A stretch of DNA of 64,000 nt from Thermoproteota archaeon (GTDB taxonomy: Archaea; Korarchaeota; Korarchaeia; Korarchaeales; Korarchaeaceae), in the NCBI GenBank assembly GCA_026986575.1, contig JALSOH010000004.1, positions 640,001 to 704,000 of the forward strand. The letters run 5' to 3'. A program made the translations under genes and the position numbers. Under the pieces are notes generated by a model. It did no database searches, was not told where the DNA came from, and worked only from the letters and a program-made list of their open reading frames with translations. Shown one piece after another: positions 1 through 64,000 of this stretch; positions within the stretch are counted from its first letter, which is position 1, and each line of letters opens with the position of its first letter.

Positions 1-353
1 GGGAGATAGCGAGTAGGTTCGAGGGCTGTCCAACTATTTCAAGGGAGGGGTTCCCTTAACTTGATCGCGGTCATGGTTGTGGAGAACGAGGAGGTCCCGA
101 ACTCAATAACGGGTACTTGCATGATCAGGGCATACAAAGGGAGTAAGGAGGAGCGAGATAGTGGAAATAGCTGAGCCCCTAGTGAATCCCTACCTCCCAA
201 TAAAGGTGCCTAGGGATGGATATAGAATCGGCTCCTTGCAGTGCAGAATGCTTCTCATGTCCGAGGTATGTAGAGGAATCGTGCCCTGGATGTCCCAGCT
301 TCTTGGGATACAGGAAGGCCGCTTTCGCTTACCGTGACGGGGATGGAATCTAA
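1..353 (+). pseudogene. 3' part of an Lrp/AsnC-family regulator with a Cys-rich C-terminal tail, broken by frameshifts (5' end lies outside the window)
   Basis: Manual translation gives EIASRFEGCP (frame 3), NLIAVMVVENEEVPNSITGTCMIRAYKG (frame 1), VRRSEIVEIAEPLVNPYLPIK (frame 2) and APCSAECFSCPRYVEESCPGCPSFLGYRK (frame 3, stop 351-353). The pieces are collinear with archaeal AsnC-type proteins that end in a Cys-rich motif. Confidence 0.6.
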
Positions 354-409
354 TGTATCATTGTACCGCTGGAAATCTCTTTATAACGCGACACCGGCTC
401 CCCCTAGCT

Positions 410-1003
410 ATGGGGAGGCTTCTCAAGCTTTGGGGACTAACGGGCCTTATTTCCCTTGCCGTAGCTCTGACCACCATATTCTTATGCTGGTACTTGAATC
501 CTTGGTTCGACTTCTGGAGGGATGCGTTCAGCGATTTCGGGGTCTCTAGAGCCTGCTGCCCATGGCTCTACAATTATGGGCTGATTGCCTCCGCATTCTT
601 CCTCTCGATCTACTCCCTGTTTATACTCAGGGTATCTAGAAGAAAGCTGGAATCTTTCTCAAGCGGTCTCCTCTTCACAGCCTCCATCTTCTTGGCTCTC
701 ATAGGAGTGTTCCCTGGAGGGACGAGGCCCCACACTTTTGTATCTACATGGTTCTTCGTCCAAGCGTTCATGAGTTTGACCGTCTTGGGCGTCGCCCTCA
801 TCGTTGATGGACATGCTAAGGGGATGTTTGTGGCCCTTATATCTGGCTTGGCGCCTATCTTGGCTATATTAGTGGATTTGACGGTAAGATAGCCTTCGGC
901 TGCTGTTGCCGAGGCTGTCGGGATCCTGATAATTGGAGTGTCTGTCTTCACGATCACTCCTCATTACTTGAACATCACGGACGGAAATGAATGTCCCCCC
1001 TAG
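410..1003 (+). pseudogene. DUF998-family membrane protein interrupted by an in-frame TAG at 890-892
   Basis: Motifs NPWFDFWRDAFSDFG and LALIGVFPGGTRPHTFVSTWFF. After the TAG the same frame continues PSAAVAEAVGILIIGVSVF, which looks like the last TM helix, to TAG 1001-1003. Likely start is ATG 410. Confidence 0.65.
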
Positions 1004-1216
1004 AAGAATACTAGGATCTCTCCAAGAGCACTTCCATCCGAGTCCGATTAGGTTCCCCAGACGGTAACTTGAGGAGGAATAACTAATTAGACTATTTTGG
1101 GGAGATAGACCAAACACGAATCAGTCATCCTAAGATATAGAATCAGGGATATGTCTCCGTTTCAGAATGATCGATAATGTATTAGCAATGAGCCACATCC
1201 AGCTATCGGGGGGCAT

Positions 1217-1870
1217 ATGGGTAGGAGGACTATCATCGCAATACTCTTCGCCCCATTCATGCTCAACCTGATCGCCTCGTTTCTCATATACTCAATGGTG
1301 CCACATAATATCTGGAGTTTGAACCCAGAAGAGGCGATGAAAGAGCTTTACGTCCTCATATGGAGCTACCAATCCCTCTTCATGATAGCGATCCAGGTGT
1401 CCTTCGGGCTAGCCCTGTTCACTAGAACTAGAGTAGCATACGACCTGAGGAGAGGAGATGTATTGCTGATCGCTTCATTGGTACTATTAGCAGAACTCTT
1501 ATTCTTTATGGAGAACGCTATTCAGCCCTACGGATATGAGTGGTTCCTAGATGTGATACGCAGGATCCCCGCGTGGGCCAAGTACATGAATTTCCTAGTG
1601 GCTCCATTTACCGCCGGCATATTCGAGGAGATCATATGGAGGGGATTTGGAATAGAGAGCTTGGAAAGATTCACTTCAGAGAGAAAAGCGGTCCTAGTCC
1701 AGGCCATAGCCTTTGCACTGTGGCACATATCCCCTATACACGCGATCTTCGTGTTCTTCATAGGTCTGGCCTATGGCTTTGCTTTCGTTAAGAGGAGAAG
1801 CTTGGCCCCTCTGATAATCGCCCATGTTCTGACGGACTTGATGGGGTTCTCCGTATTCATTTTCGCATGA
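1217..1870 (+). CDS. CPBP (CAAX/Abi) family intramembrane glutamic protease
   Basis: EEIIWRG, FALWH and AHVLTD motifs; multi-TM. Confidence 0.9.
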   Translation: MGRRTIIAILFAPFMLNLIASFLIYSMVPHNIWSLNPEEAMKELYVLIWSYQSLFMIAIQVSFGLALFTRTRVAYDLRRGDVLLIASLVLLAELLFFMENAIQPYGYEWFLDVIRRIPAWAKYMNFLVAPFTAGIFEEIIWRGFGIESLERFTSERKAVLVQAIAFALWHISPIHAIFVFFIGLAYGFAFVKRRSLAPLIIAHVLTDLMGFSVFIFA

Positions 1871-1930
1871 AAGATGCATCGTGGATGAGTATCTATTTCC
1901 ATCAAGGGGGTGAAGTATAACATCTCCTAG

Positions 1931-3250
1931 CTAGCTAGTATAGAAGCCACTGGATGGCTGAACTTCACTCCTCAATCCCATGACCCATTTCCAGAATGGA
2001 ATGATCTCAAATCCTTTCTCATCACCCTCTTGATCCCACGTAAAGACGGAAACCTCCTTACAAGCTAATTTCTCCTTAGCTCTCGCTAAAGAACCGAGCT
2101 CTCTCTTTCTCTGTTCAGAATCTCCCGGAACCAACTCCCAAGTTACTTGCAGACATCTCTCTATCCTCCCCGCTCGATCCGTTAGGATAAAATCCACCTC
2201 TCCTTTGGAATCCTCCCAATAAAATAGGTTCTCTCCCTCCCTGTACCCCCTCCTCCTGAGCTCTAGGAATACCAAGCTCTCCAAGAGCCTTCCTCTACCA
2301 GCCTTACCCAAGTATAAGCCATTATCAACTAGATATATCTTTGGAACGCTTCCCAAAACCGTCTTATACGTGGGGGAGTACTTTGGGAGAGTGAAGACGA
2401 TCATGGCATCCTTCAAGTACTCTAAATACTGGTAGACAGTGTTCTTACTTATCTTGATCCCCATTGACTTAAAGTAGCGGTACAGCGCATGTACCGATAG
2501 CTTTGTAGAGGATCTAATAGCATTCAGTAGCACCCTGAGAGCCCTGATGTTCCTTATCCTCCACCTCTCCACAATATCCCTAGCGACCGTCACCTCCCAT
2601 ATCTCTCTGAGTATCTTTTCCTTCTGCTTCGGCTCTAATACGGCTTCCGGGTAGCCTCCCCATTCCATATATTCCCTCACGAGTGATAAGATCTTAGATT
2701 TCATCAAGGACGAAACTGGCTCCCTCCTCATCTCAAATCCCCTAGCTGCTAGGAACTCCCTAAAGGAGAAAGGAAGGAGCTCTACTGTTATGGATCTTCC
2801 CCTAAGATGAGTTGCCACCTCGAGTGATAGGAGTTTTGAGGAGGACCCAGTAACGACGACCCTAGCCCCTCTATCGAGAAGATTCCTCACTGCCCTCTCC
2901 CATCCCTCAACACTTTGGACCTCATCTAGGAGAACCCAACGGGAGCTGATAGTAGGGTAAAGCTCTAAATGGAGGAGATATAACTCAATTAGATCCTTCC
3001 ACGTCGATTCGCTTAATCTATAATCCTCTAAGTTTACGTAGAGTACAGATTCTCTAGGGTTCTCCTTGGATAAGTCAGAGATTGCCTGAAATAAAAGGTA
3101 GGTTTTCCCGGCTCTTCTAGGGCCTACGACTGCTATAGCTCTATTCACACTCATTTTAAGGGGCAGGGAGACCTCCCTTCTCACTAGGTCAGGCGGCCTC
3201 AGCTCAACGGAATCTGCTAATACCTCCTCTAGGACGGATCTGCTGACCAC
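1931..3250 (-). CDS. AAA+ ATP-binding protein (AAA_14 + DUF4143 type)
   Basis: Walker A GPRRAGKT, Walker B LLDEVQ, VTGSS, WGGYPE, KIYLVDNG, and C-terminal EVDF...LQV. Confidence 0.9.
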   Translation of the reverse strand: MVSRSVLEEVLADSVELRPPDLVRREVSLPLKMSVNRAIAVVGPRRAGKTYLLFQAISDLSKENPRESVLYVNLEDYRLSESTWKDLIELYLLHLELYPTISSRWVLLDEVQSVEGWERAVRNLLDRGARVVVTGSSSKLLSLEVATHLRGRSITVELLPFSFREFLAARGFEMRREPVSSLMKSKILSLVREYMEWGGYPEAVLEPKQKEKILREIWEVTVARDIVERWRIRNIRALRVLLNAIRSSTKLSVHALYRYFKSMGIKISKNTVYQYLEYLKDAMIVFTLPKYSPTYKTVLGSVPKIYLVDNGLYLGKAGRGRLLESLVFLELRRRGYREGENLFYWEDSKGEVDFILTDRAGRIERCLQVTWELVPGDSEQRKRELGSLARAKEKLACKEVSVFTWDQEGDEKGFEIIPFWKWVMGLRSEVQPSSGFYTS

Positions 3251-3257
3251 AATATCC

Positions 3258-3309
3258 CCCTATATGGAGGGAAATTTATCATATAATCTTTCCCTATATA
3301 GAGGGAAAT
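3258..3309 (-). promoter_or_regulatory. Two near-identical palindromic boxes flanking a TATA-like element upstream of the DUF4143 ATPase
   Basis: CCCTATATGGAGGGAAAT (3258-3275) and CCCTATATAGAGGGAAAT (3292-3309); TTTCCCT-n6-AGGGAAA dyad; AT-rich TTATAT between them on the minus strand. Confidence 0.6.
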
Positions 3310-3587
3310 ACAGACTAGGCTACTCAGCTAACGCGGACTTAACCTTGGTACACCAACAAGTAGCCACGAGACCGAATATGCAATGCGGCTGGCAGTGAAG
3401 TGGCCTTTCCTTGATGCTATTGATGGAACGCTTCGAAATCGCACAGCAGTACTCGCTCTCAGGATAAATACTCTAAGTGCTGCGACGTGATTCCTCATCG
3501 AGGCGTTCATCAACTTTGACAATCCTTGAGTCAACGTAACCGGCGCATCCCGAGAAGGAGATCCTATCCCCCAGCTGGTGCAGCCCA

Positions 3588-3983
3588 TCACTCATGGGAG
3601 TGATAACCAATGGTCTCCATTAAGCACCTGCCCCATATCACATTTATCCCGGCCTTCAAGCACTCTTTAATTACTTCTTCATCCTCAGAGCCCGGTTGAA
3701 ACCATATCATCTTTATTCCCATCCGTATTGCATCTCTCACCACCTCCCTGGCCACAGCGGGGGGAACAACGAGATCCACTAGATCGGGCTTTTCTGGTAG
3801 ACTTTTCAGATCAGGATAAGCTTTATCACCGTCTATTTCCCCAGCTCTAGGGTTCACCGGATATACTTTCCTGTAATATCTCTTGAAAAATCTGTAGAGC
3901 TTGTAACCCCACTTCTTCGGGTTCCTAGATGCCCCTACCACGGCGACTGTGTTCTCCCTCCTCAGAAAAGGCTCTAAGTTCAA
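3588..3983 (-). CDS. CoA-binding protein (YccU-like)
   Basis: VAVVGAS..P.K.G, VYPVNP, WFQPGSE and RCLM motifs. Confidence 0.9.
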   Translation of the reverse strand: MNLEPFLRRENTVAVVGASRNPKKWGYKLYRFFKRYYRKVYPVNPRAGEIDGDKAYPDLKSLPEKPDLVDLVVPPAVAREVVRDAIRMGIKMIWFQPGSEDEEVIKECLKAGINVIWGRCLMETIGYHSHE

Positions 3984-3992
3984 GTGATCACC

Positions 3993-5429
3993 TCACTCGA
4001 GTTCCTTCAGGATCTTCTTGACCGTTTTCAGCCTCTTCTCCAGAGCCTTTATCTCCCTCTGGAGCCTCCATATCCTCCATTTAACGGCCATCCTCCTCAA
4101 CGGGTTGACCCTCTTAGATGAAAGTGCCTCCACGATGTTCCTCCTGTCCTCTATCGCCGCCTCCAATACGAGGCTCGCCTCCACGGCTTCTCTCCTATAG
4201 GGCTCCAAGTCTTCCTCTAAGAGACCGAGCTCTTTCTCGTACTCTTCCTTGAGCATCTGATATACCGCCTCATCCATGACCTCCTTCCTGCCCTCCAAGG
4301 TGCTGAGCAAGTCCCTCATTTCATTCCTCCTCTTAACCAAGTCCTTAACTACATCTGACCTCAGTCTGGCCGGAGGTAGGGACCATATCTCAGGAGATCT
4401 GACTGAAATCCTCTTAGTTCCTCTTTCCTTAGCCTTGACTCTAGATTTGGAGGTTCTCTTTACGACGTTCCTCTTCTCACTTCTTCCTCTTCTCTCCTCT
4501 CCCTCTATCTTCTCCTCTGTCACCTCATCCTTCAACTTCCTTCCTGCATCCTCGGTCTCGGATACGGTGATCTCCGTCTGGATCGAGAGGAACCTGACTA
4601 CCTCTTGCAAGCTGGGAGGAGGTCTTGGCTTGGGATTCGGGGTGGAACCTAGGTGGGCGCTCTTGACACTGCCTACTTTCACGAAGCCGGGCTTGAAGGT
4701 GAAGGGTCCCTCCACATAAGCCACTCCCCTCTCGAGGCTGCTTATCCTAGAGGCCACGTCCTTGTTGAGCCCTAGATACTGGACCACAGCGGACAGGTCC
4801 CTGATGTACTCTACCCTCAGGATGATCTTGTTCTCAGCCTGACTGAGCAAAGTCTTCGAAACCAGCTGAGGCCTCTGGGTCGAGAACATGAGACCTATGC
4901 CCTTCTTTCTCCCCCTGGTTGCCAGCGTATTCAGCCACGTTAGCGTGCTCATCGCCCCCTTGCCCAAGGTGCTGCCAGCTCCTTTCTCAGGAGCTAGCTC
5001 CTTGGCCTCATCCACCACGACCAGAAACCCATCGGAGCTTCCTATCTTCATCAGACCCTCGATGATCCCAGCTGCTAACTTAGTAGAAGTATCCGGCTTG
5101 TACTTGGACATGTCGAGGATGAAGCTGACTCCCTTGACAGCCACCTGAGCTAATCTACTCGGGGAGGCCTTCGTGAGGTCTACATCCCCATCAGGAGATA
5201 TAATCAGCATGTCGAACACATCAGCTAGGGAGGTGTGCTCCCCCTCCGGGTCTATGATGCCTACGGGATAGCCTCTCTCTAGTAGCTCCTCCACCACCTT
5301 CCTTATAGTCCAAGACTTACCGTAACCGGTTTTGGCTATGACAGCGGTTCTTCCGGTCACAAGCTCGGCTATTTTCAATTTAAATTCTCTGCTGCTGTCG
5401 ACTTCTTGTCCTAGTACTATAGTATCCAT
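3993..5429 (-). CDS. HerA/FtsK-like ATPase (DUF87) with a C-terminal coiled coil
   Basis: AKTGYGKS, IIDPEGEH, VVVDEA, RGRKKG (arginine finger), STQRP; charged linker and heptad-rich tail. Confidence 0.85.
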   Translation of the reverse strand: MDTIVLGQEVDSSREFKLKIAELVTGRTAVIAKTGYGKSWTIRKVVEELLERGYPVGIIDPEGEHTSLADVFDMLIISPDGDVDLTKASPSRLAQVAVKGVSFILDMSKYKPDTSTKLAAGIIEGLMKIGSSDGFLVVVDEAKELAPEKGAGSTLGKGAMSTLTWLNTLATRGRKKGIGLMFSTQRPQLVSKTLLSQAENKIILRVEYIRDLSAVVQYLGLNKDVASRISSLERGVAYVEGPFTFKPGFVKVGSVKSAHLGSTPNPKPRPPPSLQEVVRFLSIQTEITVSETEDAGRKLKDEVTEEKIEGEERRGRSEKRNVVKRTSKSRVKAKERGTKRISVRSPEIWSLPPARLRSDVVKDLVKRRNEMRDLLSTLEGRKEVMDEAVYQMLKEEYEKELGLLEEDLEPYRREAVEASLVLEAAIEDRRNIVEALSSKRVNPLRRMAVKWRIWRLQREIKALEKRLKTVKKILKELE

Positions 5430-5613
5430 CGTAAGCCAATTCTTCTTGGGGATATATAAGAGGACTGCTACTAAGGTTAAGACAAGAGGATCAAATAAAA
5501 TTAGATCCTCCTAAGTTAACTTCGTGAACTACCAGTTTCGCGTAACGATTTTAAGTTATACCATGCGTCAAGATATTACAACGATGGGATCTCCCATCTA
5601 GGGAGGCCTGAAT

Positions 5614-7566
5614 ATGAGGAAGATGTTCTGGTTACCGATCCTGTCCATAGCCGCGCTAACATTGGCGTTTGCTTTACTGCCAGTGCTAGCCAATCCAAGC
5701 GGAGTGGGTTTCGGAGACGCTCAGAGCGTTGAGGCAACCGCACAAGAAGCTTTAGCCAAGGTGAGTCCGGAAACGAAAGCCTGTTTGAATTGCCACGCGG
5801 ACCCCAACACGGTCAAGATGCAGATCCCGTATTACGACTGGTTGAGGAGCAAACACGCATGGCATACTCCAGATGAGCTGGAAGCTTATTACAGGGATAT
5901 CTTTGGGGAGGACGCCCACCTGGCCAGTAAGTTCAAGGGATATCCTTACGTGGTTGGTTGCTATGAATGCCATGGTATGTTCGCCGATTCTGATAGGGCT
6001 GATGTCGTAGAACATAACGGCTTCAAGATAGTCGTTGATGTAACCCCGAAAGACTGTCAACAGTGTCACTACAAAGAGACCAAAGAAATGAGTTGGAGCA
6101 AGCATTCTTTCGCTGCTCTGAATGCAAATCTCAAGCCTTGGTATACCCTAGTGCTTCAAAAGACTTACGGGGACGCTGCCAAAGCCGAATATGATAAGAT
6201 TTTCAAAGATGTGGTCGAATGGCCCTTCTACAAGAAGTATGCTGAGGACTTCTACAATGGAGATGAGAAAGCTGTAAACGCCAGTAAATACTACTTCTAC
6301 GGGGATAAGTTCAAATTCCTCACAGGACTTTACCCGTCCCACGGCATGCTGACCCATGCGGTCACCAATTTTACCGCTAACTACTTAGGAGTAGATTACC
6401 ACTTCATAATGGAGCATCCCAAGTACAACAACAGCTACGTTTACCTAGCATGTATGGAGTGTCATGGTAGTGCTGTTCTCCCAGCCAAGCCCAATGCGAT
6501 AGTAGGTCTCGATGCACCATATGCCAAGGTATATGGAACTCCCGATATGGTGCTGCTTGGATGGCCTAACAATGGGGCCGGCAGGATAAATCCCGATGGA
6601 AGTTTGGGAAGCTGTGCTACGTGTCACACCAGACATACTTTCAGCATCTCCGAGGCGAGGAAGCCCCATACTTGTGGTCAGTGTCATTTAGGGTACGATC
6701 ATCCACAGATAGAGATATATGAGGAGAGCAAACACGGAAACATCTACGACTCGGAAGGAGAGGAATGGAATTGGAGTAACCTGCCATGGAGACCAGGAAT
6801 AGACTTCAGAGCCCCGACATGCGCTACCTGTCACATGAGCCACTTGGTCGATAAGAATGGTAAGGTGATAGTAGCAGGTACTCACGACTTAGGAGCTAGG
6901 CTGACTTGGGAAATTCAGGCCAAATGGAGCTTTGGACAGACTTATTATCCAGATCCATTGAACTCCGGCTTCGCGAAGAAGAGACCGGACTGGAAGAATC
7001 CACTTACAATGGGTAATGCTGCTCTCTCATCCCCTGATAATCCGAGAGGAAGGATGATGAGTGTATGCAAGACATGCCACTCAAGCGACTGGGTATACTC
7101 CTACTTCACATGGTACGACAGTGTGAACATGGATTATAACATAACGTGGAACTACGCTCTCTCATTACTCAAGAAGGCCTATAAAGAGGGCATCCAAGTT
7201 AACAGAGCCGGGGAAATAATAATGAACAGGAAAGCCCTTCCGGGAGATCTGGACGAGTACATGGAGATAATGACCTACTACATATGGCACCACGAGGGTC
7301 GGAGGTGGAGGATGGGAGCCTCCATGATGGGCCCCGACTACACACACTGGCTCGGAATAGTCGACACGGTCATGGATAAGCTGGGAAGAATGACTACTTA
7401 CTATGAGACACAGCTCAAGATGAAACAGCTCGAGAGTAAGATAGAGAAGATGTCAGGGACTGGAATAGGCACAGGAGTTAACATGTTCACCTTCATAGCT
7501 ACCGTGCTCTCACTAGTTGCGATAGTCTTAGTCCTCATCGACATCTTGGTAAGGAGAAGGAAGTAA
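5614..7566 (+). CDS. Octaheme cytochrome c, hydroxylamine oxidoreductase family (probably reductive, epsilon-Hao/OCC type), with signal peptide and C-terminal membrane anchor
   Basis: Eight CxxCH motifs (CLNCH, CYECH, CQQCH, CMECH, CATCH, CGQCH, CATCH, CKTCH); CGQCHLGYDHPQIEIYEESKHG; WHHEGRR...MMGPDYTHW; C-terminal TM followed by RRRK. Confidence 0.9.
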   Translation: MRKMFWLPILSIAALTLAFALLPVLANPSGVGFGDAQSVEATAQEALAKVSPETKACLNCHADPNTVKMQIPYYDWLRSKHAWHTPDELEAYYRDIFGEDAHLASKFKGYPYVVGCYECHGMFADSDRADVVEHNGFKIVVDVTPKDCQQCHYKETKEMSWSKHSFAALNANLKPWYTLVLQKTYGDAAKAEYDKIFKDVVEWPFYKKYAEDFYNGDEKAVNASKYYFYGDKFKFLTGLYPSHGMLTHAVTNFTANYLGVDYHFIMEHPKYNNSYVYLACMECHGSAVLPAKPNAIVGLDAPYAKVYGTPDMVLLGWPNNGAGRINPDGSLGSCATCHTRHTFSISEARKPHTCGQCHLGYDHPQIEIYEESKHGNIYDSEGEEWNWSNLPWRPGIDFRAPTCATCHMSHLVDKNGKVIVAGTHDLGARLTWEIQAKWSFGQTYYPDPLNSGFAKKRPDWKNPLTMGNAALSSPDNPRGRMMSVCKTCHSSDWVYSYFTWYDSVNMDYNITWNYALSLLKKAYKEGIQVNRAGEIIMNRKALPGDLDEYMEIMTYYIWHHEGRRWRMGASMMGPDYTHWLGIVDTVMDKLGRMTTYYETQLKMKQLESKIEKMSGTGIGTGVNMFTFIATVLSLVAIVLVLIDILVRRRK

Positions 7567-7596
7567 GTGAGAATGAGCTAACTTCCCAACCAAACA

Positions 7597-7610
7597 TTAT
7601 TTTTTATTTC
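7597..7610 (+). terminator. T-rich archaeal terminator-like tract after the octaheme gene
   Basis: Oligo-T run (ttattttttatttc) about 30 nt after the stop codon. Confidence 0.4.
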
Positions 7611-7631
7611 GTCGCACGAGGGGTCTCCTCA

Positions 7632-8678
7632 ATGAGAAAGTCAGTAGTGGCATTGGCTGTCATATCGTTGGTAGATGCTGTTACTCTGTGGATTTCTCAG
7701 GTACTAGGTCCATTCCCATCAGTCGTTCCGTTAGGAAACCCGACAGCTTACAGAAACCTATATGTGCATGTCCCCATCTCAGTATCTACGTATTTCCTAT
7801 TCACATTAGGCTTCCTTCTAGCGCTTGCGTACCTTCTAAAAGGAAGAAGCTGGATGGAAGAGACGGCCCACTCATTCATTGTAGCAGGTCTCGTGATGGG
7901 ATTCTCCACTCTAGTAACTGGGATGGTATGGGCATCAGAGTCGTGGGGCTCCCCTTGGAATTGGGATCCGAGAGAGACAGGAGTTCTCTTCATGTTCCTT
8001 GCCTTCCTCGTCTATCTAGCTGTCAGATCGAGCATAAAGGATCCTGACATAAAGCCTAGGATCTCAATGGCATTTGCCGTAGCTGCCTACGCAACGATCC
8101 CTTTAAGCTTCTTAGTTCCCTATCTAATGCCCAGTCTCCACCCTATCATGCCAGAGACTAGCATGTTCATAAAAGGGGGGCTTACTCCCCTGATCTTTGG
8201 AGGCAGGATTATCCTAGTCCTATTGGAAGGCGTACTTCTAGCTCTTCTCATGAGATCTGGAGGCGTGAGGAGTGCGAAATTGGCAGTAATTCCCGTCGTT
8301 CTGTTGGCAGTGCTGCTTGTAGCAATGCAACTACCCCCTAACTTGGCGGGAAGTGCAAGTGGGGCATTTAAGGTCCAAGTGATCTCGGGTAATATGGAGA
8401 ACGGAACCCTGTACCTGAGGGTAAGGTCCTCCCAAGGATCTTACAACCTCATCTATAGAGGGAAGCCACCGATAAACCCACTTTTCGTCGTGTTTAGAGG
8501 TGAGAGGAAGCTGACCTTGGAGAAGCACTGGCTGCTGGTGGAGGGCAGGGTTGAGGACAGTACGATAGTGGCCAGCAAGCTGAAACTCATACCTTACTGG
8601 GGGAATTCTGTGAACTCCTTGATATACGGGCTAACCCTTTTCACCCTAGCCTACTTGGCAGGGAGGGAGAGGCGATGA
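7632..8678 (+). CDS. ccmC: Cytochrome c maturation heme-handling protein CcmC with a C-terminal extension
   Basis: YVHVP, WWD domain WASESWGSPWNWDPRET, and SLHP conserved His. Confidence 0.85.
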   Translation: MRKSVVALAVISLVDAVTLWISQVLGPFPSVVPLGNPTAYRNLYVHVPISVSTYFLFTLGFLLALAYLLKGRSWMEETAHSFIVAGLVMGFSTLVTGMVWASESWGSPWNWDPRETGVLFMFLAFLVYLAVRSSIKDPDIKPRISMAFAVAAYATIPLSFLVPYLMPSLHPIMPETSMFIKGGLTPLIFGGRIILVLLEGVLLALLMRSGGVRSAKLAVIPVVLLAVLLVAMQLPPNLAGSASGAFKVQVISGNMENGTLYLRVRSSQGSYNLIYRGKPPINPLFVVFRGERKLTLEKHWLLVEGRVEDSTIVASKLKLIPYWGNSVNSLIYGLTLFTLAYLAGRERR

Positions 8679-9088
8679 AAGGAGTGATATTAGCAGCATC
8701 AATCGCTTTGGTGGTCCTCTTAGTGGGGTATTTGGCCATAACCTCAAGCTCTTATGAGCAGGTATCCCAGCTCTCCAAATACACGAAACCTACGGTGGTC
8801 ACGGTTAGGGCCCTAGTGGCCGACATAGAGACCCTACCCGAGAAGGACTTGATACTCTTCGTGTTGAAGGACGAGAACGGGAGCAAGATATACGCCTTCT
8901 ACGGTCTTACCAGATTTATCAGTCAGTACGGCGCTCCACCATCTCACTCAACGGTGGAGCAGGAGGTCATCATGAGGGGAACGTTCTACCCCAAGAAGAT
9001 GGGGGATGTACTGGGGAGGATGGAGATAAAGGAGATTTTACAGGGATGTCATAAGGCCTATGAGGCTCCACCAGCCACGGGTGGTTAA
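8675..9088 (+). CDS. ccmE: Heme chaperone CcmE, CxxxY variant
   Basis: N-terminal TM, OB-fold-sized domain, and C-terminal CHKAY (CxxxY instead of HxxxY); lies between ccmC and ccmA. Confidence 0.75.
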   Translation: MKGVILAASIALVVLLVGYLAITSSSYEQVSQLSKYTKPTVVTVRALVADIETLPEKDLILFVLKDENGSKIYAFYGLTRFISQYGAPPSHSTVEQEVIMRGTFYPKKMGDVLGRMEIKEILQGCHKAYEAPPATGG

Positions 9089-9718
9089 GTGCTATTGGAG
9101 TTCAGGGATGTGTGGAAGAGCTTTGGGAGCGGGTACGTAATAAGGGAGATAACGCTCACTCTCGGAGAAGGAGAGATGATAGCCATAGTGGGCCCCAACG
9201 GTTCCGGCAAAACCACCATTCTGAGGCTCGCCTCGGGCCTCATAGCCCCTTCGAGAGGAGAGGTCCTGGTGAGAGGAAAGGATGCTAGAAGTCCAGCTGC
9301 TAAGGCCCTCCTCGGTTACGTTCCACACTCCCCACCACTCTATGGAGACTTGACCGTTTGGGAGAACCTAGTATACTACGCTGGCCTCTATGGGTATGCT
9401 GACCTGTCTAAGGTGGACTCCATCCTGGCGGAGCTTGGCTTGGACGCCTTCTTGAACCGAAGGGTCGCTGAGTTGAGCTACGGGTGGAGGAAGAGGGTAG
9501 ACTTGGTGAGGGCTCTTCTCCACGATCCACCTCTGCTCCTCATTGATGAACCGTTTTCTGGATTGGATGACGCTGGAAGGAGGTGGTTAATTGAGTTCCT
9601 CATTCAATCGGTGTCAGCTGGCAAGACAGTGGTCATTACATCGCCAAGGGCTGATGTAGAACTGGGAGCTACGGTGTACGAGATCCAGGGGGGAAAGCTA
9701 AATGCTGTTACAGGTTAA
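9089..9718 (+). CDS. ccmA: Heme maturation ABC ATPase CcmA
   Basis: GPNGSGKT, LSYG, LLIDEP; located in the ccm cluster. Confidence 0.85.
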   Translation: MLLEFRDVWKSFGSGYVIREITLTLGEGEMIAIVGPNGSGKTTILRLASGLIAPSRGEVLVRGKDARSPAAKALLGYVPHSPPLYGDLTVWENLVYYAGLYGYADLSKVDSILAELGLDAFLNRRVAELSYGWRKRVDLVRALLHDPPLLLIDEPFSGLDDAGRRWLIEFLIQSVSAGKTVVITSPRADVELGATVYEIQGGKLNAVTG

Positions 9719-10346
9719 GAGAATCCTATGGAAGGATCTGAAGCTTGAGGCTAAGAACCTGCCGGAGCTGGGTGGAGCAGCCATATTTTCTGTAGCATCA
9801 TCCAGTCTACTAGGCTTCTCTATGAGCAGATTACCAGTTGAGGATCCCTTACCCCTAGCTGGAACTGGCCTCATGCTCATTGCGCTTTTCCTCTCGGTTT
9901 TCACGTCAGTCATGACTGTCGTGAGGGAGGAGGATTTGGGCACATTGGATGGGGTCAGAATGTCGCCTGTTGAACCGGTAACCTTCTTCTTGGCTAAGCT
10001 CCTACTAACCTTCTTCCTACTGGAGACCCTGATCACGCTGTCCTTCTTGACTACCTTGGGCTTGTCAGGCTGGACGGAGGGAGCGGTTTACCTCTATTCC
10101 CTCGTGGCCTCCTCAGGAGTTTATCTGGCGTCAATATCTGCTCTCTCCTCAGCTATTTCAGTCTACTTGAGAGCAAGAGGAGTTCTCCTACCGACGATTA
10201 TCCTCGTGCTGAGTCTCCCAATAATCCAAGAGACCCTCTCATTCCTGACCTCTGGGGATTACTCCCGTACCGTTATCTTGGCAGTTTCGGGTCTCCTATT
10301 CTCCCTGATCGCCTCTTGGTTGGCTGGTTACATTCTGGAGGTGTGA
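9702..10346 (+). CDS. ccmB: Heme exporter protein CcmB
   Basis: WKDLKLE, REEDLGTLD, FLAK and LLP..L..P motifs; multi-TM. Confidence 0.85.
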   Translation: MLLQVKRILWKDLKLEAKNLPELGGAAIFSVASSSLLGFSMSRLPVEDPLPLAGTGLMLIALFLSVFTSVMTVVREEDLGTLDGVRMSPVEPVTFFLAKLLLTFFLLETLITLSFLTTLGLSGWTEGAVYLYSLVASSGVYLASISALSSAISVYLRARGVLLPTIILVLSLPIIQETLSFLTSGDYSRTVILAVSGLLFSLIASWLAGYILEV

Positions 10347-10349
10347 ACT

Positions 10350-11417
10350 ATGAGGGTAAGCTATCAGAGCATCTTGGCCATCGTAATCGTGTTGACATCC
10401 GTAGGCCTCGGCCTCTTAGTCTCGTTCGGCGGCAAGAGTGCAGCCGTACGGGTCTCCGCAGGAGGGATAGATAGGCGGCTTAAGGAAGGAGTAGTAGCTG
10501 TCATGTTCTGGAGCGAGACCTGCTCATCCTGTGAGTTGATGAAGCCCTACTGGATGGTGGTGGAGAAGTCTCCACCTGAAGGAATCCGGGTAGTGGATGT
10601 GCCTCTCGTTCCCGGAGAGACTGACCGGCTCTTCATGGAGTACGGGATCACGGAGACCCCTACCTTCCTAGTCCTCAGGGACGGTGCGGTGGTGGCTAAG
10701 ATCGTGGGCCCGGTCCAGTCCGAGGACCCGGCCCTTTATTTCAGGGAGTGGATCGAATCGGCCGCTAAAATGACGGGTACCTCTAACGAGCAGGTCTCTG
10801 GATGGGGACCGGCCACCCTAGCCCTGCTTCCCATTTTGGGCGCACTAGTCGCTTTATCTCCATGCTCAGCGCCCATAGTCGCTGCTTACGCAACTATGGG
10901 AAGGGTAAGAGGAAAGGGAGATTACGCGGTCTGTTTAGGCTCCTCATTTGTCGGTACCATGGTCCTCGGTTCAATGATGGTCCTCGCAGCTTCCTTCGTG
11001 GCGGGCCTCATCAAAGGGTTGACCTTCGCCCTAGCTGTGGCTGTCATACTGTTTGGTTCGCTCACGATCTTTACTGCCTCTGAATCATGCCCCTTACCGG
11101 GCCAGAGGGTGAGAGGGTTACTATCATCCGGTCTTCCAGCAGCATGCTTTAGTTTCGGCTTGGTATCTTTCCAGTGCAGCCTACCGTTGCTCGCTGGCTA
11201 CATAGCACTCATAAGCGCAACCAGAGATGTGCTCGCAGGGGTTACGGGTGTAGCTCTACTCGCGCTGGGCATGGCAACAGCACTAGTCATCTCCCTTTAC
11301 CTAGCGAGGAGGGCGACAAGCGTATTCTCCAAAGTCATGAAGAATCCTGCTTGGCTAGAGAGAGTAAGTGGGGGCGTACTTGTGGCCTTGGGCATATATC
11401 TCTTACTTATGGGGTGA
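10350..11417 (+). CDS. Thioredoxin (CxxC) - CcdA/DsbD-beta fusion for apocytochrome thioreduction
   Basis: TM helix, then FWSETCSSC and cis-Pro TPT; C-terminal LSPCSAP and QCSLP with several TMs ending RVSGGVLVALG. Confidence 0.8.
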   Translation: MRVSYQSILAIVIVLTSVGLGLLVSFGGKSAAVRVSAGGIDRRLKEGVVAVMFWSETCSSCELMKPYWMVVEKSPPEGIRVVDVPLVPGETDRLFMEYGITETPTFLVLRDGAVVAKIVGPVQSEDPALYFREWIESAAKMTGTSNEQVSGWGPATLALLPILGALVALSPCSAPIVAAYATMGRVRGKGDYAVCLGSSFVGTMVLGSMMVLAASFVAGLIKGLTFALAVAVILFGSLTIFTASESCPLPGQRVRGLLSSGLPAACFSFGLVSFQCSLPLLAGYIALISATRDVLAGVTGVALLALGMATALVISLYLARRATSVFSKVMKNPAWLERVSGGVLVALGIYLLLMG

Positions 11418-11421
11418 ACTT

Positions 11422-14400
11422 ATGCACTACACAGGATTTATAGCCTTTTTGGGCGGTGTGATCCTCCTTGCCGATATTGCATACTCCTCTATCAAGGAGA
11501 AGGTAACCAAGCTTGGAATCGTATCATATTTAGTCCTCCTCGTCAATTGGTTCCTTTACGTAAGGGCCTTCGTGACTCAGGATTACACCCTCAAGCCCGT
11601 CTACGAAACATCCTCTATGGGACTTCCCCTCATATTCAAGATAGCCTCAAGTTGGTCCAGCGGTGGTGGTAGCCTTTTCCTCCTAACCACAGTCTTAACT
11701 TTCGTCGCCCTTATTCACAGAAGATATCATAAGGACCTTATACTGTCTACAGGTTATGGTGCACTGATACTCACATCGCTAGCATTGGCCTTCCTTAATG
11801 GAGCTTTCGAATCCTTCCCTATTAAGGTGGCCACTGGAATGGGGCTCAACCCTTTACTTAAGAGCCCTTGGATATACCCTCACCCCCTCTCCACTTTCAC
11901 AGCCTATGCATTAATCGCGGCCTCGGCGGCTTCGCTTTATAGCGGGCATGAAAAAGCTAGTGAGCTCTTGGCTAGGGCCGGTTGGCTCCTGTTGACCTTA
12001 GGAATAGCAATAGGTGGATATTGGAGCTATGTGACCTTCGGGTGGGGCGGCTACTGGGCTTGGGATCCAGTAGAAACGGCTGAACTTACTCCATGGCTTG
12101 CTCTAACGGCCTCTTTCCACGTGAAATCCCTTGACAGGAAGCTCTCATACGCTACTCAGATGACTGCCGCGGGAAGCGTCTATCTAGCCATATTAGTCAC
12201 GAGAGTTGGTATATCTCCCCTCCACAGCTTCGCCTCTCCTCAATCCCTAACGAGTGCGCTGACACTAATGCTGACCTTCCTCTTCATAGCTGAGGGAGTA
12301 AGGGGAGGATACAGGAGGTTGGGATCCGAGATAGGCAAGGTGATCAATAGCCCTTACAAGACGGGACTCACCTTATCTTACTTCTCCCTATTCATGATGT
12401 TCTTGGTGCTCTTTTCGGTACTCGCGGTGGGATCCATAGGCAGTACTTTGGGAATGAGTATCGATGTCCCTCAGATGGACTCAGGAATAGATTTCTTCCA
12501 CCCCATTCTCTTTCCATTCGCCCTCCTACTCATGGTATCCCTCCCGATGTGCACCTTGGGGGCGAGATTGGGATGGAGGGAGATACTGGGGTTAATAGAG
12601 GGCCTCTCAATAGTATCTGCCATCCTGCTCTATTTGACCTTCAGGAGGGACATCATCTGGTCACCATCGAGCTCGCTCACTACGAACTTAATTATATCGA
12701 TACTGCTCCCCTTCACAGTAGCTGGCCTCTTCTCTGGACTGGCGGCTCTCTACATCTACGCTAGGGACAGATTAAGTACTATGTCCTCCGTATCGCTGCT
12801 ACACGCTGCCATGGCCCTAACGATGCTCGGCATACTTATGAGCGGGCCCTTCGCTTATAACAGGTCCTACTTTAAGGATGTGATCCTTCCCTACGGTCAT
12901 AGGCTGGATATAGACGGATTGGGGGTGGAACTTAAGGGATACGAGTACAGCCTCTACGGCGGCAAGGTGGACGTCTACACCCCATATGTCGGGAAGTCGG
13001 ACATATACAAGAGAGCAAGCCTCATCATGCTCTCCTTAGCGATTAACTTCGGTGATGCCCTACGGGAGATGAAGGCGGGAGAGAAGCGGCTGGAAGAAGC
13101 GGGCATCTTGGGAATCTACAGAAGCCTTAAGGGGGGTGTTAAGATGGCTGGAAGCTACAGAGCCAATGCCAGTGCTGTCCTAACGGAAGTGACTAATGCA
13201 TCCAAGGAATCAAAGGACCTCGGTGAGGTATCTGTTTCCGTCTCAGATCCCATGATAGCGGCCTTCTTAGGTGCTAGCGGTAATGAGACCACCCTTAGGA
13301 TTATGGTTGTGGGAAACGTAACCCTTAGAGGGGACTTGGCTGAGATGAGAGCCTCTCCCACTGTTATGGTGAATCTCACGTTCCAGAGACCACTCCTCCT
13401 GACCGTCCCTAACGGAACTGTGGAGATAGGGAGGGCATCATTGGTATTCTTTGACATGCTGAAGCAAGGTCACTCTCTACCCCGGAACCTCAATGGTATA
13501 ATAGTAGCTCCAAACTCAACTCTCGTAATAGAGAAGGGCGTGTATCGCGGGGAGAGAGATGTAGATGTACCGGCAACTATGAGGGGAAGGGATGTGGTCC
13601 TGTATGTGGCGTTCACCCAAGGAACCATCTCATCTGACATTCTGAAAATACTAGAAGATCACGGTCTGTCCAGACTGCTCACCAACGGGACATTCACCTC
13701 TAAGCTGCTGAGTGACCTGCTTCCGGGGAACTGCAAGGAACTCATCCACGAGCGTCAAGAGGAGGCTATCAACTGCCTAGGATACCTTCCAATACCAAAG
13801 GAGCTGCCAGAGGGTGCAAAGCTCTCCCTCACGCTTGAGGCTGGAGGATCGAAGGAGCTGTTGGAGATAAGGTTCGACGCCAACGGCGAGGCTCAGGGCA
13901 TCCACGGTCTTGTCGCTCACGTGCTGACCCTACCTAGCGGTCTGGGCGACCTGTACATGGTGTTCCATCCTCCCGTCGTCAAGGACAAGAAATGGAGCAT
14001 AGGCTTCCACGAGCTAATGGTTTACTACCTTCACGAATCGTTCAGGGGGCTTAACGAGGAGCAGAAGCTTGCCTTAGCTTCTCTCTTCGCCTCCTCCTAC
14101 TTGGGTCAGTCCGTCCAGGAGGAGATGATGATCCCCTACACGTTGGACCTCTACGACTTGGCCCAAAGCTTCGACCCCTCTAACTCGACCCTCATGACCT
14201 CAGGCGCGTTCCTCCAAGTGAAGGTGATACCGTACGTCCAGTTGCTGTGGTGGGGGATAATCCTAATGGTCCTTTCAGAGCTCTACCTGATTATAGAGGG
14301 GCTGAGGAGATCCAAAACGACCTCAGCTCCCAAGGAACAGCAGACCGACTTGGGCCGGGAGCCAGAGGGAGATGGGAATGGTGAGCCCGGGGAGGGATCT

Positions 14401-14433
14401 CCCAGCCCTGTAAAGGGTCCAGAGAGTCAGTAA
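11422..14433 (+). CDS. ccmF: Cytochrome c synthetase CcmF, unusually long (about 1003 aa)
   Basis: GLNPLL..PW..HP, WWD motif WSYVTFGWGGYWAWDPVET, SPLHSFA, and terminal VIPYVQLLWWG. Probable start is ATG 11422, after GGGGTGA. Confidence 0.88.
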   Translation: MHYTGFIAFLGGVILLADIAYSSIKEKVTKLGIVSYLVLLVNWFLYVRAFVTQDYTLKPVYETSSMGLPLIFKIASSWSSGGGSLFLLTTVLTFVALIHRRYHKDLILSTGYGALILTSLALAFLNGAFESFPIKVATGMGLNPLLKSPWIYPHPLSTFTAYALIAASAASLYSGHEKASELLARAGWLLLTLGIAIGGYWSYVTFGWGGYWAWDPVETAELTPWLALTASFHVKSLDRKLSYATQMTAAGSVYLAILVTRVGISPLHSFASPQSLTSALTLMLTFLFIAEGVRGGYRRLGSEIGKVINSPYKTGLTLSYFSLFMMFLVLFSVLAVGSIGSTLGMSIDVPQMDSGIDFFHPILFPFALLLMVSLPMCTLGARLGWREILGLIEGLSIVSAILLYLTFRRDIIWSPSSSLTTNLIISILLPFTVAGLFSGLAALYIYARDRLSTMSSVSLLHAAMALTMLGILMSGPFAYNRSYFKDVILPYGHRLDIDGLGVELKGYEYSLYGGKVDVYTPYVGKSDIYKRASLIMLSLAINFGDALREMKAGEKRLEEAGILGIYRSLKGGVKMAGSYRANASAVLTEVTNASKESKDLGEVSVSVSDPMIAAFLGASGNETTLRIMVVGNVTLRGDLAEMRASPTVMVNLTFQRPLLLTVPNGTVEIGRASLVFFDMLKQGHSLPRNLNGIIVAPNSTLVIEKGVYRGERDVDVPATMRGRDVVLYVAFTQGTISSDILKILEDHGLSRLLTNGTFTSKLLSDLLPGNCKELIHERQEEAINCLGYLPIPKELPEGAKLSLTLEAGGSKELLEIRFDANGEAQGIHGLVAHVLTLPSGLGDLYMVFHPPVVKDKKWSIGFHELMVYYLHESFRGLNEEQKLALASLFASSYLGQSVQEEMMIPYTLDLYDLAQSFDPSNSTLMTSGAFLQVKVIPYVQLLWWGIILMVLSELYLIIEGLRRSKTTSAPKEQQTDLGREPEGDGNGEPGEGSPSPVKGPESQ

Positions 14434-15090
14434 GATACCCGCATTAAGGGCTGTCAGGGGTAAGATAGATAGGTATATGGGAAGAGACCTGAATGAGACC
14501 GCTGCAGCCATGGAATAGCAGAACACATCCCCCACCCCCATAGAGACATCTCCGTGGAACACCATTAGGGGATCTAAGGGGTCCTCTTGGGAGACCATCA
14601 GAAGCTCGCTCAACGGTCCCCTGAAGACCGAATAAGCATCGTATAGGGCGAGACCTCCGAGAAGGAAGTATATGAAGAGGTCGTTAAAGAAGACCACGAA
14701 GAGATATGCAAGTGAAGCTGATAGGAGCGACTTAGCCAAATTACCTATTAGGTCTCTTCTAAAGCTCAGCCAGGCGATTAAGACGGATAGGAGCAGCTCT
14801 AGGGGCCAGGGAAATGATATGAAGGCGCTTATAAGAGTACCCAGAGAGATAAGCGTCGAATAAACGAAGAAGACACCGGTCATGATCCGTATCAGCCGAA
14901 CCATCTTTCTCCTGACTAGGTAAACCATCAGGACGGCCATACCGAATACCAGCACTATGTAGGCTAGGGAGAGGCCAGCAGACTCTTGAACAGATAGTTC
15001 GACTTCTGGCTGGGGTCTAGTGCTTAACACCACTAGTCCAGCAAATATCTCGGCCAGAAGAGGCCAGAGAATAACAGAATATCTCTTCAC
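14323..15090 (-). CDS. Presenilin/signal-peptide-peptidase family intramembrane aspartyl protease (PSH-like)
   Basis: Catalytic YD (LALYDAYSV), GxGD (MGVGDV) and PAL-like LPGL; multi-TM. Confidence 0.8.
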   Translation of the reverse strand: MKRYSVILWPLLAEIFAGLVVLSTRPQPEVELSVQESAGLSLAYIVLVFGMAVLMVYLVRRKMVRLIRIMTGVFFVYSTLISLGTLISAFISFPWPLELLLSVLIAWLSFRRDLIGNLAKSLLSASLAYLFVVFFNDLFIYFLLGGLALYDAYSVFRGPLSELLMVSQEDPLDPLMVFHGDVSMGVGDVFCYSMAAAVSFRSLPIYLSILPLTALNAGILLTLWTLYRAGRSLPGLTIPISLWLPAQVGLLFLGS

Positions 15091-15197
15091 CGCTAACCTC
15101 CTACCTCCCGATTACCTGTCCACTTGATGACCACAACTGGCCAAGAGGTTTAAATTTCTTTACAAGTGAGTAGGAGCTGACAGGGTGCTTAAAAATA

Positions 15198-16208
15198 TTG
15201 AAGGAGGAGGTAGTGGCTGCCGAAAACCTCAGAAAAAGCTATGAAACCTACCTTAGGAGGGGGCTATTTAATAGGGAGAAGAAGGTCGTGGAGGCTCTGA
15301 AGGGAGTTTCCTTCCGCATATACCGAGGCGAGGTATTCGGGCTGCTCGGACCCAATGGAGCTGGGAAGACGACTACTGTGAAGATACTCAGTACCCTCCT
15401 CCTGCCTGATTCGGGAAAGGCCACGGTCTTGGGATACGATGTCGTCAAGGAAGCCGTTGAGGTGAGGAGGAGGATAGGTGTCTCTCTAACAGTAGAAAAG
15501 GGGTTCTTCTGGAAGCTGACAGGAAGGGAGAACCTGATGTACTTCGGAATGCTTTACGGCATGGATGGAGCAGAACTCAAACAGAGGGTTCAGAAGATGC
15601 TGGAGCTAGTTGGACTGGAGGAGCTGGGTTCATCGGATAAGCTCTATGAGGAATACTCTCTCGGTATGAAAGCTAGGCTGAGCATAGCCAGAGCCCTGCT
15701 CACCGATCCCGAGCTGCTGATACTAGACGAGCCCACCCTAGGACTGGATCCCCCGTCGGCAAGGCTGTTGAGAGAGCTCCTGATAAAGGTGGCCCATCAA
15801 GAGGGGAAAACCGTCCTGATAACGACACATAACATGTTTGAAGTAGAGATAGTGTGCGATAGACTGGCCATAATAAACGAAGGAATTATAGTGGCCATGG
15901 ACACGGTAGATGGCTTGAAGGATCTCGTATCCGAGGAGATAACCCTCGAGATGCTGGTGGTGCTGCCAGCTAGGGTCAGCCTCAAACAGCTCAGGGAGGA
16001 GATATCCGAAGTAGTATCTAGCAGGGTGGAGGTCGATCCGACGGAGGAAGGCACTAGGATCAGGGTGGTCATGAGGCCCTTAGAGAAGGAGCAGGCCACT
16101 CAAGAGATGCTCAGAAGGTTACATTCCATGGGATGCTCCGTGAGGAGGATAGAGGTGAAGGAGCCCACCCTAGAGGACGTCTTCATCGAACTCACGGGGG
16201 GGAAGTGA
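15198..16208 (+). CDS. ABC-2 type exporter ATP-binding subunit
   Basis: GPNGAGKT, YSLGM, LILDEPT, TTH, and C-terminal EPTLEDVF. Confidence 0.92.
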   Translation: MKEEVVAAENLRKSYETYLRRGLFNREKKVVEALKGVSFRIYRGEVFGLLGPNGAGKTTTVKILSTLLLPDSGKATVLGYDVVKEAVEVRRRIGVSLTVEKGFFWKLTGRENLMYFGMLYGMDGAELKQRVQKMLELVGLEELGSSDKLYEEYSLGMKARLSIARALLTDPELLILDEPTLGLDPPSARLLRELLIKVAHQEGKTVLITTHNMFEVEIVCDRLAIINEGIIVAMDTVDGLKDLVSEEITLEMLVVLPARVSLKQLREEISEVVSSRVEVDPTEEGTRIRVVMRPLEKEQATQEMLRRLHSMGCSVRRIEVKEPTLEDVFIELTGGK

Positions 16209-16209
16209 G

Positions 16210-17022
16210 ATGGGCCTGTGGACCCTCCTGAAATCGGGGCTGATTCTGGACATATACTTCTTCAAGAACAACAGGGCTCAGCTGGTCTCGATGTTTGCCT
16301 GGCCTTACATACTCCTGACGCTCATGCTCGGCATGGGTTTCTTATTCGGATCCGCGGAGACCTTCAAGTCCAACGTGGGAGTCGAGGCGGATCCCGTGGT
16401 GTTCTTCGTCGCCTCCACGCTGATAGCAATGGCCTCCTTGTCGGTCATGTGGGAGGTCGGGGGCACGGTCCTCTACCACAGGTGGATAGGGACCCTCCCT
16501 TACATGCTGATCGCCCCCTATAGGACTTCAGTAACGCTGGTGATGTCCTACATACCCAGGTATCTTCTGTGGTCCTTCATGCAGCTCGCTGAATTCGTCC
16601 CCGTGCTCATATGGAGAGAGGGCCTAGTTGGAGGACTGTCCGACACGCTGGTGATGGGTTTGGCCATCGTCGTAGGGATGTTGCCCCTTCTGGGGTTCGC
16701 AGCGATATTCGGTTCCTTTCTTCTTACGATAAAGGAGGAGACTAACGTGCTCAGCTGGCTCAACCCCATAATTCTGATACTGTCGGGAGCCTTCTACCCT
16801 GCCTATCTCTTCCCGATCTGGGCCAGGTTCCTCTCCATTCTCCTGCCGACCACCTATACGTTCGAACTCGCCCGTCTCTCATCACTACTTGGGGCGCCGA
16901 AACTCGCTGAAATGACATTCCTGATAGCCGTGTTGCTGGGAATGTCCTTCCTTTACAACGCTCTGTCATTCACCCTCATGGGTAAGGCTGAGAGGAGGGC
17001 CCTGAAGAGCGGGGCGGTGTGA
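16210..17022 (+). CDS. ABC-2 type exporter permease
   Basis: Six-TM pattern with GTL and LSGAFYP..FP motifs. Confidence 0.85.
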   Translation: MGLWTLLKSGLILDIYFFKNNRAQLVSMFAWPYILLTLMLGMGFLFGSAETFKSNVGVEADPVVFFVASTLIAMASLSVMWEVGGTVLYHRWIGTLPYMLIAPYRTSVTLVMSYIPRYLLWSFMQLAEFVPVLIWREGLVGGLSDTLVMGLAIVVGMLPLLGFAAIFGSFLLTIKEETNVLSWLNPIILILSGAFYPAYLFPIWARFLSILLPTTYTFELARLSSLLGAPKLAEMTFLIAVLLGMSFLYNALSFTLMGKAERRALKSGAV

Positions 17023-17025
17023 TCC

Positions 17026-17814
17026 ATGTGGGTGAAGGTGAAGGCGGTAATCTGGCTCCACACCTTGAGGCTGTGGAGGTACGGGATGAGTTTCATCAAC
17101 ATGATACTCTCTCAAGTACTCTGGATCCTCTTATTCATAATGGGCGTCCTCCTGTTCGTACCTTCCGAGCACCTGACCGTTGCACTGAGGATGGCCTACT
17201 GGACCATTGCAGCCTGGAGCGTCATATCCAGCTTCTCCTCACTCGTTGGGGGATGGACCTCCTTCTTCATTCTCATGGGAATGGTAGAGGAGCACCTGCT
17301 CAGGAACACTTCTCCCTTCACCACGATCATCGGAAGGGTCCTCACGGGGACCACAGTTTCTTTCGCCATAATAATAGCAATGGGCTACGCCTTCGGCTGG
17401 ATATTTGGTAGGGTTCTCATGACCGTCGAATGGCCATCTCTGATGCTCTCAGCCTTCGCTCTGCTTATCGTGGAGAGTCTCTCCTATGCCCTCTCAATCT
17501 CGGCCACTTCCATGAGGACGAGCATATCCGAGCAGTTCTTGGAGATACTCAACTTCGGAATAATCGGGCTGCTGATAGTTCCCGTTAGTGTCCTGCCTGA
17601 GTACGCCAGGCTGATCTACCTAGCGATCCCGTATGTAGCGCCCACCTACATGATCAAGGTTTCCGTGGGTGGTGAGAATCCCATCCTCATGAGGGAAGCC
17701 GTGTTGATAAGCGTTGTCGAGTCGATATTGATGGCCTTCATAGCACTCAGACTCATAAGATCCGTGGAGGAGCATATAAGGAGGAATGGGGTTAGAGCGG
17801 TTGGTTTCTGGTGA
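17026..17814 (+). CDS. ABC-2 type exporter permease (second subunit)
   Basis: Multi-TM, P...LP..A...IP motif; in an operon with the two preceding genes. Confidence 0.8.
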   Translation: MWVKVKAVIWLHTLRLWRYGMSFINMILSQVLWILLFIMGVLLFVPSEHLTVALRMAYWTIAAWSVISSFSSLVGGWTSFFILMGMVEEHLLRNTSPFTTIIGRVLTGTTVSFAIIIAMGYAFGWIFGRVLMTVEWPSLMLSAFALLIVESLSYALSISATSMRTSISEQFLEILNFGIIGLLIVPVSVLPEYARLIYLAIPYVAPTYMIKVSVGGENPILMREAVLISVVESILMAFIALRLIRSVEEHIRRNGVRAVGFW

Positions 17815-17850
17815 TGTAAAACGCTTTAAATCCCAGATGGGTGATGGGAT

Positions 17851-18327
17851 ATGTCAGAGCTGACTGAGGGTTCTGAAGCACCTGATTTCTGCCTGCCCGA
17901 TCAAGACGGACAGGAGGTCTGCCTGAGTGAGTACAGGGGTAAGTGGGTGATCTTGTACTTCTACCCAAAGGACAACACGCGTGGGTGCACTCAGGAAGCC
18001 AAGGACTTCACCACCTTAATTGAGGAGTTCGAGAGACTCGGAGCCGTTATACTTGGAGTGAGCCCGGACTCTGTGAGGAGTCATAAGAGGTTCCAAGAGA
18101 AGCACGGACTAAGGGTCAGGCTCCTCAGCGATCCGGAGAAGGAGGTGATACGGAAGTACGGAGCATGGGGGAAGAAGAAAATGGCAGGCAGGGAGTACTT
18201 CGGGGTGATCAGGAGCACCTTCCTCATTGACCCCGAAGGCACGGTGAGGAAGGTTTGGCCCAAGGTCAAGGTGAAGGGGCACGCTGAAGAGGTCTTAAAC
18301 ACCCTTAAATCCCTCATTTCTTCCTAG
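17851..18327 (+). CDS. bcp: Thioredoxin-dependent peroxiredoxin (BCP/PrxQ)
   Basis: LYFYPKDNTRGCTQEA and RSTFLID. Confidence 0.93.
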   Translation: MSELTEGSEAPDFCLPDQDGQEVCLSEYRGKWVILYFYPKDNTRGCTQEAKDFTTLIEEFERLGAVILGVSPDSVRSHKRFQEKHGLRVRLLSDPEKEVIRKYGAWGKKKMAGREYFGVIRSTFLIDPEGTVRKVWPKVKVKGHAEEVLNTLKSLISS

Positions 18328-18892
18328 CCACTAAGAGGTAGCTCCCCATGCTCCCCTCCCTAGCCTCCTCTATTACCAAACCCAAGCCCTCAACTATATC
18401 CTTTGCCTCATTTAATGAGTAGAAGTCCGAGGAGATGCCGAACAGCCTCTCAATCACTCTCAACAGCTTGGTCGTAAGCTTGCTCCCATCGAAATCGAAC
18501 ACCGCTAGCAACCCACCTTTTCTGAGGACCCTCACTCCTTCCCTTAGGGCCTCGATCTTCTTGGGTATGTGGTGGAGGGAATCGAAGAAGTAAACGAGAT
18601 CGAAGTAGGAATCCCTGAAGGGGAGACTGGAGGCATCTCCCACGACGACGTGGACTCTCGAGGAGCCCAGTCTCCCCCATGCCTTCTCGGCCATCGCTCC
18701 CTCAATCTCTAAAAGGAAAGCCTCGTTCACGTGGGGGGATATCAGCTCGGCAGCTATTCCGTAGCCAGCCCCGACATCGAGGACCCTCCCCGCTCTCCTC
18801 TCCCTAACCAATTCCACTAGGGGCGTGTAGAATCCCTTCACCTTAGGTGTGGAGTAAACCAGCCTATACGCCAAGGGCTCCCTGTCTCTCAT
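18314..18892 (-). CDS. Class I SAM-dependent methyltransferase
   Basis: VLDVGAGYG, GDASSLPF...FD and LHH...VLRKGG. Confidence 0.88.
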   Translation of the reverse strand: MRDREPLAYRLVYSTPKVKGFYTPLVELVRERRAGRVLDVGAGYGIAAELISPHVNEAFLLEIEGAMAEKAWGRLGSSRVHVVVGDASSLPFRDSYFDLVYFFDSLHHIPKKIEALREGVRVLRKGGLLAVFDFDGSKLTTKLLRVIERLFGISSDFYSLNEAKDIVEGLGLVIEEAREGSMGSYLLVARKK

Positions 18893-20264
18893 GGCTACCC
18901 CACCACCAGAGCGCTAGCGAGGCGGAGGCGAACTCCCTGACATCATCGTATGTCGGTATGCCCGCCTCCTCCAGCAAGGACCTCTTATCCCTTGTGTAGC
19001 GGCCGCCCGCTGCGAAAACTAGCAGGGGCTTACCGGCAGCATCGAACCGGGAAAGGACCTCTGCAAAATCGTCTTCCAGCGGGGAATCTTGGAAGACAAC
19101 GAATACCCCCAGCAAACCGACCTCCTCTGACTTAGCCAGTACCTCCAAGGCGTTAAGGTAGTCGGAAGTGTTGGCGCTCCCCGTGAGGTCTATCACGAAG
19201 TCGCCCACCAAGACGTAAGGAGGAAGCGAGCCCCTGAGCTCCTCCTTCGTGTCCTCGCTCAGCTGGGCAATGGGAACTCTCCTCATCACCAGTTCGTCTG
19301 CGGCCATGACGCATGGTCCGGCGCCGTTGGTTACCATGACGACCCCACCACCCTTCATCGCCGGCTGCTTGGCCAAGGCCTTTACAGCGGCGTAGAGCTC
19401 ACCGAAGGAGTCGACCAGCAGGGCACCTGCCTGTCTTAAGGCAGATGAGGCCACCTCGTGCTTGGCCACCATTCTACCAGTGTGCGATACTGCAGCCAAA
19501 GAACCTTTCTCCGTTCTGCTAGCCTTGTAAACGACCACTGGCTTACCCGCATTCCTCACTGCTTCCATGAGCTCCCTTCCTCTAGTGAAGCTCTCCACGT
19601 AAACCCCGATGACGTGGGTTTTCGGATCCCCCGCGAAGTATGATATGAGGTCGGCCTCATCCACGTCTGCCCTGTTTCCCAAGCTCACCATCTTGCTAAC
19701 GCCTAGATGATCCTCAGCCGCCCAGTCCAAGAAGGTGGCTCCAAAGGTACCACTCTGGCTAAGGAAAGCCACGACTCCAGGGCCAGGCCTACCCATCCTC
19801 TCATGAGGCTGAAATGAAGTGTCTACCATGCTGTACCCGTCGAACACGCCTATGCAGTTAGGGCCAATTATCCTGATCCCACCCTCCTTGGCCAGCCTCA
19901 CGACCTCCCTCTCCATTCTCTTTCCCTCCGACCCGGCCTCGCCGAAGCCGCCCGATATTATGACTACTGCCTTGACACCCTTCTTCAGGCAGTCCTTCAT
20001 CGCGTCAACGACCGAGGGGGCAGGTAACGTTATGACAGCCAAGTCGACCTCATCCGGAACATCGAGGAGGGAAGGATACGTCTTGAGGCCTAGGATCTCG
20101 CCAGCTCGAGGATTCACAGGGTAGACCTTTCCCAAGTATCCCGTCATCAGGAGGCTCCTCAGAGATTCGTGGCCTATCTTGCCCGGCTTGGAAGAAGCTC
20201 CTATAAGGGCTACAGTCCTAGGCCTGAAGAAGTAGTCCAAGGAGGGGTCCGCTCTTCGCATCAT
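18864..20264 (-). CDS. acdA: Acyl-CoA synthetase (ADP-forming) alpha subunit
   Basis: IGAS..PGKIG, IIGPNCIG, SQSG, phospho-His motif SHTG, NGAG, DLTG. Confidence 0.88.
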   Translation of the reverse strand: MMRRADPSLDYFFRPRTVALIGASSKPGKIGHESLRSLLMTGYLGKVYPVNPRAGEILGLKTYPSLLDVPDEVDLAVITLPAPSVVDAMKDCLKKGVKAVVIISGGFGEAGSEGKRMEREVVRLAKEGGIRIIGPNCIGVFDGYSMVDTSFQPHERMGRPGPGVVAFLSQSGTFGATFLDWAAEDHLGVSKMVSLGNRADVDEADLISYFAGDPKTHVIGVYVESFTRGRELMEAVRNAGKPVVVYKASRTEKGSLAAVSHTGRMVAKHEVASSALRQAGALLVDSFGELYAAVKALAKQPAMKGGGVVMVTNGAGPCVMAADELVMRRVPIAQLSEDTKEELRGSLPPYVLVGDFVIDLTGSANTSDYLNALEVLAKSEEVGLLGVFVVFQDSPLEDDFAEVLSRFDAAGKPLLVFAAGGRYTRDKRSLLEEAGIPTYDDVREFASASLALWWWGSHERQGALGV

Positions 20265-20369
20265 GTGATCGACCCGACTACACGTAAAAACGTAGCATCC
20301 AGCGACTTCACAGGGATCTCACGGGATTAAGGTTAAACCTTTCCTCGTTAATGTTAGAGCGATCTAAGA

Positions 20370-23300
20370 ATGCGGGACCTGTCGAAGCCCCAATCAATAT
20401 TCCTGATCTCCATACTCCTAGTCTCATATCTCGCGATCATTAGCCATTATGCTCCCCTCTCGACCGCTCACGTCAACCTGCCTGTGACAATAGTTGAGGA
20501 CAGCTTCTCTTCAAGCGAGAGAACCTATCAGCGATTTGATTTGACGACGGAAGTGTATGATGCTGGGACTGTCGGGAATTCTCAAGTGGATGTGGATGAA
20601 GCGAACGGCTGGCTGGTGTTCACGGGGTTCAACGAGGAGAATGCTGGTAATCCAAAGAAAGACGAGCCTATTGCCGTATTGAAGGCATATCAGGAACCGG
20701 ATGGCTTTCCCCATTACCTGAGACTCCCCTACAACTACACGATGTCTGTGGACTTTTCACTACCTTCTGGGAGTAAAGGCCACTTCTACGTTCTGCCTAG
20801 ATACGGCTCTGTGGCCAATAAATATGAGGTGGCCGTGGACACGGATTTCAATAACTTGGTCTTTAATGTGGTCCTCTCAGGTGAATGGAGGGAGCTCAAA
20901 ATCTCTCCTCTAGGATTTGATATAGTGGAGGGCAGGTGGTACAGGCTTCAGGTCATGGTGCTGTGGATCACTGACCCATCAACTGGCGATAAAACGAACC
21001 GCATAATAGCTACGGTCACGGACCTCGCTGATCCCGTCAACACGCATAGCGACGAGATCATCGACGCCTCTATCCCCCCATCGGCTCACAACGGGCTTGC
21101 CATCTTGGGCTTCCACCCGACGGAAGACTTCACAGTGCTGGCCGATAACCTCAGAGTAGACGCTCAGATGGAGAAAGTGGGCGAGGAGCCCGATGAGAGC
21201 CTCACCCCGAGCGACTTGGATGTGAGGGAGATATGGGTGCTCCATGACGACAGACTCTTCATCATGGTAAGGACCGCTGGCTCTATAGTAAGGGATCCAT
21301 CCGCGACCAAGTACTGGTCGGTGGAGCTGGACGCCGATAAGGACAGCCTAGCGTCGCTCTCATGGTTCAGAGACTATCTCATCGTCTTCAGCTTGGGACC
21401 TGATGGAACGGAGCAAGCCCACCTCTACGACGGGCTCGGGAATTGGATCTCCCAAGTGCAGATTGTGGGCGGAGGGGAGTCATCAGATGCTTTGATAGTG
21501 GGTATTCCGCTCGGACAACTCCCTCTCCTCTCGGAATCCTTCCTCATCTACTCGTACACTGAGCTAGGGGCTAGTGTGATAGACAGGTTCCCAGAGAGCT
21601 CTGCGATGACCGGAGATTTCCTCACTTATCCCGTTGAGGAGCCACCAGTGGATTGGAAGGCCAATGTGGCCGATGTGTCCGGGGACGCCTCACCCTCCTA
21701 TTTGGACATCACCGATTTCAAGGCAGGACTCACCTCCGATCAGTTGATCTTCAAGATCAAGGTGTCGGGAATCCTGCCTTGGTACGGCGGCTCCCCCGTT
21801 GGCACTTACTGGATCTTCATGGACACGGACGGGGATGCGACCACGGGATATTCAGTGGCGGGCATAGGAGCTGACTACATGGTGGAGTATCACTTGGGGT
21901 ACGCTCCGAAGTTGTATGAGAACACTGGAGCTGGCTGGTCTTGGTCTTTAGTTGGAAGGTGCGAACTCATCCACAATCCTGGAGGGGGTAGTGAGATCTT
22001 TCTATCCGTGCCTCGACACATGATATCCGATCTCCATAGAGAGCTCACTTCGGTGGCCGGATCCGGACAGTCAGGCTCACTCTTGGACTATACGGATGCT
22101 CTGACCATAACTTTAGTGTATAATGCCGAATACTCTGATGCTGAGATTCCGGTTGACACGAGTGGCAAGGAAATAGATGTTGTAGGTGAGGCCACAGGAT
22201 CTCCCGGATCTTATGACTTCGCCGGATGGTATACTAACACAGTGGCCTTTGATCCTGACACGAAGACTGCCGCCGTGGCTTGGGTCAGGAAAGACGCTGA
22301 TAGCTACGGAAATGACATCATATACTTGGAGATAGTGAAGATGGGCTCGAAGAACGCTTCATTAATCGTGAAATACGTGGGAAAGGCCTCTAGCATTGAC
22401 AGCATAGACTCCTTAATCATGGGTGGGGGTAGAATCCTCATAACTTGGACCTACTACACTTCATCCACAAAGACCAATGTGCGTGCCGCCCTTTACGACT
22501 TGGATGGCAATTACATCTGGAGCGGCGATGTAAGAGACACTACCTACTTCGAAGAGTATAGCAGATCCTGTTACGTACCAGGAGAGGGTAAATTCCTCGT
22601 AATCTGGTACTCCAGCGATGGCAGGAAGGTGGAAGGCAGGTGGTTAACTCCGGACGGGAGCATGGGCTCCCCGTTCTACATCACCTCTACTGGAGGCCTA
22701 TCCTATACTCAAGCTGATCTCATGCTCTGCGTGGGTGGCGGTAGCAAGGCCCTAGTGGTCTACCGATACCTCGATGGAGGTGGAGACCTAGGCCTCTCCG
22801 CAAGACTAGTTGACAGCTCGGGAGTGTCCGGCTACATCACACTCTATGACGATAACACAAAGGAGGAGATACCGGGGATAAGCGGGGCCTATCTGGAGTA
22901 TGAAGGGAACGGCTACTTCCTCGTGCCCTTTCTCTCCGGCAGCGAGGTCAGGTACGCCGTGGTCAAGGATGATGGGGCTGTGGTCTCCAACGACAGGAGA
23001 TTAACCGTCAACGGAAGGGAGCCCTATGCGATAAGTATGGAGGACAGGTTCGTGATCTCCTACATATATTTGAATGATGATCCCGAGGGAGACCCGAGAA
23101 TAGCGAACATAAATCCGGAGACGTGGGCCTATCACATAAGGGTGATAGACAGCGATTCAACCCAAATAGCTAGGCATCCGCTGGTGGCCTACGACTCCCT
23201 CAACGATCGGATAGTCTACCTGTGGACTTCCGGTTCCTCCAGCGATTACGAGGTGGCGTATGCGATCATAGATCCTCGGGACAGTCCAGGGAAGTATCCA

Positions 23301-26075
23301 ACCGTGGAAGAGAAGGGGACGCTCCTCTCGATGGGCGGCAATCAGATCGCCGACGGTCTGGCGGTGGTATCCAAGGACGAGTACCTAGCTGTCTATAGGG
23401 ACGACAGCTACGGAGTACAGGAGTTGATGTCGTACGTAAGGTTACCGGAGAAGGAAAATCTTTTAGATGCTTTTCTGATTGAACTGCCTGAGCAAGGCGA
23501 TTACTACAAGAGCATCTTGGAGGGCCTCATAGATGAAGCCTCGTCCAAGATATACGTGGCCGTTGCTTTCATAGATTACGAGGATATCCTGAAGAAGCTG
23601 GTGGAGGCCCATAACAGGGGGGTCGATGTCAAGGTCATAATGGACGACAGCCCGGGTAATTCTGACGCCCTCGATTACCTCCGCACTTACGGGGTCGAGG
23701 CGGTAGACGACTCCTCACTGGGTGATCCCACTCACATAATGCACGATAAGTTCATAGTGATAGATGGAAGGAAGCTGCTTGTATCCACGGTGAACCTCAT
23801 AGAGGACGACTTTTTCAGAAACAACAACACAGCTTTCGTGGTATCGAGCAGAATAGCAGCTTACTACTACGAGAAGGAGTTCCTCCAGATGTGGAATGGA
23901 GGGTCTGGTAAGTTCGGGATAGAGAAGACCGAAAGCAACGACTTCATTTCATCCACCACCTATTCCGGCAGGCAGCTGATGTTTCAGGGGCTCTTCACCC
24001 CACAGGAGTTCGGAGATAGGGGAAGGATACCGAATGTCTTGGCTGGATACGTGAAGAGGGCTTCGAAGCTCAGGTTCGCATCCTACATATTCACCACCAG
24101 CGGATGGGTCTCACCGCTCTACGATTCGATAGTCCACATGATCGACGGCGGTGGAAGCGTCGTAGGTGTGTTTGACGAGCTCCTCAACCTTCACAATAGG
24201 GGTAGGCGCATCTACGACCTGATAGATGGGGGAGTCCCCGTTTACGTCGACACGCACAAGTACAAGATGCATGCGAAGCTCTTCGTCGTTGATGATAGAC
24301 TCGCAGCTCTAGGCAGCTGGAACCCGACAAAATCAGCCACTACAGTGCACGACGAGAACATTCTCGTGATAATGGACGACAGCCCTGACGGGTTCGCCTC
24401 CAGATTGAGCGATTGGGTGGACGAGATGGCGTCAGATCCGGAGCACTTCGCTCTGATAACCCCAACATCCACCTACAGGGTGCCCCACCTCCTTATAACC
24501 GAGGTCATGTTCATGCCCGATTCAACCGGCAGCCCCGATGGCGAGTGGGTGGAGATATACAATCCTACCGGTGAAGATGTGGATCTGACGAACTACCTTA
24601 TAGGCGACTCGGAAACCTTGGTAGGCACAGCCCCCTACGATGATGAGAGCCTCTACAGGTTCCCATCCGGCGCGGTGATACAAGCTGGCAGGAGGATAGT
24701 GGTGGCCTACAAGGCAGCCGAATTCGAGTCCACCTATGGATATAAACCAGATTTCGAGTTGATTGACACCGATTCATCGGTTCCCGACCTGTCCCCGTAT
24801 GATCCAACTAATTACGGTAGCTCATGGAACTTGGACGATACTGGTGATGAGGTGCTACTGATTGAGCTGCAGGAAGGCGGCTTCCTACAAATAATCAGCG
24901 CCGTGTGGTACGGTTCCTCCACCTACTTGGATGGTCCAGTGGATACCTCGACTCTAGTCCCGGGCCAGACGATCCAGAGGTCCCTAGAGGATCGAGATGC
25001 CGCCTATGCCTCCACCGTCTTCGTGATTGCCAACCCAGCCCTGCCCTACGCTAAGCTCTTCTTAACGGTTCAAGACCCATCAGGGGACTCCTTGGCCTGC
25101 CAGGTGCACGTAACTTCCTCATGGGGAATTGATACCTACGCTAGTGACGGAGACTCACTTCAGGTGACTCCCGGGGATCGGCTAGCTCTCTCCGCGCAGG
25201 ATTGCTTTGGGTACTCCTTCCTGAGATGGGAGGGATATGTCAGCGACACCACTCCCCATATCTCATTTGAGATGCCGGATCACGACGTTGAGGAGACCGC
25301 AGTGTACAGCACAAAGAGCTACGAACTTAACATAAGGGTGATCAACGATAAAGGCTCTTCCCTGCCCTGCACCGTAGATATATCGGTAAACGGAGTGCCA
25401 GCCGGCTCGTTCGGTGATGGGGACTCCCTAGCAGTTCAGGAGGGAGCTGAAGTCAAGGTATCTCCGTCGGAATGCAGCGGATACTCATTTGATCACTGGG
25501 AGCTCGATGGAACCGAGCTGGATGAGGTCAGCCCGACATTCACTATGACGGGGGGTATGACCTTGAAGGCGATCTTCACTAGATCCCCCACGAGGAGAAC
25601 TATCGCCCCTAAAGCTTGGTACGCGTTGATATTCCCGGAGAAGTTCAGGTACGTGGCTAAGGGAGCGGACCTAGAGATGAACATGGATATCCTCTCCAAG
25701 ACAGCCGGACCGTCGCTGCCTGGCCAGAAGAGTATGTTGATAATATTGGGAGGCCCCGATGTCGTTCCTTACAACTGGAGGACTATTGGCGCGAGTTTCC
25801 TGAAGGACAGAGGTAGCTTCGTGGGGTTAGAGTTCAGATCAAAGGCCTACATCGCCGCATTCGGTGAAGTAGATTACGCCATCATCTACGTGGATCGGGA
25901 CAACATGGTGATAAGGATTGCTGGGATTACCAGGTACGGTACTAGGGCAGGTCTGATGTACTTAATGGAGCACCCTGACCTCCTGAGTGCTTCCGGTATC
26001 TATCTGATAAGATGGGAGGACCTCGACGGGGATAGTGACGTGAGCTTGAGCGAGATAAACCTCCTCTCTCCCTAA
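20370..26075 (+). CDS. Large secreted/cell-surface multidomain protein with two phospholipase D (HKD) motifs, a lamin-tail domain, InlB-B-like repeats and an S-layer-type C-terminal domain
   Basis: Signal peptide; MHDKFIVID and MHAKLFVVD..GSWN; ITEVMF...EWVEIYNPT..VDL (LTD); GYSFLRWEG and GYSFDHW repeats; tail LIILGGP...IAGITRYGTRAG. Confidence 0.8.
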   Translation: MRDLSKPQSIFLISILLVSYLAIISHYAPLSTAHVNLPVTIVEDSFSSSERTYQRFDLTTEVYDAGTVGNSQVDVDEANGWLVFTGFNEENAGNPKKDEPIAVLKAYQEPDGFPHYLRLPYNYTMSVDFSLPSGSKGHFYVLPRYGSVANKYEVAVDTDFNNLVFNVVLSGEWRELKISPLGFDIVEGRWYRLQVMVLWITDPSTGDKTNRIIATVTDLADPVNTHSDEIIDASIPPSAHNGLAILGFHPTEDFTVLADNLRVDAQMEKVGEEPDESLTPSDLDVREIWVLHDDRLFIMVRTAGSIVRDPSATKYWSVELDADKDSLASLSWFRDYLIVFSLGPDGTEQAHLYDGLGNWISQVQIVGGGESSDALIVGIPLGQLPLLSESFLIYSYTELGASVIDRFPESSAMTGDFLTYPVEEPPVDWKANVADVSGDASPSYLDITDFKAGLTSDQLIFKIKVSGILPWYGGSPVGTYWIFMDTDGDATTGYSVAGIGADYMVEYHLGYAPKLYENTGAGWSWSLVGRCELIHNPGGGSEIFLSVPRHMISDLHRELTSVAGSGQSGSLLDYTDALTITLVYNAEYSDAEIPVDTSGKEIDVVGEATGSPGSYDFAGWYTNTVAFDPDTKTAAVAWVRKDADSYGNDIIYLEIVKMGSKNASLIVKYVGKASSIDSIDSLIMGGGRILITWTYYTSSTKTNVRAALYDLDGNYIWSGDVRDTTYFEEYSRSCYVPGEGKFLVIWYSSDGRKVEGRWLTPDGSMGSPFYITSTGGLSYTQADLMLCVGGGSKALVVYRYLDGGGDLGLSARLVDSSGVSGYITLYDDNTKEEIPGISGAYLEYEGNGYFLVPFLSGSEVRYAVVKDDGAVVSNDRRLTVNGREPYAISMEDRFVISYIYLNDDPEGDPRIANINPETWAYHIRVIDSDSTQIARHPLVAYDSLNDRIVYLWTSGSSSDYEVAYAIIDPRDSPGKYPTVEEKGTLLSMGGNQIADGLAVVSKDEYLAVYRDDSYGVQELMSYVRLPEKENLLDAFLIELPEQGDYYKSILEGLIDEASSKIYVAVAFIDYEDILKKLVEAHNRGVDVKVIMDDSPGNSDALDYLRTYGVEAVDDSSLGDPTHIMHDKFIVIDGRKLLVSTVNLIEDDFFRNNNTAFVVSSRIAAYYYEKEFLQMWNGGSGKFGIEKTESNDFISSTTYSGRQLMFQGLFTPQEFGDRGRIPNVLAGYVKRASKLRFASYIFTTSGWVSPLYDSIVHMIDGGGSVVGVFDELLNLHNRGRRIYDLIDGGVPVYVDTHKYKMHAKLFVVDDRLAALGSWNPTKSATTVHDENILVIMDDSPDGFASRLSDWVDEMASDPEHFALITPTSTYRVPHLLITEVMFMPDSTGSPDGEWVEIYNPTGEDVDLTNYLIGDSETLVGTAPYDDESLYRFPSGAVIQAGRRIVVAYKAAEFESTYGYKPDFELIDTDSSVPDLSPYDPTNYGSSWNLDDTGDEVLLIELQEGGFLQIISAVWYGSSTYLDGPVDTSTLVPGQTIQRSLEDRDAAYASTVFVIANPALPYAKLFLTVQDPSGDSLACQVHVTSSWGIDTYASDGDSLQVTPGDRLALSAQDCFGYSFLRWEGYVSDTTPHISFEMPDHDVEETAVYSTKSYELNIRVINDKGSSLPCTVDISVNGVPAGSFGDGDSLAVQEGAEVKVSPSECSGYSFDHWELDGTELDEVSPTFTMTGGMTLKAIFTRSPTRRTIAPKAWYALIFPEKFRYVAKGADLEMNMDILSKTAGPSLPGQKSMLIILGGPDVVPYNWRTIGASFLKDRGSFVGLEFRSKAYIAAFGEVDYAIIYVDRDNMVIRIAGITRYGTRAGLMYLMEHPDLLSASGIYLIRWEDLDGDSDVSLSEINLLSP

Positions 26076-26336
26076 TCTCTTCACTTAGTACAGCAAAGCT
26101 GACTCCTGTTATAAGATCTTAGTGATGTAGGATATAGTGGTCCTAATCTGGGTACACGGAGTGAGGTAAAGGCTGATAATAGCGGCAATAGCAAGCCGAG
26201 GGTCATTCCGGCAGCACAATCAGAAACGGCACTAACGAGGCTATCGATCAGGATAGAACTTCTCAGGGCGTTACTCTCCATACTCTCACTGTTGTTGATC
26301 CCCATGGCAAGAAGAAAGATTTCGAGGAGGGATAGG

Positions 26337-26759
26337 TCAGTACTCCACTATCCTCTTCAATTTCTTAGCGGCTTGCACCCATGAAACTACCTGCTTCTTG
26401 GTTGGAAGCCTTCTGACGAGCCTTTTCTTCTCATTAACCTTCACTAGCTCCTCATACAGGTTCTCCGGGTTCCTCCTAGCTAATTCGACCACTGTATCGA
26501 CGCCAGCCTGCTCGAGGAGGTCAGAGTACTCCTCGCCCACTCCCGGAATCCTAAATAGATCCGCCCTGTTGACCCACTCGAGGACCTTCTTCTCGGATAC
26601 GCCCAATGCCTTGGCGAGTCTCCTCCTGTCAGACCTCTTGGCCCCCGCCTTGAGTAAGTCATCAACGGACTTCACTCCTATTTCCTTTAGTTTTTTGGCG
26701 TACACGTTGCCTATGCCCTCTATCGCCTCTATAGGGTAGTTCAATCGTCTTCTGGGCAT
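26337..26759 (-). CDS. DUF4332 domain protein (helix-hairpin-helix-like)
   Basis: IEGIG..YA.KL, WVNRADLFRIPGVG.EYSDLLE.AGVDTV.ELA.RN. Confidence 0.88.
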   Translation of the reverse strand: MPRRRLNYPIEAIEGIGNVYAKKLKEIGVKSVDDLLKAGAKRSDRRRLAKALGVSEKKVLEWVNRADLFRIPGVGEEYSDLLEQAGVDTVVELARRNPENLYEELVKVNEKKRLVRRLPTKKQVVSWVQAAKKLKRIVEY

Positions 26760-27027
26760 GAGAACACCTAAAGGATGAAGACAGGTATACTAATAAAGTT
26801 TCCACACGGAAATTCCTGCTGCTCTTAGAAGATTTTTCCTCAGACGCCGAAGCCACTAAAGTGGTTGGCATGCGCAACCGTCGTGGTTCGGCACGGATCG
26901 TTGCCCAGGCACCAGTTACCCCCGAGTACCCAAGGGTTTGGATTCCATCCCTGCTGACACCTTTTAGGCGCTGGTAAAACTTTGGAATTAGGCTCGATTC
27001 TCAGATCCGCTGAAACCTTTATCCTAA

Positions 27028-28380
27028 TTGATGCCTCCTAGTGGCCGGGAGGGTATATTGAGAATCACCTATGACAGGGGAACCTTACTGATAGAGGGAG
27101 TCAGCAAGCTCCCGCATTGCAGATATGATCCTAGGGTCGGTAAATTAAGGACTCTCGCCTACAGATACAGGGAACTAAAGGAGCTCCTAACTCATGCAAC
27201 CGATCAAGTTCTCGATCCCCTTCCTCCCCCGGATTTGACCGAGAAGGTGACTCTAAGACCCTATCAGGAGGATGCCCTTAACTCTTGGTTGCGGAAGAGG
27301 AGGGGGATAATAGTCCTCCCTACGGGAGCAGGCAAGACGTACATAGCGCTTAAGGCGATGGAAATACTGAGAGAGCCGACTCTAATCATCGTTCCTACCC
27401 TTCCGCTGCTCGAACAGTGGAAAGATTTGATTGAATCGATCTACGGTATAAAGGTCGGTGCGGTAGGCGGGGGAAGCCAAGATCTGAGGTCTGTTACTGT
27501 GATAACGTACGACTCAGCATACATCAGGGCCTCTGAGCTGGGAAACAAGTTCACCTTCTTAGTATTCGATGAAGTGCATCACTTGGCAGCTGAAGCCTAC
27601 ATAGAGATCGCAGAGTATTCTGCGGCGCCCTTCAGGATGGGGCTGACTGCCACGCTTGAGAGGGAGGATGGGAGGCACGTACTTCTCTTCCCCTTAGTGG
27701 GCGGTGTGGTTTATCAGATCTCCCCCAAAGAGTTGGCTGGCGATCACCTAGCCGAGTTCGACACGATCAGAATAAAGGTGGATCTGACGGATGAGGAGAG
27801 GGATAGATACGAGACATTGATTATGGAATACAAGAAGGCACTCAGGCAGGCCGGGATAACCATGAGGTCGCTCGAGGATTTCAGGAAACTTGTTATGAGG
27901 AGTACATCGAACAAAGCAGCTAGAAGGGCCTTACTTGCATGGAATGAGGCTAGAAAAATAGCTATAAACTCAAAGAGTAAGCTAAATGTCCTTGAGAGTC
28001 TATTAGAGAGTCACAGGGACGACAAGGTGATTATTTTTACAGAATACAACGAGATGGCCGAGGAAATAAGTAGGAGGTACCTGATACCTCTGATAACCCA
28101 CAGGACGAGTCAGAGGGAGAGGAATCGCATCTTGGACTCCTTTAGAGTGGGCTCGGTCACGAAGATAGTGACTTCGAAGATCCTAGACGAGGGTATAGAT
28201 GTGCCCGACGCCAGAGTGGGTATAGTGCTCGGAGGCACTGGCAGCAGGAGAGAGTTCATACAGAGGCTGGGCAGGATCCTCAGGAAGAGGGAGGGAAAGA
28301 GAGCCGTTCTCTACGAGGTGATATCAAAAGGAACTTCTGAGGTCAGGATATCTAGCAGGAGGAGGAAGGGATTAAGCTGA
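27028..28380 (+). CDS. xpb: XPB/Rad25-like SF2 DNA helicase
   Basis: LRPYQ, LPTGAGKT, DEVHH, GLTAT, RED loop (ERED), QRLGRILR; coupled to a DUF790 gene. Confidence 0.9.
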   Translation: MMPPSGREGILRITYDRGTLLIEGVSKLPHCRYDPRVGKLRTLAYRYRELKELLTHATDQVLDPLPPPDLTEKVTLRPYQEDALNSWLRKRRGIIVLPTGAGKTYIALKAMEILREPTLIIVPTLPLLEQWKDLIESIYGIKVGAVGGGSQDLRSVTVITYDSAYIRASELGNKFTFLVFDEVHHLAAEAYIEIAEYSAAPFRMGLTATLEREDGRHVLLFPLVGGVVYQISPKELAGDHLAEFDTIRIKVDLTDEERDRYETLIMEYKKALRQAGITMRSLEDFRKLVMRSTSNKAARRALLAWNEARKIAINSKSKLNVLESLLESHRDDKVIIFTEYNEMAEEISRRYLIPLITHRTSQRERNRILDSFRVGSVTKIVTSKILDEGIDVPDARVGIVLGGTGSRREFIQRLGRILRKREGKRAVLYEVISKGTSEVRISSRRRKGLS

Positions 28381-29897
28381 TGCTTCCCTCCCAGCTGTTG
28401 AGGGCTAGGGTCAGGAAATCGGTGCTGCTTCCCCTCTGGGCAAGGGGTACTGAGGAAGAGATCGAGCTTGCTAGGGAACTGATAGCCGCATTCCAGCTGG
28501 GGGGAAGGCTCAGCGAGATACACGAGAGAGTCGAGGAGATAGAGGGGATGTACGAACTCTTGGGGGTGGACTATAGGTTTGTCAGGGGATTGGCTCTCCT
28601 CCTCGAGAGAATGAGCCAGTTCAGGAGACCCGAAACCGTCATAGAACCGGAGAAGGCGAGAGAGGTGGTGTTTCGGCTGGTCAATGTTAAATACAGTGGT
28701 TTCGTTACCGAGGAAATTAGGGATCAGGCACTGGAGGAGGCTGCCTTGGAGTTAGGGATCTCCAAGGAAGACTTAGAGGACAGCTTGTGGGCCGACTCAG
28801 ACGATTTTCAAGTGCTGATCTCTGGGCCTGAGATATCTCCTGAGGATCTCCTCAGAAAATACAACCTCTCGCTGCTCCAGACATCTCTCTTCAAGGCCCT
28901 ACACCTCAGGATAGAGACTAGGGCGACAGGATGGGAGGTTAAGGGGTTCCTCAGGGCGCTCAAGCGATTGGGCCTTATGTACACGGCGGAACGGTTTGAG
29001 AGGGGCGTGGCAATAGAGGTAAGCGGCCCCGCCTCTATACTCAAGATGACCACTAGGTACGGTACGTCCTTGGCCAAGCTGATCCCCCATGTAGTCTCTA
29101 TGTCCCACTGGAGAATCTCGGCCGAGATCTCTAGGAACAAGAGGGTGCTCTCGCTGAGATTGGATTCCAGAGCTAGGGACTTGTTCCCGAAAGGAGGCGT
29201 TGAGGAGCCCCAGTACGACAGCTCCCTCGAGAGGAGGTTCGCCTCGATAGCCGAGGCCGGCGGTTGGAGGGCCATCAGAGAGCCAGAACCCCTAGTAGCT
29301 GGGCGTTCCATCCTCATACCGGATTTCTTACTGGTGAATGGACCAGCTAAGGTTTATGTAGAGGTCATGGGCTTCTGGACCCCAGAATACATCGAGAAGA
29401 AGATCAAGAAGTTGTCCCTCTTGAAAGAACCCATACTTATCTTGGCGAGGAAGGACCTCCTTTGCTCCAGAACAGAGAACCTGCCGAAAGATGTCTTATA
29501 CATCGAGGGGCGCATCGACAAGGTGGCCCTACTGAGGAAACTCAACGAACTGGAGAGGAGGGCTATAGAAGAGATCGCACTATCGGATCGCGATCTCGAT
29601 GGAGATATCGTGGATCTCAGGTCTCTAGCGAAGAAGAGGGGTATGAGGATTGATCAGCTGAAGAGGACCCTCTCGTTGGAGAGATATGAGGTATTGGGGA
29701 ACTATGCGGTCCGGAAAGAGGTGCTGGAGTCGCTTAAGAATAGGAAACTTCCGAGAAAGGTCAAGGAGCTGAAGGCAATGCTCAGGGAGGAGGGCTTACC
29801 CGAGGATGTGGCCTTACCCTTGGCGTCGGCCTTGGGCTATGAAGTTGTGTGGCACGGGCTGGACGAGGACGAGGCCGAGCTGTACCCAGCGGATTGA
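28380..29897 (+). CDS. bax1: DUF790 family endonuclease Bax1
   Basis: YNLSLLQT, GPASI....RYG, YDSSLERRF, IPDF...VEVMGFWTPEY; overlaps the xpb stop codon. Confidence 0.9.
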   Translation: MLPSQLLRARVRKSVLLPLWARGTEEEIELARELIAAFQLGGRLSEIHERVEEIEGMYELLGVDYRFVRGLALLLERMSQFRRPETVIEPEKAREVVFRLVNVKYSGFVTEEIRDQALEEAALELGISKEDLEDSLWADSDDFQVLISGPEISPEDLLRKYNLSLLQTSLFKALHLRIETRATGWEVKGFLRALKRLGLMYTAERFERGVAIEVSGPASILKMTTRYGTSLAKLIPHVVSMSHWRISAEISRNKRVLSLRLDSRARDLFPKGGVEEPQYDSSLERRFASIAEAGGWRAIREPEPLVAGRSILIPDFLLVNGPAKVYVEVMGFWTPEYIEKKIKKLSLLKEPILILARKDLLCSRTENLPKDVLYIEGRIDKVALLRKLNELERRAIEEIALSDRDLDGDIVDLRSLAKKRGMRIDQLKRTLSLERYEVLGNYAVRKEVLESLKNRKLPRKVKELKAMLREEGLPEDVALPLASALGYEVVWHGLDEDEAELYPAD

Positions 29898-29912
29898 GAG
29901 GAAACTTTTTAT

Positions 29913-30785
29913 ATGTCCCATTTAGGTTGGGACTGTGATGCCCTTGGAACGGACTCAGTCCTCTTAGTGGTCGATCATCCCAGACTAGAGGAGAAACTCA
30001 TTTACAACTCCTTGAGAGAAAAGGGCCTTGAAGTGGGGATCTTGAACGTGACGTCAACTCCACTACCGATAAACGGGGTGAGGGTTCCGGGGGTAGCTCT
30101 CATAAGAACAGTGGGGATGTTCAGGGGAGTCAGATCGTCTGCCGTGCTGGAATCCATGGGTTCTCACTCCATAAACAGCAGTTCGACGATAATGACCTGC
30201 GGGGACAAGGTGCTTACCTATTCAGCCCTCTCCAAACTCGGGATACCGATCCCCAAGAGCCTGCTGGCGCTGGGAAGGGACGCGGCTCTCAAGGCCTACG
30301 GGGAGTTCCAAGGCGTGGTCGTGGATAAGCCGCCCTTAGGCAGCTGGGGAAGGATGGTTTCACTCGTTAAGAGCGCGGAGATGGCGGCACAGATCGCTGA
30401 CGCGAGGGGGATGATGTCCAGCAGCGTGAGGGGGCACGTCATCCAGGAATACGTCGAGACCGGAGGTAGGGACATAAGGTGCCTCGTCTTGGGCGACAGG
30501 ATGATTGGGTGCATGGAGAGGATGGCGTCCAGAGGCTGGAAGAGCAACGTGGCGCTGGGAGGGACGGTAAGACACATCAAGGTGACTAGCGAGATAGAAG
30601 AGCTTTCCTTGAAGGCAGCGGAGGCTGTGAAGGGGGAATTCGTGGCTGTGGATCTTCTCTCCAACGAGGAGATTTTAGTGAATGAGGTCAACGGAATCCC
30701 CGAGTTCAAGGGCTTCATAAAAGCTACCGGAATCGACGTAGCCATGGAGCTCGCCTCGTACGTGTGGGAGGTGCTCAGGTCTTGA
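29913..30785 (+). CDS. argX: ATP-grasp [LysW]-glutamate ligase (ArgX-like)
   Basis: RimK/LysX ATP-grasp motifs (KPPLGSWGR, QEYV, RDIR, NEVN.IPEF); NVALG signature rather than NTARG. Confidence 0.72.
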   Translation: MSHLGWDCDALGTDSVLLVVDHPRLEEKLIYNSLREKGLEVGILNVTSTPLPINGVRVPGVALIRTVGMFRGVRSSAVLESMGSHSINSSSTIMTCGDKVLTYSALSKLGIPIPKSLLALGRDAALKAYGEFQGVVVDKPPLGSWGRMVSLVKSAEMAAQIADARGMMSSSVRGHVIQEYVETGGRDIRCLVLGDRMIGCMERMASRGWKSNVALGGTVRHIKVTSEIEELSLKAAEAVKGEFVAVDLLSNEEILVNEVNGIPEFKGFIKATGIDVAMELASYVWEVLRS

Positions 30786-31804
30786 GAGTGGCCGTTTTCG
30801 GAGCTTCAGGCTATACGGGTGGGGAGCTTCTGAGGATCTTGGTCTCCCATCCGGCTTTCACTGTGACTGTGATCACATCTAGGGAGTACGCGGGTAAGCC
30901 GGTCTACATGGCGCATCCCCACCTGAAGGGGCTCCTTTCGCTGAAGTTCGTCAAGCTGGAGGAGGCCTTAAACAGGGAGTTCGATTACGCGCTCCTCGCC
31001 CTCCCTCACGGCATCTCCAAGGATGTGATCCCCTCCCTGCTTGAGAAGGGGATCGGGGTAGTCGATCTGGGGGCCGATTTCAGGCTGAAGGACCCGTCCC
31101 TCTATGAGACGTGGTACGGGTGGAAGCATCCGAATCCCGAACTGCTGGAAGAGGCGGTTTACGGACTGCCCGAGCTGCACAGGGACGAGATAAGGGATGC
31201 AAGGCTCGTAGCCTCACCGGGGTGCAACGCGACAGCCACGATACTGGCCTCCGCTCCCCTAGTTAAGCTGGGGGCGAGGAAGGTGCTAGCGGATGTCAAG
31301 GTCGGCAGCAGCGAAGCAGGATCCAAGCCATCGAGGGGAACCCACCATCCAGAGAGGAGTGGCGCCATAAGACCCTACTCAGCCTCGGGACACAGGCATC
31401 AGGTGGAGGCATCCCAAGAGCTCTCTCTGCTCGTGGGGGAGGAGGTGAGGGTCAGCATGGTACCCCACTCCGTCGGTTCCGTCAGGGGAGCCTTTGCCAG
31501 CGCGCACGCGGAGCTGGAGGTGGACGAGGGCGAGCTGTGGAGGGCATTCGCCAGGTTCTACTCCAATGAACCCTTCGTCAGGGTCATGCAGAGGGGATCA
31601 TACCCGAACGTGAAGAACGTGCTGGGAAGCAACTTCGCTGACGTGGGGTTCGCATCAGATCCCTCACTTCCTAGGGCATCGGGGTTCGCGGCGATAGACA
31701 ACCTCATGAAGGGGGCGGCGGGGCAGGCCATCCAGTCCCTCAACCTGATGGCCGGCTTGGAGGAGACCACAGGACTGATGTACCCCCCACTCAGTCCAGC
31801 GTAG
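30782..31804 (+). CDS. lysY: [LysW]-aminoadipate/glutamate-phosphate reductase (ArgC-like)
   Basis: GASGYTG, ALPHG, DLGADFRL, YGLPE, PGCNAT, DNLMKGAAGQA. Confidence 0.92.
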   Translation: MRVAVFGASGYTGGELLRILVSHPAFTVTVITSREYAGKPVYMAHPHLKGLLSLKFVKLEEALNREFDYALLALPHGISKDVIPSLLEKGIGVVDLGADFRLKDPSLYETWYGWKHPNPELLEEAVYGLPELHRDEIRDARLVASPGCNATATILASAPLVKLGARKVLADVKVGSSEAGSKPSRGTHHPERSGAIRPYSASGHRHQVEASQELSLLVGEEVRVSMVPHSVGSVRGAFASAHAELEVDEGELWRAFARFYSNEPFVRVMQRGSYPNVKNVLGSNFADVGFASDPSLPRASGFAAIDNLMKGAAGQAIQSLNLMAGLEETTGLMYPPLSPA

Positions 31805-31812
31805 GTGGTGGC

Positions 31813-32595
31813 ATGATAGTCGTGAAGGTGGGAGGGAGGACCCTCGACAACTTCCCCTCCATAGCCGAGGACTTGGGGAGACATCAGCCGTTCGTGCTGG
31901 TTCACGGCGGGGGCGATCTGGTCACCGAGTACTCAAAGAGGATGGGAGTGGAGCCCAAGATAGTGGTATCGCCCTCAGGTATAAGGAGCAGGTACACCGA
32001 CGAGGACGAGCTGGAAGTGTTCACGATGGTGCTTGCCGGCAAGGTCAACAAGGAACTGGTCTCCACGCTTCTCGACTTGGGAATCCAAGCCGTGGGGATC
32101 TCCGGCGTGGATGGCCTCACCTTGATCGCTAGGAGGAAGAGGAGGATAGTCGTACTGGAGAGGGGGAGGAGGAGAGTGATACCCGGGGGCTATACCGGGA
32201 AGATCGAGGAGGTCAGGGTGGATCTCATCAGCCTCCTCTTGGACTCTGGGTACAATGCGGTCGTAGCCCCTCTGGCTAGGGGAACGGAGGGCGAGATGCT
32301 GAACGTGGACGGTGATCAAGCCGCATCCAAACTTTCTATCACTCTGAAGCCCGCATACCTCGTCCTGCTGTCCGATGTGGAGGGGGTAATGTGGGAGGGG
32401 GATGTCGTGAAGAGACTGACGCCCGAGGAGGCCGAGGAGCTGGCTGCTAAGTTAGGGGCTGGCATGAACCGGAAGCTCATGATGGCCGCGGAGGTGGCGC
32501 GGTCCGGGGTGCGGGTTGCCATCTCCAGCGGCCTGGTGGACGAACCCGTTACCCAAGCCTTAAACGGCGCTGGCACGCACATCGTTCCTAGCTAG
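31813..32595 (+). CDS. lysZ: [LysW]-aminoadipate/glutamate kinase
   Basis: VVKVGG, VHGGG, SRYTD, NVDGD, GMNRKL. Confidence 0.92.
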   Translation: MIVVKVGGRTLDNFPSIAEDLGRHQPFVLVHGGGDLVTEYSKRMGVEPKIVVSPSGIRSRYTDEDELEVFTMVLAGKVNKELVSTLLDLGIQAVGISGVDGLTLIARRKRRIVVLERGRRRVIPGGYTGKIEEVRVDLISLLLDSGYNAVVAPLARGTEGEMLNVDGDQAASKLSITLKPAYLVLLSDVEGVMWEGDVVKRLTPEEAEELAAKLGAGMNRKLMMAAEVARSGVRVAISSGLVDEPVTQALNGAGTHIVPS

Positions 32596-32619
32596 GAATT
32601 TTCCACTATTTTCCGATAT

Positions 32620-32652
32620 TCGTCCTATATAGTTCGAGGATAACGTTTATAT
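32620..32652 (+). promoter_or_regulatory. Imperfect palindrome plus TATA box upstream of lysW (internal promoter)
   Basis: TCGTCCTATATAGTTCGA (32620-32637) followed by TTTATAT at 32646-32652. Confidence 0.45.
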
Positions 32653-32684
32653 TATGAGGTATTCGTATCGCACGGTGCGAAGAT

Positions 32685-32855
32685 ATGGAGACCGAGTGTC
32701 CCATCTGCGGTTCCCCCGTGGAACTCCCCGACGACGTCATGGCTGGCGAGCTCCTCGAATGCCCCTCCTGCGGGGCCACATTAGAGGTATATGAGCAGGA
32801 TGGAACGTTTCTACTGAAGGAGGCTGAAGAGATAGGCGAGGACTGGGGAGAATGA
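32685..32855 (+). CDS. lysW: Amino-group carrier protein LysW (56 aa; not in the ORF track)
   Basis: Manual translation METECPICGSPVELPDDVMAGELLECPSCGATLEVYEQDGTFLLKEAEEIGEDWGE: two CxxC motifs and the diagnostic EDWGE terminus; ATGA overlap with lysX. Confidence 0.97.
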   Translation: METECPICGSPVELPDDVMAGELLECPSCGATLEVYEQDGTFLLKEAEEIGEDWGE

Positions 32856-33685
32856 GGATAGCTCTGGTCTATGAGAGGTTGAGGGAGGAGGAAAGACAGC
32901 TCATAAGGGCCATCGAGGAGCTGGGACACGAGCCAGTACCTTTACACCTCAACTCCAACTTCCTCCCGCTTGATCACGGGAAGACCTTCGAGGCCGATGC
33001 GGCCCTGATACGGGCGATCAGCGCCGCCAAGGCGCACGCATCGGCCGTGACCCTGTCGAGCTTGGGGGTGAGGGTGGTTAACTCGCCTGAGGTACTGTCT
33101 ATCTGCGGGAATAAGCTGGCAACGACGGCCAGACTATCTGAGGCCGGGATCCCCACTCCCAAGACGACAGTGGCTTTCTCGCTCGAGGGTGCCTTGGAGG
33201 CGGCGAAGTCAATAGGATATCCTGTGGTGATCAAACCGGTCAACGGGAGCTGGGGTAGGCTGGTGTCCCTGGCGCAGGACGAGGAGGAGCTGAGGACCAT
33301 ACTGGAGCATCGGGAGGCAATTCCCTCCCCCTACTACAGGATTCACTACATTCAGGAATTCATAAGGAAGCCAGGGAGGGACATAAGGGCTTACGGAACT
33401 GAAAAGACCTTCATCACGGCCATCTACAGGGTATCGGATCACTGGGTCACCAACACGGCTAGAGGTGCGAAGGCTGTACCGGCTGAGTACAGGGAGGAGC
33501 TCGCTGATCTCGTTATTAGAACCGCTGAAGCTATGGGGGGTGGGTTCCTCGGCGTGGACATAGCTGAGGACGAGGAGAGGGGGCTAGTAGTGATAGAGGT
33601 GAATGGTGTCACAGAATTCAAGAACGCTGCCCGCGTGACCGGCGTTGACATCGCTAAGGAGTTGGTGAGTTACGCGATGAGGTGA
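32852..33685 (+). CDS. lysX: [LysW]-aminoadipate ligase
   Basis: KPVNGSWGR, YIQEF, RDIR, WVTNTARG, EVNGVTEFKN. Confidence 0.9.
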   Translation: MRIALVYERLREEERQLIRAIEELGHEPVPLHLNSNFLPLDHGKTFEADAALIRAISAAKAHASAVTLSSLGVRVVNSPEVLSICGNKLATTARLSEAGIPTPKTTVAFSLEGALEAAKSIGYPVVIKPVNGSWGRLVSLAQDEEELRTILEHREAIPSPYYRIHYIQEFIRKPGRDIRAYGTEKTFITAIYRVSDHWVTNTARGAKAVPAEYREELADLVIRTAEAMGGGFLGVDIAEDEERGLVVIEVNGVTEFKNAARVTGVDIAKELVSYAMR

Positions 33686-33689
33686 GTAG

Positions 33690-34835
33690 GTGGTCTCACT
33701 GATCTCATTCTACGGGTCTAGAGGACTCAAACTCGTGAAGGGAGAGGGCCAGTACGTGTGGGACTCGGAGGGTAGGCGCTATCTAGATGCTCATACAGGT
33801 CACGGAGCTGCTTTTCTCGGGCACAGGCCTCCTAGAGTGGTGAAGGCAATCCAAGATCAGATGAGCTCGATAATGGTGGTGACCCCGAGCTTCGTGAGCG
33901 AGTCCATGGAGAGGTGCCTTTCCTCCTTAGGACTGGTTCTCCCCAATGGGTTGAACCACGTGTACTTCCAGAACAGTGGAACCGAGGCCGTGGAGCTGGC
34001 GTTGAAGCTCGCCTTCAAGGCGACGGGTAGGAAAGGCGTTGTAGCCTTCATGGGAAGCTTCCACGGCAGGACGCTGGGCTCCCTTTCCGCTACTTGGAAC
34101 CCAAAGTACAGGAAGGGCTATCCTCTAGTAGATGTTAGGTTCGGGAGATTCAACGATTCTTCTTCAGCCGATCTGATAGACGAGGAGGTCGCAGCGGTCA
34201 TAGTCGAGCCTATCCAAGGAGAGGGCGGCGTCAGACCTACGACACCAGAATTCCTTAGAGCGTTAAGGGAGGCCTGCGAGGAGCACGGCTCTGTCCTGAT
34301 ATTCGATGAGGTCCAGAGCGGGTTCGGCAGGACCGGCGAGGTGTGGGCCCATAGGACTAGGGGAGTCGATCCGGACGTCATGACCGCCGGCAAGAGCATG
34401 GGCGGTGGATTCCCTGTCAGCATGGTGGCAGCTAGGGAGTGGGTAATCGAATCCCTCAAAGGAGGAGAGCACGGTTCCACCCACGGAGGTAATCCGCTGG
34501 CCTGCGCTGCGGTCTATGGAGGAGTATCTACCCTGCTCGAGGACGACGTACCTTCCAGAGCTGCTAAGATGGGTAATGCATTGATTAAGGGACTGAAGGG
34601 CATTGAATCGCGCCTAATAAGGGATGTGAGAGGAGAGGGACTCATGATCGGGGTTGAACTCAGGGCCGACGTTGGACCTGTCCTCAAGAGACTGCAACAG
34701 AGGGGAATCTTAGCCCTCAGAGCGGGGAAGGCCGTTCTCAGGCTGCTTCCTCCTTACCTGATAACCGAGGAGGATGTGAGTAGGATTGTGGAGGAGGTGG
34801 AGAGTGCCCTCATTCACGAAATCGGGAGTCGATGA
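33690..34835 (+). CDS. lysJ: [LysW]-aminoadipate semialdehyde/glutamate semialdehyde aminotransferase
   Basis: NSGTEA, FHGRT, EPIQGEGG, DEVQSGFGRTG, PLP lysine in AGKS, HGSTHGGNP. Confidence 0.9.
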   Translation: MVSLISFYGSRGLKLVKGEGQYVWDSEGRRYLDAHTGHGAAFLGHRPPRVVKAIQDQMSSIMVVTPSFVSESMERCLSSLGLVLPNGLNHVYFQNSGTEAVELALKLAFKATGRKGVVAFMGSFHGRTLGSLSATWNPKYRKGYPLVDVRFGRFNDSSSADLIDEEVAAVIVEPIQGEGGVRPTTPEFLRALREACEEHGSVLIFDEVQSGFGRTGEVWAHRTRGVDPDVMTAGKSMGGGFPVSMVAAREWVIESLKGGEHGSTHGGNPLACAAVYGGVSTLLEDDVPSRAAKMGNALIKGLKGIESRLIRDVRGEGLMIGVELRADVGPVLKRLQQRGILALRAGKAVLRLLPPYLITEEDVSRIVEEVESALIHEIGSR

Positions 34836-35838
34836 GATCCTGATCAAACTCTTGAGGGCTTACAGCCCTACCGGCCGGGAGGACAACGCTAGGGATGTGA
34901 TAGTGGAGATCTGCGAAGATCTCGGATTGAGTGTCGAGATTGACGGGGTGGGAAATGTTCTCGCTAGTAAAGGAGTAGGTGGCAGGGTGTGGCTCGTCGG
35001 TCACTATGACACAGTCCCCGGGAGGCTTCCCGTCAGAAGAAACGGAGATGTGATCTCCGGCAGGGGAGCCGTGGATGCGAAGGGACCCCTCTCTGCAATG
35101 TTAATGGCGGCATCCCTCTCTAAATCGTCCGTGACAGTTGCGGCCCTTGTGGGCGAGGAGGGGGACAGCAGGGGAGCCAGATACCTGCTTACTAGAGAAC
35201 TCCCACCTTTTGTGGTGATAGGGGAGCCTTCCAACAAAACTGGCGTCATAATAGCCTACAGGGGAGGGGCGCACCTGACCTTGAGGTGTAAGGCGGAAGG
35301 AGGTCACTCATCATCTCCCGGAGTATCTGCAGTGGATCTGCTTGTGGAGTCCATCTCAAGAATGAAAGAGGTGGCTCCAGGCGGGAAATACGATGTTCCT
35401 AGCATTACCACCACCATGATCAGCGGCGGAGAGGCGCCTAACGTTCTTCCAAAGATGGCTGAGGCAGTACTAGACTTGAGGGTCCCTCCAGGGATCGATC
35501 ATTCGATGATACTCGATGAGATAAAATCTAAGCTCTTAGAAGGGTGTGAGGTAGCTGCCTTATGGTCTGTTCCACCTGTAGCGGTCAGACCTAGCGAACC
35601 AGTTCCTAGGGCGTTAACTAGGTCCATCATCTCCCTAGGAGGGAAACCCAGGCTCCTGAAGAAATATGGATCTAGTGATATGAACCTGCTTCACGGAAAG
35701 GTCTCAAGCATAGCGGCCTACGGACCGGGCGATGGGAAGCTGGCTCACACCGCCACGGAGTTCGTGAATACTAGGGACTTAGAGTTTGCTGTAGAGGTCT
35801 ACCTAAAAACGGTAGAGTACTTATCGAACCTTGATTGA
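34804..35838 (+). CDS. lysK: [LysW]-lysine/ornithine hydrolase (M20 family)
   Basis: GHYDTVPG, GRGAVDAKGP, GEE, GEPS, GSSDMN, YGPGD..AHT. Confidence 0.88.
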   Translation: MPSFTKSGVDEILIKLLRAYSPTGREDNARDVIVEICEDLGLSVEIDGVGNVLASKGVGGRVWLVGHYDTVPGRLPVRRNGDVISGRGAVDAKGPLSAMLMAASLSKSSVTVAALVGEEGDSRGARYLLTRELPPFVVIGEPSNKTGVIIAYRGGAHLTLRCKAEGGHSSSPGVSAVDLLVESISRMKEVAPGGKYDVPSITTTMISGGEAPNVLPKMAEAVLDLRVPPGIDHSMILDEIKSKLLEGCEVAALWSVPPVAVRPSEPVPRALTRSIISLGGKPRLLKKYGSSDMNLLHGKVSSIAAYGPGDGKLAHTATEFVNTRDLEFAVEVYLKTVEYLSNLD

Positions 35839-35911
35839 CGTGCTGTGGAGCCCGGAAAGTCACACAGTCTAGCGGGCTGACGCTTAAATTATAGTTTCGA
35901 CTATTATAGTT

Positions 35912-37282
35912 GTGACTCGAAAATTCATCAATAGGGAGTTGGAGCTTACCCTGCTGGAGGATAGCTGGGAAAGAGGGGATCGCCTCATAATAGTGTACGG
36001 GAGGAGGAGGATAGGGAAAACGGAGCTCTTGAAGCAATTCATAAGGGATAAGCCAGCCATCTATTACCTGTGCTCTCTTAGGAAGGTCCCTTACAATTTG
36101 AAGAGGTTCTCTCACAGGGTATCCGAATTCTTAAGGATTCCCAAAATTCAGTTTTCTAGCTTTCAGGACGCTTTCGAGGCCCTGAAGGGAAAGGGCAGGT
36201 TAATCGTCGTGATAGATGAATTCGGCTACTTGGTCAGGGATGATCCAGGGATTCTGAGCGATTTTCAAGAGATAGTGGACGAAAAATTGAGAGATTCGGA
36301 GATCACACTGATCTTATGCGGATCCAGCATCTCCATGATGGAGACGAGGGTGATGGGAGCGAAGTCCCCCCTCTACGGAAGGGCTGACAGGTACTTGAGG
36401 GTGAGACCCTTCAACATGAGGCAACTGACCTCTTGGTTCCCAAGTGCCGCTCCCGAAGACCTGATTAAGATATACGCGGTAACGGGGGGAGTGGCAAGAT
36501 ACTTGGAATTCTTCTCCGGAGTAGAAGTGGAAGCCGAGATTGAGAAAAACTTCTTCGACCCCTCATCCTTCCTGTACATGGATGCCATAACCATGTTATC
36601 AGAGGAGCTCAGGGACTATGCTACTTACCTACAAGTACTGGAGGCCATAAGCTTGGGGTATAACAAGGTAACGGAAATAGCTAATTACGCGTTCCTCCAA
36701 CCCAAGGACGTCCACTTCTACCTCAAGGTGCTTTCATCCTTAGGCATAGTAAGGAGGATAATCCCAGTCCTATCCCCTAGGAAAACCAAGAGGGGAGTAT
36801 ATGAGATAGGGGACAACTATTTCGACTTCTGGTTCGGGTTCGTGTCGCCGTTCCAGTCCGAGATAGAGTCGGGGTATAGGGGCCCGGTACTTCGGAACTT
36901 CAGGGAAAAATTCCCAGCTTACCTGGGCAGGGTGTTTGAGAGGGTGGTTCGGGAATTGATAAGGCCGCTCCTGCCGTACAAACCGATACAGGTGGGTAAG
37001 TGGTGGCGTAAAGATGTGGAGATAGATGTGGTCGCGCACGACGACTCGCACATTGCCTTCCTGGAGGTAAAGTGGTCTGATCTCTCGATCAGAGCTGCGA
37101 GAGGGATCCTAACTTCTCTGAAGGAGAAGGCTTCAAAGGTAAAGTTCGATGGGAAGAGGTATTACGGCCTTGTAGCTAGAAGTATTGCTAAGAAGGAGGA
37201 GCTGTCGAAAGAGGGCTTTATAGTCTACGACCTCGGGGATATTTTAGCTCTTGGAGACCGTGGAACTCACGAAAGCACGTAA
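35912..37282 (+). CDS. Archaeal ATPase (ATPase_2 + DUF234 type)
   Basis: FINRE.EL, YGRRRIGKT, VIDEF, LCGS, SPLYGR, and C-terminal EIDVV...EVKW. Confidence 0.9.
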   Translation: MTRKFINRELELTLLEDSWERGDRLIIVYGRRRIGKTELLKQFIRDKPAIYYLCSLRKVPYNLKRFSHRVSEFLRIPKIQFSSFQDAFEALKGKGRLIVVIDEFGYLVRDDPGILSDFQEIVDEKLRDSEITLILCGSSISMMETRVMGAKSPLYGRADRYLRVRPFNMRQLTSWFPSAAPEDLIKIYAVTGGVARYLEFFSGVEVEAEIEKNFFDPSSFLYMDAITMLSEELRDYATYLQVLEAISLGYNKVTEIANYAFLQPKDVHFYLKVLSSLGIVRRIIPVLSPRKTKRGVYEIGDNYFDFWFGFVSPFQSEIESGYRGPVLRNFREKFPAYLGRVFERVVRELIRPLLPYKPIQVGKWWRKDVEIDVVAHDDSHIAFLEVKWSDLSIRAARGILTSLKEKASKVKFDGKRYYGLVARSIAKKEELSKEGFIVYDLGDILALGDRGTHEST

Positions 37283-37290
37283 AATCATCA

Positions 37291-38439
37291 GTGGATTATG
37301 GAGGGTTTTATTTGCCTGAAGTGAGGTTATCTGAGTTGCTGAGGATTAAAACATCAGTGAGAGAGAAGTTGGCCTCAAAACTAGATAGAAGGGAAATAAA
37401 GGAGGCTCTGGATGACAGACACGCCCACAGAGAGCCCAGACCCTGTGGGTTAACTGTTCATCCGGGTAGGGGATGCACCTACGCTTGCATCTACTGCTAC
37501 ATCGAGGACATGGGCGTACCCCGGAGGCCGGAGCCGTCCCGCCTGTCAGGCTTACAACTGGCCTATGCCATCGCTTCGAACCCGTACACCCTTCTCGGGA
37601 AGGGAGGGACGTTCCTAGCTTTCGGCTCGGTCACGGAGCCCTTCTTGCTGGCCATCAAGGATAGGACCCTCGAGTACTTGGGAGCCGTATCCCGCTACTT
37701 GGGGAACCCGACACAGTTCTCGACGAAGGCCTACCTCAGCGAGGAGGATGCGGAAAGGATCTGGTCCCTCGATCCCTCAGTTAGCGCCTTGGTCACCATC
37801 CCAGCACTGAGGTGGGCGGAGAGGATAGAGCCGAAAACTCCCTCGCCGGAACTGAGGTTCAGGACCCTCAGCAACCTGCTACAGCGAGGAATACATGCAT
37901 CACTCTTCCTCCGACCGCTGATCCCGGGAATGAGTGAGGAGGACGGTCCTCTGATACTGGAAAGGGCTGCCAGCTTGGGCGTTAGGGGAGTAGTGTTGGG
38001 AGCACTCAGGGTGACCCGTCGCATCCTTAGAGAGCTCGAAGCTGTGGGTCTGGGGGACCTAGCTGACAGGATGATCAGGGAGCCGAAGAGCCCCACTGAT
38101 CAGGTGCCACTGAACACGGGAGATCTGAAGAGGATGCTCTCGTCGAGGGCAAGGGCCTTGGACCTCAAGGTGTTCCCCTCAGCCTGCTCCGCCAACGTGG
38201 ATGCCCATGATCTCGGGTGCCACATGTGCAACATGGGTCCCTGCAACGGCTCCCTACCCGATTACGATCCTGAGGAGATAGAGCAGGCCCTGAGAGACTT
38301 GGGAATCGAGGCTAGAATAATCCCAAAGGACAAGAAGATCCTCGCATTGGTGAAAGGAGGTTCGAAGAGGATGAGGAGGGTGAGGCACTTGGTCTCCACC
38401 GCTACCAAGAGGATGGTGACCGTCAGGCCTGTGAGGTAG
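37291..38439 (+). CDS. Radical SAM protein (spore photoproduct lyase-like superfamily)
   Basis: GCTYACIYCY (CxxxCxxC), GSVTEPF, STK, LRPLIPG; additional C-terminal cysteines. Confidence 0.82.
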   Translation: MDYGGFYLPEVRLSELLRIKTSVREKLASKLDRREIKEALDDRHAHREPRPCGLTVHPGRGCTYACIYCYIEDMGVPRRPEPSRLSGLQLAYAIASNPYTLLGKGGTFLAFGSVTEPFLLAIKDRTLEYLGAVSRYLGNPTQFSTKAYLSEEDAERIWSLDPSVSALVTIPALRWAERIEPKTPSPELRFRTLSNLLQRGIHASLFLRPLIPGMSEEDGPLILERAASLGVRGVVLGALRVTRRILRELEAVGLGDLADRMIREPKSPTDQVPLNTGDLKRMLSSRARALDLKVFPSACSANVDAHDLGCHMCNMGPCNGSLPDYDPEEIEQALRDLGIEARIIPKDKKILALVKGGSKRMRRVRHLVSTATKRMVTVRPVR

Positions 38440-39370
38440 TCGGCACGTCCGCTTTCAACATTACTAGGGTGGCCTCACCCTCCCTCCTCACCTCAACGAA
38501 TCCTTTCTCTTCCAATCGCCTTATTTTTCTCCAGACAGTGGTCCTAGGGGCCTGAACCGCCTTTATGAGATCGGCCTGTTTGGCCACGCCACCCCTCTTC
38601 TCTAGCTCTCTTAGGATCTCGTACTCTAGGGAACCCTCCTTTAGGTCTTTAGTTGCCCTACTTCTACTCCGTAAGACGATCACCGAGGCCGCCAGGGCGA
38701 GAGCAATGCCACCTGCGATCATTAAAGGGAGTAGAGATTGATTCACCGGACTCTGAACTCGGCTCGCCGGATTTACAGCCCCGCTTGACTCCCCGAGGGA
38801 ACTAGTACGGGTAATTTCCACAACCTTCGCTCTGGAGATGTCTTCCCCGCCGAAGGACCGATTCATCTGTTTATGGGCTACTTTATAAGAGAGGGAGACG
38901 GTTCCCCCTGAGAATGATATCCGAAGGCCTCTCTCCGACTGTGAGATCTCATCAGGCAGCTTTGAGAGGCCTACAATCACTAACTGGGAGGGTGCGATCA
39001 CGACGAGTTTATCTACATCCAGATCCAGTGTTAGATTCCATATCACTCCCGATTTAGAGGTGAGTGAGGGTGTCTGATAAGAGATCGTTATCTCTCTACT
39101 GCCTAGAGTCTCCACTATAAGGAAGGATCCATCCAAAGAGTAATTGAGGGGTATGCCATCACTGTTGACCACTATGAGGTTGTGCGGCTCCCCGTCGATT
39201 CTGATAACCAATCCCGAACTAGTCTCATTGAGCCTAACGGTAACAGTCACATCTACCCACCCATCTGGGAAGAGTACCACCTCGGCCGTTGCTGAACCGA
39301 TGGACTGAGCTTGAGCCAAGACGAGCGTTAGAGCCAGTGGGAGTAGGAGGAGCTTAGACGGATAACTCAT
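38423..39370 (-). CDS. Membrane-anchored protein with an extracellular beta domain and a cytoplasmic winged-HTH
   Basis: Signal peptide, beta-rich domain, TM, then GG...QADL...PRTTVWR.IRRLEEKG.V. Confidence 0.75.
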   Translation of the reverse strand: MSYPSKLLLLPLALTLVLAQAQSIGSATAEVVLFPDGWVDVTVTVRLNETSSGLVIRIDGEPHNLIVVNSDGIPLNYSLDGSFLIVETLGSREITISYQTPSLTSKSGVIWNLTLDLDVDKLVVIAPSQLVIVGLSKLPDEISQSERGLRISFSGGTVSLSYKVAHKQMNRSFGGEDISRAKVVEITRTSSLGESSGAVNPASRVQSPVNQSLLPLMIAGGIALALAASVIVLRSRSRATKDLKEGSLEYEILRELEKRGGVAKQADLIKAVQAPRTTVWRKIRRLEEKGFVEVRREGEATLVMLKADVPTTSQA

Positions 39371-39413
39371 TAACCTTCACCCTTCCCCACAAAGAAAGGG
39401 GGATTAAGGAAGA

Positions 39414-40337
39414 TCAGCTGCCGGGAACATGATCTACTTCTCCCCTATTGCCTCTATTTCCACCTTTTCTCGTTCCTTTCATTCCTGGAGGCTCTACATA
39501 ACCTTCAGAAGTGGTGTTATCTGGCGTTCCATGACCATGGTCATTACGTCCATGCTGATTTGTGACGTTTAATGCAGCGCTGGAATTCCCTGCCATTCCA
39601 GCCCTTACCATCCCCCTAGCCCTCTCCATAACCTCCTCAGGAGCACCGCTCATGTTTACGATCGTGGCGTTTTCTGGTACCTGAGCTTTCATGTGCTCTC
39701 TTTCCTTCTCAGTAACCCTCTCCATAGCTCTATAAGCTTCTCTTATTCTGTTCTCGATCTTTATCATTAGACTAACAGCATCATTTGTCCTATTCTGCAT
39801 TAGCATTAGACTGGCCTGCTGCATGAGTCTCTCAGCCTCTCTCAGGTGTTCCATCACTGGGGTAATATTGACAGTGGCATTGGCCCTCATCACAGCGTTC
39901 ATGACCTTAGAGAGCAGCATCTGGGTTCTGTTGAGTTGACCCATAACCGTGGCATTAACCATGTCTATGGAACCGGTCTCAGCAATCCCGCATTTGTAAA
40001 GCATTTGATACGCATCCCCTATCATGTTAATAGCCCTAATCACTAAGCTTTCCGCTTGACGATAGTTTCCAACACTCATTGAGGTTTCCGCACTCTCTAT
40101 TAGGGAATCTGCCTTGGATAAAGTTTCGTTCACCATCTGGAGAGCATTAGCACACTCAGGGTTGGAGGCATCGATTGAGGACATGGTTCCTAAGAGGTCT
40201 TCCTTTGCCTGAGTATATACCCCTATCAGCGCTTGCACCACATCTTGGTTAGTGGCAGCTACGGGTATGATGACTGCCAAGATTCCTATTAGTAGGGCGG
40301 CAGCAAGCTTGTTGGATACTGGGAGTCCCAAACTCAT
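39414..40337 (-). CDS. Secreted or membrane-anchored alpha-helical hypothetical protein
   Basis: ATG 40337 follows the SD GGGGGTGAT; N-terminal hydrophobic helix, helical repeats, many NxS/T sequons, low-complexity His/Gly tail. Confidence 0.7.
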   Translation of the reverse strand: MSLGLPVSNKLAAALLIGILAVIIPVAATNQDVVQALIGVYTQAKEDLLGTMSSIDASNPECANALQMVNETLSKADSLIESAETSMSVGNYRQAESLVIRAINMIGDAYQMLYKCGIAETGSIDMVNATVMGQLNRTQMLLSKVMNAVMRANATVNITPVMEHLREAERLMQQASLMLMQNRTNDAVSLMIKIENRIREAYRAMERVTEKEREHMKAQVPENATIVNMSGAPEEVMERARGMVRAGMAGNSSAALNVTNQHGRNDHGHGTPDNTTSEGYVEPPGMKGTRKGGNRGNRGEVDHVPGS

Positions 40338-40413
40338 CAAATCACCCCCTGTAGGTGCATCTGTGGAGCGGGAGATAAGGACAGCGTCCGGACGGCGGGC
40401 GCCCACTGGGCAC

Positions 40414-40647
40414 TTATGGTGGTTTGGGGAGGAGCTTCTTCAGTGCCTCAACATTCCAAGGATGTACCGTCTTCCTCCTCCTATCGACGGGAATACCCCT
40501 TCTTCTGGCCTCTACTAGAGAGATCCCCGCCTCTTTAAGCTCTCCTAGGCTGAATCCCCTGCCCAACCTCTTCCTCTTATCCCTCCTAGTAGAGGTCAGG
40601 ACTAGGGGGCTCAGCGACCTCATAGTGCCTAATGGCTCATTAGGCAT
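40414..40647 (-). CDS. rpl13e: 50S ribosomal protein L13e
   Basis: [15 protein letters not shown]...[12 protein letters not shown]....NVE.L signature. Confidence 0.92.
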
Positions 40648-40719
40648 AATAAATCTAACAGCGTTTCGGAGGGATAATCTTCAAATAATATTTGACCTCC
40701 CTCGATACAAGGTGCGAAG

Positions 40720-41514
40720 ATAGAGGAGGATTCCCTCACTACGAGACTCAAAAATGTACTCCATCTCACGGAATACGAGGCTAGGACATATCTAGCCCTG
40801 ATTGTGCATGGAAGTATGACTATCGGAGAATTGAGCGAACTGAGCGGGGTTCCGAGGGCTAAATGTTACGAGATCGTGAGAAATCTCGTTCGAAAAGGAA
40901 TGATAGTGATGATCAGCAGTAAACCGGCTAAATACGCACCCCTACCAGCCAAGCAGGGAATAACCAATAGGATTGAGCAGTTGAGGAGGGAGCTTGAGAG
41001 GAAAGTAGTGGAGGCAGAGCAACTTCTGGAGGAAATAAGGGAGATCAGTGGTCAAGGATCCGTCAGGGAGGCGCAGATGATGATTATAGAGAGCCACGAG
41101 TCTATCCTCTCCAACTCAGTTAAAGATGCTGTAAACGCGGAGAGGGAAGTACTGGTGGCGCTATCTCAGAAGCCCGCTAGAATAGATTGGAGTAAGTATG
41201 CTAAGGACATCTTGGACTGTATGAGAAGGGGAGTGAGGTTCAGGTTCTTGGTACCCTCTCTGGATGTGTTCAGTAGTAGATTCAGGGAAATACTGGAGAG
41301 AAGTACACTAGAGCCTCTTTCAAAGAACTTAGCAGAGATTAAGGAGACGAGAGCTGTGAAGGTGCCCTTCATGGTAATAGACAGCGACACAACATACCTC
41401 TATATCTCAGATCCCGAGACTAACACCCTTAGGACCGCTGTCAGGATAATGGACAGCAGGATGGCGGAGCAGATGAAGGAGCTCTTCAACAGATATTGGG
41501 AGATGGCTCATTAA
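40720..41514 (+). CDS. TrmB family transcriptional regulator (probable non-canonical ATA start at 40720)
   Basis: LTEYEARTYLAL lies upstream of the ORF-track start and is in frame with ELSELSGVPRAKCYE..L..KG; C-terminal effector domain. Confidence 0.85.
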   Translation: MEEDSLTTRLKNVLHLTEYEARTYLALIVHGSMTIGELSELSGVPRAKCYEIVRNLVRKGMIVMISSKPAKYAPLPAKQGITNRIEQLRRELERKVVEAEQLLEEIREISGQGSVREAQMMIIESHESILSNSVKDAVNAEREVLVALSQKPARIDWSKYAKDILDCMRRGVRFRFLVPSLDVFSSRFREILERSTLEPLSKNLAEIKETRAVKVPFMVIDSDTTYLYISDPETNTLRTAVRIMDSRMAEQMKELFNRYWEMAH

Positions 41515-41816
41515 CACTTTTGTTTCAGTCTGACGAGCTTGAACACAACTGTTCCACCACATGTGAGCGGGGGCCCGGGATCAGGACACTGCACACGTCC
41601 AACATCCCCCTCACCTATTCCCAATTGATCTGCAGGCACTCCGTGCGAGAAGGGGGAAAGAAGGGTTGCCATAGCAGTCAGGGCGTGGAGACAGATCCTC
41701 ACATCCTCCTCCCCTTCGATGTAGAAGCCTCTCAAGGTGAAGGAATCGCCCTTGCGGTATTTAGCTGCGCAATATCCTCTAACCTCCTCCACCTCTATCT
41801 CGACTCTGTGTAGCAT
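41511..41816 (-). CDS. TIGR04076-family Cys-rich protein
   Basis: V.EVRGYC....GD.F, CLHAL, QCPDPG...GTVVF. Confidence 0.8.
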   Translation of the reverse strand: MLHRVEIEVEEVRGYCAAKYRKGDSFTLRGFYIEGEEDVRICLHALTAMATLLSPFSHGVPADQLGIGEGDVGRVQCPDPGPPLTCGGTVVFKLVRLKQKC

Positions 41817-41822
41817 GAAGGC

Positions 41823-42404
41823 TCACCTCAAGAGTATCTCGTCCAGTCTGACTAGTACTGCTCCTTCCCTTACCATCTCGTCCTTGGCCCTCTCCTCATT
41901 ACTCGGATCTATACCCCTCACTGCATCTTCCACGATGAAGACCTCGAATCCCAGCCTCAGCGCATCTAGGACGGTGGCCCTAACGCAGTACTCGGTCGCG
42001 ACGCCTCCCACGAAGAGCCTCTTCACCCCTCTCTCCTTGAGGATCTCCTCCAAGTCAGTCCCCTCGAAACCCGAGTACGCATCCTTATCTCTATCTGTCG
42101 CCTTGGAAACTATCATGGCACCTTCGGGGACCATCAGATCGGGGTGAAACTCAGCACCCTCGCTTCCTTGGACGCAGTGAGGGGGCCAAGGACCGCCTCT
42201 CTGCTTGAAGGATACGTGGTCGGGAGGGTGCCAGTCCCTAGTGTAGATCACGGTGAAACCCCTCTCGGCGAAATGAGAGATCAGGACATTCAAGGGTGCC
42301 ACCACCTCGTCCCCCTTGGGGACGGGGAGGGCGCCCCCAGGCATGAAGTCCCTCTGAACATCCACCACGATGAGCGCGGGATTCCGGACCGGTGCTACCC
42401 TCAT
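41823..42404 (-). CDS. pncA: Nicotinamidase/pyrazinamidase
   Basis: VDVQRDF.PGGAL, DWHPPDH.SF, WPPHCVQG, YSGF, ATEYCV. Confidence 0.92.
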   Translation of the reverse strand: MRVAPVRNPALIVVDVQRDFMPGGALPVPKGDEVVAPLNVLISHFAERGFTVIYTRDWHPPDHVSFKQRGGPWPPHCVQGSEGAEFHPDLMVPEGAMIVSKATDRDKDAYSGFEGTDLEEILKERGVKRLFVGGVATEYCVRATVLDALRLGFEVFIVEDAVRGIDPSNEERAKDEMVREGAVLVRLDEILLR

Positions 42405-42460
42405 AGGGTGAATGTGAGCGTGGACCTCATAAACTTAGAAAGGTAGGGAGGTGTGGAGGA

Positions 42461-43507
42461 TCAGACCTCCAGCTCATCCAAGAAGTCGGGAATCCAAGAG
42501 AACATATCCTGCGAGACCCTGGCCACCATGTCCACTCCCACTACCTCGCTGGGGTAGACGGGGATGTAGGACCTCACCAAGGGTCCGAGGTCCCTCTCTA
42601 TCTCGGCCATGTACCCGAGCTGCTCCCTGTACTTGTTCCTTATGTACTCATTTGTCGTCGCCTCAGCGACTGCCTTAGGTATCACCTGATTCACGATGAC
42701 CCCGCCGACGGGAATGTCGAAGCCCTTCACCATCTTGATGAACCTCTTAACTACCGCTATGGGTAAGGAGAGCGGTAATGTGACGAAGAAGAACGCAGTG
42801 AGCTCCTCGTTGAGCAGAATGTCCTTGACCCTGTTGAACCTGTCTTGCATGGACAGAAGGTCGGCCATTAGGGGATCCTTCTTTATCTCCTCCATCACCT
42901 TCTCCTTGCGGAAGGACAGCTTTACCCTCAACGATAAAGCCTCCTTCCTGCTCTCAATCATCCTCTCAAGCCAAAGCCCGTAGATCTTGCTCAAACCTAT
43001 CAGTCTGGCCGCGTTAGCGACGGCGGCAGTGTCGAAGACAACCACATCATACTCCTCACCCTGCTGGAGCACCACATCCATCATCTTATCGAACATCGCC
43101 GACTCTTGGAAGGCCGGGTTCGTGGTAGCTATGTCAATGAAGGGCTTAGGATCCATGGGTATGTCAGCCCACTTAAGGAACTCCGAAAGCCTCTTCGCAA
43201 TGTTTTGCTTGTACTTCTCCACCACATCATCTATCTCCACTTCGAGGGCGTAAAGATTAGGAGCCCCCTCCACAGGCTTTATCACTCCTCCCCTCAGGTC
43301 CTGACCAAACAGGCTTGATAGTGAGTGTACAGGGTTGAGGGACACAAGAAGAGTCTTCTTCCCATCCTTGGCGAACCTGTATGCAAGGCCAGCAGCTGAT
43401 ATAGTCTTCCCGACGCCCCCTTTACCTCCGGTGAAGAGGAACTTGAGCTTAGGCTTCTTGGAGAGGAACTCGGGCATCAACACCTTCTCCTCCAAGCTCA
43501 CCACCAT
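42461..43507 (-). CDS. ArsA/Get3(TRC40)-family ATPase with degenerate switch I/II (paralog B)
   Basis: GGKGGVGKT; switch I reads SLNPVHSL, switch II reads DTAAVAN; IVNQ; no cysteines. Confidence 0.88.
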   Translation of the reverse strand: MVVSLEEKVLMPEFLSKKPKLKFLFTGGKGGVGKTISAAGLAYRFAKDGKKTLLVSLNPVHSLSSLFGQDLRGGVIKPVEGAPNLYALEVEIDDVVEKYKQNIAKRLSEFLKWADIPMDPKPFIDIATTNPAFQESAMFDKMMDVVLQQGEEYDVVVFDTAAVANAARLIGLSKIYGLWLERMIESRKEALSLRVKLSFRKEKVMEEIKKDPLMADLLSMQDRFNRVKDILLNEELTAFFFVTLPLSLPIAVVKRFIKMVKGFDIPVGGVIVNQVIPKAVAEATTNEYIRNKYREQLGYMAEIERDLGPLVRSYIPVYPSEVVGVDMVARVSQDMFSWIPDFLDELEV

Positions 43508-44499
43508 AGCAGGTCCCTCCTCGAGTTCATCAGGTCCTCAGCGACCTTCGCAATCATCTCCAATCCTTTGGGCTCTCTATCATACATGGGAATTATTGCA
43601 GCGATCAGGTCTTCGAACTTCTCTCTTATCTCCAGCAAGTGTTTCTCCTGCATCTCTATTTTCTTTCTCAAGAGTTCTGGAAGATCGGGCTTGTTCAACA
43701 GGTCCCTAGGATATATCTGATTGACGATCACGCCGGACATCTCTATGTTCAGCTCCCTGAACATCTCTAGCGCGCGTTCCGTATCCAGTATGGCCATCTT
43801 CTCCGGTACCATTACCATGAAGAAGGCCGTCTTCTCGGAGTTGGTCATCAGCTCGGTGAAAGTGGTCATCTTCTTCCTTATCTCCTCCAGTTCCTTTAGG
43901 ACCATGTCCTCGGTCTGCATCCCTCCCTTCAGAGTTGCAGCCACGGCCTCGTACTCAGCAGCCTCTTTCCTGGCCTCAGTTATCTTGTCCACCCAGGCGC
44001 TGAGGATCTCAGCCATCGCCACCATTCTGACCCCATGACCGAATGGAGGCATATCGAAGACGTAGAGGTCATACTCTCCCGAGGCCACCAGATCTGCCAT
44101 CGCATCGTACGTCGCTGATTCGTACATAGCCGGCTCGGCGGAGGTGCTATCTATGTACTCTTCAATCTCTTTGGGGAGTTCCTCCAGTCCATACATGTCC
44201 ATTATCTTATGTTTAATCTCCTGTTGGTACTCGGCTATTTTCTTGTCCGCGTCTATCTCTACTACGTAAAGATTGGGCGCAACTTCCACGACTCCCTTAC
44301 CGAAGAGGTCCCTCTCGAAGATGTCGCTCAGTGAAGCTTGGGGGTCAGTGCTGAAGCAGAGGACCTTCTTCCCCTCATTCACGGCCATATGGTAGCTAAG
44401 GGCGGCACTGCTAGTGGTCTTTCCCAAACCACCCTTCCCAGCGAACACCACCACCTCTATATTCGGCTTCCTCTCGAAGAATTCAGCTAAACCCACCAT
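43498..44499 (-). CDS. ArsA/Get3(TRC40)-family ATPase (paralog A)
   Basis: GKGGLGKTT, STDPQASLSD, EIDA, DMPPFGH, PEKMA..DT, IVNQ. Confidence 0.9.
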   Translation of the reverse strand: MVGLAEFFERKPNIEVVVFAGKGGLGKTTSSAALSYHMAVNEGKKVLCFSTDPQASLSDIFERDLFGKGVVEVAPNLYVVEIDADKKIAEYQQEIKHKIMDMYGLEELPKEIEEYIDSTSAEPAMYESATYDAMADLVASGEYDLYVFDMPPFGHGVRMVAMAEILSAWVDKITEARKEAAEYEAVAATLKGGMQTEDMVLKELEEIRKKMTTFTELMTNSEKTAFFMVMVPEKMAILDTERALEMFRELNIEMSGVIVNQIYPRDLLNKPDLPELLRKKIEMQEKHLLEIREKFEDLIAAIIPMYDREPKGLEMIAKVAEDLMNSRRDLLWW

Positions 44500-44518
44500 G
44501 GAACCACTCTCCCGCTCC

Positions 44519-44827
44519 TCAGCCGCTCAGTAGATCGGTGAAGTCTCTCTCCCTGAACAGCCTCTCCTTCCACGACTTTATATTGGGAACGACGTAGGGT
44601 AAGATCTTCAACGAGTAGTAGGGTGGGATTATCGGGAAGCCCAGCATGTCACCCAAAGTCATCAGCATGAAGAGGTGCTCCATGTGCATCCTGGTCTTCA
44701 GGGCCGCGGTAGCTGCCCCGTGGACAGCGAAGCCATAGAGCACGCCCTTAAGGGCCTCGGAAACTCCTTCCTTCTTTTCTTCCTTCTTTTCCTTATTCTT
44801 TCTACCGAATAACGGGATAGGGATCAC
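44519..44827 (-). CDS. Small CstA/ArsA-associated protein (paralog 1, about 100 aa)
   Basis: LFMLMTLGDMLGFPIIPPYYSLKILPY....W...RERD motif. SD GGAGGTGA near 44823-44831 puts the start at GTG 44827 or ATC 44818; the longer ORF-track version overlaps cstA. Confidence 0.75.
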   Translation of the reverse strand: MIPIPLFGRKNKEKKEEKKEGVSEALKGVLYGFAVHGAATAALKTRMHMEHLFMLMTLGDMLGFPIIPPYYSLKILPYVVPNIKSWKERLFRERDFTDLLSG

Positions 44828-44839
44828 CTCCCAATCGAG

Positions 44840-44862
44840 CATGAAAAAGGGAAATAAAAGGT
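44840..44862 (-). terminator. T-rich terminator-like tract immediately after cstA
   Basis: Minus-strand ccttttatttccctttttc. Confidence 0.4.
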
Positions 44863-46596
44863 TTAGGGAGAGACAGCCTTGGCCTCTACTTCTCCTTTTC
44901 TGACCTTGAAGTAGGCGCTCCAGAGGGCGTAGCTCATGTAGATGCCAAGCACGAAGAGCACTATGCCTATGACGAAGAAGAGCGCATTGAGGGCCCACGC
45001 CGCCCCGGGATACTGGGTCAGCGGCGGTTTCGCCAGCGGCTTCTTTATACCGAAGGTACTCAGTCCGAAGGTGTATATCTCCCAGAGGAGGGCGGAGAGG
45101 GTGACGATGGTCATGAACGCGGCTGGCACGGCGGAATACCACGAGGGCTTGTTCATCTTGGCAACATAGAAGGCCACCAGCGTGAGGGCCATCGCAGCCA
45201 GCAGCTGGTTGCTACCACCGAAGTATATCCACAAGTTTATCCAGCTTCCGGTCAATGCGAATATGATGGGCAGTATCAGACCTATCACGGTGGCTACATA
45301 CTTGTTCCCGAGCCACTCCCAAGATCCCCTGAAGAGCTCGGCGCTGAACACACGCCAGTACCTTGTGACGAGCGCCTGCACAGTTATAGCATAAATGACG
45401 AGGAATATCGAGAAGAACGTCAGTAGATACGCCTTTGAAGCATCCCCTCCGAGGAACGGGGCGGTCAGCAAGGTGGCTCCGTTAACGAAGGCCGATATCT
45501 TACCCTTAGCTATGAGATCCGGCGAGACGACCATGTAGGCAGCCAGAGCTGAGGTGGCGAGCAGACCCTCGGTGAGCATTGCTCCAGCCCCTACTGGCCT
45601 GGCATCGGTCTCCACGTCAAGCTGCTTCCCAGTCGTGGAGGTGCTGACGAGGCTGTGCCATCCCGATATCGCACCGCATGCTATAGACACGAAGAGGATC
45701 GGGAATATCGGACCTACGTTCTGGACGTACCATCCCTTGAACGCTGGCTGGATAAGCTTCATGCCGGTAGCAGGAGATATGAGGGCGCCGAATATTATCA
45801 GCAGGACCCCTCCTATGGCCGGAAATACTGCCACGAAGTTCATCGGGGTGATGAACTTGGGAAGCGGGACTATGGCTCCGACGAAGAGTATTATCGCGAG
45901 GATTATCGACCACACTTGGATGGACCACGGGCCGAAGAAGTCCTTAGGCGGCCACGCCACAGCAGTGCCTACCCCAACACTGATCAGCGTGAGTATTATC
46001 GCCAGTGCGGTTACGCCGAAGATGTTAGCCTTGTACTTGTAGAGGAGCTCTCCCACTATGAGACCGGTTATTATGATGCCTATGGTTGCTATGAAGGAAC
46101 CTGGGAAGACGTTCCAGAATAGCGATACAAGATAGATGAACACCGCCGAGATTATCAGCAGGTAGAAGAGCAAGTATGCCAGCAGTATCTTCCTTCCCCT
46201 CTCTCCTATAGCGTTATAGACGAGGGGACCCATGGATCTGCCCTCGTTCCTGACCGTGAGCATTATGGTGCTGTAATCTTGGACCCAACCGATGAACATG
46301 TTCCCTATTACTATCCAAATGAGGGCTGGCAGCCAGCCGTAGGCGACGGCTATGAACGGTCCCAAGATGGGTCCCAAGGCAGCTATGCTCTTGAACTGGA
46401 ATCCATAGAGGACGTATCTACTTACTGGAAAGTACTCCACGCCGTCCAAGTACATGTGGGCTGGTGTAACCTTCTTCTCGCTTACCTCCCAGATGTGCTC
46501 GTCGACCCACTTGGCGTACACGTAGTAGGCGAATCCGTAAGCAACTAGAGCCCCGATTATCCAGAGGGAGGGGGTCTCCAAGAACGCTACCTGCAT
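44863..46596 (-). CDS. cstA: Carbon starvation protein A (CstA) family transporter
   Basis: TPAH..DGVEY.P, FKSIAALGPILGP, GWLPA, IACGAISGWHSL, GAMLTEG, FGGSNQLLA. Confidence 0.92.
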   Translation of the reverse strand: MQVAFLETPSLWIIGALVAYGFAYYVYAKWVDEHIWEVSEKKVTPAHMYLDGVEYFPVSRYVLYGFQFKSIAALGPILGPFIAVAYGWLPALIWIVIGNMFIGWVQDYSTIMLTVRNEGRSMGPLVYNAIGERGRKILLAYLLFYLLIISAVFIYLVSLFWNVFPGSFIATIGIIITGLIVGELLYKYKANIFGVTALAIILTLISVGVGTAVAWPPKDFFGPWSIQVWSIILAIILFVGAIVPLPKFITPMNFVAVFPAIGGVLLIIFGALISPATGMKLIQPAFKGWYVQNVGPIFPILFVSIACGAISGWHSLVSTSTTGKQLDVETDARPVGAGAMLTEGLLATSALAAYMVVSPDLIAKGKISAFVNGATLLTAPFLGGDASKAYLLTFFSIFLVIYAITVQALVTRYWRVFSAELFRGSWEWLGNKYVATVIGLILPIIFALTGSWINLWIYFGGSNQLLAAMALTLVAFYVAKMNKPSWYSAVPAAFMTIVTLSALLWEIYTFGLSTFGIKKPLAKPPLTQYPGAAWALNALFFVIGIVLFVLGIYMSYALWSAYFKVRKGEVEAKAVSP

Positions 46597-46638
46597 ATTT
46601 ACCCCCCTGAAAGTGACCTTTAAGTAGGTAAGGCGATC

Positions 46639-46710
46639 AGTTAGCTAATTAACTTTGCTATATACGTCTTTTGCTTATACTATGGAAAGATTTTTCACAA
46701 ATTGTGTGAA
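46639..46710. promoter_or_regulatory. Two inverted repeats in the cstA promoter region
   Basis: AGTTAGCTAATTAACT (46639-46654) and TTCACA-aattg-TGTGAA (46694-46710), with TATA-like elements between them. Confidence 0.45.
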
Positions 46711-46717
46711 TGGATTT

Positions 46718-46984
46718 TCATACGGTTTCCGGGACCTCCTCCGTTATATCCCTCTCCCTGAGCTGCCTCTGCTTCCAACCCTCTATCTCAGGCAACAGAT
46801 AAGGAAGGAGCCTCAGCATGATGGGTGTGGTCATGAGTGGGAGGCCAAGCAGTTCTCCCATGATCAGGAGGTTTACCGCATCCCTCAGCTTAGCCGCCTC
46901 CTTCCTCGTCTCCCAGTAAAGGTCGAAGTAGAAGAGCCCGAAGAGGAACTCCTTAGCAGCTCTCTTAAATTCCTCCCATCTCAT
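46718..46984 (-). CDS. Small CstA/ArsA-associated protein (paralog 2, about 88 aa)
   Basis: KEFLFG...LLIMGELLGLPLM....LRLLPY....W...RERD aligns by eye with paralog 1; probable start ATG 46984 (MRWEEF). Confidence 0.78.
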   Translation of the reverse strand: MRWEEFKRAAKEFLFGLFYFDLYWETRKEAAKLRDAVNLLIMGELLGLPLMTTPIMLRLLPYLLPEIEGWKQRQLRERDITEEVPETV

Positions 46985-47438
46985 GGCAGAGGACACCCAC
47001 ATCCTCGAGTATCTTCATTACATCCAGATGGGACGGGCCCTTAAACATTATCTGAATGGTCCTATCCGTGACATCGCAGTAATGGACCGTGAACAGATGA
47101 TTCCTATTCCTACCCGTTATGATTCCCCTCCCCACGTAGTACGCGGCTGGATGACCCCCCATCTCCGTTTCACCGGTCCTCTCTATCCTAATCCTAGGTT
47201 TCAGATCCTTCCTGCCAGGTCTGACCACGATCCTCATGTCCACAGCGTAGCTTGGGGTCGCTAATACATGATAGCTCTCCCCGTAGGTCACGTAAGCTAT
47301 GTGACCTCTCCTCTCGTACTGAGTAATGTCCGATCCGTAGGCCGTGGCCATGACTTCCGCTTCATCCGGCACGGTGAGTGTTAGGAAGTCCACTGTACCG
47401 AACAGGGAACTGACTGCCCTTATGTGTACCCGCTTCAT
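46965..47438 (-). CDS. Hypothetical protein (157 aa)
   Basis: Uninterrupted ORF overlapping the start of paralog 2; beta-rich, with YCD and CH near the C-terminus. Confidence 0.65.
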   Translation of the reverse strand: MKRVHIRAVSSLFGTVDFLTLTVPDEAEVMATAYGSDITQYERRGHIAYVTYGESYHVLATPSYAVDMRIVVRPGRKDLKPRIRIERTGETEMGGHPAAYYVGRGIITGRNRNHLFTVHYCDVTDRTIQIMFKGPSHLDVMKILEDVGVLCHEMGGI

Positions 47439-47486
47439 CGCTCCAGCCGCACTCGCGGGTAGGCTTTATCCTTTACTCGATGCAAT

Positions 47487-47996
47487 TTGGGACGTATGTA
47501 CGAAATCGAGGTAGTGATAGCCATATCGGCCGTGCTAGCTGGCTGGTATTTCTTGGGCTCCTATCAGAATAGGAAGCTAACCTCCAAAGTGTGGAGTGCA
47601 GTGCTGGAACAGATGGAGGAATTCGCCTCGGAGATGGCTGCTAGGGAGCTTGGCGGCTCAGCTTTCATAGCCGTGGCTAAGGGAACTCGATCTCCATTTA
47701 GAAGGATTGAGATGGCCTATACAAGCCTCCCGAGGGAGATCTTGATCAACTACCTGATATCTAAGGCGATGGGGAGGAGAGATCTCCTCTCAGTGGTGGC
47801 CGACTTCAACACCACCCCGAAGGGCGAGAGAACTCTGAAGGACTTTCCCGATTTGGCGGTGGATGCGCTCTCCCTAAGGATACAAGGAGGGAATCCTAAC
47901 CTCAGAATCATCATGTCAGCCGAGCAGGTGCTGAATGGCTCCCTTGAGAGGATCTTATCAGCAGTCAGGGCAGCGTGCAGCTCAGGCCTGTGCTGA
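47487..47996 (+). CDS. Membrane-anchored protein resembling CCDC47/DUF1682 (PAT complex subunit)
   Basis: N-terminal TM ending YFLG...N.KL...W, then LPRE.L.NYL....GRRD; similarity judged by eye only. Confidence 0.55.
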   Translation: MGRMYEIEVVIAISAVLAGWYFLGSYQNRKLTSKVWSAVLEQMEEFASEMAARELGGSAFIAVAKGTRSPFRRIEMAYTSLPREILINYLISKAMGRRDLLSVVADFNTTPKGERTLKDFPDLAVDALSLRIQGGNPNLRIIMSAEQVLNGSLERILSAVRAACSSGLC

Positions 47997-48401
47997 TCAC
48001 TCGAGCTCAGGTATGAAGACCCTAACAGAACCTCTGTCCTCATAGGAGCTGAAGATCTCACCCGCCTTTCTTATCCCGCTCAAGATAGATTCGAAGAACT
48101 CATTGACGCTCATTCCCAATCGATCGGCCGACTTGGCGACCTCCCCAGCTCCCCTAACCCAGAAGGTGACCATCCCGGTGTAGACGCCCAGCCTCAGGTG
48201 GGTGGGCACGGGACTCCCCATGGGGAGGAACGCGTAACCTTCGGCCCTCCTACTGGGCAGAAACCCCAGTTTCTCCATTTCTTCCACTAACTCCGATATC
48301 AGACCCTCCAGATCCTTGGGATCTAGGTAAGCGTACATCTCCACTTTTATCAGGAAGCTCTCGTAGTCCATCTCAATCCCGGATAGGGGAAGGGTCACCA
48401 T
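47997..48401 (-). CDS. Hypothetical protein (134 aa)
   Basis: Clean ORF with normal codon usage, directly downstream of ubiA and abutting the CCDC47-like gene. Confidence 0.7.
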   Translation of the reverse strand: MVTLPLSGIEMDYESFLIKVEMYAYLDPKDLEGLISELVEEMEKLGFLPSRRAEGYAFLPMGSPVPTHLRLGVYTGMVTFWVRGAGEVAKSADRLGMSVNEFFESILSGIRKAGEIFSSYEDRGSVRVFIPELE

Positions 48402-48412
48402 AAAAATGCAGC

Positions 48413-49267
48413 TCAGTGGGGGAGGAGATCCAGCATGAGCCCGAATCCCAAGAGTAGGCTTACAACCAAGTTGACGTTGAAGGCCCTAGCGTACATCCCC
48501 CTCCTAGCGAGGTAGTGCTGGTAACCTAGCAGCACAGCCGTAAGGCAGATTGAGATCGCTGAGAACACGCCATTGATTGCACTCAACAGCAGGACCAAGA
48601 CCGTACCCACATGTAAGAGGAGCGAGAGGTTGAGGGCTACTCTCTCCCCGAAGCACGCCGGAACAGATTTAATCCCCAGCCTCCGATCTATACTCACATC
48701 CTGCACAGCGTACACCATGTCGAAGCCCGCTACCCACATGGCTAGGGCAATCGCGTAACCCCAAGGCAGGTTGGACACGCTGTTCGACATGGCTATCGCT
48801 CCTGCAAGCGGGACCGCTCCGAGCACGGCGCCTAGGTGGAAGTGAGGGAAGCAGTGGATCCTTTTAGCGAAGGGATAGGTGACCTCCGCTAGTATTATGG
48901 GAAAAGCTAAGAGGAAGGCTAGCCAATTGAAGTATAGCGCGCTGAGGGCGAATATGGAGGAGAAGAGAACTATGAGTAGGACCACGGTCAGAGCCCTCGC
49001 CTCCCCGGTTACGAGGGGCCTGCTGGCCGTCCTAGGGTTCAGGGCATCCAAATCCCTGTCGAAGAGGTCGTTAGACAGTAAAGCGACGGATCTAGCTGAG
49101 AAGAGGGCGACACCTATCATCAAAGCGTCCAGCCAGTCGCTCAGTCCGAACATCAGCGCTCCGACATAGGCGAAGGGTAGGCTGAAAAGGGTGTGGTGAA
49201 TCCTCAGCATCCTCACGTAGGTCCTAAATCCCAAGCTCGGACCACCTCTCATCCACTCTCCTCGCAA
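48413..49267 (-). CDS. ubiA: UbiA-family aromatic prenyltransferase (MqnP-like)
   Basis: HTLFSLPFAY, NDLFDRDLD..NPRT..RP, YPFAKR, WVAGFD..YA.QD...D. Confidence 0.88.
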   Translation of the reverse strand: MRGEWMRGGPSLGFRTYVRMLRIHHTLFSLPFAYVGALMFGLSDWLDALMIGVALFSARSVALLSNDLFDRDLDALNPRTASRPLVTGEARALTVVLLIVLFSSIFALSALYFNWLAFLLAFPIILAEVTYPFAKRIHCFPHFHLGAVLGAVPLAGAIAMSNSVSNLPWGYAIALAMWVAGFDMVYAVQDVSIDRRLGIKSVPACFGERVALNLSLLLHVGTVLVLLLSAINGVFSAISICLTAVLLGYQHYLARRGMYARAFNVNLVVSLLLGFGLMLDLLPH

Positions 49268-50642
49268 CCTCTGGATCTGGAGCGACGGGCTCGGGCCAGT
49301 CCCTCCCTATCTCCTCCCTCAGCTTCCTAGTCGCATCAACTACCATCTTGCCTCCCATCCTAGGAGCGACGCTGGCATGATCGAGCTCGTCGGCGACGGC
49401 GTTTTCCACGATCTGCACATCCCTCTGGGGATCCACGGTCGAGGCCACCGCGTACATCACCTGATTCAGGTCGTGCACATTCACATCGTGATCCACCACC
49501 ACTATCATCTTAGTCAGGGAGAACTGTCCCAAACCTAGGAGACCCATCGCCACCTGCTTGGCATGGCCGGGGTACCTCTTCCTGATGGACACGATAGCCA
49601 GCCCGTGGAAGAGCCCGTACTCCGGCAGATTAAGGTCCACCACCTCAGGCATGAGCATCCTCACGAAGGGCAGGAAGGTCCTCTCCACGGCCTTGCCCAG
49701 AACGGCGTCCTCGAGCCAGGGGTAGCCCACCACGGTGGCGTGAAATATCGGATCCTCCCTCGTGTAAATCCTCCTTACTCTGAAGACCGGGAAGGGAGCC
49801 GGGGGAGTGTAGTAGCCCATGTGATCCCCGAAGGGTCCTTCTATGCGGGTCTCGCCCGGCGGAACAGTACCCTCCATTACCAGCTCGGCTGAGGAGGGGA
49901 TCAAGAGCCCGCTCTCTCCCTTAGCTACCCCTATCGACCTCCCAGCCATGACTCCAGCGAAGAGGTAGCTGTCTATCCCCTCAGGCACGGGCGCCACGGC
50001 CGCGAAGGCTACGGCCGGATCAACGCCGACAGCTACAGCTACAGGCATCTCCTCACCGTACTTATCGTAGTAGGCGGCCCCCCTCTTGTGTATGTGCCAA
50101 TGCATTCCCGTAACATCCTTTCCCATTATCTGCATCCTGTAGACCCCGAAGTGGTATATTCCCGTCTCAGGATCCCTCGTAATGACGATAGGAAAGGTGA
50201 AGAATCTCCCCGCGTCCTTCGGCCATGTCCTAATCGCTGGCACCTTATTCAAGTCGGGCTCGTCCCACTCATTGTCCTTCCACAGGGCTTTGGACATCTT
50301 AGGTAGGTACCTGCCGAAGCTAGCGGCTTCCCTCAGGGTCCTAACTTTCTCCCCCAAGGTGAGAGGGGGCGGGCCCTTAGTGAGCCTAGTGAACCTCTCG
50401 CCGGCCTCCTCCAGCTTCTCTACCCCCAGAGCCAGCTTCACCCTCTCCATCTTAGAGAACAGGTTGCCAGTGAGTCTCCAACCCTCGAAACCCTCAATGT
50501 TCTCGAAGAGAAGTGCTGGTCCGCCTCGCGCGACCCTCCTCAGGATCTCCGCTATCTCCAGCTCCACGCTGACCGGAGCTCTCACCCTCCTTAGCTCTCC
50601 TCTACTCTCAAGCTCCTCTAGGAAGCTCCTGAGATCCTCCAA
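49224..50642 (-). CDS. ubiD: UbiD-family decarboxylase (menaquinone biosynthesis decarboxylase-like)
   Basis: WPKDAG.F, G.YRMQ, MHW..HK, EGPFGDH.GYY, K.YPGHAK, VVDHDV, LDH. Confidence 0.9.
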   Translation of the reverse strand: MEDLRSFLEELESRGELRRVRAPVSVELEIAEILRRVARGGPALLFENIEGFEGWRLTGNLFSKMERVKLALGVEKLEEAGERFTRLTKGPPPLTLGEKVRTLREAASFGRYLPKMSKALWKDNEWDEPDLNKVPAIRTWPKDAGRFFTFPIVITRDPETGIYHFGVYRMQIMGKDVTGMHWHIHKRGAAYYDKYGEEMPVAVAVGVDPAVAFAAVAPVPEGIDSYLFAGVMAGRSIGVAKGESGLLIPSSAELVMEGTVPPGETRIEGPFGDHMGYYTPPAPFPVFRVRRIYTREDPIFHATVVGYPWLEDAVLGKAVERTFLPFVRMLMPEVVDLNLPEYGLFHGLAIVSIRKRYPGHAKQVAMGLLGLGQFSLTKMIVVVDHDVNVHDLNQVMYAVASTVDPQRDVQIVENAVADELDHASVAPRMGGKMVVDATRKLREEIGRDWPEPVAPDPEVARRVDERWSELGI

Positions 50643-50664
50643 CTTTCACTCCCACGGAGTAATC

Positions 50665-51171
50665 TCACGTTAAATTAAGTGTTTGCCGATCCTCACCTTC
50701 AGCTCTCAACTTCCTCCTCAGGAGTATCTTGGCCATCTTGCTCAAATTCCACCTCCCATGTCTGCTGTAGAGGACGTAGTCCTCCCTGCTCAATTCCCTC
50801 AAGAAGGATGTTATCAGGGAATCTACGTTTATCCTGTCTATCAGCACCCTGTAGCCTAGGGCCAGTCCTGAGAGGAATGTCCCTGGAGAGAGGTTATCCC
50901 TAAAATCGCTTAAACCCATTACATGAACATCGAGAGGGGGGAGACCCATCCTAAGGGCCCGTGAGGATATCTTGTATTCGAGCTCAACCTTTTCCCTGGG
51001 TCTTAACGATCCTCTTACTACTATCAAGAGATCAACATCCTTGGCATCCTTCCAGTAGATGGAACTTCCGAACACAAGTGCCGCTAGGACCCTATCTCCC
51101 AATATTTCCAGCACGAGGTCCTTCAAATCCTCATAGAATTCCCTTCTCCTCGAGATACCTCCTCGCAACAT
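50665..51171 (-). CDS. Minimal nucleotidyltransferase (MNT) antitoxin
   Basis: VFGS........DVDLLIV motif; adjacent to a HEPN gene. Confidence 0.85.
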   Translation of the reverse strand: MLRGGISRRREFYEDLKDLVLEILGDRVLAALVFGSSIYWKDAKDVDLLIVVRGSLRPREKVELEYKISSRALRMGLPPLDVHVMGLSDFRDNLSPGTFLSGLALGYRVLIDRINVDSLITSFLRELSREDYVLYSRHGRWNLSKMAKILLRRKLRAEGEDRQTLNLT

Positions 51172-51583
51172 CTAATACCCCCCTAGCTCTCTTGAGAGCC
51201 TCTTCAGCCACCTCCTTATCGATGAACTCGTCGGGTGACACGACCTCACCTCTGAGGAGGAACGGATACCTGCTTCTAGTATAGTACTCAGTGAACCACC
51301 CGATTACATCCAGAACCATGTCGAATTCATCCCTCCACTCATCCGAGAATGCGTCTGAGAATGCGGTCCCCAGCATAGGCCCGTGATTGTACACGTACTT
51401 CCTCTTGGCCTCGATCATAGCTTTCACAGCCTTCTCAACGCACTGTTGTAGGTGGAAGACTGACTCGGAGTAGTCTTCGAACTCAATTGATCTTAAGGCT
51501 CTTTTAAGGTCTTTCTCCGCTTCCTCGAAGTACTTTCTGGCGAACTTCTCGTAGAATACCAAATGTATCCCTTCCCTCACCAA
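51131..51583 (-). CDS. HEPN domain protein (toxin)
   Basis: A.KDL.RA, FHLQQ.VEKAVKA, H, and YTRSRYP. Confidence 0.88.
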   Translation of the reverse strand: MVREGIHLVFYEKFARKYFEEAEKDLKRALRSIEFEDYSESVFHLQQCVEKAVKAMIEAKRKYVYNHGPMLGTAFSDAFSDEWRDEFDMVLDVIGWFTEYYTRSRYPFLLRGEVVSPDEFIDKEVAEEALKRARGVLDVARRYLEEKGIL

Positions 51584-51668
51584 GTTCGCTTCAAACTTAT
51601 AGTTGTCGCGCTAGAGGGGACGCCGCTATCATTTTTTTTTATGGTGGAGAGGGGGAGGCGGGGAGAAC

Positions 51669-52568
51669 ATGAGAAGGCTCCTCTACTTGCTAGCCCTCAT
51701 CGTGATCGTCTTGATAGCCTACGCTCTGATACCCAAGCAGCGGAGCCCCGTCACAGCTGCCACCATACAGGGGGGGATCAGCACACTCGATCTGATGGAG
51801 GGCAAGGCCGAGTGGCTCAAGGTGATGAGGTTCGACAAGCCCTTGGATGTGGCCCAAGCCCTGTCAAAGGGCGAGGTCGATGTGGCCGTCATAACCTCGG
51901 AGATGTACGCGAAGTTCGCCCTCTCCTCCAAGAGGGAGCTGAAGATAATCGCCGCTGAGATGCTGCAGAATCAGGCGGTGGTAGGGGTGAGTGACCTGAA
52001 GGACCTGGAGGGTAAGAGGGTGGGCGCCACAACGGCCAGCGGGACCTACGCGATGTTTCAGGCGTACACGAGGCTAGCGGGTGTGAAGGGATATGAGGTG
52101 GTGGACATGCCCCCACCCCAGTTAGTGGCCGCGCTCGGCAGGGGCGACATAGATGCGGCGGTGGTCTGGGAGCCCATGGCCTCCAAGCTCATCGCCAAGG
52201 GCTACGAGCACATAGATTTCGTTGACCTCGCTGAGAGGTATGTGGGTAAACAGCCGGTGATGCTGGTGTGGGTCGCCACGGAGGACTTCCTGAGGAGGCC
52301 CGACGATGTGAAGGCCTTCCTCGAGCTGAGGGAGAAGGCGGCTCAACGGTGGGATGAGGAAGCCCCTTCAATCCTCAAGAAACTCTATGGCCTGAACGAC
52401 GATGAGGTAAGCACGCTGATGGCGAGAGTGAGGCTGTGGACTGGCGGTCTAGAGGGGGCGAGGGAGGGCATAATCTCCGCTTGGGAACTGGCTCGTCAGG
52501 GAAGATACCTGAAGGTAAGCGAGGATGCTCTAAAGGAGCTCGCATCTAAGGCCTTCTGGGGAGGATGA
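51669..52568 (+). CDS. NitT/TauT (SsuA/NMT1-like) ABC substrate-binding protein
   Basis: N-terminal TM, AL..GEVDVA, DL.GKRVG, L.RGDIDAAVVWEP. Confidence 0.85.
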   Translation: MRRLLYLLALIVIVLIAYALIPKQRSPVTAATIQGGISTLDLMEGKAEWLKVMRFDKPLDVAQALSKGEVDVAVITSEMYAKFALSSKRELKIIAAEMLQNQAVVGVSDLKDLEGKRVGATTASGTYAMFQAYTRLAGVKGYEVVDMPPPQLVAALGRGDIDAAVVWEPMASKLIAKGYEHIDFVDLAERYVGKQPVMLVWVATEDFLRRPDDVKAFLELREKAAQRWDEEAPSILKKLYGLNDDEVSTLMARVRLWTGGLEGAREGIISAWELARQGRYLKVSEDALKELASKAFWGG

Positions 52569-52649
52569 TCTCCCGACCCTCTCCTCTTTCCCGACCAAAT
52601 CCTTAAGAGCCTTCTCGATGGTTGCCCCGTTGGTGAGAGGTCAGACACC

Positions 52650-53420
52650 ATGACTCAGGGAAGGAAGGAGGCCGACAAGGGACGGGAAATCGCTTTCAGG
52701 ACCGGCAGGATACTCGCCGGCCTCTTCGTCTTGGCGATATGGATCTCAGCATCGACGACGGGCATGCTCCCCGGCCCCGCGGAGGTGCTGGCATACCTCC
52801 TCAGCATGAAGCTGGAAGATATTGTGCCTCAGGTGCTCAAGACACTGTACAACAGCATTACCGGATTCTCCCTGTCGTTTTTGGCCTCCATGGTGCTGGG
52901 TCTCCTCTCCCACAAGCTTTCCTTGGTCAAGGGATTCTCGGAGGCCCTCTCCGAGATATTCAACAGCACCTCCGCATTAGTCTGGTCCCTAGTCCTAGTG
53001 GCCACCTTGGGTGTGTTGAGCCCTCTCCCGCCAATACTGGTCGTTGCAGCCGTGACACTCCCCCACGTACTCACAGCTACAGTATCGGCTCTGTCCTCGG
53101 CGGATCCGGGCCTGCTGGAGGCCGTTAGATCGGTAGGAGCCAAGCCCTCTGACGAATTCTTCGAGGTGATCCTACCCAGCTCCGTTCCCCTCTTGGCCTC
53201 GGCATCTAGGGTCGGGTTGGGGACCGCCCTGAGGATAAGCGTCGTGGCCGAGGCCTTTGGATCGAGCGGCGGGGTGGGCTACATGATAATCAGGAGCTAC
53301 AACCTGGCTGACGCCTCGGGGGTACTGGCTTGGTCCATCGTGCTAATCGCTCTGGTCTTGGGACTGGATCAACTGGTCCTCAAACCCCTAGAGAGGAGGG
53401 CTAAGAGATGGCTAGAGTGA
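52650..53420 (+). CDS. NitT/TauT ABC permease
   Basis: LP.P..V, EAA-like loop, VILP..P, VVAE..GS..GVG. Confidence 0.87.
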   Translation: MTQGRKEADKGREIAFRTGRILAGLFVLAIWISASTTGMLPGPAEVLAYLLSMKLEDIVPQVLKTLYNSITGFSLSFLASMVLGLLSHKLSLVKGFSEALSEIFNSTSALVWSLVLVATLGVLSPLPPILVVAAVTLPHVLTATVSALSSADPGLLEAVRSVGAKPSDEFFEVILPSSVPLLASASRVGLGTALRISVVAEAFGSSGGVGYMIIRSYNLADASGVLAWSIVLIALVLGLDQLVLKPLERRAKRWLE

Positions 53421-54121
53421 TGCTGGACGTCTCCTCGGTATATAAGAGCTTCTCAGAACCTGTCCTAGTTGATATAAGCCTTCACCTGAATGGAGGCGAG
53501 GTCTTAGGGGTCGTGGGACCTAATGGATGCGGGAAGACGACCCTCCTGAGGATAATGGCGGGACTGGAGTTTCCCGATAGGGGAAGCGTCAGGAGGGAAG
53601 GGAAGGTCGGCATCGTGTTTCAGGAGGACAGGCTTCTTCCCTGGAAGACCCTATGGGAGAACGTGGCCTTGGGGCTGAAGTACCACGGGATGAGGGGGGA
53701 GGAACTAACCAAGAGGATCAGGGAGTACTCGAGCATGGTGGGACTCACCGACTCCGACCTTTCACTCCACCCTAGGAAGGCCAGCGGCGGCACTAGAAGG
53801 AAGGCAGCCCTAGTCAGGGCCCTCGTCCTCGAGCCGGAGATACTCCTTTTGGATGAACCCTTCACCGGACTTGATGTCAAGGCTAGGGCCTCCTTGAGGG
53901 AAGCTCTCAAGTGGATCTGGGACGAGTACGGACTCTCGACGGTGATCGTCTCCCATCAACTGGAGGAGCTGCTGCCCTTGGCCGATAGGGTCTACGTGCT
54001 AACTCCAAAACCAGCCAGAGTAGCTGAGGAGATAGATCTGAGGGGCATGGATTTAGAGAGGAGGCTGGAGAGGGTGAAGGAAGCCCTCCTCCACATACTA
54101 TCGAGAGCCGGTTCGGATTAG
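53408..54121 (+). CDS. NitT/TauT ABC ATP-binding protein
   Basis: GPNGCGKT, VFQE..LLPW, SGG, LLDEPF, VSH. Confidence 0.9.
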   Translation: MARVMLDVSSVYKSFSEPVLVDISLHLNGGEVLGVVGPNGCGKTTLLRIMAGLEFPDRGSVRREGKVGIVFQEDRLLPWKTLWENVALGLKYHGMRGEELTKRIREYSSMVGLTDSDLSLHPRKASGGTRRKAALVRALVLEPEILLLDEPFTGLDVKARASLREALKWIWDEYGLSTVIVSHQLEELLPLADRVYVLTPKPARVAEEIDLRGMDLERRLERVKEALLHILSRAGSD

Positions 54122-54859
54122 CTTGGCCCTCAGGAACCACCAGATCATTGGGATGAGGGCTATAGCGGCCATCCCAATTCCACTGGCCATGAACTGGGAG
54201 GCACCTCCCTCGAAGGTTATGTAGGCTCCGCATACGTCCATCACCGCGTGCAGTATGGAAGGGCCAGTTATGTTCCATCCGAAGTAGTAATAGCCAGCCA
54301 GCACCATCCCGGCAAAGAAGACCGATAGCAGGTGCATGGCCACATCCCAGGGACCATACTTGGCAACTAGGAGGTCTATCGGAAGGTGGCTAAGGGCGAA
54401 TAGGAGGGAGCTAATCGAGGCAGCTCTCCAGAACCTCCACCTCCCCCCTAAATCCGAGGCCACCATGGAGAAGTAGTACCCCCTGTCCACCAGCTCCTCC
54501 GCCGGGCCCACGACGAGAAAGAGGTGGAAGGTACCCAATAGATTGAGCCTGGGCTCACCGCCCATAGCCAAGTGCACCGAGAGCAGGATGAGCGATCCTA
54601 GGACGGCAAGCGAGATTGACTCGCCTATACCCCTTCTGGAGATGCCAACATCCTCCCAAGAATCACCGAACCTCCTCAGGAATAGGTAGACGAGCCCGAA
54701 GGAGACTACAAGCTTGACCACGGATTCCACGAGCAAGGGGAGTGACTCTGGAGTCAGAACCCCCCAACCGAGCATCCCCGTAACATAGCGGTACGGGGTC
54801 CATATTAGGATAAATGCAACGAAGAGTTCCAGCGACTTGACGAGGCCCTTCCTCCTCAC
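54098..54859 (-). CDS. CPBP (CAAX/Abi) family intramembrane protease
   Basis: EELVDRG, FALSH and LHAVMD. Confidence 0.87.
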   Translation of the reverse strand: MRRKGLVKSLELFVAFILIWTPYRYVTGMLGWGVLTPESLPLLVESVVKLVVSFGLVYLFLRRFGDSWEDVGISRRGIGESISLAVLGSLILLSVHLAMGGEPRLNLLGTFHLFLVVGPAEELVDRGYYFSMVASDLGGRWRFWRAASISSLLFALSHLPIDLLVAKYGPWDVAMHLLSVFFAGMVLAGYYYFGWNITGPSILHAVMDVCGAYITFEGGASQFMASGIGMAAIALIPMIWWFLRAKLIRTGSR

Positions 54860-55058
54860 TAGAACACCGGGGAATTCAATGGCACCATATTAAAACTGAT
54901 TTGACGGATTTGTCATAACTGGAGACAGGCATTTCAAAGGGCTGGATAGGGTCATCTGGATAGGGGAATAGCCCCCAAGCTGGTCCCGACTTATCAGCTG
55001 AATGAGCTGCCCATAACCAGAATTAATTTAGACCTACCAATAGAACTCGATCTTCGAC

Positions 55059-56402
55059 ATGAGGGTCTTCGGGACATCGGGATTCAGGGGATACGTTAAC
55101 GAGAAGCTTAATCCTCTGAATGTGATTAAGTTAGCTTTAGCCTTCTCCTCATTCCTATCGGATGGCAGGATAGCGGTTGGAAGGGACGCTAGGCTGGGCA
55201 ATAGGATCATCCATCCGACCTTCGTGTCCGGCCTCCTCGCGGGTGGTAGCGACGTTATAGACTTCGGTCTCACATCGACCCCCGCCCTGCTCCACGGAAT
55301 GAGGGAGAGGAGCGAAGGAGCCGCCATGATAACGGGATCCCACACTCCCCCGGATATACATGGAATCCTCCTCTTCAGGAGGGATACGGCGGAGATCTTC
55401 GGAGATGAAGAGAGGGAGATAGAGGAGATATTCGAGAGGGAGAGGTTCCATCTAGCTTCGTTAGATAATTTAGGCAAATTAGAGAATGGAGATGCCCTTA
55501 CCAGATACAGGGAGGATGTGAGGAGGGAGTTTCCTACTCTAAGGGGAAGGGTAGTCTTGGATGCCGGTCATTCCCCTGCAGTCAGGGACTTCCTCTACAT
55601 ACTCGACGATTTGGAGATGAAAGTTCTGCACGGGGAGGTGAGGGGGGACTTCCCCAACAGACCGCCTGAACCGGATCAGAAATCGCTGGAACTACTGGGA
55701 AAGATCGTCAGGGACGAGGGCGCGACGTTCGGCCTGTCCCTAGACGGGGATGGAGATAGAGCTATATTCGTCGACGAGAAGGGTGATGTAGTCCCTCCTG
55801 ACAGGCTCGGAATCCTGTTCGCCTTGGAGGAGGCTAGAGAGAGGGGCATAAGGAAGGTAGCATGTCCCGTCAACACGACCGGCGCAGTCGAGGCCCTGAG
55901 GGAGCATGGGATCGAGATCGTCTACACCAAGGTGGGACCGCCAGCCATGGCCGAGGCGATACTCAGGAAGGGAGCGGGTTTCGCGTTCGAGGAATCTGGG
56001 AAATATATCTGGCCGGGGAATATCCTTTACGGGGATCCGGTCTACGCCACCGCAAAGCTACTGCAGGTATTGGATGGAATGTCCCTCTCGGAATCGCTCT
56101 CATGGATACCCGAGAGGTACACTAAGAAGGGCGCGATCCCTTGCCCAGATCACCTGAAGGAAAAGTTACTTTTCAAGATTGAGACGTTGATCGAGCCGCT
56201 TGGAGATCTAATCAAGATAGATGGCGTGAAGGTGCTCTTGGACGATGGAAGCTGGATGCTCTTCAGGCCCTCAGGAACTGAACCTGTATTCAGATATCAT
56301 GTGGACGCGCCTACTAAGGAGAAGGCACTTGAGCTCGAGAGAAAGGCTCTGTCGCTGATCAGGAGTGCGGGGAAAACTGCAGGACTTGAGAACCTTAATT
56401 AA
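55059..56402 (+). CDS. Phosphoglucomutase/phosphomannomutase family (alpha-D-phosphohexomutase)
   Basis: FGTSGFRG, TGSH, DGDGDR, EESG, RPSGTEP. Confidence 0.92.
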   Translation: MRVFGTSGFRGYVNEKLNPLNVIKLALAFSSFLSDGRIAVGRDARLGNRIIHPTFVSGLLAGGSDVIDFGLTSTPALLHGMRERSEGAAMITGSHTPPDIHGILLFRRDTAEIFGDEEREIEEIFERERFHLASLDNLGKLENGDALTRYREDVRREFPTLRGRVVLDAGHSPAVRDFLYILDDLEMKVLHGEVRGDFPNRPPEPDQKSLELLGKIVRDEGATFGLSLDGDGDRAIFVDEKGDVVPPDRLGILFALEEARERGIRKVACPVNTTGAVEALREHGIEIVYTKVGPPAMAEAILRKGAGFAFEESGKYIWPGNILYGDPVYATAKLLQVLDGMSLSESLSWIPERYTKKGAIPCPDHLKEKLLFKIETLIEPLGDLIKIDGVKVLLDDGSWMLFRPSGTEPVFRYHVDAPTKEKALELERKALSLIRSAGKTAGLENLN

Positions 56403-56423
56403 GATCCAGTAGCCCTTAACCCG

Positions 56424-58220
56424 GTGGTCTGCTTGAAGGGTTACGGCCTAATACAATGGGTCGATCTCTCATCGGGTGATCAAAGACGTGAACCCGTCCC
56501 TGATGATCTGGCTCTTAAATTCATAGGTGGCAAGGGTCTCGGAGCAAAGTTGCTTTACGATATGACCGATGAGAGGACCGACCCGCTTAGCCCCGACAAC
56601 CCTCTCATATTCGCCATAGGTCCCTTCACCGGAACTGCCGTTCCATACTCCGGTAAAGGAACATTTATCTTCAGATCTCCCCAGACGGGGATCATAGGAG
56701 AGTCCGTCGTTGGAGGCACCTTCGGAGCCGCCTTCAGATGGGTGGGCTACACCGCACTGGTGATAACGGGCAGAGCGGAGAAGCCCGTTTACTTGGTTGT
56801 GAGGGAAGACGGTGTAGAGGTTAAGGATGCCAGCCATCTCTGGGGGAAGACCATCTATGAAACTGAGGAGACCCTCAAGAAGGAATACGGACGCAGCTCC
56901 GTAGCATCAATAGGCCCTGCCGGAGAGAACTTGGTGAAGTACGCGGTGATAGGTAATGAGAAGTGGAGGCAGGCCGGTAGGACAGGTGGCGGGGCCGTTA
57001 TGGGATCGAAGAAGCTCAAAGCCATAGTTATCGACTACGACACCATGAAGTGGGACGCAGCGGACCCGGACGGCGTGAGGAAGTATACCTCAGAGGAGAT
57101 AATACCCAGGGCTAGGGAGGAGCTGAAATCATACTTCGAGAAGGGAACGACGGGTTTAGTTGAGCTAGCTAACGAGTGGGGGTTCTTCCCCAGCTACTAC
57201 TGGTCGAAGGGCAGCGTAGAGGGATGGGACAGGATAGCCTGGGAGGCAATTGAGAGGGAAGTATTCGTACATGCAAAGGGATGCTTCGGCTGCCCGACCC
57301 CCTGCGGGAGGTACAGCAGGGTGAAGGAGGGGAAGTATGCAGGAAGCGAGGTGGAAGTGGAATACGAGACCGTTTACTCGATAGGCGGCCTAGCTGCCGT
57401 CACAGACATAAAGGCCATAGTGTGGCTGAACGACCTTATCGACGGGCTGGGCATGGACACCATCACGATAGGCAACATATTCGGCTTCGCAATTGAGGCG
57501 TACAAGAGGGGCAAGCTCGATCCCGGCTTCAAGCTCGATTACAGTGAGCCGGAATCCCTGTACGAGCTCACCAAGATGATAGCCGAAAGGAGAGGGGTGG
57601 GAGACCTGCTAGCGGAAGGAGTAAGGGCTGCCGCTGAGAAATTAGGCCTCCAAGATCTGGCGATACATGTTAAGGGGTTGGAGCCCGCGGGCTACGATCC
57701 CAGAACCTTGAAGAGCATGATCCTCAGCTACGGAGTCTCCTCTAGGGGCGCCTGTCACCTCAGGCTTACCGGCTACTTCGCCGACATAAAGGGACTTGGA
57801 GGGGACAGGAAATCCGTCACGAAGGAGAAGACGGAGGTGCTAGCGGATCTCGAGGAGAAGGGCGTATTAGAGGATTCCTTCGTGATATGCAAGTTCACCA
57901 GAACCCTGATAGATTGGGAGCAGATGGCCAAATACTACACACTCATAACCGGGAGGGAGACAAGCATAACTGACCTGAAAACCGCTGCCAGGCGCATAAT
58001 AAACTTGGTGAGGATGTATAACGTGAAACTTGGCGTGAGGAGGAAGGACGACAGACTACCGAAGAGGCTGTTCAGGGAGTCCTTCATCCACGAGGGAGAG
58101 GAGAGGAAGATAACTGAGGAGGAGCAGGAGAGGTTCCTTGACTACTACTACGAGCTCAGGGGATGGGACAAGGACGGAGTTCCCAGAGAGGAGATCTTAA
58201 AGGAGTACGGCCTGATCTGA
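56424..58220 (+). CDS. aor: Tungsten-dependent aldehyde:ferredoxin oxidoreductase family protein
   Basis: GGKGLG, IGPAGEN, GRTGGGAVMGSK.LKA, CFGCPTPC, EYET, GMDTI, YDPR, RGACH. Confidence 0.9.
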   Translation: MVCLKGYGLIQWVDLSSGDQRREPVPDDLALKFIGGKGLGAKLLYDMTDERTDPLSPDNPLIFAIGPFTGTAVPYSGKGTFIFRSPQTGIIGESVVGGTFGAAFRWVGYTALVITGRAEKPVYLVVREDGVEVKDASHLWGKTIYETEETLKKEYGRSSVASIGPAGENLVKYAVIGNEKWRQAGRTGGGAVMGSKKLKAIVIDYDTMKWDAADPDGVRKYTSEEIIPRAREELKSYFEKGTTGLVELANEWGFFPSYYWSKGSVEGWDRIAWEAIEREVFVHAKGCFGCPTPCGRYSRVKEGKYAGSEVEVEYETVYSIGGLAAVTDIKAIVWLNDLIDGLGMDTITIGNIFGFAIEAYKRGKLDPGFKLDYSEPESLYELTKMIAERRGVGDLLAEGVRAAAEKLGLQDLAIHVKGLEPAGYDPRTLKSMILSYGVSSRGACHLRLTGYFADIKGLGGDRKSVTKEKTEVLADLEEKGVLEDSFVICKFTRTLIDWEQMAKYYTLITGRETSITDLKTAARRIINLVRMYNVKLGVRRKDDRLPKRLFRESFIHEGEERKITEEEQERFLDYYYELRGWDKDGVPREEILKEYGLI

Positions 58221-58462
58221 TGATCCTTCCTCACCCTTTTTAATTCTTTAGAAGGTTTGGACATCCATCTCCGCCTCCACTGGGTTTCAGGTGGATAAGT
58301 TCGCAAACTGGTCACCATCGCCCGTGCCTATAATCCGTTCGTTCCGAAAAATCCGAAGCTCGATTCAACATAGCGCTTCTTTTAATTTTACCTATATAAA
58401 TCCCAGACAAGCTTATATTAATCAGATCGGAGTGTTCCTTTGCCCCAAAAGGGGGTGTCACA

Positions 58463-60130
58463 ATGAGCGGAAAGGACTGGGGTATAGCGATAGTTCTACT
58501 TATTGTAGGCCTACTGATCGGCTATTTCGCAGTCGGACCGGGAAAGACGATCACCACCACTGTCACACAGACATCTGTCAAGACCGTGACGGTCACGCAA
58601 ACGGCTGGCGCCCCTCCGCCCAAGACCACGACGACCGAAACCACGCCGCCCAAGAAGTACGCTGACACCATAGTGATAGGAGTGACCGATAAGGTGTCCG
58701 ACCTAGATCCGGCCAACGCATACGACTTCTATACTTGGGAGGTGTTTAACAACATAGGGGAGGGCCCGTTCAAGTACAAGCCAGGAACTACGGAGCTGAT
58801 CAAGGGGATAATAGAGGACTACGAGGTCCAAGAGGGCGGTAAGGTCTACATACTGAAGCTCAGGAAGGATCTGAAGTTCGCTGACGGAACTCCCTGCACC
58901 GCCAAGGACCTGAAGTGGTCCATAGATAGGGTGGCCAGGATAGAGGGCGACCCCGCGTGGTTCGTCCTCGACTTCGTCAACAAGACCGAGGTCGTCGACG
59001 ACTACACCCTGAAGATAGTGCTGAACCAGCCCGTGGCCTTCTATCCAGCAGTACTGGCCGTCCCGACCTACTTCCCCATACCCCCGGACAAGTATCCTGC
59101 TGATGAGATATCCTCCGACAACACAGCTGGCAGCGTCGGTCCCTACAAGATAACCAAATGGGTCAGGGATCAGGTCCTCATACTGGAGGCCAACCCCTAC
59201 TACTACGGAGAGAAGCCTAAGACCCCCAAGGTAATAGTAAAGTTCTACAAGGACGCCACTACCCTCAGGCTGGCGCTGGAGAGCGGTGAGATAGACATAG
59301 CTTGGAGGACCCTGAACCCGACTGATATAAAGGACCTGATGAAGAAACCAGACATCCAAGTCATAGAGGGTAAGGGCTCCTTCATAAGGTACATAGTGTT
59401 TAACACGAAGATAAAGCCCTTCGACAACAAGAAGGTCAGGCAGGCCCTCGCCGCTGCCCTCGACAGGAAGGCCATAGCCGAGAGAGTCTTCTTGGGCACG
59501 GTGGATCCCCTCTACAGCCTCGTTCCCATGGGTATGTGGAGCCACATAGACGCCTTCAAGGATAAGTATGGAGAGGCCAACATAGAGCTGGCCAAGAAGC
59601 TGCTCAAGGAGGCTGGCTACTCCGAGTCCAACAAGCTCAAGGTTGAGCTGTGGTACACGCCGTCCCACTACGGCGATACCGAGGCCGATGTCGCCGCTCT
59701 GATAAAGGAGGCTTGGGAGAAGACCGGAATGGTCGAGGTGACCGTGAAGAGCGCCGAGTGGAGCACCTACTTGGAGCTCACTAGGAAGGGTCAGCTGCCT
59801 GTGACCCTCTACGGCTGGTATCCCGACTACATAGATCCCGACAACTATCTGTTCCCGTTCCTCCACACTGGATCCAACAGATGGCTCGGTGAGCCCTACA
59901 GCAACCCAGAGCTGGACAAGATACTGGAGAAGGCCCAAGTATCCCTAGACCATAAAGAGAGGGAGCAGCTGTACAAGCAGGCCCAGCAGATATTGGCTGA
60001 GGATGCTCCTATAGTGCCCATATTCCAGGGCAAGCTCTACGTTGCTGCGAAGAAGAACGTGCACGGTATAGTCCTAGATCCGATAATGCTGCTCAGGTAC
60101 TACCTGATATACAAGGAAGCTGGTAGCTGA
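58463..60130 (+). CDS. dppA: Peptide/nickel ABC transporter substrate-binding protein (family 5) with a Thr-rich linker
   Basis: N-terminal TM, TTTVT linker, LDPA, F.DGTP, GPYKI, NPYYYG, W.PDY.DPDN. Confidence 0.88.
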   Translation: MSGKDWGIAIVLLIVGLLIGYFAVGPGKTITTTVTQTSVKTVTVTQTAGAPPPKTTTTETTPPKKYADTIVIGVTDKVSDLDPANAYDFYTWEVFNNIGEGPFKYKPGTTELIKGIIEDYEVQEGGKVYILKLRKDLKFADGTPCTAKDLKWSIDRVARIEGDPAWFVLDFVNKTEVVDDYTLKIVLNQPVAFYPAVLAVPTYFPIPPDKYPADEISSDNTAGSVGPYKITKWVRDQVLILEANPYYYGEKPKTPKVIVKFYKDATTLRLALESGEIDIAWRTLNPTDIKDLMKKPDIQVIEGKGSFIRYIVFNTKIKPFDNKKVRQALAAALDRKAIAERVFLGTVDPLYSLVPMGMWSHIDAFKDKYGEANIELAKKLLKEAGYSESNKLKVELWYTPSHYGDTEADVAALIKEAWEKTGMVEVTVKSAEWSTYLELTRKGQLPVTLYGWYPDYIDPDNYLFPFLHTGSNRWLGEPYSNPELDKILEKAQVSLDHKEREQLYKQAQQILAEDAPIVPIFQGKLYVAAKKNVHGIVLDPIMLLRYYLIYKEAGS

Positions 60131-60157
60131 AACCTCCCCTTCCCTTTTTATCTTTCC
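60131..60157 (+). terminator. Pyrimidine/T-rich tract after the substrate-binding protein gene
   Basis: cctccccttccctttttatctttc. Confidence 0.35.
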
Positions 60158-60175
60158 CGCTAGGGTGGATTCCAG

Positions 60176-61186
60176 ATGTCACTAAGGGCCTACGTGATAA
60201 CTAGGATTCTTATGACGATCCCCATGATCCTCATCTTGCTGACGTTGGTCTTCCTCGTCATGAGAGTCCTCCCGGGAAATCCTGTGATAGCCATAGTCGG
60301 GATGAAGGCCTCTCCCCAGTACATAAAGAAGCTGGAGCATCAGCTGGGTCTCGATAAGCCCCTTTGGCAGCAGTACCTAGACTACTTGGGGAACCTGCTG
60401 AGAGGGGACTTGGGAAGGTCTATGATATGGGGGAAGAGACCCGTCATCCAGGAGATAATGGATCACTTCCCCGCAACTCTTGAGCTGACCATAGGCGGAT
60501 TCTTGGTCAGTGTCCTACTGGGCTTAGCTACGGGAATGCTTGCGGGGATAAGATCAGGTGGAAAGGTAGACGCCTCCATGAGGATCTACAGCATCGTCGT
60601 GTATTCCCTCTTCATCCCCCTGCTGGGAATGATGCTGCAACTCGTGTTCGGAGTCTGGTTCCACATGCTACCGGTAGGTGGGAGAATAGATCCGGGCTTG
60701 GAACCTCCGACGATAACGGGCCTGTACGTTTTGGATTCAATCATAAGCCTGAAGATGGACAGTTTGATCAACTCGCTGGCTCACCTAGCGCTGCCGTCGT
60801 TCACCTTGGGACTGGTCCTCTCCGGCATATACACCAGATTGGTGAGATCCAGCCTGATGGAGGTGCTGGGTCAGGATTTCATAAGGGCTTGCAAGGCTAG
60901 AGGCCTGCCAGGGAGGGCCATCCTGTTCAAACACGCACTGAAGAACGCGCTCATCCCGATACTCACCATGATGGGCCTTCAATTTGCTCTCCTGCTGGCT
61001 GGCGCCGTCCTCACCGAGACCACGTTTTCGTGGCCGGGAATGGGCACCTTCCTAGTCGAGAGGATAACGTACAGGGACTTCACAACCATACAGGGATCGA
61101 TCGTGTTCTACGCCCTCTTCGTGGCCTTGGTCAGTTTGGTCGTAGATCTGGTGTACGCGTACGTCGATCCTAGGATAAGGTACTGA
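60176..61186 (+). CDS. dppB: Peptide ABC permease
   Basis: LPGNP, GLDKP..QY, GDLG.S, FPATLEL, KHALKNA, ETTFSWPG.G, DPRIRY. Confidence 0.9.
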   Translation: MSLRAYVITRILMTIPMILILLTLVFLVMRVLPGNPVIAIVGMKASPQYIKKLEHQLGLDKPLWQQYLDYLGNLLRGDLGRSMIWGKRPVIQEIMDHFPATLELTIGGFLVSVLLGLATGMLAGIRSGGKVDASMRIYSIVVYSLFIPLLGMMLQLVFGVWFHMLPVGGRIDPGLEPPTITGLYVLDSIISLKMDSLINSLAHLALPSFTLGLVLSGIYTRLVRSSLMEVLGQDFIRACKARGLPGRAILFKHALKNALIPILTMMGLQFALLLAGAVLTETTFSWPGMGTFLVERITYRDFTTIQGSIVFYALFVALVSLVVDLVYAYVDPRIRY

Positions 61187-61192
61187 GGTGAT

Positions 61193-62053
61193 TTGATGAG
61201 GACGTTCAACTTCTCTCGCTTCCTCAGCTCTGTGAGGGATGCTGGGCTGGACGGTTACATGATGTTAGTAGGCCTAGTTATAGTGCTGGCCGTTTTAGTG
61301 ATGGCCGTGTTCGCCGAGTTCATAGCGCCCTACGATCCCGTCAAGACCGTTGGCATGCCCGTGACCCCTCCGTCCCCCGAGTTCCCTTGGGGCACCGATA
61401 CCATAGGAAGGGACGTATTTAGCCGCGTCGTCTACGGTTCTAGGACTATAATGATAGTGATACTGATGTCCACCGCCCTGTCCATGGTAGTGGGCATACC
61501 TCTAGGCCTCATCTCCGGTTACGTCGGAGGCCCACTTGATAGGGTACTTTCCCTAGTGATGGACAGCATATACGCCTTCCCTGGACTCATACTCGCCATT
61601 GCGGTGGCTGCAATGCTTGGACCCGGTATATACAATACGTCCATATCACTAGCTGTGGTGTACATCCCCACCTATTTCAGGATGGTGAGGGGGCAGGTCC
61701 TCTCTCTGAGGGAGCAGCTCTTCGTGGAGGCAGCTAGGGCCTTGGGTGCGACCGACTGGAGGATACTCCGCAAATACATATTCCCCAACGTGTTCTTCAT
61801 CATAGCGGTGGTGTTCTCCCTGAACGTGGCTGATGCTATCCTCACCGAGGCGGGTTTGAGCTTTCTAGGACTTAGCGTCCCGGCCCCAACGCCCGACTGG
61901 GGATTTGACCTGAAGAACGGCCAGAGATACTTTCTATCAGGCAAGTGGTGGCCTGTCGTGTTCCCGGGGACCATGATAATACTGCTTGCCCTAGGCTTCG
62001 GTCTCCTCGGTGAAGGACTCAATAGAATGCTTGGGCAGAAGGAGGTGAGATGA
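61193..62053 (+). CDS. dppC: Peptide ABC permease
   Basis: APYDP, GTD..GRDVFSR, EAARALGA, EAGLSFLG, P.WG. Confidence 0.9.
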   Translation: MMRTFNFSRFLSSVRDAGLDGYMMLVGLVIVLAVLVMAVFAEFIAPYDPVKTVGMPVTPPSPEFPWGTDTIGRDVFSRVVYGSRTIMIVILMSTALSMVVGIPLGLISGYVGGPLDRVLSLVMDSIYAFPGLILAIAVAAMLGPGIYNTSISLAVVYIPTYFRMVRGQVLSLREQLFVEAARALGATDWRILRKYIFPNVFFIIAVVFSLNVADAILTEAGLSFLGLSVPAPTPDWGFDLKNGQRYFLSGKWWPVVFPGTMIILLALGFGLLGEGLNRMLGQKEVR

Positions 62054-62054
62054 A

Positions 62055-63005
62055 GTGCTCTTGGAGATAAAGGACCTCCATGTCTACTACTTCACCAAGA
62101 GGGGCGTGGTCCGAGCGGTCGAGGGGGTCTCCTTCGAGCTTGACAGAGCAGAGATACTGGGGATAGTGGGCGAGTCGGGAAGCGGTAAGAGCACGCTCGG
62201 GCTGGCGATAATGAACTTGGTCCCCTCTCTAGGGAAGATAGTTAGAGGGAGCATCAGGCTGGATGGGAAGGACCTGACCAAGATGAGCGAGAAGGAGCTA
62301 AGGGATATCAGGGGCAAGGAGATAGCTATGGTCTTTCAGGACCCAATGACCTCCTTAGACCCCCTCATGAGGATAGGCGATCAAATAGTGGAGACTATCT
62401 TGGCCCACGAGGATGTGAGCAAGGAGGAAGCCAAGAGGAGAGCCCTCGAACTACTGGAAGAGGTGGGAATCTCCAAGGACAGGTTCAACGACTATCCCCA
62501 TCAGCTCAGTGGAGGGATGAGGCAGAGGGTGATGATAGCGATGGCCATCTCCCTGAACCCTAAGCTGATAATAGCTGATGAGCCCACTACAGCCCTCGAT
62601 GTCATAGTGCAGGACCAGATAATGGAGCTATTCTCCAAATTGAGGGACGAGTTCGGTGTGGCGATAATCCTGATATCTCACGATCTCGCTCTAGAGTTGG
62701 AGGTATCGGATAAGATAGGAGTGATGTACGCCGGGTGGCTCATGGAGCTCTCTAAGTCAGAGGAACTAGCTAAAAAACCCCTAAACCCGTACGCTAGGGA
62801 GTTGCTAAAGGCAATACCGAACGTGGAACTAGAGAAGCAGGAGCTGTTGTCCATTCCTGGGTCCCCACCTGATCTCCACGATCCTCCAACTGGGTGCCGG
62901 TTCCACCCCAGGTGTCCTGATGCGATGCCGATCTGCTCCAAGGAGGAACCTCCCACCAAATCGATTGACGGGAGGCTAGTGAAGTGCTGGCTGTACGGAG
63001 GGTGA
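62055..63005 (+). CDS. dppD: Peptide ABC ATP-binding protein
   Basis: GESGSGKS, FQDPM, YPHQLSGGMRQR, ADEPT, GCRFHPRC. Confidence 0.92.
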   Translation: MLLEIKDLHVYYFTKRGVVRAVEGVSFELDRAEILGIVGESGSGKSTLGLAIMNLVPSLGKIVRGSIRLDGKDLTKMSEKELRDIRGKEIAMVFQDPMTSLDPLMRIGDQIVETILAHEDVSKEEAKRRALELLEEVGISKDRFNDYPHQLSGGMRQRVMIAMAISLNPKLIIADEPTTALDVIVQDQIMELFSKLRDEFGVAIILISHDLALELEVSDKIGVMYAGWLMELSKSEELAKKPLNPYARELLKAIPNVELEKQELLSIPGSPPDLHDPPTGCRFHPRCPDAMPICSKEEPPTKSIDGRLVKCWLYGG

Positions 63006-63009
63006 TCAC

Positions 63010-63987
63010 ATGCTACTGAAGGTGGAGAATCTGAAGAAGTACTTCCCAGTCGCTAAGACCTTCATAGAGCGGCTCCTCACGAGGGAAGAGACGTACGTCA
63101 GGGCGGTAGACGGGATAAGCTTCCATATAGAGGAAGGGGAGGTCTTCTCGCTCGTCGGGGAGTCGGGAAGCGGTAAAACAACCACCGGCAAACTGGTGCT
63201 CAGGCTGATAGAGCCCACCTCTGGGAGGGTCATCTTCCAGGGGAGGGACATAACCTCCTTGAGCAGGAAGGAGCTCCGGCTGATGAGGAGAAACATGCAG
63301 ATAATCTACCAGGACCCGTATGCATCCCTCAATCCGAGGATGAGGGTGGGAGAGGCAATAATGGATCCCCTCCTCATCCACAAGATAGCTGAGGGAAGAG
63401 AGGCCAAGGAGATGGTACTGGAGATGCTCGAGAAAGTAGGGCTCACGCCTCCGGAGACGTTCTTCAACTCGTATCCGGCATACCTCAGTGGGGGGCAGAG
63501 GCAGCGTGTCGCCATAGCTAGGGCCATGATCACGCGACCTAAACTGGTGGTAGCTGACGAGCCAGTCAGCATGATCGATGTCTCGCTGAGGGCCTCAATC
63601 CTAGATCTTATGATGGATCTTAGGAGGGAGTTCGGCGTCGCCTACCTCTTCATAACCCATGACTTGGCCGTAGCCAAGTACATCTCTGACAGGATAGCCA
63701 TAATGTATCTTGGCAAGATAGTCGAACTCGGGAGGACGAAGGACCTATTCAAGAACCCCCTGCACCCCTACACCAAGGCCCTGCTTAGCGCCATACCCGT
63801 TCCTACCCCTGGCAAGAGGAAGGAGAGGCTTAGACTGAAGGGTGAGATCCCTTCAGCTATAGACATCCCCTTTGGGTGCAGATTCCATCCGAGATGTCCC
63901 ATGAGCTTCGAACCGTGCAATAAAGAGGAGCCCGAGCTCGTGGAGGTGGAGCCAGGTCATTTCGTGGCCTGCCACCTGCACAGGTAG
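63010..63987 (+). CDS. dppF: Peptide ABC ATP-binding protein
   Basis: GESGSGKT, QDPY.SLNPR, LSGGQRQR, ADEP, HPYT, GCRFHPRC...VACH. Confidence 0.92.
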   Translation: MLLKVENLKKYFPVAKTFIERLLTREETYVRAVDGISFHIEEGEVFSLVGESGSGKTTTGKLVLRLIEPTSGRVIFQGRDITSLSRKELRLMRRNMQIIYQDPYASLNPRMRVGEAIMDPLLIHKIAEGREAKEMVLEMLEKVGLTPPETFFNSYPAYLSGGQRQRVAIARAMITRPKLVVADEPVSMIDVSLRASILDLMMDLRREFGVAYLFITHDLAVAKYISDRIAIMYLGKIVELGRTKDLFKNPLHPYTKALLSAIPVPTPGKRKERLRLKGEIPSAIDIPFGCRFHPRCPMSFEPCNKEEPELVEVEPGHFVACHLHR

Positions 63988-64000
63988 AAAATTTATACAC

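Follow-up and report, generated by a model that had tools for sequence, protein, structure and literature searches.

A paired ArsA/Get3-family ATPase with one catalytically degenerate member, associated with a CstA-family transporter in a korarchaeal genome

Genes at the locus

We have studied a stretch of 64,000 nucleotides, called here the window, from contig JALSOH010000004.1 of a Thermoproteota archaeon (assembly GCA_026986575.1, order Korarchaeales). It contains two adjacent genes, A and B, which code for ATPases of the ArsA/Get3 family and are found together with a transporter gene and several small proteins:

42461..43507, minus strand: gene B, 348 aa, ATPase paralog of the ArsA/Get3 family (intradimeric Walker A) whose catalytic residues are degenerate
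43498..44499, minus strand: gene A (ORF), 333 aa, ArsA/Get3-family paralog with the catalytic Asp
44519..44842, minus strand: X2, 107 aa, matching the CstX of Castillo & Saier and Pfam DUF7990, directly upstream of A
44863..46596, minus strand: CstA-family transporter, 577 aa (PF02554, 353.8 bits)
46718..47002, minus strand: X1, a further paralog of the CstX/DUF7990 type, upstream of cstA
46965..47438, minus strand: U157, 157 aa, a frequent companion of the module, found in 15 loci
47487..47996, plus strand: U169, 169 aa, with an N-terminal hydrophobic segment and weak BLAST matches in 11 loci

The gene order is U157, X1, CstA, X2, A, B. The ORFs of A and B are co-directional and overlap by 10 nt; the reading frame of B is intact. 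Profile searches place both proteins in the ArsA/Get3/TRC40 superfamily, B being a member by homology which lacks the catalytic switch-I Asp. The matches extend over the full length and their scores exceed the curated cut-offs, both for PF02374 in Pfam (231.5 bits for A and 190.5 for B, cut-off 24.3) and for TIGR00345 in NCBIfam (224.3 and 187.3 bits, cut-off 135), so that the family assigned in the initial annotation holds for the two genes. They share 32% identity. Their nearest solved relatives are archaeal Get3 proteins; chain 3zq6 matches A with 195.4 bits. A and B are the only full-length members of the family in the host genome, which is 99.7% complete.

X2 matches the profile NF041419 (cory-CC-star) with 31.8 bits, under the cut-off of 80; against DUF7990 clusters its ESM Atlas score is 0.97. 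Its core is highly conserved, and its position upstream of A is repeated in the genome loci. X1 probably starts at an inner ATG at 46984. It is also under the cut-off of NF041419 (28 bits) and has BLAST matches in 21 loci. The neighbourhood from 37.3 to 49.3 kb contains CstA, the small proteins, an isochorismatase, a TIGR04076 protein, TrmB-like regulators, UbiA and a radical SAM protein. An ars context (arsB or acr3, arsD, arsR) is absent from this region.

CstA occurs in 31 of the 33 genome loci which have enough flanking sequence, and in 41 of 44 such metagenome loci. The other two and three loci have no CstA nearby, thus coupling to CstA is not obligatory. Two loci, L033 and L035, have genes for lactate utilisation in its place; in L035 there is an MFS transporter as well. 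The module is missing from four genomes of the same genus which are 96–99% complete (G014, G015, G018 and G033); this argues for an accessory and against a housekeeping role. Together, cstA, DUF7990 (CstX), A and B form a conserved operon or module, probably a horizontally mobile one.

Active-site motifs

The active-site motifs of the two proteins are listed here; they were compared with those of 88 canonical domains in one alignment, which also had 39 rows each of A and B:

43403..43426, minus strand: P-loop of B, GKGGVGKT (G28-T35), with the intradimeric Lys29 and the Walker A Lys34; invariant in 39/39 B rows
43325..43342, minus strand: switch I of B, SLNPVH (S56-H61); Asn58 replaces the catalytic Asp
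43013..43033, minus strand: switch II of B, DTAAVAN (D159-N165); the Walker-B Asp is kept, and other residues stand in place of the Pro, Gly and His of DTAPTGH
42752..42754, minus strand: Val252 of B, aligned with the canonical trans-acting Glu (ExxR motif; Glu215/Glu507 in L. ferriphilum ArsA)
42689..42691, minus strand: Asn273 of B, in the C-terminal Asn column; invariant in B, and Asn in 100% of the canonical domains
44416..44439, minus strand: P-loop of A, GKGGLGKT (G21-T28); invariant in 39/39 A rows
44338..44352, minus strand: switch I of A, STDPQ (S50-Q54); the Asp52 codon is at 44344-44346
44035..44055, minus strand: switch II of A, DMPPFGH (D149-H155)
43783..43785, minus strand: Asp239 of A, at the position of the trans-acting Glu; the carboxylate is kept, with Asp in 100% of A rows

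The motif letters given in the initial annotation (STDPQ and DMPPFGH in A; SLNPVH, DTAAVAN and GKGGVGKT in B) are all confirmed from the sequence. The codon of Asn58 is AAC at 43334-43336, where the minus strand reads gtg tcc ctc aac cct gta cac (VSLNPVH). In a longer context the two switches are STDPQAS and FDMPPFGH in A, SLNPVHS and FDTAAVAN in B. HMMER alignments to the archaeal Get3 chains 3ug6 and 3zq6 put SLNPVHSL of B opposite STDPAHSL, and FDTAAVANAARL of B opposite FDTAPTGHTLRL. The motifs of B are therefore correctly assigned.

The contrast between the two proteins is sharp, and neither chance nor a sequencing error accounts for it. The switch-I Asp is found in 88/88 canonical domains and in 39/39 A rows; all 39 B rows have Asn. 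In the column of the trans-acting Glu the canonical domains have Glu in 91% of cases, B has Val in 100% and A has Asp in 100%. This alignment suggests that Val252 of B occupies the trans-Glu position of ArsA. The intradimeric ('deviant') Walker A motif GKGGxGKT with both lysines is found in every row of A and of B (39/39 each), and both proteins retain every nucleotide-binding element in their sequence. B keeps the P-loop, Lys29, Lys34, Asp159 and Asn273, which we take to be the adenine-binding Asn. It is altered at Asn58, Ser65, DTAAVAN and Val252, and the 'LSD' Asp is lost. A has a carboxylate at all three acidic positions, and by homology its Asp239 is directed into the B site.

The consequences of such changes can be judged from engineered proteins. 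Get3 with the D57N change binds ATP and does not hydrolyse it (PMC12506534). The D46N/D364N protein of ArsA is called a 'nonhydrolyzing variant': it is found in a closed state with MgATP bound, and the Asn holds the catalytic water (PMC12415280). Binding without hydrolysis, which the initial annotation had stated for yeast Get3 D57N, is thus documented in Get3 and in ArsA. In ArsA, Glu215 and Glu507 touch the catalytic water of the opposing site (PMC12415280). The site of A is itself non-canonical: it has DPQA and DMPPFGH, and its partner B offers Val instead of the trans Glu. Competence of the A site is an assumption, since the trans Glu and the canonical letters of DPAH and DTAPTGH are missing there.

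Conservation of the switch-I Asn

The Asn of B is present in all of the best 120 database relatives (64–98% identity) and in the 51 readable B genes of the 52 genome loci, which come from archaea and bacteria. It is also present in 74 of the 75 B genes from A-anchored metagenome loci; the 75th did not match the pattern used for B. The pattern which anchored this metagenome search on A included the switch I of A, so that the Asp found in 80/80 of its A genes is there by construction and is not evidence. Representatives of the B clade clustered at 50% identity give 19 rows, 18 with Asn and one with Ser; in the latter Ser and Thr replace Asn and Pro. An ortholog with restored Asp, which would have refuted the reading of the initial annotation, was searched for and none appeared among the best 120 relatives, the 51 readable loci or the 19 B-clade rows. 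Beyond the B clade, only 2 of about 190 domain copies have Asn. The counts of loci do not represent independent events, because the relatives share ancestry: the tree has a single origin of the Asn.

B is no decaying gene: it is conserved on a par with A, the mean column identity being 66% in B and 67% in A. The most conserved blocks of B are found in positions 151–210 (0.87 and 0.84); block 181–210 of A has 0.64. Since conservation matches that of A and peaks after switch II, B is probably specialised in partner binding.

Pairing and shared history of A and B

Of the 52 genome loci, 51 have an A-type ORF upstream of B, and the 52nd starts inside B. Within the phylum A adjoins B in 18 of the 19 genomes which have B; in the 19th, B lies 508 nt from the end of its contig. 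Conversely, in the metagenome loci anchored on A, 75 of the 76 A genes are followed directly by B, the only A gene without it being that of L065. The two genes overlap in 24/47 loci and are 0–30 nt apart in 19/47.

A and B are sister clades in the tree, with a support of 100/98 for their shared node, 100/100 for the clade of B and 98/99 for that of A. Their subtrees mirror one another, and the matrices of pairwise identity of A and B are correlated with r = 0.94. The support for a putative 1:1 complex of A and B is genomic: adjacency, overlap and mirrored trees.

We also searched among longer relatives for a fusion of the two proteins, but did not find any clean A-B fusion. The one candidate, P0121 (693 aa), was rejected, since its A-like and B-like halves are broken by stretches which look like frameshift junk. 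The apparent 709-aa ORF of L038 is only the B frame running open across A, which uses another frame.

Comparison with known systems

Gene clusters of this type were described by Castillo & Saier in 2010. Their clusters 14–18 have the same set of genes: cstA is accompanied by a CstX of some 90 aa and by one or two ArsA homologues of around 330 aa, CstY is present in some cases, and ars genes are absent (PMC2963123). The genes A, B, cstA and cstX of the window fit this definition of CstA-associated ArsA homologues, which have a single domain of about 330 aa and no ars genes. Adjacent ArsA pairs with 31% and 25% identity were found in two organisms, and the Asp of SXD in single-domain proteins was said there to be a residue which 'can be substituted only by N' (PMC2963123). 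Co-evolution of cstA, cstX and arsA was also published there, together with the proposal that the ArsA homologues energise CstA via CstX (PMC2963123). However, in that paper the Asn is not tied to one member of a pair, loss of catalysis is not discussed and a heterodimer is not proposed. The present analysis adds the strict partition (Asp in A, Asn in B), the missing trans Glu of B and the history as sister clades. In the open-access literature searched we found no heterodimer or degenerate-site reading of such a pair; a search for CstX gave, among the matches listed, only unrelated spider-toxin and medical papers.

ArsA (1f48 from E. coli; 9nbl/9nbo from L. ferriphilum) shares with A and B the fold and the mechanism of the intradimeric Walker A motif. 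It is a single fused pseudodimer chain with Asp in both halves, whereas A and B are separate chains. Its two nucleotide sites are already unequal, the N site being more competent than the C site, and it partners the secondary transporter ArsB (PMC12415280). ArsA has three metalloid-binding Cys; B has no Cys and A has only Cys48, the position of ArsA Cys113 being Ala in both. The ArsA profile TIGR04291, which covers two fused domains (about 580 aa), gives 99.1 bits for A and 78.6 for B, far from its cut-off of 650. The context of ArsA is ars; that of A and B is cstA.

In relation to Get3/TRC40, B bears naturally the counterpart of the substitution D57N, which is used in the laboratory as an ATP trap (PMC12506534). 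However Get3 forms symmetric homodimers and binds zinc through a CxxC motif at the dimer interface, where alignments give no Cys in A or B. Get3 has a hydrophobic, Met-rich client groove and insert; the segment of B around 181–210 is charged and basic by eye, from the sequence alone. Get3 is a housekeeping protein, but the distribution of the A/B module appears to be accessory and is partly bacterial. The description of the genes as a Get3/ArsA pair is correct as to their family; a Get3 tail-anchor system is not supported by the features tested, such as the missing CxxC. Another natural member of the Get3 family with a divergent switch I, like B, is Get3d of plants and cyanobacteria; this degenerate protein pairs with itself and has an alpha-crystallin domain, whereas B is tied to its intact paralog A (PMC10248533).

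The pair BagA-BagB (Rv3679-Rv3680) of Mycobacterium tuberculosis likewise consists of two adjacent, distinct genes for Get3/ArsA-like ATPases, described as interacting (PMC10597346) and found as two chains in one crystal entry (PDB 6bs3-6bs5). The relation to A and B is only distant: 46.6 and 54.7 bits for NF053622, against 400, and 39.1 and 38.1 bits for NF053621, against 521. Both ATP-binding motifs of BagA-BagB are reportedly required. In some ABC transporters the dimeric motor combines a consensus ATP site with one which does not hydrolyse. Their similarity with A and B is an analogy only, since fold and catalytic chemistry are unrelated.

A proposed heterodimer with one silent partner and its alternatives

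Taken as a whole, the explanation which we favour, with moderate confidence, is that A and B form a heterodimer with one silent partner, because the engineered Asp-to-Asn change stops hydrolysis and not binding in Get3 and ArsA. The initial annotation had put forward an obligate asymmetric heterodimer with one hydrolysing and one ATP-locked site; this is partly supported, as all of its predictions at the level of sequence were borne out. A and B are inherited together and B lacks the catalytic residues, so that the pair is probably an uneven motor of two parts in which a single site works. The two proteins would be the halves of a heterodimeric ATPase of the ArsA/Get3 type (intradimeric Walker A). 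ATP would close the A:B dimer, and turnover would take place only at the site built on the P-loop of A. The B site would retain its ATP, or hydrolyse it very slowly, and act as a latch or timer, B being probably specialised for binding its partner. The ATPase cycle would be linked to the transporter via CstX, like that of ArsA to ArsB, and it would energise or gate the uptake of a small carboxylate or peptide.

A different function would be that of a chaperone or targeting factor of the Get3 type, which delivers a hydrophobic client (CstX or segments of CstA) to the membrane and neither energises nor gates transport. We consider this rather unlikely, although it agrees with the archaeal Get3 proteins being the closest solved relatives and with A and B being the sole full-length members of the family in a nearly complete genome. 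CstX might look like a client: a stretch of moderate hydrophobicity lies close to its C-terminus, with some 20 polar residues after it, and when folded alone it gives a pLDDT of 60.6, a low confidence which is uninformative. However this stretch is rich in Pro, has an invariant Gly-Asp and a maximum hydropathy of 1.3–1.7, which makes a poor membrane helix; with such a borderline hydropathy CstX was set aside as a tail-anchored client. The apparently accessory nature of the module, which four genomes of its genus lack, the absence of CxxC in A and B and the charged segment of B in place of the Met-rich insert also stand against a chaperone.

Another alternative keeps the A:B dimer, but both of its sites hydrolyse ATP. 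The B site would be rescued, for example, by Asp239 of A, which would reach in trans, or by Asn58 if it holds the water in a suitable place, and the Asn would tune the rate or make B dependent on A instead of silencing it. This would give a role to the invariant carboxylate of A, placed where the Glu of ArsA meets the catalytic water of the opposing site. It is also compatible with the conservation in B of all binding residues and of the trans-acting Lys29, and with the water still anchored by Asn in the ArsA variant (PMC12415280). We regard it as unlikely: that same variant, D46N/D364N, is non-hydrolysing despite having both trans Glu (PMC12415280), as is Get3 D57N (PMC12506534). Furthermore B has also lost the Gly and His of switch II, and the member of the B clade with Ser and Thr looks like a relaxed catalytic need and not like a tuned residue.

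The two proteins might also not pair at all. A2 would then be an active ATPase homodimer and B2 a permanently ATP-bound scaffold or regulator in the same transporter module. The solved single-domain Get3 proteins are indeed homodimers, but adjacency is near-absolute in both directions, overlapping frames are frequent and the subtrees are mirrored. The asymmetry is reciprocal at positions which face the partner (His vs Asn in switch II; Asp239 vs Val252). In a B2 dimer, which has no catalytic carboxylate, the conserved trans-acting Lys29 would have no role. Separate homodimers appear quite unlikely for these reasons. Finally, a sequencing error, against which the initial annotation had argued from the changes in both switches, an assembly error or a decaying pseudogene has a negligible probability: the Asn is found in 39/39 B rows, the same letters occur in hundreds of independent assemblies, the frame of B is intact and B is as conserved as A.

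Significance of a probable asymmetric pair

The heterodimer with a silent B would be of interest because the ATPases with an intradimeric Walker A motif (ArsA, Get3, NifH, MinD/ParA) are usually treated as symmetric dimers. A and B are a natural experiment: the Asp-to-Asn change of the engineered trap is carried by one partner in every relative examined, and this partner is nevertheless conserved like the intact one. The operon is found in archaea and bacteria, where it combines ATPase genes with a CstA-family transporter, and it is uncharacterised. CstA-family transporters are proton-coupled carriers, which raises the question of how ATP could gate or drive such a carrier. The prediction is directly testable, since the proteins are soluble and small and occur in cultured thermophiles, some of them named in the 2010 paper; homologs are found, for example, in Symbiobacterium, Pyrobaculum and Thermococcus.

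A wider reading, which we offer tentatively and with low confidence, is that CstX, A and B constitute a portable, transporter-agnostic ATP module for secondary carriers, with B as a permanently ATP-loaded pseudo-ATPase. The carriers converted or gated by it would usually be CstA and occasionally an MFS protein, for the uptake of a monocarboxylate or peptide. B would give a trans-acting lysine and no carboxylate; the catalytic carboxylates of both composite sites would all come from A, and one hydrolysis at A would drive the whole cycle. If this is true, the ArsA/Get3/NifH/MinD class would have in this module its first natural obligate one-site motor, and there would be a natural answer to whether functional asymmetry is general in such dimers, which the 2025 paper on the ArsA structure leaves open (PMC12415280).

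Other proteins of the module

U169 has no match in Pfam. Its hydropathy has a maximum of 1.78 in residues 7–25. CstY has been described as a protein of about 210 aa with a single TMS (PMC2963123), and U169 is possibly, and only tentatively, the same protein. U157 has no match in a profile search of Pfam and NCBIfam, and Foldseek gave none at E <= 0.001. Its AF2 model has a pLDDT of 92 and superposes on the Mog1 chain 1jhs_A with Z 9.0 and rmsd 3.8 over 129 aligned residues. U157 has a Mog1/PsbP-like fold according to this model, and it belongs to no known family.

Sequence features of the two paralogs

The two genes are found one after the other on the minus strand:

43498-44499, minus strand: gene A, 333 aa, upstream of B
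42461-43507, minus strand: gene B, 348 aa, with a 10-nt overlap with A

Gene A has the motifs GKGGLGKT, STDPQAS and FDMPPFGH, while B has GKGGVGKT, SLNPVHS and FDTAAVAN. The switch I of B reads V-S-L-N-P-V-H, with the Asn codon AAC at 43336..43334 of the minus strand; coordinates and motif letters of both genes were the same as in the initial annotation when the ORFs and the minus-strand text were read again. Judged by their profile scores, A and B belong to the ArsA/Get3 family over their full length: PF02374 gives 231.5 bits for A and 190.5 for B, TIGR00345 gives 224.3 and 187.3 (cut-off 135). They have 32% identity with each other and are the sole full-length family members in the host genome (1.9 Mb, 99.7% complete). 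Of the solved structures, 3zq6 and 3ug6, both archaeal Get3 proteins, are nearest to A and B. The score to 3zq6 is 195.4 bits for A versus 139.7 for B, and by sequence A is closer to the canonical form than B. When aligned with these proteins, the Asn of B falls on the Asp of STDPAHSL and its DTAAVAN on DTAPTGH.

From an alignment of 39 A and 39 B domains with 88 canonical ones we took the columns with at least 75% canonical agreement. Both paralogs keep the entire P-loop with its two lysines, as had been claimed for B, together with the Walker-B Asp, the Arg that follows switch II and a C-terminal Asn that is fully conserved (A N260, B N273) and that we take to be an adenine contact. Other positions are lost in B only: the switch-I Asp is Asn58, the Asp of the next 'LSD' is Ser65 (87% of rows), and switch II no longer has its Pro, Gly and His. 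A Glu in an E-x-x-R motif, 91% conserved in canonical domains, is an invariant Val252 in B and an invariant Asp239 in A. By alignment it corresponds to Glu215/Glu507 of Leptospirillum ferriphilum ArsA (in the numbering check, chain index equals paper number + 1). According to the available text of the 2025 ArsA cryo-EM study (PMC12415280), these residues form hydrogen bonds to the opposing site, both to its catalytic water and to its switch I. We infer that they map onto Val252 and Asp239; if so, each composite site would receive one carboxylate from A and none from B. The same text has the two switch-II His residues of ArsA stacked on each other at the interface; at this position A has His and B has Asn.

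B is not a decaying gene, with a mean column identity of 66% versus 67% in A. Conservation in B is highest in switch II and the charged segment which follows it (0.87 and 0.84); A is least conserved there (0.64). Such a pattern would be expected of a pseudo-enzyme specialised in binding.

Conservation of the asparagine

The initial annotation took B for a natural switch-I Asp-to-Asn pseudo-ATPase, and its orthologs agree with this: no Asp is present in any B gene read across the database, genome and cluster sets. The best 120 of 5509 database relatives (64-98% identity) all have S-L-N-P-[V/I]-H-S and D-[T/C]-A-A-V-A-N: 119 were matched by pattern and the remaining one, P0070, was read directly. 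By the names available from some sources, they span archaea and bacteria. The genome set has 52 loci recovered with B, with one gene cut for each motif count. Switch I is S-[L/F]-N-P-[V/I]-H-S in 51/51 readable genes and switch II is FD[T/C/M]AAVAN, again in 51/51. The A genes of the same loci have STDPQAS (47/47 readable) and FDMPPFGH (48/48 readable).

When 1.84 billion cluster representatives were searched, the B type came out as a small and compact clade. Switch II is variable in its more distant members (DTASVVN, DTAPTAN, DTAAIGG, DTAPVAL); none has Asp at switch I, where we find Asn and once Ser, with Thr for Pro. Among the other P-loop domains in the list 181 read D-P. Outside the B clade N-P is found only twice and S-P in P0273, in each case in one half of a two-domain ArsA-like protein: Asn in the N-half of P0253 and the C-half of P0289, Ser in the C-half of P0273. 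These losses are independent of the B clade, and one-sided degeneration may recur in the ArsA-like family.

There is also a second, remoter B-like group with STNPVHSL and DTAPTAN (P0121 and representatives P0243, P0250, P0252, P0265, P0272 and P0274). In P0121 the B-like part is placed after an A-like part with SVDPQAS. This sequence looks frameshifted, and no clean case of a fused A-B protein was found as evidence of pairing.

Pairing and origin of A and B

In 51 of the 52 genome loci the gene immediately upstream of B is an A-type ORF; the remaining locus starts within B. In the phylum of the window 19 out of 43 genomes have a B-type gene. A adjoins B in 18 of them, and in the 19th B is 508 nt from the contig end. 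The pair is absent from four genomes of the same genus which are 96-99% complete, so it is an accessory module. We also scanned metagenomes starting from A, taking the best 80 of 504 confirmed loci, 76 of them with 300 nt or more of sequence downstream of A. B follows in 75/76, with the Asn motif in 74 of these 75 genes and the 75th outside the pattern; the pattern included the switch I of A itself, so that the scan is uninformative on its Asp. The two genes overlap in 24/47 loci and are 0-30 nt apart in 19 more, according to our start-codon calls.

The exception in the metagenome scan is L065, a 2.9-kb contig with repeated pairs of small genes after A: positions 1464-2860 contain two tandem repeats of a pair (about 137 + 116 aa) of unknown family. 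A 122-aa ORF lies upstream of A, to which CstX queries gave no BLAST match.

In a maximum-likelihood tree of 93 rows (bootstrap not fully settled, midpoint root for drawing only) the B clade (19 rows) has a support of 100/100 and the A clade (14 rows) 98/99. The node which joins them, together with P0268 and P0352, has 100/98. In a larger quick tree the two clades share a parallel internal order, with the same interleaving of archaeal and bacterial members in each. These trees fit a single ancient duplication, after which A and B were transferred together. The Asn arose once on the tree; the many loci are therefore not independent events.

Comparison with known systems

The cstA-cstX-ArsA gene cluster is known. 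The available text of Castillo and Saier (2010, PMC2963123) describes operons in which cstA, cstX and sometimes cstY accompany genes for ArsA homologues about 330 aa long, adjacent ArsA pairs in two organisms, and a proposal that the ATPase energises CstA via CstX. For single-domain proteins it remarks that the Asp 'can be substituted only by N', but in that text the Asn is not assigned to one member of the pair and catalysis is not discussed. In the open-access literature searched we found no published link of the Asn to one pair member or to catalysis. The strict catalytic partition between A and B, which extends to the trans-acting position, seems to be new.

Identity with BagA/BagB is ruled out by profile scores. 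This mycobacterial pair does set a precedent for a complex containing two Get3-like chains. An arsenite pump is ruled out by the single domains, the lack of metalloid cysteines and of ars neighbours; the TIGR04291 scores of A and B, far below cut-off, are also against it. By the features tested, a Get3 tail-anchor factor is unlikely as well: there is no CxxC, the distribution is accessory and the insert of B is charged.

According to the available text of PMC12415280, the ArsA variant D46N/D364N does not hydrolyse ATP; it binds MgATP, reaches the closed state, and its Asn side chains still hold the catalytic water. Even in wild-type ArsA, according to the same text, the two sites are not equivalent. 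Because this engineered variant binds without hydrolysis, we moderately favour as best reading an A:B heterodimer in which the site of A would turn over and that of B would stay ATP-bound or be very slow. The initial annotation had proposed such an asymmetric pair, as an obligate one. The interpretation with one silent partner agrees with every sequence-level check, although the supposedly normal site of A is itself unusual.

Gene neighbourhood

The order on the minus strand is U157, X1, CstA (the transporter of the cluster), X2, A, B. The neighbours are:

46965-47438, minus strand: U157, a 157-aa protein of no known family
46718-47002, minus strand: X1, DUF7990/CstX-like, upstream of cstA
44519-44842, minus strand: X2, DUF7990/CstX-like, downstream of cstA
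47487-47996, plus strand: 169-aa protein of no family, with an N-terminal hydrophobic segment
41511-42404, minus strand: isochorismatase-family and TIGR04076-family genes, downstream of B
40804-41514, plus strand: TrmB/DUF7436 regulator, facing the isochorismatase and TIGR04076 genes

The gaps are 121 nt (X1-CstA), 20 nt (CstA-X2) and 19 nt (X2-A); with the inner ATG at 46984 as the start of X1, U157 and X1 would overlap by about 20 nt. X1 and X2 are paralogs with weak matches, below cut-off, to the NCBIfam 'cory-CC-star protein', and correspond to Pfam DUF7990 by ESM Atlas (score 0.97). The core of X2 is nearly invariant across archaea and bacteria. BLAST detects a second CstX-like copy in 21/52 genome loci; CstX is duplicated in two organisms in the available text of PMC2963123.

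Among loci with enough flank, CstA is found in 31/33 from genomes and 41/44 from metagenomes. Two genome loci have no CstA nearby; their neighbours are lactate-utilisation (LUD, CCG), 2-hydroxyacid dehydrogenase and glycerate-kinase-like genes:

L033, positions 1-5468 and 8050-10225
L035, positions 185-4381 and 8326-13503

In L035 an MFS transporter comes right after X1, the second CstX copy. These neighbours hint at a monocarboxylate theme and at a module able to serve other carriers.

U157 is modelled with confidence as an all-beta protein (pLDDT 92) whose fold resembles Mog1/PsbP/DcrB (Mog1 Z 9.0). Among the invariant residues of U157 are His96, Cys121, Cys151 and His152, which could bind a metal. 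The fold matches listed include Mog1 and a 'GTP binding regulator'; since both act on small NTPases, one might speculate by analogy that U157 regulates A/B. The 169-aa protein recurs weakly by the module (11 loci, 23-28% identity beyond close kin) and may be the CstY of Castillo and Saier (2010). The trio of isochorismatase, TIGR04076 and TrmB genes is syntenic in the closest relatives only (L007-L011), and is therefore probably outside the core module.
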